From positions 1,950,061-1,982,060 of the forward strand of contig NZ_CM001976.1 of assembly GCF_000406145.1 (NCBI RefSeq): DNA of 32,000 nucleotides, in the 5' to 3' direction. The notes beneath the pieces are model-generated. The model worked only from the letters and a program-made list of their open reading frames with translations, did no database searches and was not told where the DNA came from. The stretch comes from Dickeya dadantii NCPPB 898. GTDB taxonomy: Bacteria > Pseudomonadota > Gammaproteobacteria > Enterobacterales > Enterobacteriaceae. This document shows, one piece after another, positions 1 to 32,000 of this stretch. The first letter of the stretch is position 1. Each line of letters starts with the position of its first letter. The position numbers were made by a program, and so were the translations under genes.

Positions 1-417
1 CGGCAAGCGTTCATCAGCGTCACCGGAAGTGAGTTTCAGCGCCACATTCAGGCTGTTGGTGATGATAGTCATGCCCGGCAGAGGGAGAAGTTCGCCAGCC
101 AGTAGGGTGGTGGTGCTGCCGGCGTCGATAAACAGCGTCTGACCGGCTTTTAGCTGCTGTACCGCCAGCCGGGCGATCGCCAGCTTTTCCTGTTCCCGCA
201 CCGTGTTGCGCACCGACAGCGGCGGCTCCGGTTCGGCGCCGGTCGCGACGATGCCGCCATGCACCCGGCGCAGCACGCCTTGCGCTTCCAGCTTGAGCAC
301 ATCGCGCCGCACGGTTTCCCGCGATACCCCCAAATGCTGAATGATGTGGTCGGTAGTGACCCGGTTAAGGGACGACAGCAGCAGGCGGATACGGTGCAGG
401 CGGGTTTCTTCAAGCAT
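1..417 (-). CDS. DeoR-family transcriptional regulator, N-terminal 139 codons only (3' end lies beyond the window edge)
   Basis: Absent from the ORF track because it runs off the window. Hand translation of the reverse strand from ATG (417-415) gives MLEETRLHRIRLLLSSLNRVTTDHIIQHLGVSRETVRRDVLKLEAQGVLRRVHGGIVATG... This is the DeoR winged-HTH signature. It continues into the start of the DeoR C-terminal sensor domain (QTLFIDAGSTTT). The frame is open to position 1. Confidence 0.85.
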   Translation of the reverse strand, partial: MLEETRLHRIRLLLSSLNRVTTDHIIQHLGVSRETVRRDVLKLEAQGVLRRVHGGIVATGAEPEPPLSVRNTVREQEKLAIARLAVQQLKAGQTLFIDAGSTTTLLAGELLPLPGMTIITNSLNVALKLTSGDADERLP

Positions 418-793
418 CAGCGGGCATTCTCTCGGTCAGGTAGCGGTCGCCGCCATTATAACGACAAGGCGGCGGACGATCAGGGTCGACAGACAATACG
501 TCGATTGTGTGATTTTGTGCTTTTTAGCATAACAGCTGTGCAGATTTTGGCAATTGGGCGAGGTGAAACATGTCGGAACGAGCGATATTTATCTATTTAT
601 TTGTTTTTTATTTAATTTTATCTGGGGTTTTATGCGGCGATTTGGCGTGCCCGGCCGCCGTGGCGATGCACTTTTTTGGTGATTTTTACGTCGCAAAATA
701 GTGCGTATTTTTGTATTTGTGTATTTTGTTGCTTTTGGTGTAGGGTAGTGCTCATCAGGCGGCACCGGAGAGCCGGCGGCCATCACGCGTTGG

Positions 794-826
794 GTACATT
801 ACTTTCATTGAGTACATTACTTTCAT
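794..826. repeat. Perfect 15-bp direct repeat GTACATTACTTTCAT x2 (794-808 and 812-826, 18-bp period) directly abutting the aminotransferase SD; candidate operator
   Basis: Read directly: gggGTACATTACTTTCATtgaGTACATTACTTTCATctGGAGtcatcATG. Copy 2 ends 3 nt before the GGAG at 829-832. Confidence 0.6.
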
Positions 827-837
827 CTGGAGTCATC

Positions 838-2178
838 ATGGCGACACGTTCAACCATCATGGATACCAACAGCTTCCGTGCGGAACATGCGGCGGCACTG
901 ACAGACGACATCCGCACGCTGACGGAAAAACGCGGCAGGGTGCTGGGCGATTCTTACCGGCTGTTCTACCGCAACCCGGTGCATCTGGTGCGCGGCGAGA
1001 AGCAATATCTGTGGGATGCGGCAGGCAACCAGTATCTGGACGTGTACAACAACGTCGCCAGCATCGGCCATTGCCACCCGGCGGTGATTGAGGCGGTGCA
1101 CGCGCAGATGTGTCAGCTCAACACCCACACCCGTTACCTGCACGATCGCATTCTGGATTACACCGAAGACCTGCTGACGCTGGTACCGAAGGCGATCACC
1201 AAAGCGATGTACATGTGCACCGGTTCCGAAGCCAACGATCTGGCGATTCGGGTGGCTCGCGCCTACAGCGGCGGCACCGGGATTATCGTCACCCGCGAGG
1301 CGTATCACGGCACCAGCGAGCTGACCTCCGGCGCGTCGCCGGCGCTGGGCAGCGGTCAGCCGATTGCCGCGACTACCCGGCTGGTGCCGGCGCCGGACCG
1401 TTATCGCGTCGACGCGCCGGATCTGGGCGCCTGGTTTGCCAATCAAATCCAGCAGCAGATCGATGACATGGCTGCTCACGGCATCAAATTCGCCGGTTTC
1501 CTCGCCGATTCGATTTTCTCCTCCGACGGTGTGCTGCCGGGGCCGGCCGGCTATTTGCAAGCCGCTATTGATGTGGTGCACGCCAACGGCGGCATTTTCA
1601 TCGCCGACGAAGTGCAACCGGGCTTTGCCCGCACCGGCGACGCCTTCTGGGGCTTTGCCCGTCACGGCATCGTGCCGGACATCATCACGATGGGGAAACC
1701 GATGGGCAACGGTATCCCGGTATCGGCGCTGCTGGCGAAACCCGAGGTGCTGGCGGCGTTCAGCGACGAGATCCCCTATTTCAACACCTTCGGCGGTAAC
1801 CCGGTATCGATGGCGGCCGCGCAGGCGGTGCTGAAGGTGATCCGTGAAGAGAAACTGCAGGAGCACAGCAAGGTGGTGGGCGCCCGGTTGTTGAAAGAGC
1901 TGGCCGGACTGGCGGATCGCCATGCCTGCGTCGGCGACGTGCGCGGCGCCGGGCTGTTCATTGGTTTCGAACTGGTCAGCGACCGCGACAACAAGACGCC
2001 GGATAAGGTACGGGCGCTGAATGTAATCGAACGGCTGCGTGAACAGCGCGTGTTGACCTCAGTGGCCGGCCCGCACGGCAACGTGCTGAAACTGCGCCCG
2101 ACGCTGGCGTTTCAGGAACACGATATCGACTGGCTGGTCGGCGCGCTGGACAAGGCGCTGAGCGCCACCGCCTCCTGA
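838..2178 (+). CDS. Class-III PLP-dependent aminotransferase family protein, AGXT2L/phospho-lyase-like subgroup (446 aa)
   Basis: ORF 676-2178 trimmed to ATG 838 (GGAG 829-832, 5-nt spacer). Motifs GSEANDLA, FIADEVQPGF and TMGKPMGNG (Schiff-base Lys) are present. NNVASIGHCHP, YFNTFGGNPVS and GPHGNVLKLRP match what I recall from ethanolamine-phosphate / 5-phosphohydroxylysine phospho-lyases. Confidence 0.9.
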   Translation: MATRSTIMDTNSFRAEHAAALTDDIRTLTEKRGRVLGDSYRLFYRNPVHLVRGEKQYLWDAAGNQYLDVYNNVASIGHCHPAVIEAVHAQMCQLNTHTRYLHDRILDYTEDLLTLVPKAITKAMYMCTGSEANDLAIRVARAYSGGTGIIVTREAYHGTSELTSGASPALGSGQPIAATTRLVPAPDRYRVDAPDLGAWFANQIQQQIDDMAAHGIKFAGFLADSIFSSDGVLPGPAGYLQAAIDVVHANGGIFIADEVQPGFARTGDAFWGFARHGIVPDIITMGKPMGNGIPVSALLAKPEVLAAFSDEIPYFNTFGGNPVSMAAAQAVLKVIREEKLQEHSKVVGARLLKELAGLADRHACVGDVRGAGLFIGFELVSDRDNKTPDKVRALNVIERLREQRVLTSVAGPHGNVLKLRPTLAFQEHDIDWLVGALDKALSATAS

Positions 2179-2397
2179 CGTTTTCGTGCCGGCGCTCGTC
2201 GGCACGTTCCTCTTGCCGTACGGGACTTGCTTTATGGTTCGCCAGCCCTTGTGCTGTGTCACACCATCAGCGGGAAATGCGCGATATCCATTTTTCCGCT
2301 GACGGTTTTGTGGCACATTAGCCGCCTTGTCTTGTCACTATCAGCGGGCAGGTTGTCGTTCCTTAACCGGCAGCTGCACAAGGAATTCGCAATAACA

Positions 2398-4704
2398 ATG
2401 AAATGGTTTACTTCACTGGCGCTCGCGGTCGGTCTGGCCTGTAGCCCGCTTTGGGCGCAGACGCCCCTGCAACAGACTGCGCCGCAGGCGGCTTCCGCCC
2501 AGCAGCGCGATGCCTTCGTTAACGACCTAATGAAAAAAATGACGCTGGATGAAAAGATCGGGCAGCTCCGCCTGATCAGCGTCGGACCGGATAACCCGAA
2601 ACAGGCCATTCGCGACATGATCCGCAACGGTCAGGTCGGCGGGATTTTCAACACCGTCACCCGGCAGGACATTCGGGCGATGCAGGATCAGGTGATGCAG
2701 CTTAGCCGCCTGAAAATTCCACTGTTCTTCGCTTATGACGTGGTGCACGGCCAGCGTACCGTGTTCCCGATCGGTCTGGGGCTGGCGTCGAGCTGGGACA
2801 TGAGCGCCGTGGAGCTGTCGGCGAAGATCGCCGCGTATGAAGCCACCGAAGACGGCCTGAACATGACCTGGGCGCCGATGGTCGATATTACCCGCGATCC
2901 GCGCTGGGGGCGTGTCTCCGAAGGCTTTGGCGAAGACACCTATCTGACCAGCGAAATCGCCCGCGTGATGGTGAAAGGTTTTCAGGGCGACGACCTGACC
3001 GGTCGCCATTCGCTGATGACCAGCGTGAAGCACTATGCGCTGTATGGCGCGGCGGAAGGCGGTCGTGACTACAACACCGTCGATATGAGCCCGCAGCGCA
3101 TGTTCCAGGATTACATGCCGCCGTACAAAGCGGCGATTGACGCGGGCAGCTACGGCGTGATGGCGTCGCTCAACTCCATCAACGGCGTGCCGGCTACCGC
3201 CAACCGCTGGTTGCTGAAAGACGTGTTGCGCGACCAGTGGCATTTCAAAGGCATCACCATCAGCGACCACGGCGCTATTAAAGAGCTGATCAAGCACGGC
3301 GTGGCGGCGGACCCGAGCGATGCATCGCGCATTGCGGTGCAGTCTGGTATCGGCATGAGCATGAGCGACGAGTATTTCGTGCGCTATCTGCCGGATCTGG
3401 TCAAGCGCGGGCTGGTCAGCATGAAGGATATCGATGACGCCTGCCGCCAGGTGCTGAACATGAAATACGATATGGGGCTGTTCCAGGACCCGTACAACCA
3501 TCTCGGCCCGGTCGGTTCCGACCCGGTGGACACCAATGCCGAAAGCCGTCTGCACCGCGAGGAAGCGCGTGACGTGGCGCGCCGCAGTCTGGTGCTGTTG
3601 AAAAACCGTCTTGATATCCTGCCGCTGAAAAAATCCGGCACCATCGCGGTGGTGGGGCCGCTGGCCGACAGTAAGCGCGACATTATCGGTAGCTGGTCCG
3701 CCGCCGGACGTCAGGCGCAGGCGGTGACGGTATACGAGGGAATCCGCAAGGCGGTGGGGTATAACGCCCGCGTTTATTACGCCAAAGGTTCCAACGTCAC
3801 CAATCATCCGGGGCTGGTCCAGTTCCTGAATCAGTATGACCAGTCGGTGGAGATCGACCCACGCACGCCGCAGGCGATGATCGATGAAGCGGTGGACGTG
3901 GCGAAGAAATCCGACGTGGTGATCGCGGTGGTAGGCGAATCTCAGGGGATGGCGCACGAAGCGTCCAGCCGCGCCAAAATTACCATTCCGCCGGAGCAAA
4001 AGGCGCTGATTTCCGCGCTGAAAGCCACCGGCAAGCCGCTGGTGTTGGTGCTGATGAATGGCCGTCCGCTGGACCTGAGCCGTGAAGATCAGCAGGCGAA
4101 CGCGCTGCTGGAAACCTGGTTCAGCGGTACTGAAGGCGGCAACGCCATCGCCGACGTGCTGTTTGGCGATTACAACCCGTCCGGTAAGCTGCCGATGACC
4201 TTCCCGCGCTCGGTGGGGCAGATCCCGATGTACTACAACCAACTGCCAACCGGACGTCCGTATTCGGCACAAGCGCCCAACAAGTACACCTCGCACTATT
4301 TTGACGAGGCCAACGGGCCGCTGTATCCGTTCGGTTACGGCCTGAGTTACACCACCTTTGAAGTGTCGGACGTGAAACTCTCCAGCCCGACCATGAAGCG
4401 CAACGGCAGCGTCAAGGCATCGGTCACGGTCACCAATACCGGCAAGCGCGCCGGGGAAACTGTGGCGCAGCTTTATCTGCACGACGTGGTGGCGTCGATC
4501 AGCCGCCCGGTGAAAGAGCTGCGCGGCTTCCAGAAAGTGATGCTGCAGCCGGGTGAAAGCCGTACCCTGACCTTCACCCTGTCGCCGCAGGATCTGAAGT
4601 TCTACAACGCGCAGATGCAGCAGGTGGCGGAGCCGGGCAAGTTTGAGGTGATGATCGGGCTGGATTCTCAGCGCGTGAAAACCGGCAGCTTTACGCTGCT
4701 ATAA
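2398..4704 (+). CDS. bglX: Periplasmic beta-glucosidase, glycoside hydrolase family 3 (768 aa)
   Basis: ORF 2227-4704 trimmed to ATG 2398. This gives MKWFTSLALAVGLACSPLWAQ (signal peptide), as in E. coli BglX (MKW...). The protein is collinear with E. coli BglX (MTLDEKIGQLRLISVGPDNPK, NMTWAPMVDITRDPRWGR, ITISDHGAI). Confidence 0.95.
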   Translation: MKWFTSLALAVGLACSPLWAQTPLQQTAPQAASAQQRDAFVNDLMKKMTLDEKIGQLRLISVGPDNPKQAIRDMIRNGQVGGIFNTVTRQDIRAMQDQVMQLSRLKIPLFFAYDVVHGQRTVFPIGLGLASSWDMSAVELSAKIAAYEATEDGLNMTWAPMVDITRDPRWGRVSEGFGEDTYLTSEIARVMVKGFQGDDLTGRHSLMTSVKHYALYGAAEGGRDYNTVDMSPQRMFQDYMPPYKAAIDAGSYGVMASLNSINGVPATANRWLLKDVLRDQWHFKGITISDHGAIKELIKHGVAADPSDASRIAVQSGIGMSMSDEYFVRYLPDLVKRGLVSMKDIDDACRQVLNMKYDMGLFQDPYNHLGPVGSDPVDTNAESRLHREEARDVARRSLVLLKNRLDILPLKKSGTIAVVGPLADSKRDIIGSWSAAGRQAQAVTVYEGIRKAVGYNARVYYAKGSNVTNHPGLVQFLNQYDQSVEIDPRTPQAMIDEAVDVAKKSDVVIAVVGESQGMAHEASSRAKITIPPEQKALISALKATGKPLVLVLMNGRPLDLSREDQQANALLETWFSGTEGGNAIADVLFGDYNPSGKLPMTFPRSVGQIPMYYNQLPTGRPYSAQAPNKYTSHYFDEANGPLYPFGYGLSYTTFEVSDVKLSSPTMKRNGSVKASVTVTNTGKRAGETVAQLYLHDVVASISRPVKELRGFQKVMLQPGESRTLTFTLSPQDLKFYNAQMQQVAEPGKFEVMIGLDSQRVKTGSFTLL

Positions 4705-4736
4705 GTAGTAACGATAAACGCTAGTTGTTTATGCGA

Positions 4737-4764
4737 CGGCCCCTGCGATGATTCCCAGGGGCCG
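4737..4764. terminator. GC-rich 9-bp stem-loop between convergent bglX and yohO-like genes (no adjacent U-tract)
   Basis: cggcccctg (4737-4745) pairs perfectly with caggggccg (4756-4764), with a 10-nt loop. It lies 33 nt after the bglX stop. Confidence 0.4.
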
Positions 4765-4770
4765 GACAGG

Positions 4771-4801
4771 AAAAACCGGCTGCGCCGCGACGGGCGGCCG
4801 G
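4771..4801 (-). terminator. Probable intrinsic terminator of the yohO-like gene
   Basis: The minus strand reads ccggccgcccgtcgcggcgcagccgg followed by TTTTT. The stem is imperfect (5 GC pairs, one mismatch, 2 pairs). It starts 18 nt after the stop at 4819-4821. Confidence 0.4.
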
Positions 4802-4818
4802 ATCTAACCGGTTCGGCG

Positions 4819-4926
4819 TCAGCCGCCGTGCACGATAATGATATACCCCACCAGCATCACGCCGCCGATGCCGCCCAGTGCGCAGAGCGCAAATAGACTG
4901 ACGATTCCCAGTTTCTTGATATCCAT
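4819..4926 (-). CDS. yohO: Small membrane protein, YohO (UPF0387)-like, 35 aa
   Basis: Below the ORF-track size cut-off. Hand translation gives MDIKKLGIVSLFALCALGGIGGVMLVGYIIIVHGG*. An AAGGA lies 7 nt upstream of the ATG. The protein is a single hydrophobic helix with the ALGGIGGVML.GY core that I recall from E. coli YohO (35 aa), which is also encoded near bglX. Confidence 0.8.
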   Translation of the reverse strand: MDIKKLGIVSLFALCALGGIGGVMLVGYIIIVHGG

Positions 4927-5065
4927 CCGGTTATCCTTTTGTTATGTCCCGGACGGTAAAGGGTTACGTTCCGGTGATGATGACGTTCCGGCGATTATAG
5001 AGCCTCCTGCACCGGATACAAGCCAACCGCATTTGTCGGTGTCGCGCCACTACTGCCTGAGTAAA

Positions 5066-5080
5066 TGTGACAACGTCACA
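5066..5080. promoter_or_regulatory. Palindrome TGTGAC-AAC-GTCACA in the dinG upstream region (unknown binding factor)
   Basis: Perfect 6-bp inverted repeat with a 3-bp spacer, about 110 bp upstream of the dinG ATG. The half-sites resemble CRP half-sites, but the spacing is TGTGA-N5-TCACA rather than N6. Confidence 0.35.
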
Positions 5081-5102
5081 ATTACGGCCGTTGATTTGTG
5101 GA

Positions 5103-5137
5103 CACTGACTTATGGTCACTGACTATGGCTACTGACG
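5103..5137. repeat. Direct repeats CACTGACT(T)ATGG x2 plus a partial third copy (ACTGACG) upstream of dinG
   Basis: Read directly: CACTGACTtatggtCACTGACTatggctACTGACG (5103-5137), with periods of 14 and 13 bp. Confidence 0.5.
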
Positions 5138-5190
5138 TTGCCGCCGGTCTGTGGGACAATACCGGTCAGATTGAACCACAGTGAGACGGC

Positions 5191-7296
5191 ATGACCCTGA
5201 CCCCCGCGTTAAAGCAGCAGATTGGCGAATGGTATAAAGCGCTGCAACAGCAGATTCCCGATTTTATCTCCCGAGCGCCGCAGCGCCAGATGATCGCCGA
5301 GGTGGCGAAAGCGCTGGCGGGCGACTATAAGCGTCATTTGGTGCTCGAAGCGCCGACCGGCGTGGGCAAAACGCTTTCCTACCTGATTCCCGGCATTGCC
5401 GTCGGACGCGCGGAGCTGAAAACGCTGGTGGTCAGCACCGCCAACGTGGCGTTGCAGGATCAGATCTTCAACAAGGATTTGCCGCTGCTGCGCCAGTTTA
5501 TTCCTGAACTGAAATTCACCGCGGCGTTCGGCCGCGGGCGCTATGTTTGTCCGCGCAATCTGGCGGCGATGGCGACCGAGGCGTCGGCGCAGGGCGATCT
5601 GATGCTGTTTATGGATGAGCACCTGCCATCCAGCCGCGAGGAGCAAACCACCAGCGCCCGGCTGCAACTGGCGCTGCAAAGCTATGCCTGGGACGGATTG
5701 CGTGACCATTGTCAGGAGTCGATCGGCGACGCGCTGTGGCAACGCCTCAGCACCGACAAGGCCAACTGTCTGGGGCGCAACTGTCATTATTACCGCGAAT
5801 GCCCGTTCTTTCTCGCCCGTCGGGAAATCGAAGACGCCGATGTGGTGGTGACCAACCACGCGCTGGTGATGGCGGCGATGGAGAGCGACTCGGTACTGCC
5901 GCAGGCGAAAAACATGCTGCTGGTGCTGGACGAAGGCCATCACGTGCCGGATGTGGCGCGCGACGCGCTGGAGATGTCCGGCGAGGTGACGGTCAGCGCG
6001 GTGCAACACCAGATGGATCAACTGGTTCAGCAGGTGGGGCTGTGTCTGGCGCAGTTCCCGCCCAAATCGCCGCCGCGGCTGATGCAGCCCGACAGGCTGG
6101 GCGATCACTGCGGCGAGATACGGGAGCAGTTGCAACTGTTCGAGCGGCTGAGCAGCCTGTTTTTGCCGCCGGCCCAGCCGGACGCCGATTACCGTTTCCC
6201 GATGGGAGAACTGCCGGAGGAGATGCGCGAGTGCTGCAATCGGCTGTTTAAGCTTGCCGATAGCCTGCGCGGGCTGGCGGAATACCTGCTCAACGATCTG
6301 GCGGAAAAAACCGGCAAGCATGATGTCGTTAAGTTACATCAGGCGATGCTGCGCATCAGCCGTCTGAACGGTTACTGGGAAGCGCAGGGCAAGCTATGGC
6401 GGCTGGCGGCGCTGGAGAAATCCTCTAACGCGCCGGTGTCGAAATGGCTGCTGCGGGAACGACGCGATAATCAGCTGCACCTGTATTTTCACTGCGCCGG
6501 CATCCGCGTGTGCGACCAACTGGACCGGTTGCTGTGGCGCAATCTGTCGCACGTGGTGGTCACCTCGGCGACGCTGCGCTCGCTCAACAGTTTCTCCCGA
6601 TTGAAAGAACTGTCCGGGCTGGACGAGGAAGAGGGCGATACCTTTATCGCGCTGGATTCGCCGTTCAACCACTGCGAGCAGGGCAAGCTGGTGATCCCGC
6701 GTATGCGCCATGAACCGCTGATCACGCATGAAGCTGAACATCTCGCCGAGATGGCGCAGTTTTTCCGTGCCGAACTGCGGCGGGATGTCCACAAGGGGAT
6801 GCTGATGCTGTTCGCCAGCCAGCGGGCGATGCAGCAGTTTCTGACCGAGGTACCCGACCTGCGGCTGATGCTGCTGGTGCAGGGCGATCAGCCGCGCTAC
6901 CGGCTGGTGGAATTGCACCGCCAACGGGTACAGCAGGGCCAGACCAGCGTGCTGATCGGCCTGCAATCCTTCGCCGAAGGGTTGGATCTTAAGGGTGAAC
7001 TGCTGTCGCAGGTGCATATCCACAAGATTGCCTTTCCACCGGTAGACAGCCCGGTGATCCTCACCGAGGGTGAGTGGCTGAAAAGCCTCAAGCGCCACCC
7101 GTTTGTAGTGCAGAGCTTGCCGAGCGCCTCATTCAGCCTGATTCAGCAGGTCGGCCGATTGATTCGTAGTCACGACTGCTTCGGTGAAATCGTCATCTAT
7201 GACCGGCGCTTACTGACCAAAGGCTACGGCGCTCAGCTGCTGGCCGCCTTGCCGGTGTTTCCCATCGAACAGCGTGACATGCCGGATGATGAGTAG
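5191..7296 (+). CDS. dinG: ATP-dependent DNA helicase DinG (XPD/Rad3-like, Fe-S) (701 aa)
   Basis: The N-terminus MTLTPALKQQIGEWYKALQQQIPDFISRAPQRQMIAEVAKALAG...APTGVGKTLSYLIPGIA is collinear with E. coli DinG. Walker A, the DEGH box (VLDEGHH) and Fe-S cysteines (YVCPRN...CLGRNCHYYRECPF) are present. Confidence 0.95.
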   Translation: MTLTPALKQQIGEWYKALQQQIPDFISRAPQRQMIAEVAKALAGDYKRHLVLEAPTGVGKTLSYLIPGIAVGRAELKTLVVSTANVALQDQIFNKDLPLLRQFIPELKFTAAFGRGRYVCPRNLAAMATEASAQGDLMLFMDEHLPSSREEQTTSARLQLALQSYAWDGLRDHCQESIGDALWQRLSTDKANCLGRNCHYYRECPFFLARREIEDADVVVTNHALVMAAMESDSVLPQAKNMLLVLDEGHHVPDVARDALEMSGEVTVSAVQHQMDQLVQQVGLCLAQFPPKSPPRLMQPDRLGDHCGEIREQLQLFERLSSLFLPPAQPDADYRFPMGELPEEMRECCNRLFKLADSLRGLAEYLLNDLAEKTGKHDVVKLHQAMLRISRLNGYWEAQGKLWRLAALEKSSNAPVSKWLLRERRDNQLHLYFHCAGIRVCDQLDRLLWRNLSHVVVTSATLRSLNSFSRLKELSGLDEEEGDTFIALDSPFNHCEQGKLVIPRMRHEPLITHEAEHLAEMAQFFRAELRRDVHKGMLMLFASQRAMQQFLTEVPDLRLMLLVQGDQPRYRLVELHRQRVQQGQTSVLIGLQSFAEGLDLKGELLSQVHIHKIAFPPVDSPVILTEGEWLKSLKRHPFVVQSLPSASFSLIQQVGRLIRSHDCFGEIVIYDRRLLTKGYGAQLLAALPVFPIEQRDMPDDE

Positions 7297-7464
7297 CTTG
7301 CTGTTATTCATGCGTTTTTTCTGACAGGCGGCCAGTAAATCCCTATCATATCGTCGCCGTGGCCTGTTGGCTGCGGTGTGACAGACTGTGCCTGCACGTC
7401 GCATCGCGGCTAACGGTGCGTATGCAACGCAGCCTGACGTTTGATGATTCGATAAGGATGTGTG

Positions 7465-8631
7465 ATGAATAAAAAAATCATGGCGCTCGGCGCACTGCTG
7501 TTCCTGTCGCAGGCTTCGGCCGCGCCGGTCAGTATTGAGGTGCTTGACGCCACCATTAAAGATAAAAAAATCGCCGAGGCCGATGTGATGCTGCAACGCG
7601 ATGGCGCACAGACGGCGGTAGGGCGTACCAATGCGCTGGGGCAGGTGCAGTTGTCGCCGCCGTTCGCCGCCGATGAGAATGCCTTGCTGATTATCAAAAA
7701 GCCGGGATTTTCCAACCTGGTGGTCAAGTGCCCGTGCGACGGGCTGACCTACGCCATCAGCCCGGTGATGAAGAATCTGGACGGGATGCGTATCGTGCTG
7801 ACCTGGGGCGCGACGCCGGCCGACCTTGACTCGCATCTGGTCTATGGCAACAGCCATATCTATTTCGACAATCAAAAGGGACCGGACGCTAACCTGGATG
7901 TGGATGACGTCGACAGTTACGGCCCGGAAACCATCACCATCGAGAAAAAGCGTTTCGGCGAAAGTTACCTGTACGCGGTACACGACTACACGCATATTCA
8001 TGAGCCGGATCAGGCCGCACTCTCGAACAGTCAGGCGAAAGTATTCGTCTACGTCGGGCAGTCGCTGGTCAGAACCTATAGCGTGCCGCGCAATCAGGTC
8101 GGCAATCTGTGGACGGTATTCCGCCTGAACCCGAACGGCGATTTTGAAGATATCAACACCATCAAACAGACCGGCTATCAGGACCCCAATAACGTTGCCG
8201 CCGGGGTCAGCGGGCAGCTGTCCGGCCGGGCGGCGACCGGTACGGTCAACGTCAATCAGGCGGCGGCGAAAGCGCTGAACCGTCAGGGCGAAGACGCCTA
8301 CCGCCGCGGCGATCTGGAAAGCGCGATTGCGTTTTACCAGCAGGCGATTGAGCAGGATGCGGTATTCAGCCAGGCGTACAGTAATCTGGGGCTGGCTTAC
8401 CAGAAACTGGACCGCATCGCCGAAGCCATCTGGGCAAACCGTAAGGCGATCGCGCTGGCGGACGGGCCGAACGCGGCAACGGTGCGCGCCAGTTCCTACT
8501 ATAACATCGCCCGAATCTATGAAGCGGCCGGGCAACTGGACGACGCCCTGCGTCATTATCAGTTGGCCAAGGCGCAGAAAGACAGCGCCACCTACGATCA
8601 GGCTATCAGTCGCATCAAAAGTAAGCTGTAA
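7465..8631 (+). CDS. Secreted protein: N-terminal Ig-like/carboxypeptidase-regulatory-like segment, central DUF2135 (YfaP)-like domain, C-terminal TPR repeats (388 aa)
   Basis: ATG 7465 follows AAGGA (7454-7458); GTG 7462 is an alternative start. Signal peptide MNKKIMALGALLFLSQASA/AP. The central segment RIVLTWGATPADLDSHLVY...LDVDDVDSYGPETITI...YLYAVHDY resembles the DUF2135 pattern as I remember it. The C-terminus has three TPR-like units (AIAFYQQAIEQD..., YSNLGLAYQKLDRIAEAIWANRKAI, YYNIARIYEAAGQLDDALRHYQLA). Confidence 0.8.
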   Translation: MNKKIMALGALLFLSQASAAPVSIEVLDATIKDKKIAEADVMLQRDGAQTAVGRTNALGQVQLSPPFAADENALLIIKKPGFSNLVVKCPCDGLTYAISPVMKNLDGMRIVLTWGATPADLDSHLVYGNSHIYFDNQKGPDANLDVDDVDSYGPETITIEKKRFGESYLYAVHDYTHIHEPDQAALSNSQAKVFVYVGQSLVRTYSVPRNQVGNLWTVFRLNPNGDFEDINTIKQTGYQDPNNVAAGVSGQLSGRAATGTVNVNQAAAKALNRQGEDAYRRGDLESAIAFYQQAIEQDAVFSQAYSNLGLAYQKLDRIAEAIWANRKAIALADGPNAATVRASSYYNIARIYEAAGQLDDALRHYQLAKAQKDSATYDQAISRIKSKL

Positions 8632-8648
8632 CGGCTGACCGTGTTTCC

Positions 8649-8674
8649 TTGCCGCCTCGGATCCGGGGCGGCAA
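8649..8674 (+). terminator. GC-rich 10-bp stem-loop after the TPR gene (weak or absent U-tract)
   Basis: ttgccgcctc (8649-8658) pairs with ggggcggcaa (8665-8674), including one G.U pair, around loop ggatcc. It lies 18 nt after the stop. Confidence 0.35.
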
Positions 8675-8824
8675 CGGCGATTTCGCGCTTCCCCGGTGAC
8701 AAATTCATGCTATGTTTCCAGACAGTTGTCCTGCTATGACCGGCGCCATCGGCGCGGACGGGCGTCATCGGCTCGCCCGGTCTGGGACACCGTCTAACCG
8801 TCGCCTTACCAATGAGAGCACACC

Positions 8825-9793
8825 ATGGATTACACCCGAATCATTAAAGAGGTTGGCCGCGGCAAAAATCATGCGCGCGATCTGGATCAGGACACGGCTT
8901 ATCAGTTGTATGGTCAGATACTGAATGATCAGGTGCCCGAGCTGGAGCTGGGCGGGCTGTTGATCGCATTTCGCATCAAGGGTGAATCCGAAGCCGAAAT
9001 GCGCGGTTTCTATCAGGCGATGAGCGAACAGACGTTGCGTCTGTCCGCACCGGCCGGCAGCCCGATGCCGGTGGTGATCCCCAGCTATAACGGCGCCCGC
9101 AAACAGGCCAACCTGACGCCGTTGCTGGCGCTGCTGCTGCACCGGCTGGGGCTGCCGGTGGTGGTGCACGGCGTGAGCCGCGACCCGAGCCGCGTGACCA
9201 GCGAGGCGATTTTCCGCGAACTGGGCATCGCGCCGGTGAGCGACGCGCAGGCGGCGCAGCAGCGGCTCGACCGGGGTGAACCGGTGTTTATGCCGGTATC
9301 GCTGCTCTGTCCCGCTATCGAACGTCAGTTGGATCTACGCTGGCGTATGGGGGTGCGTAACAGCGCCCATACGCTGGCCAAGCTGGCCACGCCGTTTGGT
9401 GAAGCCGCGGCGTTGCGGCTGGCGAGCGTGTCGCATCCGGAGTATGTCGGCCGGGTCGGCACGTTCTTTGAGGACATTAACGGCCGCGCGTTGCTGATGC
9501 ACGGCACCGAAGGCGAGGTTTACGCTAACCCGCAGCGCTGCCCGGAAATTCATTTCATCCGTGAGCAACGGCGGGACATCCTGCAATGGCGACAGGATAT
9601 CGCGGTAGACAGCGCGGCGCTGCCTTCGGCGAAGGATGCCGCCGCCACCGCCCGCTGGACGGAAGCCTGCCTGGCGGGCGAACAACCGATACCGCAGGCG
9701 ATTCGCCTGCAACTGGCATGCTGTCTGGTCGGCAGCGGCGAGGTGGCCTCAATGGAGCAGGCGGTTTCGACGATACGAAAACGACTGGGTTGA
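8825..9793 (+). CDS. ybiB: YbiB, TrpD2-family (anthranilate phosphoribosyltransferase-like) DNA-binding protein (322 aa)
   Basis: MDYTRIIKEVGRGKNHARDLDQDTAYQLYGQILNDQVPELELGGLLIAFRIKGESEAEMRGF matches my recollection of E. coli YbiB. The size is similar (E. coli about 320 aa), and the gene is linked to dinG as in E. coli. Confidence 0.9.
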   Translation: MDYTRIIKEVGRGKNHARDLDQDTAYQLYGQILNDQVPELELGGLLIAFRIKGESEAEMRGFYQAMSEQTLRLSAPAGSPMPVVIPSYNGARKQANLTPLLALLLHRLGLPVVVHGVSRDPSRVTSEAIFRELGIAPVSDAQAAQQRLDRGEPVFMPVSLLCPAIERQLDLRWRMGVRNSAHTLAKLATPFGEAAALRLASVSHPEYVGRVGTFFEDINGRALLMHGTEGEVYANPQRCPEIHFIREQRRDILQWRQDIAVDSAALPSAKDAAATARWTEACLAGEQPIPQAIRLQLACCLVGSGEVASMEQAVSTIRKRLG

Positions 9794-9827
9794 TCATAAC
9801 GATTAACGATAAGTAAGGAACAACCAC

Positions 9828-11693
9828 ATGCAACAGGCTAAGGCGTATTTTGACGCCCTGAACCGCGATTATCTGGCGGTGCATCAAACCAAAGAGGATC
9901 TTTTCTGGCAGCGTTATATGGGAACCGGCGACGAAACGGTTTCCGCCCGCTTCGCCGAAGCGGAAAGCGCCTGGAAGCGTTTTATTTCGCAATCATCCCG
10001 GCTGGCCGAACTGCGGCAGCACATTGCGGCCGTCGACGCGGCTCCCGCCGGCGAAGCGCGTGACGCGCTGCTGCACGGTTTACGCGGCTGGTACCGTTTT
10101 TTTGACTGCAATGTGATTGAAGATCCGCAGGCACAGGCGCTGATGGATGAACTCATCGCCGCGGAGAACGATCTGTTTTCCCGCCGCAAAACGCATCAAC
10201 CGACCCACCTCAATGAGCAGGGCGAGCGGGTTTCCGCCTCGCTGGGCGAGCTGCTGACCAATCAGGTCACCAATGATAATGAAGCGTATCGCCGTAGTTC
10301 GCAGCAGGCGCTGCGCGATCTGGAGCAGTGGCTGGTCAATCATGGATTCCCGGCGCTGGTCAGCCTGCGTAACCGCTTTGCGCGCCAGATGGGCTATCGC
10401 AACTACTTCGATTACAAGGTGAACAAGACCGAGCGCATGACGCCGGAACAGCTGTTCGCCATTCTGGATCGTTTCGAAGAACAAACGCGTGACGCCAACC
10501 TGCGCAGCCTGCGTCAACTGGCGGCGGAAAAGGGCGAGTCGGCGTTGCAGCCGTGGAATGTGCGCTACGCCAGCACCGGCGATGTCACCCGTCAGTTGGA
10601 TCCTTATTTCCCGTTTTCCGCGTCGCTGTCCCGCTGGGTCAACAGCTTCAAGCGCCTGCATATCGGTTTTAGCGGCGCGCAGATGCAGCTCGACCTGCTG
10701 GTGCGCAAAGGCAAATATGAAAACGGCTTTATGCACCAGCCGGTGCCGCCGTTTGTGGATCAAGGCCAGTGGCTGCCCGCGCGTATCAACTTCACCAGTC
10801 TGGCGCAGCCGGATCAGGTAGGCAGCGGCGCCAACGGCATCAACACGCTGTTCCATGAGGGCGGCCATGCGGCGCATTTCGCCAATATCCGCCAGAATGC
10901 GCCTTGTTTCGCCCAGGAGTTCCCGCCGACCTCGATGGCCTACGCCGAAACCCAATCGATGTTCTGCGACAGCCTGCTGCAGGACGCCGACTGGCTGAAA
11001 CGTTATGCGCATAACGCGCAGGGCGAGCCGATCCCCGATGCGTTGATTCAGGCTGATATCCGCGCTCGTCAGCCAATGCGCGCCTTCAACGAACGCCATA
11101 TTCTGCTGGTGCCGTATTTCGAATGGCAACTGTACTGCATGGATGACGAGGAACGCACCCCAGAGGCGATTTTGCAACTGGCGCGCGACATCGAACGGCG
11201 CATTCTCGGCATCAACGGCAGCCCGCGTCCGACCATGGCGATTCCGCATCTGCTGTCGATGGAGTCGGCCTGTTCGTATCAGGGGTATCTGCTGGCGATG
11301 ATGGCGGTGGAGCAAACGCGGCATTTCTTCCTGCGGCGCGACGGTTACCTGACCGATAACCCGGCGATCGGCCCGGCTTTGACCCGCCATTACTGGCAGC
11401 CCGGCAACAGCCTGACCCACGATGAAACGCTGCGCGACCTGACCGGTGAAGGGTTCAATCCGGATTATCTGGCCCGCGAATGCAACCTGACGGTGGATGA
11501 AGCCTGGCGGCAGGCGCAGGCGACCATCGCCGCCGCCGTGGCGCGCCCGCAACCGGCGGCGGATTTCGACCTCAACGCCCGTATCCAGGTGGTGGACGGC
11601 GACGAGGTGCTGGCGGATAACCAGTACGGCGACGACGCCATGTGCCAGGCGTTCGCCCGCGTGATTGACGAGGCTTATCCGGCTTACGCCTGA
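9828..11693 (+). CDS. M3-family (oligoendopeptidase-like) zinc metallopeptidase, cytoplasmic (621 aa)
   Basis: HEXXH zinc motif in LFHEGGHAAHF. The length and overall layout are typical of M3 peptidases. No signal peptide. AAGGA lies upstream of the ATG. The start is 34 nt after ybiB, so co-transcription is likely. Confidence 0.8.
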   Translation: MQQAKAYFDALNRDYLAVHQTKEDLFWQRYMGTGDETVSARFAEAESAWKRFISQSSRLAELRQHIAAVDAAPAGEARDALLHGLRGWYRFFDCNVIEDPQAQALMDELIAAENDLFSRRKTHQPTHLNEQGERVSASLGELLTNQVTNDNEAYRRSSQQALRDLEQWLVNHGFPALVSLRNRFARQMGYRNYFDYKVNKTERMTPEQLFAILDRFEEQTRDANLRSLRQLAAEKGESALQPWNVRYASTGDVTRQLDPYFPFSASLSRWVNSFKRLHIGFSGAQMQLDLLVRKGKYENGFMHQPVPPFVDQGQWLPARINFTSLAQPDQVGSGANGINTLFHEGGHAAHFANIRQNAPCFAQEFPPTSMAYAETQSMFCDSLLQDADWLKRYAHNAQGEPIPDALIQADIRARQPMRAFNERHILLVPYFEWQLYCMDDEERTPEAILQLARDIERRILGINGSPRPTMAIPHLLSMESACSYQGYLLAMMAVEQTRHFFLRRDGYLTDNPAIGPALTRHYWQPGNSLTHDETLRDLTGEGFNPDYLARECNLTVDEAWRQAQATIAAAVARPQPAADFDLNARIQVVDGDEVLADNQYGDDAMCQAFARVIDEAYPAYA

Positions 11694-11700
11694 GTGTTCA

Positions 11701-11735
11701 AGACGCTGTGGTGGATCCATGGCGTCTGTTTTTCC
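11701..11735 (+). terminator. Rho-independent terminator after the M3 peptidase gene
   Basis: agacgctgtgg (11701-11711) pairs with ccatggcgtct (11717-11727): 11 bp with 2 G.U pairs and a 5-nt loop. It is followed by gTTTTTcc. Confidence 0.65.
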
Positions 11736-11949
11736 TGTCTCGTGTTTTGTTTTCCCATCACCATTTTATATCGCTAAACCGGTACGGCTCTCTCGCGCCG
11801 GGGCCGGCCCGTGCCTATACTGGTCGGGCGATATTCGTAGTGAAAGTGCCTGTTATTAAAAAAGTTTCACCGAACTGTCATCAGCGCCGATTAGGCTGAT
11901 GCGGTTTCCTATCCTCGACGATAATCCGTGACAATAAAAAGGACATATC

Positions 11950-13236
11950 ATGCGCTACTCTTACGTGTTCATGGCGGTGGCTTGCGCACTGGCGACAGTA
12001 CCGGCACAGGCCGCTTCCCGCAGCGATTCCCAATTGCCGCAAGTCAGCCTGTTGCAAACCACCACCGAGGCCAGCAACAGCGCCCCGGTCATTGAGATGC
12101 AGCAGCAGGTGCAGCAATACCTGCAAAAAGCCTTGCAGGGAGTCGCACCGAAGCTGACTCGCGCGGTGCTGGATAAAGCGCCGGATCAGGGAGAACCGCA
12201 GGGCGATATGAAATGGCTGAAAGCGACCGGTTACGTTTTCAACCCTAAAGATCAACAGCAGGCCAGCGTGAAACTGCTGGAAGGGTTCAGAACCCTGCCG
12301 GCGTCGGTGTTGCAGAAAAACCTGGCGACGGTTGAGCGCATCAATTTGGAGTCAACCCTGCCGCTGCGCCAGAAAGCGCTGATTGATGCGGAAAACACCC
12401 GCTATCTGTACGCGCTGGCGGAAGCGCTGGGGCCGAAGCTGGGCAAAGCGTTTCTCGATGTCTACCAGAAAGGCGAAATGGGTAAGGCCGCCGCGTTGAT
12501 CAAGGCTACCAATGTCAGCACGTCAGCGGCGAAAAACGCCTTTAACTACCCGCGGCCGTTCAAACAGCCGGGCAACAACATCCATCTGGTGCCGGATACC
12601 GCCGTCGTGGCGGATAACGCCCGTTATACGGCGTCGGGCGGTTCGTTCCCCAGCGGCCATACCAACGGCGGGTATAACGACGCGCTGTTGCTGGCGCAGA
12701 TGCTGCCGGAGCGTTTCGTGCCGCTGATTGACCGCGCCGCCACCTACGGCTATTCCCGCCTGGTGTTGGGGGTGCATTATCCGCTGGATGTGATCGGCGG
12801 TCGCATGGCGGCCGAGCGCAGCGTGGCGCATTTCCTGAACGACCCGAAATACCGCGTGCTGTTCAACGACGCCAAAACCCAGCTGCGTGCCGCGCTGGAA
12901 AAAGCCTGCGGCACGACGCTGGCCGAATGCGCCAAACCACAGGGTAGAAACGACCCTTACACCGACCCGGCGATGACGTCGTTCTACCGCTACACCATGA
13001 CCTACAATCTGCCGGTGGCGAAAGTGAAAGCCCAGCCGGTCAAGGTACCTGAAGGGGCGGAAGTGCTGCTGGAAGGGCCGTTGCCGCAGTTGAGCGCGGC
13101 CCAGCGCCGGGCGCTGATGGTAAAAACCGCGATAGCCGACGGCTATCCGCTCTCTTCCGGCGGGGTGGATGCCAACTTCTGGCAGCGCCTGAACCTGCAT
13201 GACGCGGTGGCAGCAGCGAAGACTGTAACCAAATAA
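11950..13236 (+). CDS. Secreted PAP2-superfamily acid phosphatase / haloperoxidase-like protein, long form, paralog 1 (428 aa)
   Basis: Signal peptide MRYSYVFMAVACALATVPAQA/AS. All three PAP2 motifs are present: KNAFNYPRP (K-x6-RP), PSGH, and SRLVLGVHYPLD (SR-x5-H-x3-D). AAAGGA RBS. Confidence 0.88.
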   Translation: MRYSYVFMAVACALATVPAQAASRSDSQLPQVSLLQTTTEASNSAPVIEMQQQVQQYLQKALQGVAPKLTRAVLDKAPDQGEPQGDMKWLKATGYVFNPKDQQQASVKLLEGFRTLPASVLQKNLATVERINLESTLPLRQKALIDAENTRYLYALAEALGPKLGKAFLDVYQKGEMGKAAALIKATNVSTSAAKNAFNYPRPFKQPGNNIHLVPDTAVVADNARYTASGGSFPSGHTNGGYNDALLLAQMLPERFVPLIDRAATYGYSRLVLGVHYPLDVIGGRMAAERSVAHFLNDPKYRVLFNDAKTQLRAALEKACGTTLAECAKPQGRNDPYTDPAMTSFYRYTMTYNLPVAKVKAQPVKVPEGAEVLLEGPLPQLSAAQRRALMVKTAIADGYPLSSGGVDANFWQRLNLHDAVAAAKTVTK

Positions 13237-13281
13237 GCGTTTTCATCATAACGGACATATTTCTCCGTACAGCCTGATCAG

Positions 13282-13316
13282 CAGCCAATGTCATCGCGAC
13301 ATTGGCTGTTCTTTTC
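13282..13316 (+). terminator. Rho-independent terminator between the two PAP2 paralogs
   Basis: Perfect 11-bp stem: cagccaatgtc (13282-13292) pairs with gacattggctg (13298-13308). The loop is atcgc, followed by ttcTTTTc. Confidence 0.8.
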
Positions 13317-13534
13317 GTGCAGTCCTCTATTTTCGCGTCTCTGCCATGCTCACGGCCGTATCGCTTCCGGACGCGGCGGGCGGGCCTTAAGGTCACATTT
13401 TGTATCGTTAACGCGGTGAGGGTTTCTCGCGCGGGAAAGGGTTCAATTCTACGCTGGTGATAGCTGAACGAGGGGGCCGATGCGCTCACCGTAACCTGTG
13501 CCGTTTCCTGTGAGCAGAAAAATAAGGGGGTAGC

Positions 13535-14812
13535 ATGCGGTATCCTGTTGTTTTCATCGTAGTGACCTGTACGTTGGCGGTGTGGCAAGCGCAAGCCGCT
13601 GTTGATGGTGATGCGATTGTGCAGCAAATGAGTTTGCTGCAAACCACGACTCAAGCCAGTAGCAGTAAGCCGGTGGTCGATATGCAGCAGCGCGTGCAGC
13701 GATATTTGCAAAAAGCGTTGCAGGGAAGCGCGCCGCTGCTAACCCGCTCGGTGATGGATAACGCGCCCTACCTGAGCGAACCCTGGGATGATGTGAAGTG
13801 GCTGAAAGCGGCCAATTACCCCTTTAATTCCAAAGATCAGCAGCAGGACAGCATCCCGTTGCTGTCAGGATTCAACGCGCTGCCGGCAGATGTTTTGCAG
13901 GAGAATATGGCGACCGTGGAACGTATCAATCAGGACGCCTCACCCGCGTTGCAGCAAAAGGCGCTGATTGATGCGGAAAACACCCGTTACCTGTACGCGC
14001 TGGCGGAAGCACTGGGGCCGAAGTTGGGCGAGGCGTTTCTGGATGCGTATCAGCACGGTGAGATAGGCAAGGCCGCGGTGTTGATCAAAGCGTCCAATGT
14101 CAGTACGTCGGCGGCGAAAAATGCGTTTCATTATCCGAGGCCATTCCAGCAATCGGGCAATCGTATTCATCTGGTGCCGGATACCGCGGTAGTGATGGAT
14201 AACCAGCCTTATAAGGCTTTCGATGGGGCATTTCCCAGCGGCCATACCAGCGGCGGGTATAACGCCGCGTTACTGATGGGACAGATGCTGCCGGAACGTT
14301 TCGTGCCGCTGATTGACCGCGCCGCCACCTACGGTTATTCGCGCCTGGTGTTGGGGGTACATTATCCGCTGGATGTGATCGGCGGTCGCATGGCGGCCGA
14401 ACGCAGTGTGGCGCATATCCTGAACGACCCGGCATACCGCGTGCTGTTCAATGAAGCCAAAACCCAGTTGCGCGCCGCGCTGGAAAAAGCCTGCGGCACG
14501 ACGCTGGCCGAGTGCGCCAAACCGCAGGGTAAAAATGACCCCTACACCGACCCGGCAATGAAGTCGTTCTACCGCTACACCATGACCTACCACCTGCCGG
14601 AGGCGATAGTAGAAGCCCTGCCGCTCAAGGTGCCGGAAGGGGCGGAGGTGCTGCTGGAAGGGCCGTTGCCGCAGTTGAGCGCGGCCCAGCGCCGTGCGCT
14701 GATGATAAAAACCGCGATAGCTGACGGGTATCCGCTCTCCTCCGGCGACATGGACGCCAATTTCTGGCAGCGCCTGAACCTGCATGATGCGGTGGCCGCG
14801 GCGGAGCAATAA
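13535..14812 (+). CDS. Secreted PAP2-superfamily acid phosphatase / haloperoxidase-like protein, long form, paralog 2 (425 aa)
   Basis: Signal peptide MRYPVVFIVVTCTLAVWQAQA/AV. Motifs KNAFHYPRP, PSGH and SRLVLGVHYPLD are intact. The protein is collinear with paralog 1. AGGGGG RBS. Confidence 0.88.
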   Translation: MRYPVVFIVVTCTLAVWQAQAAVDGDAIVQQMSLLQTTTQASSSKPVVDMQQRVQRYLQKALQGSAPLLTRSVMDNAPYLSEPWDDVKWLKAANYPFNSKDQQQDSIPLLSGFNALPADVLQENMATVERINQDASPALQQKALIDAENTRYLYALAEALGPKLGEAFLDAYQHGEIGKAAVLIKASNVSTSAAKNAFHYPRPFQQSGNRIHLVPDTAVVMDNQPYKAFDGAFPSGHTSGGYNAALLMGQMLPERFVPLIDRAATYGYSRLVLGVHYPLDVIGGRMAAERSVAHILNDPAYRVLFNEAKTQLRAALEKACGTTLAECAKPQGKNDPYTDPAMKSFYRYTMTYHLPEAIVEALPLKVPEGAEVLLEGPLPQLSAAQRRALMIKTAIADGYPLSSGDMDANFWQRLNLHDAVAAAEQ

Positions 14813-14832
14813 ATGCCGGCGTCTGCGAGATA

Positions 14833-14870
14833 AGCAAGAGGGCGTCAGGGGAAGCCCTCTTGCTATTATT
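14833..14870. terminator. Bidirectional rho-independent terminator shared by convergent PAP2 paralog 2 and the FN3 protein gene
   Basis: Perfect 11-bp stem: agcaagagggc (14833-14843) pairs with gccctcttgct (14854-14864). It is followed by attattt on the plus strand and by a T-containing tract on the minus strand. Confidence 0.75.
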
Positions 14871-14883
14871 TCGGCGGGTTCCG

Positions 14884-16581
14884 TCAGCGTTTAATGCTGA
14901 CGTTATCGAAGCTGACTTTGCCGTTGCCGCCATTGTGGGATGACAGCGCCAGCCCGATATACAGCGTATCGTTCATGTTGGGATTGATGAGTTTGTTGAG
15001 TCTGGTCCAGTTCAGGCCGTCGTCGGAAACCTCCGAGATAAAGGTGTTGCCGTCGCGGGTTAATCGCAGCCAGGTGGGCTGGCTGCCGTTTTCGGATTTG
15101 GCGAAAACGCCTCTGCTGCCGGTGGCGGAGCCGTCTTTGCTGCGCCATTGCGACATCGCGCCGGCTGACGCGGTATACCCCGTCAGCACATAGGCGCTGC
15201 TGTCGGAAAGGGTATTGCGTATCATCAGGCCGGCTTTGGCGTAAGGGTCGTTATACCGCAGATCGATCAGCCGCGCCGTAATACTGCCGTCGCCTTTCAG
15301 GGGTTGATAGACGAAATTGAAGGCGTCGGCGGCACCCCACATATCGCCGGTATGCGCTTCCAGCGCAATCACCTCCTGATCTTCGGTGGCGGTACCGGGC
15401 GTATCGGTTTTGCCGATGTCCTGCCGTTTCCATGCGTCGCTGAGCGGAGATGCCGGCGGCGTGGTCACGTTGACCACGTTGGAGTAAACGGAATCGCCAG
15501 CCTGATTGTAAGCCTTCACCCGGAACGCGTAGGCAGTGTTGGGGGCCAGCGTGCCCACCTCCACCGAGGTGGCGCCCGGCCCCAGCGATTCGGCGCTGGT
15601 GTAGGCGCCGCCGGCTTCATAGGCACGGGGCGTGGTGTCATAAGCGCCATCGCCGAAGGTGCCGGCATAGGAATATTCGACGATAAAGCCGCGCTCATTA
15701 TCCGAACAGTCGTTCCAGTCCAGTTGCACCACCGAACTGGAGATCGCGCCGGCGGTCAGGCTGTCCGGTGAGGCTGGTGGTTTATCTGCGCCGGTGTAGG
15801 GATCCAACGATATCCCCGCACGCAAGGTTTTAGCGTTGACGCGATAACGCGTCGCGGCCAGCCGGTTGTTCACGTCGTTGAGCGTCAGCGGCGTGATGCT
15901 GAGATCGTAATCCACCGGACCTTCGCGCTGGGTGAGGGTGGCGGTGCCGTCCAGATAGAAAATTTCGTTGAGCCACAGGCTGGGCATGATTTCGCCGTTA
16001 CCGGCCGGCGATCCGACGGTAAAGGGAACCATCGGGTTGCCGGTGCTGGTTTGGGTACCGGCGTTCCACACGGCGGAGCGGCCGGGCGCGCCGTCAAGGC
16101 TATAATCCGGCGCGTAGCGATCGGTCAACGCGACCTTTTTGATAAAGCCCTGCGTGGTTGTCACCAGCGGCGCATTTTCCGCCAGCAAGGTGCCGCCGCG
16201 GTTGAAATAGTTCAGTTCCCAGTGCATCAGAAAATATCCCTGACCGGTCAGGGTCAGGTGCTCGCCGGCGTGCAACAGCAGGTATTTCCCTTCCTTTGAA
16301 CCTTTGATGGGTTCGACGTATTTATTCGCCTCGCCATCGTTGTCGCCGACCAGCGTGACGCCGGTCGCCGTCGGCCGCTGGTACAGGCCGTTGATCCTGG
16401 AATAGGACAGATCCTGATCGCCTTTATCGAACGTCGCCTGTTCGGCCGCCGCGACGGACCCGGCACAGCGTTGCGTGTCGGCGGCGCTAGCGTCGTTGGC
16501 CACTCCGTAGGCGCCGAACAGCAATCCGCCAAGCAGGGCGTTGAGTCGGCGTTGGGGGTGGCGAGAACGGATGGTTTTCAT
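14884..16581 (-). CDS. Secreted multidomain protein: unknown N-terminal domain (about 250 aa), fibronectin type III domain, C-terminal ConA-like lectin/glucanase (DUF1349-like) domain (565 aa)
   Basis: Signal peptide ...RRLNALLGGLLFGAYGVANDASA/AD. FN3 signature: LTAGAISSSVVQLDWNDCSDNERGFIVEY...LAPNTAYAFRVKAYNQAGDS. C-terminal pattern: W..QDIG...PG.A......GDMWG..D.F.FVYQPL.GDGSITARL......PYAKAGLMIR...S....L....G...W, typical of ConA-like accessory domains. AGGA lies 9 nt upstream of the ATG. Confidence 0.8.
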   Translation of the reverse strand: MKTIRSRHPQRRLNALLGGLLFGAYGVANDASAADTQRCAGSVAAAEQATFDKGDQDLSYSRINGLYQRPTATGVTLVGDNDGEANKYVEPIKGSKEGKYLLLHAGEHLTLTGQGYFLMHWELNYFNRGGTLLAENAPLVTTTQGFIKKVALTDRYAPDYSLDGAPGRSAVWNAGTQTSTGNPMVPFTVGSPAGNGEIMPSLWLNEIFYLDGTATLTQREGPVDYDLSITPLTLNDVNNRLAATRYRVNAKTLRAGISLDPYTGADKPPASPDSLTAGAISSSVVQLDWNDCSDNERGFIVEYSYAGTFGDGAYDTTPRAYEAGGAYTSAESLGPGATSVEVGTLAPNTAYAFRVKAYNQAGDSVYSNVVNVTTPPASPLSDAWKRQDIGKTDTPGTATEDQEVIALEAHTGDMWGAADAFNFVYQPLKGDGSITARLIDLRYNDPYAKAGLMIRNTLSDSSAYVLTGYTASAGAMSQWRSKDGSATGSRGVFAKSENGSQPTWLRLTRDGNTFISEVSDDGLNWTRLNKLINPNMNDTLYIGLALSSHNGGNGKVSFDNVSIKR

Positions 16582-16819
16582 GTGCAGAATCCTGGTGAAT
16601 GTATAACGTATTGATTTAAATGTAATATCGATAATGACTGGCGATCGCTTCGAGCAGCGTATAGGAATCAGTAAAAAATGCCAGACCCATTGGATTTATT
16701 CTCGGAATGTTCGGGTACCGTGGGGCGATGGGACAACATGGCGTGAGGGAATCGGGTTGGCGCTGCTCTGAACGCCAGTACGTTAACGGCAGCCCCGGCA
16801 GGGCCGCCGTCAAGGCTTA

Positions 16820-17542
16820 TCAGGAAACGTGCTGTAAAAACTCGCGCAGGCGATCGCTGGGCGGATTAGAAATCAACGTATCCGGATGACCGTCTTCGGC
16901 AATACGGCCTTTATCGATGAAGATCAAGCGGGAGGCCACTTTTTGGGCAAAACCCACTTCATGGGTCACGATGACCATGGTCATGCCTTCTTCGGCCAGA
17001 TCTTTCATCACGTTCAGCACTTCGTGGCGCAGCTCCGGGTCCAGCGCCGAGGTCGGCTCGTCAAACAGCATCAGCTTAGGTTTGACCGCCAGCGCACGGG
17101 CGATCGCCACACGCTGCTGCTGGCCGCCGGACAGCTCGGACGGGTAGTGGTGCGCGCGCTCCGCCAGACCCACTTTGCCCAACAGCTCACGGGCTAGTTT
17201 CTCCGCGTCGGCCTTGCTGGCGCCGCGTACCCGAATCGGGCCGAAGGCCACGTTTTCCAGCGCAGTCAGGTGCGGGAACAGGTAGAACTGCTGGAACACC
17301 ATGCCCGCTTCCTGACGGATCAGGCGCTCGTCCACTTTCGGGTCGTTGACGGTCAGGCCGTCCACCACCAGTTCGCCGCTGCTGATCTCTTCGAGCTTGT
17401 TGATGCAGCGCAGCAGGGTGGATTTCCCGGAGCCGGACGGCCCGATGATCACTACTACTTCACCCTGATTGATGTTCAGGTTGATGTCGTGCAGTACCTG
17501 AGTCTGACCGTAGTGTTTCGATACGTTTTTAAATTCAATCAT
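16820..17542 (-). CDS. glnQ: Glutamine ABC transporter ATP-binding protein GlnQ (240 aa)
   Basis: [51 protein letters not shown]. Walker [16 protein letters not shown] and Walker B are present. It overlaps glnP by 4 nt (ATGA), and the gene order glnHPQ is as in E. coli. Confidence 0.95.
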
Positions 17543-18198
17543 ATAATCTTCAGTCTTCTTTCCAGCCAGCGCATTCCAATGGTAAGAACCAGTGTAATGA
17601 CCAGATAGATAATCGCCGTGGCGGTCAGTATTTCCAACGCGCGGAAATTACCCGCAATGATTTCCTGTGCCTGACGCGTGAGCTCAGATACACCAATCAC
17701 AATACACAATGACGTGTCTTTAATACTGATGATCCACTGGTTGCCCAGCGGCGGCAGCATACGACGTAATGCCAGCGGCGTAATCACATGGCGCAAGGTG
17801 GCACGGTGCGATAACCCCAGCGCCAAACCCGCTTCGGTAAAGCCTTTATGGATAGACAACACCGCACCGCGTGTAATCTCGGCGATGTAGGCACCCGAGT
17901 TAATCATGATAGTGATGATGGCTGCGGTAACCGGGTCTATGCGAACCGATGTCAGCATCATGGGAAGAGCGAAGTAGATGTACATTATCTGTATCACCAT
18001 GGGGGTGCCACGGATCACTTCGATAAAAACCAACGCGATGCGGTTAGAGAACCACCCGCCATAGACACGGGCAAAACCCGCCATAACGCCGATAACCAAG
18101 CCGCCCAACAGCCCCAGCACGGAAATCAGCAGAGTCATTTGGGCCCCTTCCAGCAATTGAGGGATAGACGGCCAAATGACACTCCAGTCAAACTGCAT
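17539..18198 (-). CDS. glnP: Glutamine ABC transporter permease GlnP (219 aa)
   Basis: Polar amino-acid ABC permease with the EAA-like loop ([34 protein letters not shown]). It sits between glnH and glnQ. Confidence 0.93.
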
Positions 18199-18299
18199 GA
18201 AAATTCTCCAGCAATGATAACGCTACAAAATGTAATGAAAAAAATAATAGAGTGAAGCGCCGCGCGGTTTATCCGGCGACGCCGCAGCGGTGAAGTCTA

Positions 18300-19049
18300 T
18301 TATTTCGGTTCGGTGCCGAACCATTTTTTGTAGATGGCGGCGTAGGTGCCGTTGTCGCGCAAGGTTTTCAGCGCACCGTTCACCTTGTTACGCAGCTCGT
18401 CGCTGCCTTTCGGGAAGGCGACGCCGTATTGCTGTGCCTTGATCGACTCACCGACGGTTTTGAACTTGCCGTTGCCGGCCGTTTTGATGAAATACAGGAT
18501 GTTCGGGGTGTCATGCAGTACCGCGTCGGCACGGTTGGTACCCAACTCCAGATAGGCGTTGTCGATGTTCGGGAACTGGCGCAGTTCCTTGGTTTTGATG
18601 TTGGCTTTGGCGTAGTCGACCGAACCGGTGCCGCTCTTCACCGCCACCACTTTACCGGCCAGATCCTGCTCGCCTTTGATGTCCTGATTGTCGGCGCGCA
18701 CCATCACCAGCAGGCCGCTGTTGTAGTAACCGTCAGAGAAATCGATTGCGCGCTTGCGCTCTTCGGTAATGGTGATGCCGGCCAGCGCCAGATCCACGTT
18801 GCGGGTTTGTAGCGCCGGGATGATGCCGCTGAAGTCCATCGGTTTCAGGGTGTAGTTCAGGTTCAGTTGCTTGGCGATGGCATCCCACAGGTCGATGTCA
18901 AAACCGACGTATTTGTCGCCTTGCTTAAATTCAAACGGCACGAACGCGGTGTCGGTCGCCACGAGCAGTGGTTTCTCCGCTGCCTGACCGGACAGGCTGA
19001 AGGCCAGCGCAAGTGCGGCCAGTGAAGCTTTAAATAATGATTTCATCAA
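18300..19049 (-). CDS. glnH: Glutamine-binding periplasmic protein GlnH (249 aa; the second Met at 19046 may be the true start)
   Basis: Signal peptide, then [28 protein letters not shown], nearly identical to E. coli GlnH as I recall it. Confidence 0.95.
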
Positions 19050-19502
19050 AACGTCCTTCCTCTCGTTGGTTATATATTCCGCTGTCTTACCGCACCTTAC
19101 GGATTTGCTGCGTCAACCCCGGCATGCAGGTATGGGCCGATGGCTCGGCATCGGTTGTGATCACTCGCCGTACTGCCGGAGGCGGTGGAGAAAACAGGGG
19201 GAGTCGTTGCCAAAACAGGACGGGTAGACCCGCTAATTATTATGATGCATCCATCAGAAACGCCTATGGATCGCGCTGCTATGAATAACTGAATTGTGCA
19301 GGGGACACAACCGTTGATTACGTTCTGGGGACAATATTGCTAACAAGCGCTAACTTTTTGTACGTTTTGCAACGTTATTTCGAGCGTTTTGCGTAGTGAT
19401 GCAAAAAAAATGCATATTATTTCAGACGTTCTGACAGGGTGAAAATCGCGGAAAAAGGCATGGATGAAACAGCAAAAGGGGGGGAATCGGTGGAAATGGA
19501 CG

Positions 19503-19528
19503 GGGAAATCCGGCGGCTGAGCCGCCGG
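19503..19528 (-). terminator. Probable dps terminator
   Basis: 8-bp GC stem: ccggcggc (19510-19517) pairs with gccgccgg (19521-19528), with a 3-nt loop. It begins 15 nt after the dps stop. The minus strand continues AUUUCCCC, a short U-tract. Confidence 0.45.
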
Positions 19529-19542
19529 TCATCATTGATGAA

Positions 19543-20046
19543 TTATTCGATGTTGGCTTCGATGAACCACAGGTACTGATCCAGATCGCGGGAGGCGGCG
19601 GTGAGCATGTCCGCGGTATCTTCATCCTGTGCCTGACTGATGGCTTTGCGAACGGTATTCGCCACAACGGCGTAGCGGTCCGCCAGGGCCTTCAGATGGT
19701 CCTGCACGCTGTGGATATCAAGCGGGTAGGGCTTCAGTGCGGTTTTCTCGTGGAGCACCCGGGTGGTGCCGGTCGCCACGCCGCCCACCTGCACCACGCG
19801 CTCGGCGAAGGTATCCAGATGGGTAATCAACGAGGTGCGGAAGGTATCCAGCATCTCGTGTACGGCGATGAAATTCGCTCCGCGCATGTTCCAGTGCGCC
19901 TGCTTGGTGATCAGCGACAGATCGGTAAAGTCCACGACCAGCTGATTGAGCAGGGCAATGGTCGAGGCTTTAACGTTATCGTCCAGATCGTTACGGGTGA
20001 AAATAAGATCAGCGGAAGCTGTTTTTACCAGTTTGGCTGTACGCAT
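19543..20046 (-). CDS. dps: DNA-binding ferritin-like stationary-phase protection protein Dps (167 aa)
   Basis: [21 protein letters not shown]...[26 protein letters not shown] is collinear with E. coli Dps. AGAGGA RBS. Confidence 0.97.
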
Positions 20047-20105
20047 AGTATTATCCTCTTTATTCCTGTCATTACTGATAATGATTTTGGCTGTCGACGA
20101 GACGA

Positions 20106-20111
20106 ATTATA
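20106..20111 (-). promoter_or_regulatory. Candidate dps -10 hexamer TATAAT
   Basis: The minus strand reads ggctgcTATAATtcg, about 55 nt upstream of the dps ATG. There is no good -35, consistent with an activator- or sigmaS-dependent promoter as known for E. coli dps. Confidence 0.4.
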
Positions 20112-20143
20112 GCAGCCGGTATGAGCAGAGGATGCTCAGTTCG

Positions 20144-20162
20144 GTCTATTACAGGAATAGAC
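20144..20162. promoter_or_regulatory. 7-bp inverted repeat GTCTATT-N5-AATAGAC containing CTAT-N7-ATAG; candidate OxyR-type site upstream of dps
   Basis: Read directly. CTAT-N7-ATAG matches the central part of the OxyR consensus ATAGnTnnnAnCTAT-N7-ATAGnTnnnAnCTAT, but the flanking quarter-sites match poorly. It is centred about 45 bp upstream of the candidate -10. Confidence 0.35.
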
Positions 20163-20495
20163 TCAGACATCTAAGAATGTCGCCTGGCTGGCACGCTATT
20201 TAACATTCAGATCAACCAGTAAAGGAATCAAAAGGGATGGTTTGGATATTGATATAAATTACAAGGTGTTGACGAGAGTGGTAACGAGAAAGAATCAGCG
20301 ATACTTCACTTTTAGTGCTATTTAAATATTCAATTGTTTTCAGAATGTGTCTTTTTGAAATAAAGACAGCCGGCGGGATAGTCACACAAAATGATATTTC
20401 CCGGCCGGGACTGGCCGGGAGAAAGGCTATTTTTAGGCGGAACAATGATGACGCCGCTTATTCAGAACGCGGCGGATTTCAGGGCGAGCCGGGTC

Positions 20496-21380
20496 TCAGG
20501 ACGAGGCAGATGATGTCGCGTTCTTTTTCGCGCTAAGCGTGGTGCCCAGCGAGGCGATAATAATAAACGCCAGCGCCAGCCACTGGGTGAGCGACAGGTG
20601 TTCGCCGAGAAAAAGAATGCCGGACATCGCCGCCACCGCGGGTTCCAGGCTCATCAGGGTGCTGAACGTACGCGCCGGTAAACGGGTTAGCGCCAGCATT
20701 TCCAGCGTATACGGCAGCGCGGTGGACAGCACCGCCACCGCTATACCTATCGGCAGAATACTGAGGGAAAATAGACTGTTGGTATCGGAAAACAGCAGGC
20801 CGATCGGACAATAGATCAGCGCGGCGATCAGCGAACCCATCGCCACGGTGCCGGCGCCGTGGTTGGCGCCGGCCTTCTGACCGAACAGGATATAACCCGC
20901 CCAGCAGGCGCCGGCGCCGGCGGCAAAGGCGGCGCCGGTTAAATCCACATTACCGATGTGCTGCCCGAGCGGCAACAACAACCACAGCCCGGCGGCGGCC
21001 AGCAATACCCACATGAAATCCAGCAGGCGGCGCGACGCCAGAATCGCGACCGCCAGCGGCCCGGTGAACTCCAGCGCCACCACGATCCCCAACGGTACGG
21101 TGCGCAGCGCCAGATAAAACAGATAGTTCATGCCGCCCAGCGTGATGCCGTAGACCAGCAGCGACAACCTGTCCGACCCAAAGCGCAGCCGCCAGGGCCT
21201 GAACACCACCAGCAGAATCAGCGCGCCTATCGCCAGGCGCAGTGCCGTCATGCCGGATGCGCCGATCAGCGGGAAAACCATCTTGGCCATCGCCGCGCCG
21301 GTCTGGATGGAAAGCATGGCGATGATGATCAGTAATACCGGCAGGAATACGGAGTTTTTTAATGCGGAAATCAAGGTCAT
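20496..21380 (-). CDS. rhtA: Threonine/homoserine exporter RhtA (DMT/EamA family) (294 aa)
   Basis: Collinear with E. coli RhtA (GMNYLFYLALRTVPLGIVVALEFTGPLAVA, LLLPLGQ..G.VDLTGAAFA.GAGACWA.YI, STALPYTLEMLALTRLP.RTF.TLMS.EPA.AA.SG). It sits between dps and ompX as in E. coli. Confidence 0.93.
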   Translation of the reverse strand: MTLISALKNSVFLPVLLIIIAMLSIQTGAAMAKMVFPLIGASGMTALRLAIGALILLVVFRPWRLRFGSDRLSLLVYGITLGGMNYLFYLALRTVPLGIVVALEFTGPLAVAILASRRLLDFMWVLLAAAGLWLLLPLGQHIGNVDLTGAAFAAGAGACWAGYILFGQKAGANHGAGTVAMGSLIAALIYCPIGLLFSDTNSLFSLSILPIGIAVAVLSTALPYTLEMLALTRLPARTFSTLMSLEPAVAAMSGILFLGEHLSLTQWLALAFIIIASLGTTLSAKKNATSSASS

Positions 21381-21527
21381 TGCAGGGCCTTAAAATTCAA
21401 TGTGCAACCAGAAAAAAGCAGGCAATAAATGAACAAATTATTCGAAGTTAGTTTACTCTTGTTGACCTTAATTTACTCTCCATTTGAAAATCTTTTTTTT
21501 GATATAAATTCAGCTTGAAAATTAATC

Positions 21528-21560
21528 AAAAAATTAAGAAAACTCCGCATCGAAGCGGAG
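21528..21560 (-). terminator. Orphan terminator-like hairpin inside the rhtA-ompX intergenic region (minus-strand orientation fits best)
   Basis: ctccgc (21543-21548) pairs with gcggag (21555-21560), with a 6-nt loop. The minus strand continues UUUUCUUAAUUUUUU. It lies 148 nt upstream of the rhtA ATG, and no annotated gene ends here. Confidence 0.4.
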
Positions 21561-21698
21561 CGATTCATTTATTTTTTCATACGTTCGTGAACTTTATTTT
21601 TCATTAAAAATCAATAATATAAATTGAAAATGAAATGAATTGTTACATGTTTAGCCTAATTGAAAAATAATAACCAGGCGGCATGTGCCCTAATTTTT

Positions 21699-21707
21699 TG
21701 TTATATT
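21699..21707 (+). promoter_or_regulatory. Candidate extended -10 promoter element of ompX (TGtTATATT)
   Basis: ttttTGtTATATTtgtc lies 45 nt upstream of the ompX ATG. The -35 is poor, which an extended -10 can tolerate. Confidence 0.35.
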
Positions 21708-21751
21708 TGTCTCGCTTAAATCTTCTTTCGTAAGATAATTCGAGGCATATT

Positions 21752-22267
21752 ATGAAAAAAATCGCGTGTCTTTCCGCTCTGGCTTGTGTTCTGGCCGTAA
21801 GCGCAGGTACTGCAGTGGCTGGCGACAGCACTGTATCTCTTGGTTATGCTCAGGGCGACGCTCAGGGCGTGCAAAACAAACTGCCGGGTTTCAACCTGAA
21901 ATACCGTTACGAATTCGATAACAGCCAGCTGGGCGTGGTAGGGTCTTTCACCTACCTGCAGGACAGCCAGACTGTTAACGGTACCTACGACAAAGCGCAG
22001 TACTACGGTTTCAGCGCCGGTCCGTCTTTCCGTTTCAACGACTGGGCGAGCATCTATGGCCTGGTTGGCGTGAGCGCGGCTAAATTCACCGCCAACAACA
22101 CCGACGGTTCTTCCAACAACAGCTCCAGCGATGCTGGCTTTGTCTACGGTGCCGGTCTGCAGTTCAACCCGGTTCAGAACGTAGCCTTTGACGTTGGTTA
22201 CGAGCAGAGCCGTATCCGCAGCGTTGACGTAGGCAGCTGGAACGTGGGCGTAGGCTACCGTTTCTAA
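21752..22267 (+). CDS. ompX: Outer membrane protein OmpX (8-stranded beta-barrel) (171 aa)
   Basis: MKKIACLSALACVLAVSAGTAVA signal peptide. GFNLKYRYE, GSFTY, NDWASIYG.VGV, YGAGLQFNP and YEQSRIRSVDVG.W..GVGYRF are collinear with E. coli OmpX. Confidence 0.97.
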   Translation: MKKIACLSALACVLAVSAGTAVAGDSTVSLGYAQGDAQGVQNKLPGFNLKYRYEFDNSQLGVVGSFTYLQDSQTVNGTYDKAQYYGFSAGPSFRFNDWASIYGLVGVSAAKFTANNTDGSSNNSSSDAGFVYGAGLQFNPVQNVAFDVGYEQSRIRSVDVGSWNVGVGYRF

Positions 22268-22314
22268 TCGCGCCATGCGCTTCACGCACCGCGTGAAAAA
22301 ATGCGTTCTGAAAA

Positions 22315-22340
22315 ATCCGCCCTGCCGGGTGGATTTTTTT
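22315..22340 (+). terminator. Rho-independent terminator of ompX (preceded by a second hairpin at 22281-22297)
   Basis: atccgccc (22315-22322) pairs with gggtggat (22327-22334): 8 bp including 1 G.U, loop tgcc, then TTTTTTT. Upstream, ttcacgc-acc-gcgtgaa forms a 7-bp hairpin. Confidence 0.8.
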
Positions 22341-22833
22341 ATGGCTGCGGCAAGCCCGCCAGCAGTTTTTTAAGCAGCAGGTTGAGTTGCTGCTGTTCGT
22401 CTTCATTCAATGATGCCAACGCCTGCCGCTCATTGTCGGTATGTAGCGCCACCAGCGTATCCATCAGTTCCCGCCCTTGTTCCGTCAGCGTGACCAGCGT
22501 ACCGCGCCGATCCTGCGGGTTGCTCTGACGTGCCACCCACTGCGCCTGTTCCAGCCGATCGATGCGGTTGGTCATGCCGCCTGACGACATCATCAGCGCC
22601 TCGTACAGCTGCGTGGGCGTCAGCGCATAGGGCGCGCCGCTGCGTCGCAGCGTCGCCAACACATCAAACTCGCCGGGACGCAGACCGAAACGGGTAAATA
22701 GTGGGTTGAGATGATCCCGTTCGAGCCGCTGGGCGGCTTCGAACAGCCGGCCCAGCACCTGCATCGGAAACGGGTCAATATCCGGCCTTTCCCGCCGCCA
22801 TTGTTCATAGGCGTTATCTGCGCGATCTGTCAT
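22339..22833 (-). CDS. MarR-family transcriptional regulator (164 aa)
   Basis: The winged-HTH core LRPGEFDVLATLRRSGAPYALTPTQLYEALMMSSGGMTNRIDRLEQAQWVARQSNPQDRRGTLVTLTEQG is typical of MarR proteins. It diverges from an MFS gene. Confidence 0.88.
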   Translation of the reverse strand: MTDRADNAYEQWRRERPDIDPFPMQVLGRLFEAAQRLERDHLNPLFTRFGLRPGEFDVLATLRRSGAPYALTPTQLYEALMMSSGGMTNRIDRLEQAQWVARQSNPQDRRGTLVTLTEQGRELMDTLVALHTDNERQALASLNEDEQQQLNLLLKKLLAGLPQP

Positions 22834-22844
22834 AAGCGTAATTT

Positions 22845-22860
22845 ATCTTGACGTTAAGAT
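22845..22860. promoter_or_regulatory. Near-perfect 16-bp palindrome ATCTTGACGTTAAGAT in the MarR/MFS divergent region; candidate MarR operator overlapping a TTGACG -35-like hexamer
   Basis: Read directly. There is one symmetric mismatch pair (G6/T11). It lies 12 bp from the marR-like start codon. Confidence 0.55.
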
Positions 22861-22930
22861 TCTTTTGATGAAGATATTCTACGGGCAACACAGGTCGTCG
22901 TTCAAGCATCAGGGAGTCATAAGGAGCGTT

Positions 22931-24106
22931 ATGTCACACGCAATTCGTGCAGGATCACTGTTTTTTGTCGTCATCACCATCATGTTGCTGGGGTTGAATC
23001 TTCGGCCGGTGCTGGCTGGCGTCGGGCCGCTGCTGTCGAGGATTCAGGCGGCGACCGGCATGGGGGATACGCAGGCTGGCTTATTGACTACGTTGCCGGT
23101 ATTCGCCATGGGAATCTGCGCCCTGTATGGCGGCTGGCTACAGACCCGACTGGGAGAATATCGCGGCATCGGTATCGGCATTGTCGGGATTGCGGTGGCC
23201 TGCCTGCTGCGGTGCTGGCTGACCAGCACCGCCGGGTTATTGCTGACCGCCGCGCTGGCCGGTATCGGCATTGCGCTGATTCAGGCGCTGATGCCGTCGT
23301 TTCTGCGCCGTAGCTTTAGCCGTCAAAGCAGCCGGCTTATGGGGTTGTACACCACAGCCATTATGGGCGGCGCGGCGCTGGCGGCAGCCAGTATCTCGCC
23401 GCTGGCGGACATCATGGACTGGGACGGCGCGCTGGCGATATGGGGCGCGCTGGCGACACTGGCGACGGTAGCCTGGCTGATTACGGTGTCGTTGAGTCCG
23501 ATGCCGGATAGCGCGACGCGTTCGGGGCCGGCGCCATCGCAGAATCGGGCCTGGGCGCTGATGATCTTTTTCGGCATCGGTACCGCCGCGTATACCCTGG
23601 TGCTGGCCTGGTTGCCGCCGTATTACACCCAGCTTGGCTGGAGCCCCGCCCGTAGCGGGTTATTGCTGGGTGGGCTGACGCTGACCGAAGTGGTGGCCGG
23701 GCTGCTGGTGTCGTTGCTGATTAACCGGTTCCCGGACCGGCGCTATCTGCTGCTGCCGGTATTGTTATTGCTGCTGCTGGGTATGGCCGGCTTGATACTG
23801 GCGCCGCAGACGCTGGTGTTGCCGATCATGATTGCGCTGGGGCTGGGTATCGGCGCGCTATTTCCGCTGTCGCTGATTATCGCGCTCGATCAAGTGGACG
23901 ACCCGCGTCAGGCGGGTGCGCTGATGGGGTTCGTACAAGGGGGCGGTTACCTGATCGCCAGCCTGATGCCGTTGCTGGCGGGTTTTATCCGGCAGTACAC
24001 CAGCGGTCTGGGGCAGGCCTGGTTGATCATGGCGGCGGGGGTGGGGGTGCTGATCCTGATGGCGCTGCGTTTCGCGCCGCGCCATCAGGTGTCGGCGTCG
24101 GCCTAA
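22931..24106 (+). CDS. MFS transporter, CynX/YeaN-like subfamily (391 aa)
   Basis: ORF 22865-24106 trimmed to ATG 22931 (AAGGAG at 22921-22926). About 12 predicted TM segments. The N-terminal LGLNLRPVLAGVGPLL motif resembles the CynX family. Confidence 0.85.
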   Translation: MSHAIRAGSLFFVVITIMLLGLNLRPVLAGVGPLLSRIQAATGMGDTQAGLLTTLPVFAMGICALYGGWLQTRLGEYRGIGIGIVGIAVACLLRCWLTSTAGLLLTAALAGIGIALIQALMPSFLRRSFSRQSSRLMGLYTTAIMGGAALAAASISPLADIMDWDGALAIWGALATLATVAWLITVSLSPMPDSATRSGPAPSQNRAWALMIFFGIGTAAYTLVLAWLPPYYTQLGWSPARSGLLLGGLTLTEVVAGLLVSLLINRFPDRRYLLLPVLLLLLLGMAGLILAPQTLVLPIMIALGLGIGALFPLSLIIALDQVDDPRQAGALMGFVQGGGYLIASLMPLLAGFIRQYTSGLGQAWLIMAAGVGVLILMALRFAPRHQVSASA

Positions 24107-25017
24107 CGGCGTGATAACGCCAACTGCGGCGTCAGGAACAGGTTGCGGAAGTATTCCCGAACCGCCTGCATCGCCGGGGTAAACTCGGCGTCATGATACC
24201 AGGCCAGCCCGACGCTCATCGGGTGAACCCGGTCTTTCAGCGATCGGGTTTCGATACGCCGCCCCTCAAGCGACCAGGGGCGGTACACCAGATCGGACAA
24301 AATCGCCACGCCCAGTCCGTTCGCCACCATACTGCGCACCGCCTCCACTGAGCTGGTGCGCAGCATCACCTTCGGGCGATGCCCACTCAATTCCCAATAG
24401 CGCATGGCGCTGTGATCCGCTTCATCCACCGTCAGCATGATAAAGGGCTCGTTGGCGACATCCGCCAGGCTCACCTCCGGCTTGTCGCACAACGGGTGGC
24501 GGCTGGGCAGCCATAGCCGCCGCTCCGAATTAAACAGGGGTTCGGCGGTAATTTCCGGGTGGGTAATGTTGGCGGTCAGCACCAGCGATAAGTCCAGAGA
24601 ACGATCCAGCAACCCGGTTTCGATATCCTGCCGCTCGCGTTCGTTGAGATGAATGGCGACGTGAGGAAAGCCGTATGACAGTCGCTGCAGATGAAACGGC
24701 AGAAAATACCCCATCACCGTGTAGCTGGCGGCCATGTTCAGCGAACCGGCGATGCGGTTGTCGGTCAGCGGAATATGCATGGCGTCATCCACGCTGCGCA
24801 GCACGGCGTAGGCGTGATTAAGGAAGTAGCTGCCGTTTTCGGTCAGCGTCATGCCATGCACCGAACGCAGGAACAGCGGCTTTCCCAGCAGGTTTTCCAG
24901 TTCCTGAATCGCGCTGGTCACCGCCGATTGTGAAATATTGAGGTGGATCGCCGCCTGGGATATCTGGCCTGTCTCCGCGGTGGCGATGAAGTAGCGAATC
25001 TGACGCAATGTGACCAT
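24103..25017 (-). CDS. LysR-family transcriptional regulator (304 aa)
   Basis: The N-terminal HTH is MVTLRQIRYFIATAETGQISQAAIHLNISQSAVTSAIQELENLLGKPLFLR, followed by a LysR substrate-binding domain. It diverges from the pxpA-like operon. Its stop codon overlaps the stop of the convergent MFS gene. Confidence 0.92.
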   Translation of the reverse strand: MVTLRQIRYFIATAETGQISQAAIHLNISQSAVTSAIQELENLLGKPLFLRSVHGMTLTENGSYFLNHAYAVLRSVDDAMHIPLTDNRIAGSLNMAASYTVMGYFLPFHLQRLSYGFPHVAIHLNERERQDIETGLLDRSLDLSLVLTANITHPEITAEPLFNSERRLWLPSRHPLCDKPEVSLADVANEPFIMLTVDEADHSAMRYWELSGHRPKVMLRTSSVEAVRSMVANGLGVAILSDLVYRPWSLEGRRIETRSLKDRVHPMSVGLAWYHDAEFTPAMQAVREYFRNLFLTPQLALSRR

Positions 25018-25046
25018 GGCATACCCCTTATCGGCGAGCGTTCTGT

Positions 25047-25072
25047 TTTTCAGATAGCAAGCATTCTGAAAA
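25047..25072. promoter_or_regulatory. 8-bp inverted repeat TTTTCAGA-N10-TCTGAAAA in the 127-bp LysR/operon divergent region; candidate LysR-type binding site
   Basis: Read directly (25047-25054 and 25065-25072). It lies 30 bp from the LysR start and 73 bp from the pxpA-like ATG. A dyad with an A/T-rich core in a divergent promoter region is the usual LTTR arrangement. Confidence 0.55.
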
Positions 25073-25144
25073 TACGTCTTTCCGAATAGAAAATTGTGGT
25101 TCTATATTATTTTTAAACAAAACCATCACAAATAAGAAATAATT

Positions 25145-25927
25145 ATGAAATATGAAATCGATCTGAATTCCGATATGGGAGAAAACTTTGGTCCCTGGAA
25201 AATAGGCGATGACGTTGATCGGGAGATTATGTCTTATATAAGTTCTGCCAATATTGCCGCCGGATTTCACGCCGGCGATCCCACCACTATACGGCAGACT
25301 ATTGAATGGGCCAATGAGTATGGCGTCGCGGTCGGCGCGCATCCCGGATTTCGCGATCTGGTCGGCTTTGGCCGGCGGCATATTCATAGCCAGCCGCAGG
25401 AAGTGGTGAATGACATTTTGTATCAGCTCGGGGCGCTGCGGGAATTTACCCGGCTGTACCAATTACCGTTACAGCACGTCAAACCGCACGGCGCGCTGTA
25501 TATGCATCTGGCGCGCGATCGGCCGTCCGCGCAGCTGTTTGTGGAAACCCTGCACCGGCTGGACCCCGAATTACGGCTGTTTTGCCTGCACGGCTCATGG
25601 ACCTGGCAGGAAGCAAAAAGACTACAACACCCTGTTATTTGTGAATTTTATGGCGACAGAGAGTACGACGCCAGCGGCTCGATCGTCTTTACCCGCCGGG
25701 TGGGCGAGCTGGACCCGGCGCGGGTGGCGGAGAAAGTAGTGCGCGCCTGTGTGGAAGGCAAAGTGACGACGGTCGATGGTGAAGATATTCACGTCGAGTT
25801 CGAGTCGATTTGTATTCACAGCGATACGCCCGGCGCGCTGGCATTAATTAAAGCGACCCGGGAGGCATTGAATAACGCCAATATTCGTGTGCGTTCGCCA
25901 TTGCGGAATAGTTTTAATAATCGGTAA
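25145..25927 (+). CDS. LamB/YcsF-family protein (5-oxoprolinase subunit A, PxpA-like) (260 aa)
   Basis: [55 protein letters not shown] and CIHSDTPGA are hallmark LamB/YcsF motifs. Confidence 0.9.
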
Positions 25928-25956
25928 TTGATAAATAATTATAAGGATTGAGGCTA

Positions 25957-26205
25957 ATGAAAACATATGAGGTTTGTTCTCCTTTACCGGGTGTTTTTTA
26001 TCGTCAGCCCGCACCGGACGCCCCTGCATTTATTGAAGAAAATACCCCGGTTACCGCAAATAGCGTTATTGGGTTGGTCGAGGTGATGAAACAGTTCAGT
26101 GAAATTTATGCGGAGCAGGCTGGCGAATTAATATCGTTCTGCGTGAATAGCGGCGATGCGCTGGAGCCGGGTCAGGTCATAGCCATCATAAAAATCGATG
26201 AATAA
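25957..26205 (+). CDS. Minimal biotin carboxyl carrier protein (biotinyl domain only, 82 aa)
   Basis: ORF 25948-26205 (TTG) trimmed to ATG 25957 (AAGGA at 25944-25948). The biotinyl-lysine context is GLVEVMKQFSEI. The beta-hammerhead-like flanks SPLPGVFY and PGQVIAII fit the biotinyl/lipoyl fold. Confidence 0.85.
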   Translation: MKTYEVCSPLPGVFYRQPAPDAPAFIEENTPVTANSVIGLVEVMKQFSEIYAEQAGELISFCVNSGDALEPGQVIAIIKIDE

Positions 26206-26258
26206 CGGTAAAACCTACAACACAGCCTAATAACCACTCAATCAGGAGAGAGGCGAAG

Positions 26259-27644
26259 ATGCGTCAGCCGATCAGAAAATTGCTTATCGCCAACCGGGGG
26301 GAAATTGCCGTTCGCATTATTCATGCCGCCCGTAGTCTGGGGATTGCCACGGTAGCCGCCTGCAGCGAGGCCGATGCCGATTCGCTGCCCGCGCGTCTGG
26401 CGGATGAAACGGTACTGCTGGGGCCGGCGCGCGCCGACCAGAGTTACCTGAATCAGGCGGCGTTGTTGCAGGCGGCCAAAGACAGCGGAGCGGATGCGGT
26501 ACATCCGGGATACGGTTTTCTGTCCGAGAATGCGGCATTCGCCGAGGCGGTAGAGCAGGCTGGGCTGGTGTTCGTCGGCCCGACGGCGGAAACCATTCGC
26601 ATGATGGGCGACAAAGCGGCGGCGCGGCGCACCGCGCAGGCGGCGGGGGTTCCGGTTGTACCCGGCTCAGGGGTGTTGTCGTCGCTGGCGGCGGCGTTAC
26701 AGGCCGCCGAAGAGATTGGCTACCCGTTGCTGATCAAGGCGTCTGCTGGCGGCGGCGGGCGCGGTATCCGGGTCGTCAACCATGAGGATGACCTGAAACG
26801 CGAGTTTCCGATCGCCCAGAGCGAAGCGAGAGCGGCGTTCGGGTGCGGCGATGTTTATCTGGAGCTGTTTATTCGCCATGCCCGCCATATCGAAGTGCAA
26901 ATTCTGGGCGACGGCGAGCGGGCGGTGCACCTGTATGAGCGTGAGTGTTCGTTGCAACGCCGTCGCCAGAAGGTCTTTGAAGAGGCGCCGTCGCCGGCGT
27001 TGACGTCGACACAGCGCGAGGCGTTGTGCCGCAGCGCCCTGCAACTGGCGCAACAGTTGCGCTACCGCAGCGCCGGGACGCTGGAATACCTGTTCGATAC
27101 CGAGCGGGAACAGTTCTATTTTATCGAAATGAACACCCGCATTCAGGTCGAACACCCGGTTACGGAGCGGGTGACCGGCGTCGATCTGGTGCAGTGGATG
27201 CTGCGCATCGCCGGCGGCGAACCGCTTAGCCTGCATCAGGAGGCGATCGCGCTGCACGGGCATGCCTGTGAGATGCGCATCAACGCAGAAGATCCGGCAC
27301 GTAATTTCTTCCCTTGTCCCGGCGTGGTAGACACGCTGACGTGGCCGCAAGGCCCCGGTATTCGTATCGACAGCCATCTGTTTAGCGGTTACCGCGTCCC
27401 GCCGTATTACGACTCCCTGCTGGCCAAAGTGGTGGTATCCGGACCGACGCGCCAGCAGACGCTGGCTCGTGCCGAGCAGGCGCTGAACCAGTTGCGAATC
27501 GGCGGCATCACCACCACGCAGTCATTGCACCAATGGCTGCTGGCGGATACCCGGTTGCGCGCCGGACACTTTGATACCACCTCGCTGGAAAGCTGGCTAC
27601 AGGCGCGAGAAGCCGAATCACTGTCGCTGTCGAAGGAGGCCTGA
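26259..27644 (+). CDS. Biotin carboxylase (ATP-grasp; AccC-like paralog) (461 aa)
   Basis: KLLIANRGEIAVRIIHAARSLGI, HPGYGFLSEN, MGDK..AR, YPLLIKASAGGGGRGIRVV, IEVQILGD, RECSLQRRRQKVFEEAP and FIEMNTRIQVEHPVTE are canonical biotin carboxylase motifs. Confidence 0.93.
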   Translation: MRQPIRKLLIANRGEIAVRIIHAARSLGIATVAACSEADADSLPARLADETVLLGPARADQSYLNQAALLQAAKDSGADAVHPGYGFLSENAAFAEAVEQAGLVFVGPTAETIRMMGDKAAARRTAQAAGVPVVPGSGVLSSLAAALQAAEEIGYPLLIKASAGGGGRGIRVVNHEDDLKREFPIAQSEARAAFGCGDVYLELFIRHARHIEVQILGDGERAVHLYERECSLQRRRQKVFEEAPSPALTSTQREALCRSALQLAQQLRYRSAGTLEYLFDTEREQFYFIEMNTRIQVEHPVTERVTGVDLVQWMLRIAGGEPLSLHQEAIALHGHACEMRINAEDPARNFFPCPGVVDTLTWPQGPGIRIDSHLFSGYRVPPYYDSLLAKVVVSGPTRQQTLARAEQALNQLRIGGITTTQSLHQWLLADTRLRAGHFDTTSLESWLQAREAESLSLSKEA

Positions 27645-27645
27645 C

Positions 27646-28530
27646 ATGACCTTTCCTGCAATACGCTACACCTTCGGCGGCGATGAGCACCTGTTCGCCG
27701 AGATTGACGAAGCGATGTCGCTGGGCGCGTTTTTCCGCGGGCTGGCGATGACCCGTGCGCTGGAGCAACTGGCGCTGCCCGGCGTGCTGGATATTTGCCT
27801 GGCTAATGCATCCTTTCAGGTGCGCTTCAATCCGGATGTTATCGCGCCGCAGGCGCTGCTGGAGACGGTACAACGTACCGAACAGCAGGCACAGACGATG
27901 ACGGTGCTCGACACGCGTATCATCGAAATTCCGGTGCTGTACAACGACCCCTGGACCCACGACACCCTGATGCGGTTCCGCGATCGTCATCAGGAGCCGA
28001 CGGCTACCGACCTGGAATATGCCGCGCGCATCAACGGCTATCAGGATGTGGCGGCGTTTATTGCGGCGCACAGCGGCACGCCGTGGTTTGTGTCGATGGT
28101 GGGATTCGTGGCGGGATTGCCGTTCATGTTTCAGATGGTGGAGCAGGCGCAGCAGTTACAGGTGCCGAAATACCTGCGGCCGCGCACCGACACCCCCAGA
28201 CTGTCGCTGGGGCACGGCGGTTGTTTCGGCTGTATCTACTCGGTGCGGGGCGCGGGCGGCTACCAGCTGTTTGGCGTCACCCCAGCGCCGATTTACGACC
28301 CGGAACAACGTCTGGATTATCTGCAATCGTCGATGGTGTTTTTCCGCTCGGGCGACATCGTGCAGTTTAAACCTATCGATCTGGCGCGCTATGAACAGGA
28401 CGTACAGGCGGTTGACGCCGGCAGCTTCAGCCTGCGCATTCGTCCGGTAACGTTCGAACTGGATAAGTTCCTCGCCGACCCGACCGGCTATAAACACTAT
28501 CTTCAGGAGGTGCTGTATGCAGGTATCTAG
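27646..28530 (+). CDS. PxpB/KipI-like protein (carboxyltransferase subdomain C-D; former allophanate hydrolase subunit 1) (294 aa)
   Basis: ORF 27571-28530 trimmed to ATG 27646 (GGAGG at 27635-27639; the start is 1 nt after the biotin carboxylase stop). F.VRFNP, IEIPV.Y, GF..G.PF and cyclophilin-like C-terminal features are typical of the AHS1/CT_C_D family. It is longer than E. coli PxpB (about 220 aa from memory). Confidence 0.85.
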   Translation: MTFPAIRYTFGGDEHLFAEIDEAMSLGAFFRGLAMTRALEQLALPGVLDICLANASFQVRFNPDVIAPQALLETVQRTEQQAQTMTVLDTRIIEIPVLYNDPWTHDTLMRFRDRHQEPTATDLEYAARINGYQDVAAFIAAHSGTPWFVSMVGFVAGLPFMFQMVEQAQQLQVPKYLRPRTDTPRLSLGHGGCFGCIYSVRGAGGYQLFGVTPAPIYDPEQRLDYLQSSMVFFRSGDIVQFKPIDLARYEQDVQAVDAGSFSLRIRPVTFELDKFLADPTGYKHYLQEVLYAGI

Positions 28531-29527
28531 CGAGCGGATCATATCTAGCGTGCGGATCAATGTCATCCGGCCGGGGCTGGCGACCTCAGTACAAGATGGC
28601 GGGCGCGAAGGCTATTACCACCTGGGCATTCCGCCGTCCGGCGGGCTGGATCAGTATTCGCTGCGGCTGGCGAATTTGCTGGTGGGCAACCCGGCGCAGG
28701 CCGCCGTACTGGAAATGACGTTGCTGGGACCGGAATTGCAGTTTGAAGGCGATGCGCTGGTGGCGGTGTGCGGCGCGCGGATGTCGCCGTTGCTGGACGG
28801 CATGGCGATGCCGCTGGATACCACGTTTGCGGTGCGCGCCGGTCAGGTGCTGCGGTTTACGCCGACCACGGCCGGGTGCCGCGCCTATCTGGCGGTGGCG
28901 GGCGGCATTGCGGTGCCGGAGGTGCTGGACAGCCGCTCGACCTATGCGCTCGGTGCGCTGGGCGGTTATCAGGGGCGCCGGCTGGCCGCCAATGATGTAC
29001 TGCCGGTCGGCGTGCCGTCACACCAGGTCACGCCGGAAGTGACGGTGCCCGCCGACTGTCTCCAGCCGCTGGACAAGCAGGTGACGTTACGCATGGTGAC
29101 CGGGTTGTACATTCACCGGCTGACCCCGGCGGCGGTAGAACAGTTTTTTGCCGACGACTGGCGGGTCGGCACCGAAGCCGACCGCATCGGCTACCGGCTC
29201 AAAGGCGGGGCGCCGCTGGCGTTTGAGCCGCGCACGCCGCCGTTTGGCGCCGGCTCGGATCCATCCAACATTGTCGATGCCTGCTACCCCATCGGCTCGG
29301 TGCAGGTGCCGGGCGGTCTGGAGCCGATCATTCTGCTGCGCGATGCGGTGTCCGGCGGCGGTTACATGACGCTGGGGACGGTGATCAGCAGCGATCTGGA
29401 CATCATCGGGCAGTTGCAACCCCATTACGGCGTTCGTTTTGCGCCCGTATCGCTGGAGGAGGCGCTGGTCGCCCGGCAACACTATCGCCGCCGTCTTGAG
29501 CGGCTGACGCTGTTGTTAACAAACTGA
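28517..29527 (+). CDS. PxpC/KipA-like protein (carboxyltransferase subdomain A-B; former allophanate hydrolase subunit 2) (336 aa)
   Basis: AGGAGG (28505-28510), then ATG 28517, with a 14-nt overlap with the preceding gene. RPGLATSVQDGGR.GY...G.P.SG..D, LE.T..GP and TEADRIGYRL.G......E......G.VQVP..G.PIIL..D....GGY are hallmark AHS2/CT_A_B motifs. Confidence 0.88.
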   Translation: MQVSSERIISSVRINVIRPGLATSVQDGGREGYYHLGIPPSGGLDQYSLRLANLLVGNPAQAAVLEMTLLGPELQFEGDALVAVCGARMSPLLDGMAMPLDTTFAVRAGQVLRFTPTTAGCRAYLAVAGGIAVPEVLDSRSTYALGALGGYQGRRLAANDVLPVGVPSHQVTPEVTVPADCLQPLDKQVTLRMVTGLYIHRLTPAAVEQFFADDWRVGTEADRIGYRLKGGAPLAFEPRTPPFGAGSDPSNIVDACYPIGSVQVPGGLEPIILLRDAVSGGGYMTLGTVISSDLDIIGQLQPHYGVRFAPVSLEEALVARQHYRRRLERLTLLLTN

Positions 29528-29619
29528 TGTTAACGAACTGATGTTAACAAACTGATGTTAACGAACGGATATTAAAGAACAGATGTTAACAAACAGAGGT
29601 TAGCGCACTGATTTCAGAC
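29508..29619. repeat. Tandem array of about 7-8 copies of a 14-bp unit (consensus AACTGATGTTAACR), degenerating toward the 3' end. It overlaps the last codons and stop of the PxpC-like gene.
   Basis: Units read directly: cgctgttgttaaca, aactgatgttaacg, aactgatgttaaca, aactgatgttaacg, aacggatattaaag, aacagatgttaaca, aacagaggttagcg, cactgatttcagac. There are five GTTAAC palindromes (TGTTAACA in three units). Confidence 0.9.
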
Positions 29620-29681
29620 GGTCCCGCCGATTTTCCCTGCGCCAACACCAGGAACGGCAACGGCGGCGGGACATCGTCTGA
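29614..29681 (+). other. Long imperfect stem-loop (7 + 9 bp with a 2-nt bulge) immediately after the repeat array
   Basis: tcagacg-gtcccgccg (29614-29629) pairs with cggcgggac-at-cgtctga (29664-29681), enclosing a 34-nt loop. No U-tract follows. Confidence 0.5.
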
Positions 29682-29746
29682 CATACCGGACCACGTAAGC
29701 GACCGTGCGGCTTTTGCCGCGGCGGCGGACGGGTTCGGCCATAACG

Positions 29747-29795
29747 CATGCCGCCACGTTGTATCAGGTGGTATTGGTGTGACGCCGGCGGCATG
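29747..29795 (+). other. Second 9-bp GC-rich stem-loop in the leader of the permease gene
   Basis: catgccgcc (29747-29755) pairs perfectly with ggcggcatg (29787-29795), with a 31-nt loop. It ends 32 nt before ATG 29827 and overlaps the alternative GTG start at 29779. Confidence 0.45.
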
Positions 29796-29826
29796 TCATC
29801 AAATACGGGTCTGTGGAGGGGTTGCG

Positions 29827-31131
29827 ATGGCTGAGGTATCTGATGTTCAGGGGGCAGCGGCGGCATCGCCTGCCGATACGGTGTCCGGCACCGAGCGCAT
29901 GGGAAAACTGTCGCTGACCATGGCCTGGTGGGCGGTGTGCAGCGCGATTTTCTATATTGTGGTGGGGGCGTCGCTGGCGCTGAATTACGGCGCGCGCAAT
30001 GCCATTATCGGTATGGTGCTATCCGTCGTGTGCTACGGTTTGATCAACGCGGCCATTAGCCGTTTCGCTATTCGCAGCGGTCTGTCGGTGGCGGCGTTTT
30101 CCGGCCAGTTGTTCGGTCAGGCGGGGTCGGCGCTGGCGACGCTGATTTTTTTCTCCACCGCCATTTATTACGCGGTGTTTGAAGGCTCGGTGATTGCGTT
30201 CGCCATCAATCATCTGTTCCCGGCGCTGGATTATCACTGGGCCGCGTTGCTGGTGGTGCTCTACAGCGTGCCGCTGATTTTCGGTAGCGTGCAGCACTGG
30301 CTGGACAAGTTCAACGGCGTGCTGCTACCGTTTTACCTGCTCGGGCTGGCGCTGACGGTGACGGTGTCCGTCCAGCATTACGGCTATCAGCCGCAATGGC
30401 TGTCATTCGGCCCGGCATCGCCGCCCGCCTATGGTTGGTGGAACTGCTTCACCTACTACATGGGGGTGTGGATTTTAATGATGTACACCTTCGACTACGC
30501 CCGCTTCGGCCGTCAGGAAGACAGTCAGTATCATGCACGCATCAATTTCGGTATGCCGTTCTATCTGATCACGTTTCTGTTAAACGGGGTGGTCGGTATC
30601 TATCTGGTCAGCAGTTTTGCCCAACAGAACGGCGTCAGTGAAACCGCGGTGGTGGTCAACATCCTCAATCTGCTCGGTTTCTGGGGGCTGTTGTTCGTGT
30701 GGGTGACCCAGACACGCATCAATACCGCCAACTATTATCTGGCGACCGTCAACATGCAGGTGTTTTTTGACCGCCTGCTGCGGCTACGCTATCGCAAGAT
30801 TGTCTGGGCCTGCGTGGTGGGGGCGGCGGTCTATGTGCTGATGCTGGCGGATGTGTTCGCCTATATTTTGCAGGCGCTGGCTTATCAGGGGGTATTTGTG
30901 GTGGCGTGGGTCGGCGTGGCGCTGGCGCATATTCTGGCCCGCCGCGCCTCATCGACTACGGCGCCGGTGCGTGCGTTGAATCTGACCGGCCTGGGCGCCT
31001 GGCTGCTGAGTGTGATCGCCGGCGTTGCGCTGATGCACGGCAACGCGGTGCTACAGGCGTTTTCCGCACCGGCGACCTTTGTTGTGGCGCTGGCGTTGTA
31101 TTGGCTGTTGCCGCATAACCGTAGCGCCTGA
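29827..31131 (+). CDS. Integral membrane permease, probably purine-cytosine/NCS1-like family (434 aa from ATG 29827)
   Basis: ORF 29779-31131. ATG 29827 is preferred (GGAGGG at 29815-29820). GTG 29779 is possible (AGGTGG at 29765-29770). About 12 hydrophobic segments. The N-terminal MAWWAVCSAIFYIVVGASLA...ISRFAIRSGLSVAAFSGQLFG resembles CodB/NCS1-type permeases; that family call is from memory only. Confidence 0.8.
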   Translation: MAEVSDVQGAAAASPADTVSGTERMGKLSLTMAWWAVCSAIFYIVVGASLALNYGARNAIIGMVLSVVCYGLINAAISRFAIRSGLSVAAFSGQLFGQAGSALATLIFFSTAIYYAVFEGSVIAFAINHLFPALDYHWAALLVVLYSVPLIFGSVQHWLDKFNGVLLPFYLLGLALTVTVSVQHYGYQPQWLSFGPASPPAYGWWNCFTYYMGVWILMMYTFDYARFGRQEDSQYHARINFGMPFYLITFLLNGVVGIYLVSSFAQQNGVSETAVVVNILNLLGFWGLLFVWVTQTRINTANYYLATVNMQVFFDRLLRLRYRKIVWACVVGAAVYVLMLADVFAYILQALAYQGVFVVAWVGVALAHILARRASSTTAPVRALNLTGLGAWLLSVIAGVALMHGNAVLQAFSAPATFVVALALYWLLPHNRSA

Positions 31132-31189
31132 TTGAGCCGGGCAGGGAGGCCCGTTCGCTTGTCGATGACATCATTTCCCCGCCGGCGGC

Positions 31190-31217
31190 CTTGAAAAAAT
31201 GGCGTATGGATCTATAT
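31190..31217 (+). promoter_or_regulatory. Candidate sigma32 (heat-shock) promoter: CTTGAAA -35, 13-nt spacer, aTCTATaT -10
   Basis: cCTTGAAAaaatggcgtatggATCTATAT. The -35 matches the sigma32 consensus CTTGAAA exactly. The -10 only partly matches CCCCATnT. Confidence 0.45.
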
Positions 31218-31260
31218 GAAGGAATGAGAGCAAGACAAAGCTGTTGCCTTGCGGTTTGCA

Positions 31261-31293
31261 CTTTTGAATGTGGGTATGACGAATATTCAGGAG
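31261..31293 (+). promoter_or_regulatory. FourU-type RNA thermometer candidate sequestering the Shine-Dalgarno sequence of the small heat-shock gene
   Basis: CUUUUGAAU (31261-31269) pairs with AUUCAGGAG (31285-31293): C-G, U-A, U.G, U.G, U-A, G-C, A-U, A-U, U-A. Four consecutive U therefore pair with AGGA of the SD (AGGAGG 31289-31294; ATG 31301). The loop is 15 nt. Confidence 0.6.
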
Positions 31294-31300
31294 GTTAACC

Positions 31301-31795
31301 ATGGCATTCAAATCGATGTCTTTATTTCCGGCTGTTACCGACTCGCTGTTCTCCGACCGCTTCAACCGCATCGATCGGTTATTCAGCCAACTGACCGGCG
31401 ATACGCCGCTCACCGCTACGCCATCCTACGACATCCGCCGGCTTGACGACACTCACTATGGCATTACGGTCAGCGTGCCCGGCTGGCGTGAGGAGGATCT
31501 GGAGATCAGTACGCATGGCGGCCAGCTCACTATCAGCGGCAAACGTAAGGAAGAGGTGTCGGAAGCGGAGCAGGAGCAGGAGCAGGAGGGCTGGCTTTAT
31601 CGTGGCATCAGCCACACTGATTTCAGCATCAGCTATGCTCTGCCGGAGCATGTCAATGTGGAAAGCGCGCATCTGGAAAATGGCCTGCTGACCGTCACGT
31701 TAAAGCAGGATATCCCGGAAAACGAAAAGCCGAAAAAAATTGCCATTGAAAACCGTAATCAGACGGGGACTCAGGCATTGGAACACGAACATTAA
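31301..31795 (+). CDS. Small heat-shock protein, Hsp20/alpha-crystallin family (AgsA/IbpA-like) (164 aa)
   Basis: Alpha-crystallin domain: YDIRRLDDTHYGITVSVPGWREEDLEISTHGGQLTISGKR...WLYRGISHTDFSISYALPEHVNVESAHLENGLLTVTL. C-terminal PKKIAIE (I-x-I) motif. There is an acidic EEVSEAEQEQEQEG insertion. Confidence 0.92.
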   Translation: MAFKSMSLFPAVTDSLFSDRFNRIDRLFSQLTGDTPLTATPSYDIRRLDDTHYGITVSVPGWREEDLEISTHGGQLTISGKRKEEVSEAEQEQEQEGWLYRGISHTDFSISYALPEHVNVESAHLENGLLTVTLKQDIPENEKPKKIAIENRNQTGTQALEHEH

Positions 31796-31824
31796 TTTTT
31801 ATTATTCCTTCTTGTGATTTCTTC

Positions 31825-31850
31825 GCCCCGATTTTTATCGGGGCTTTTTT
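31825..31850 (+). terminator. Rho-independent terminator of the small heat-shock gene
   Basis: gccccgat (31825-31832) pairs with atcggggc (31837-31844), loop tttt, followed by TTTTTT. Confidence 0.85.
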
Positions 31851-32000
31851 ATAAATAATATTTAAGAATGCTTATCTGATATTGATGGAATCGTTGCAGG
31901 TTGTCCGTTGCTGTATAGAAATATTTATTCTCTTGTGTTTTATGTTGGATAGTTTCTCTGGGGTAATGGTTGGGAATATTCTGATACCGATATGGGTGAG

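Follow-up and report, generated by a model that had tools for sequence, protein, structure and literature searches.

A LysR-linked operon of Dickeya dadantii predicted to couple lactam uptake to biotin-linked ring opening

Within the 32,000-nucleotide stretch of the Dickeya dadantii NCPPB 898 genome analysed here (the window), the gene for a LysR-type transcriptional activator and predicted butyrolactam sensor (24103-25017, reverse strand; Pfam HTH_1 and LysR_substrate) diverges from five tightly packed genes on the forward strand. These encode a PxpA-like LamB/YcsF subunit predicted to be a lactam-ring amidohydrolase (25145-25927; PF03746, 294 bits), a dedicated 82-amino-acid BCCP with a biotinyl domain only (25957-26205; PF00364 Biotin_lipoyl), a dedicated ATP-grasp biotin carboxylase (BC; 26259-27644; three BC domains), a long PxpB-like carboxyltransferase subunit of 294 amino acids (27646-28530; PF02682 CT_C_D) and a PxpC-like carboxyltransferase subunit (28517-29527; PF02626 CT_A_B, 301 bits). 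The gene for a divergent NCS1-fold permease, a predicted lactam importer, lies downstream on the same strand (29827-31131). All open reading frames listed in a first-pass annotation of this DNA were recovered at the coordinates that it gives, and the module identities that it gave for the LysR gene and the five genes were borne out by profile-HMM assignment (Pfam, NCBIfam). The ATG of pxpB lies one base after the BC stop codon TGA, with AAGGAGG upstream, and PxpB is thus translationally coupled to BC; the pxpC ATG at 28517 overlaps the end of pxpB by 14 nt and is preceded by AGGAGG six bases 5' of it.

The gap between the LysR and PxpA-like genes holds the 8-bp inverted repeat that had been noticed at first reading, TTTTCAGA-N10-TCTGAAAA, at 25047-25072; its arms are perfect, and the start codon of lysR lies some 30 nt away. 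Of 79 orthologous intergenic regions, 55 carry the core TCAGA-N10-TCTGA at an equal offset and with no more than one mismatch, that of the P. putida-group locus L030 among them; of 1580 shuffled controls, 4 do. The LysR protein itself is 66-71% identical to Pseudomonas regulators adjoining pxpA and matches the regulator of L030, and the palindrome is likely to be its recognition site.

The PxpA-like protein falls within the PxpA subfamily (NF003814, 290 bits, cutoff 226), with 35% identity to E. coli PxpA and 63-69% to Pseudomonas orthologues. The BCCP (NF005457, 109 bits, cutoff 87) indeed lacks the N-terminal part of AccB, with 78 residues absent and alignment only to AccB residues ~79-156; the lysine of its E-x-M-K motif, which does not vary among 7 sequences, takes the alignment position of K122, the biotinylated residue of E. 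coli AccB. BC (NF009471, 838 bits, cutoff 686) shares 50% identity with E. coli AccC, and its residues K116, K159, H209, K238, E276, E288, N290, R292, E296 and R338 are all invariant.

At NCBI, both BC and BCCP are named 'acetyl-CoA carboxylase'. Such naming would suit a second acetyl- or acyl-CoA carboxylase that neighbours the Pxp-like genes by coincidence, but we find this scarcely credible: BC scores below the accC equivalog cutoff (594.6 versus 626.5) and BCCP fails that of accB, no AccA/AccD-type carboxyltransferase was found in the window, BC is coupled in translation to PxpB, and the linkage is kept across differing gene orders, with a BC-PxpB fusion among them.

The two remaining subunits resemble urea carboxylase more closely than they do the canonical 5-oxoprolinase proteins. 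The PxpB-like protein scores well under the PxpB cutoff (68 versus 145.55) and has only 25% identity to E. coli PxpB, with 75-78% to Pseudomonas orthologues; its best NCBIfam match is to residues 800-1077 of the urea_carbox model, and the one solved structure to which it aligns over its full length is K. lactis urea carboxylase (836-1114), making it the predicted equivalent of subdomains C-D of that enzyme. The PxpC-like protein, whose family is called 'biotin-dependent carboxyltransferase family protein' at NCBI, passes TIGR00724 and falls short of the PxpC equivalog (217 versus a cutoff of 500); its score with K. lactis urea carboxylase (188 bits) exceeds that with E. coli PxpC (166 bits), its closest solved structure is urea carboxylase, and on these matches it would correspond to subdomains A-B. 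In profile searches the pair matched only CT_C_D and CT_A_B, with no ATP-binding family detected. The first-pass annotation had taken the biotin independence of canonical PxpABC as established, yet the literature that could be read only assumes it, with no demonstration.

Homologues of this pair have also been described in another role. In mycobacteria, PxpC/PxpB homologues bind the BCCP biotin in a carboxyltransfer-like pose, and cryo-EM shows that they sequester it and lower propionyl-CoA carboxylase activity (PMC13012033). A BCCP-sequestering regulator in place of an enzyme, a role proposed both for MSMEG_0435-0436 (on the mycobacterial LCC complex) and for KipI/KipA, is nevertheless a very unlikely account of the Dickeya pair: its orthologues are genetically needed for catabolism of one specific nitrogen source, the genes alongside encode a hydrolase, a transporter and an activator that senses the substrate, and the cluster contains no acyl-CoA carboxyltransferase partner.

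The five-gene architecture is not rare. The cassette is shared with Brenneria, Pectobacterium, Lonsdalea, Pseudomonas and Paraburkholderia; the divergent LysR gene and the order PxpA-BCCP-BC-PxpB-PxpC are kept in 35 loci and in Paraburkholderia, spanning beta- and gammaproteobacteria, and the annotated order of P. aeruginosa PA0492-0496 is identical. Transcripts of PA0492-0495 fall jointly when ParB is overproduced, and in a sigX mutant those of the PA0493-0496 operon are lowered by a factor above 6. Distant relatives with 30-45% identity (L086, L091) keep all five modules in different gene orders, and another (P0297/L082) has BC fused to the PxpB-like CT_C_D domain. In view of such relatives the biotin link looks genuine. 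At L091, genes for an aldehyde dehydrogenase and a class-III aminotransferase (GabD/GabT-like) are added, as expected for omega-amino-acid catabolism; no GABA-catabolic genes adjoin the cluster in the Dickeya window.

Dedicated BC and BCCP genes are present in 35 orthologous pxpABC-like loci and absent from 45. Many Pseudomonas, P. putida KT2440 apparently among them, lack BCCP-BC through clean deletion, an event that has recurred in the genus and has also removed the permease, and layouts with and without the pair interleave in a nested phylogeny of a single orthologous clade. Constraint on PxpABC is unchanged in the Pseudomonas loci without BCCP-BC: 150 of the 154 PxpB positions invariant in the BC/BCCP-containing layout are the same after the loss.

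The four core proteins (LysR and the PxpA-, PxpB- and PxpC-like subunits) are 63-78% identical to those of Pseudomonas loci. L030 has the arrangement of PP_2919-2922, a divergent LysR gene followed by A, B and C with a 'urea amidolyase-related' gene last, and we infer that it is the PP_2919 locus from gene order and annotation, not from direct comparison with the KT2440 sequence. Genetics has established PP_2919-2922 as the sensor and hydrolase for butyrolactam (2-pyrrolidinone): in-frame deletion in P. putida abolishes growth on butyrolactam, complementation restores it, with PP_2920-2 alone being sufficient, and a PP_2919-dependent promoter reporter responds about 900-fold at 50 uM butyrolactam. 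In published KT2440 pooled fitness data, re-analysed here (two replicates), mutants of PP_2919-2922 are impaired only on butyrolactam, with fitness values from -3.8 to -5.1; for the regulator PP_2919 the values there are -4.6/-3.8. Because the Dickeya LysR-PxpABC core is orthologous, at 65-76% identity, to PP_2919-2922-type loci and shares their operator box, its substrate, initially held not to be deducible from sequence, can be inferred, and is most likely 2-pyrrolidinone. The core was thus already known genetically in P. putida, where a substrate, though not a mechanism, has been defined; no biotin link had been described.

In Dickeya the same machinery might instead serve a different imported cyclic amide or ureide, such as 5-oxoproline, a hydantoin, a dihydropyrimidine-like molecule or a plant-derived lactam, and an NCS1-type permease would suit this. 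The AF2 model of the permease (pLDDT 79) best matches CodB and Mhp1 (TM 0.65-0.76), so that the NCS1-like fold first proposed stands, while its own Pfam NCS1 score is sub-threshold (PF02133, 13.4 versus 23.5 bits); several orthologues have a precomputed PF02133 match. These nearest structural relatives carry cytosine and hydantoins, P. putida is without the permease, and a change of ligand is conceivable for a LysR at 66-71% identity. On the other hand, the catalytic subunits are 65-78% identical to the P. putida enzyme, which is specific and does not cross-complement with the 5-oxoproline or valerolactam systems, the operator is conserved, the two layouts interleave in one clade, and the PxpB- and PxpC-like proteins miss the equivalog thresholds of their canonical counterparts. 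A different substrate therefore seems unlikely.

The same fitness data point to a biotin requirement. Across 23 nitrogen sources, bioB fitness tracks the requirement for pyruvate carboxylase (r = 0.94), but on butyrolactam, where -0.09 would be predicted, the observed value is -3.28, an outlier of 11 SD; bioF, bioH, bioC and bioD are outliers of 3.4-4.5 SD in the same direction. No such excess defect of bio mutants was seen on GABA, valerolactam, caprolactam or hydantoin, mutants in pyruvate carboxylase and MCC were neutral on butyrolactam, and the defect of other auxotrophs was not exaggerated there. KT2440 shows in vivo a biotin requirement that is specific to butyrolactam, although some other butyrolactam-specific biotin need could also produce the outlier. 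Because of its repeated loss in Pseudomonas and the complementation by PP_2920-2 alone, the dedicated BC/BCCP pair is dispensable, at least in P. putida; strains without it would presumably use housekeeping AccB/AccC in trans.

Both the losses, with PxpA/B/C constraint not relaxed, and the complementation would also be expected if the PxpABC-like proteins were a self-sufficient, biotin-independent, ATP-dependent butyrolactam hydrolase, as canonical 5-oxoprolinase is assumed to be, with BC/BCCP a dispensable accessory (for instance for rate or CO2 recapture) or a relic, and published work takes PxpBC to phosphorylate the lactam with ATP. We regard this as possible but rather improbable, as mutants of five bio genes are defective specifically on butyrolactam in a strain where no dedicated pair exists and no non-essential biotin enzyme accounts for it, the five modules remain associated across distant lineages, gene fusion included, and PxpB and PxpC match carboxyltransferase families only. 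Strict conservation of the BC and BCCP catalytic residues argues against a relic.

We consider it reasonably probable that this is a LysR-activated catabolic operon whose products take up a small gamma-lactam, with 2-pyrrolidinone the likeliest, and hydrolyse it to GABA in a biotin-linked, energy-driven reaction. The permease would bring the lactam into the cell, where LysR would sense it and, acting at the TCAGA-N10-TCTGA box, switch on the divergent promoter. BC would carboxylate the biotin on the 82-amino-acid BCCP with ATP and bicarbonate, and the PxpC/PxpB-like pair, as a split urea-carboxylase-type carboxyltransferase, would pass the carboxyl group on to the nitrogen of the lactam. Ring opening of the activated N-carboxy-lactam by the PxpA-like metallo-amidohydrolase would leave a carbamate that loses CO2 to give GABA, for a predicted net reaction of lactam + ATP + H2O -> GABA + ADP + Pi in which bicarbonate is catalytic. 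This route would parallel urea carboxylase with allophanate hydrolase; N-carboxylation is the presumed activating chemistry, and no biochemical precedent for it on a lactam was found in the literature. The proposal of the first-pass annotation, a split urea-carboxylase-type enzyme acting with a PxpA lactamase and a permease on an imported cyclic amide, is backed by independent lines of evidence: the conservation of the cassette, the reshuffling of its modules and the BC-CT_C_D fusion, the intact BC/BCCP residues, the structural matches to urea carboxylase and the butyrolactam-specific biotin requirement in P. putida.

The permease is encoded downstream in 28 of 35 orthologous loci containing BC/BCCP and in none of the 45 without, and it is present in the Paraburkholderia cassette too. 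It most likely starts at ATG 29827, which has GGAGG upstream, rather than at the alternative GTG 29779. The 300-nt spacer before it showed no Rfam match and no terminator-like site, and the permease gene may be co-transcribed with the five-gene set. The repeat reported in this spacer is present, not as a conserved element but as a species-variable 14-bp minisatellite, CTGATGTTAACAAA, of 6.6 copies (29510-29602; TRF score 116; 5 matches versus 0.08 expected), which begins within the 3' end of pxpC, has 2.9 copies in D. undicola and none in D. oryzae, and is probably non-functional.

Every feature listed in a first-pass annotation made from the sequence alone was recovered in the window, the genes from open reading frames and profile HMMs. 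The permease and the PxpB-like protein each match D. dadantii entries at 100% identity. A lysR gene on the minus strand (24103-25017) diverges from a plus-strand series encoding a LamB/YcsF (PxpA-like) protein (25145-25927), an 82-aa biotinyl-domain protein that is the biotin carboxyl carrier protein (BCCP; 25957-26205), a biotin carboxylase (BC; 26259-27644), a 294-aa CT_C_D (PxpB-like) protein (27646-28530), and a CT_A_B (PxpC-like) protein (28517-29527), with a permease gene downstream. The junctions, read directly from the sequence, are as compact as had been described: the BC stop codon is separated from the pxpB start by a single nucleotide (TGA-c-ATG), with AAGGAGG 5' of the PxpB start, and pxpB and pxpC overlap by 14 nt, with AGGAGG 5' of the PxpC ATG. 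The remaining window genes are unrelated, and no GABA-catabolic gene adjoins the operon in the window.

The PxpA-like protein is a member of the PxpA family (NF003814 subfamily model, 290 against a cutoff of 226) that scores below the cutoff of all four PxpA equivalog models, and the PxpB-like and PxpC-like proteins also fail their equivalogs (TIGR00370, 68.0 against 145.55; NF045499, 217.3 against 500). BC and BCCP do not reach the cutoffs of the accC and accB equivalogs (TIGR00514, 594.6 against 626.5; TIGR00531, 63.5 against 115.2), unlike those of the separate models PRK12833 and PRK07051, which they pass. Together with the absence of AccB residues 1-78 from BCCP, this agrees with the initial view that the pair is other than the AccB and AccC of fatty-acid synthesis. 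All ten E. coli AccC catalytic residues (K116, K159, H209, K238, E276, E288, N290, R292, E296, and R338) are invariant in BC, and BCCP retains the E-x-M-K biotinylation motif as E-V-M-K, its lysine aligned to AccB K122; the two are an intact carboxylase/carrier pair that is predicted to be functional. No window ORF scores above 544 against the TIGR02712 urea carboxylase model (cutoff 1303.85), and by Pfam all four urea-carboxylase module types (BC, the carboxyltransferase (CT) domains A-B and C-D, and BCCP) are present, spread over four genes. Among the window genes there is none of the amidase-signature type that partners urea carboxylase as allophanate hydrolase, and a Pfam search detected no ATP-binding family in the PxpB-like or PxpC-like protein.

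The substrate, at first considered beyond deduction from sequence, can now be predicted through probable orthology to a characterized locus. In Pseudomonas putida KT2440, PP_2919-PP_2922 encode an enzyme that hydrolyzes butyrolactam (2-pyrrolidinone) and the LysR activator of its genes (Schmidt et al., bioRxiv 10.1101/2021.12.09.472016). According to the same preprint, PP_2920-2, a 'pxpABC paralogue', is needed specifically for butyrolactam as a nitrogen source, as established by RB-TnSeq, in-frame deletion, and complementation, while PP_4575-7 constitute a separate 5-oxoprolinase with no cross-complementation between the two sets; its authors regard PP_2920-2 as a three-subunit lactam hydrolase, and biotin is absent from the main text. 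In the deposited KT2440 table, fitness on butyrolactam is -3.8 to -5.1 for all four genes of PP_2919-2922 and about 0 elsewhere. The Dickeya LysR, PxpA, PxpB, and PxpC proteins are approximately 68, 65, 76, and 67% identical to their counterparts in L030, a P. putida-group locus, and 62-78% identical to those of the Pseudomonas loci, forming close orthologs in one clade. Compared by gene order and annotation, L030 matches PP_2919-2922 (LysR; A; B, 'unknown function'; C, 'urea amidolyase-related') and differs from PP_4575-4579, in which the order is C, B, A, x, LysR.

The 8-bp inverted repeat reported earlier between lysR and pxpA is present at 25047-25072. This intergenic region spans 104-130 nt in most loci. 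With one mismatch allowed, 55 of 79 loci, P. putida among them, have a TCAGA-N10-TCTGA box in the same position relative to lysR, as against 4 of 1580 shuffled controls; in L030 it reads TCAGA..TCTGT. The palindrome is thus a conserved, predicted LysR operator. The P. putida-group locus accordingly shares with Dickeya both the divergent lysR and the TCAGA-N10-TCTGA/T box, but lacks BCCP, BC, and the permease, which phylogeny and spacer remnants suggest were deleted. Because the core genes are probable orthologs of the butyrolactam locus and the operator is conserved, the substrate of the Dickeya operon is most likely 2-pyrrolidinone and its product GABA. The Dickeya system is a probable ortholog of a genetically characterized lactam sensor and hydrolase. 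For 2-pyrrolidinone, the LysR/operator pair of P. putida is already a biosensor of high sensitivity.

A scan of species-representative genomes yielded 80 loci, in two layouts. Thirty-five have lysR diverging from pxpA-BCCP-BC-pxpB-pxpC, with the permease downstream in 28 of them, and occur in Dickeya, Brenneria, Pectobacterium betavasculorum, Lonsdalea, Acerihabitans, and approximately 22 Pseudomonas; the complete seven-gene layout was also found on a Paraburkholderia contig. The other 45, all in Pseudomonas, retain only lysR and pxpA-pxpB-pxpC, and the permease is absent from every one of these (45/45). In an NJ tree of PxpA, PxpB, and PxpC the two layouts interleave, the three-gene form being polyphyletic and nested within the five-gene form. 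When two three-gene loci were compared with their closest complete relatives (L080 with L053, L034 with L054), the residual pxpA-pxpB spacer aligned to the pxpA-BCCP spacer plus the first ~40 nt of the BCCP gene, a remnant expected of clean deletion; these patterns indicate that BCCP and BC were probably lost recently and independently in Pseudomonas. Relaxation or remodeling of PxpB and PxpC after this loss was looked for and not seen, in that 150 of the 154 PxpB positions invariant in the five-gene layout are unchanged in the three-gene layout. Clean deletions and an unrelaxed PxpABC are evidence against an obligatory coupling to BC and BCCP, and butyrolactam use in P. putida evidently requires no dedicated pair.

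The table of KT2440 fitness values that accompanies the P. putida preprint (10.1101/2021.12.09.472016), from pooled assays in two replicates, was re-analyzed for the biotin genes. Across 23 other nitrogen sources, the requirement for pyruvate carboxylase accounts for bioB fitness (r = 0.94), but on butyrolactam the prediction of -0.09 is missed by 11 SD, as bioB stands there at -3.28, its lowest value. The genes bioF, bioH, bioC, and bioD are outliers of 3.4-4.5 SD in the same direction. In the same table no such effect is found on GABA, valerolactam, caprolactam, or hydantoin, and unrelated auxotrophs have no exaggerated defect on butyrolactam. This biotin-synthesis defect specific to butyrolactam passes uncommented in the source paper. 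A non-essential donor of BC and BCCP in KT2440 was considered and rejected, as fitness on butyrolactam is unaffected by loss of pyruvate carboxylase or of methylcrotonyl-CoA carboxylase; AccB and AccC are essential, with no transposon mutants in the table. The pattern, although indirect and drawn from two-replicate pooled assays, is what would be predicted from a biotin requirement of the lactam-opening step itself, with AccB/AccC serving in trans. Such service where the dedicated pair has been lost would reconcile the deletions with the conserved linkage seen elsewhere.

Homology and gene neighborhoods add to the evidence that the biotin module is functionally coupled. Kluyveromyces lactis urea carboxylase outscores E. 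coli PxpC as a match to the PxpC-like protein, which aligns to PDB 3VA7 within residues 478-789; for the PxpB-like protein, the CT domain of urea carboxylase (3VA7, 836-1114) gives the only full-length alignment. More distant members of this long-PxpB subfamily, at 30-48% identity, recur in related contexts: L086/87 and L091 hold the same five modules in changed gene orders, the L082 protein P0297 is a fusion of BC to a PxpB-like domain, L088 (5540-7846) combines long-type PxpB/PxpC with BCCP only and an Opp-like ABC transporter, and in L085 (651-2283) the pair lies beside the biotin transporter BioY. L091 additionally carries aldehyde-dehydrogenase and class-III aminotransferase genes, the route expected for an omega-amino-acid product. 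In L092 (6001-11983), long-type PxpB/PxpC genes adjoin genes for a HyuA/HyuB-type ATP-dependent hydantoinase/oxoprolinase, with no biotin genes. The early proposal of a split urea-carboxylase-type enzyme coupled to a PxpA-like protein is thus supported by module conservation, the fusion, intact residues, homology to urea carboxylase, and the biotin requirement in KT2440. The biotin link, undescribed in the papers searched, is backed by comparative and re-analyzed in vivo evidence; a full-text search that covered part of the subscription literature found no description of a biotin carboxylase tied to pyrrolidinone or Pxp-type lactam hydrolysis, and a literature search found nothing on PP_2925 together with mqo.

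In the mechanism we propose, BC would carboxylate BCCP-biotin using ATP and bicarbonate, PxpC/PxpB would move the carboxyl group from there onto the lactam nitrogen, in the manner of urea carboxylase acting on urea, PxpA would hydrolyze the activated ring, and the resulting carbamate would decarboxylate to give GABA. Coupling to ATP is needed because lactam hydrolysis is unfavorable, the Keq for 5-oxoproline being ~0.035 (PMC13012033). The system would then work like a split urea amidolyase in which a LamB/YcsF hydrolase replaces allophanate hydrolase. The urea carboxylase/urea amidolyase of K. lactis (PDB 3VA7, 5I8I), the closest solved homolog of the PxpC-like protein and the sole one aligned across the whole PxpB-like protein, has the same four modules (BC, CT A-B, CT C-D, and BCCP) and what would be the same logic, in which carboxybiotin N-carboxylates an amide that is then hydrolyzed. 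It differs in being a single polypeptide, in acting on urea, and in its hydrolytic partner, an amidase-signature allophanate hydrolase where Dickeya has a LamB/YcsF protein. In Aspergillus nidulans, lamA encodes a urea-amidolyase-like biotin protein. Provided that this architecture holds, the bacterial five-gene set may be the unfused equivalent of lamA/lamB, which differs in being eukaryotic and fused. The LamB/YcsF (PxpA) family has A. nidulans LamB as its founding member, and growth on 2-pyrrolidinone requires this protein (PMC3412718); lamA/lamB are not mentioned in Strope 2011.

Canonical PxpABC (YbgJKL of E. coli, also in B. subtilis and C. glutamicum) comprises the same three families, opens a gamma-lactam to an amino acid at the expense of ATP, and frequently comes with its own transporter and regulator. 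However, the E. coli PxpA, PxpB, and PxpC share only 35%, 25%, and 37% identity with the Dickeya proteins, canonical PxpB is short (218 aa) and without the urea-carboxylase-like C-terminal region, and the operon has no BC or BCCP and acts on 5-oxoproline. The biotin-independence of this enzyme, which the first-pass annotation took as established, is not firmly so in the literature consulted, since a 2026 paper calls the mechanism of ATP-phosphorylation by PxpBC 'assumed' (PMC13012033). By cryo-EM, the same paper finds that mycobacterial PxpC/PxpB homologs grip the biotin of BCCP 'positioned to participate in a carboxylation reaction', which counts in favor of functional coupling. These proteins, MSMEG_0435-0436 (Rv0263c-Rv0264c; PDB 3MML, 9YX5), resemble the Dickeya pair as a PxpC/PxpB-like heterodimer that binds the biotin of the AccA3 BCCP domain, and are a precedent for borrowing BC-BCCP in trans. 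[quoted passage not shown]

A likeness by annotation extends to P. aeruginosa PA0492-PA0496, where a conserved hypothetical (LamB/YcsF) protein, a biotin-requiring enzyme, an acyl-CoA carboxylase subunit, and two hypotheticals follow in matching order. Transcripts of PA0492-0495 drop together when ParB is overproduced, and an operon has been described for PA0493-0496. PA0494 shares 55% identity with AccC and is distinct from accC PA4848; P. aeruginosa has both pairs. Papers from 2017-2018 report the function of PA0492-0496 as unknown.

A broader reading, which we hold only tentatively and consider rather unlikely, is that PxpB/PxpC-type proteins in general are carboxybiotin-dependent carboxyltransferases, that Pxp lactam hydrolases, possibly including the canonical 5-oxoprolinase, couple ATP through BC and lactam N-carboxylation instead of using ATP themselves, and that systems without BC/BCCP borrow the essential AccB/AccC. 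If true, it would make the mycobacterial MSMEG_0435-0436-LCC complex an enzyme with a borrowed carrier and not a pure regulator. The mechanism proposed for the Dickeya operon, if correct, would add to biotin enzymology a reaction type, lactam N-carboxylation driving hydrolysis, and a bacterial multi-subunit counterpart of urea amidolyase. It would account for the ATP requirement of Pxp-type lactamases, as the search of PxpB and PxpC detected no ATP-binding family, and would suggest a sharing of essential AccB/AccC with non-lipid carboxyltransferases. It would also give a function to a conserved cassette that carries the annotations 'acetyl-CoA carboxylase / allophanate hydrolase / hypothetical' in Dickeya and its relatives, in many Pseudomonas and in Paraburkholderia, extending apparently to PA0492-0496. 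The five-subunit enzyme and importer could improve bioconversion of lactam (the nylon-4 monomer), and in a plant pathogen the operon may connect to GABA/polyamine chemistry in host tissue.

The permease most likely starts at the ATG at 29827 and has no significant Pfam, NCBIfam, or PDB sequence match. Its score against the Pfam NCS1 family PF02133 is below threshold (13.4 bits against a gathering cutoff of 23.5, E = 0.034), despite which the match covers profile positions 10-418 of 440, and some orthologs carry a precomputed PF02133 match. As the top Foldseek PDB matches of an AlphaFold2 model (pLDDT 79, pTM 0.80) are CodB (7QOA) and Mhp1 (2X79/4D1A/2JLN), with TM scores of 0.65-0.76, the label 'NCS1-like' given at first holds at the level of fold.

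The spacer ahead of the permease is repeat-rich, as noted initially, with a 14-bp unit in 6.6 copies (29510-29602) that starts inside the pxpC stop region, each unit holding GTTAAC and a TGA. Since the copy number varies among Dickeya species, from 6.6 in the D. dadantii window to 2.9 in D. undicola and 0 in D. oryzae (compared loci L001, 9882-9922, and L002), the array probably arose from the 3' end of pxpC as a neutral minisatellite, and the same variation led us to reject a regulator-binding array. Nothing convincing as a terminator or promoter was found in the pxpC-permease spacer. A guanidine or other riboswitch was rejected, as the two operon intergenic regions have no Rfam structured-RNA match at E <= 1.

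Several further features of the window were recorded. GC content dips to 49.5% at 25001-26000, covering the lysR-pxpA intergenic region, pxpA, and the BCCP gene, and to 46.9% at 21001-22000 in the region of an OmpX/Ail-like gene, against flanks of ~60%. Two tandem paralogous PAP2-superfamily genes of ~425 aa each lie at 11950-13236 and 13535-14812 (plus strand), and a 448-aa ORF without a Pfam match (7210-8556, minus strand) overlaps a 389-aa ORF on the opposite strand. Downstream of the permease, a sub-threshold Rfam match to the FourU RNA thermometer (31233-31307, plus strand; 29.9 bits against a gathering cutoff of 60, E = 0.011) overlaps the 5' UTR and start of an HSP20/IbpB-like gene (31301-31795), making this segment a plausible candidate for a heat-shock RNA thermometer.
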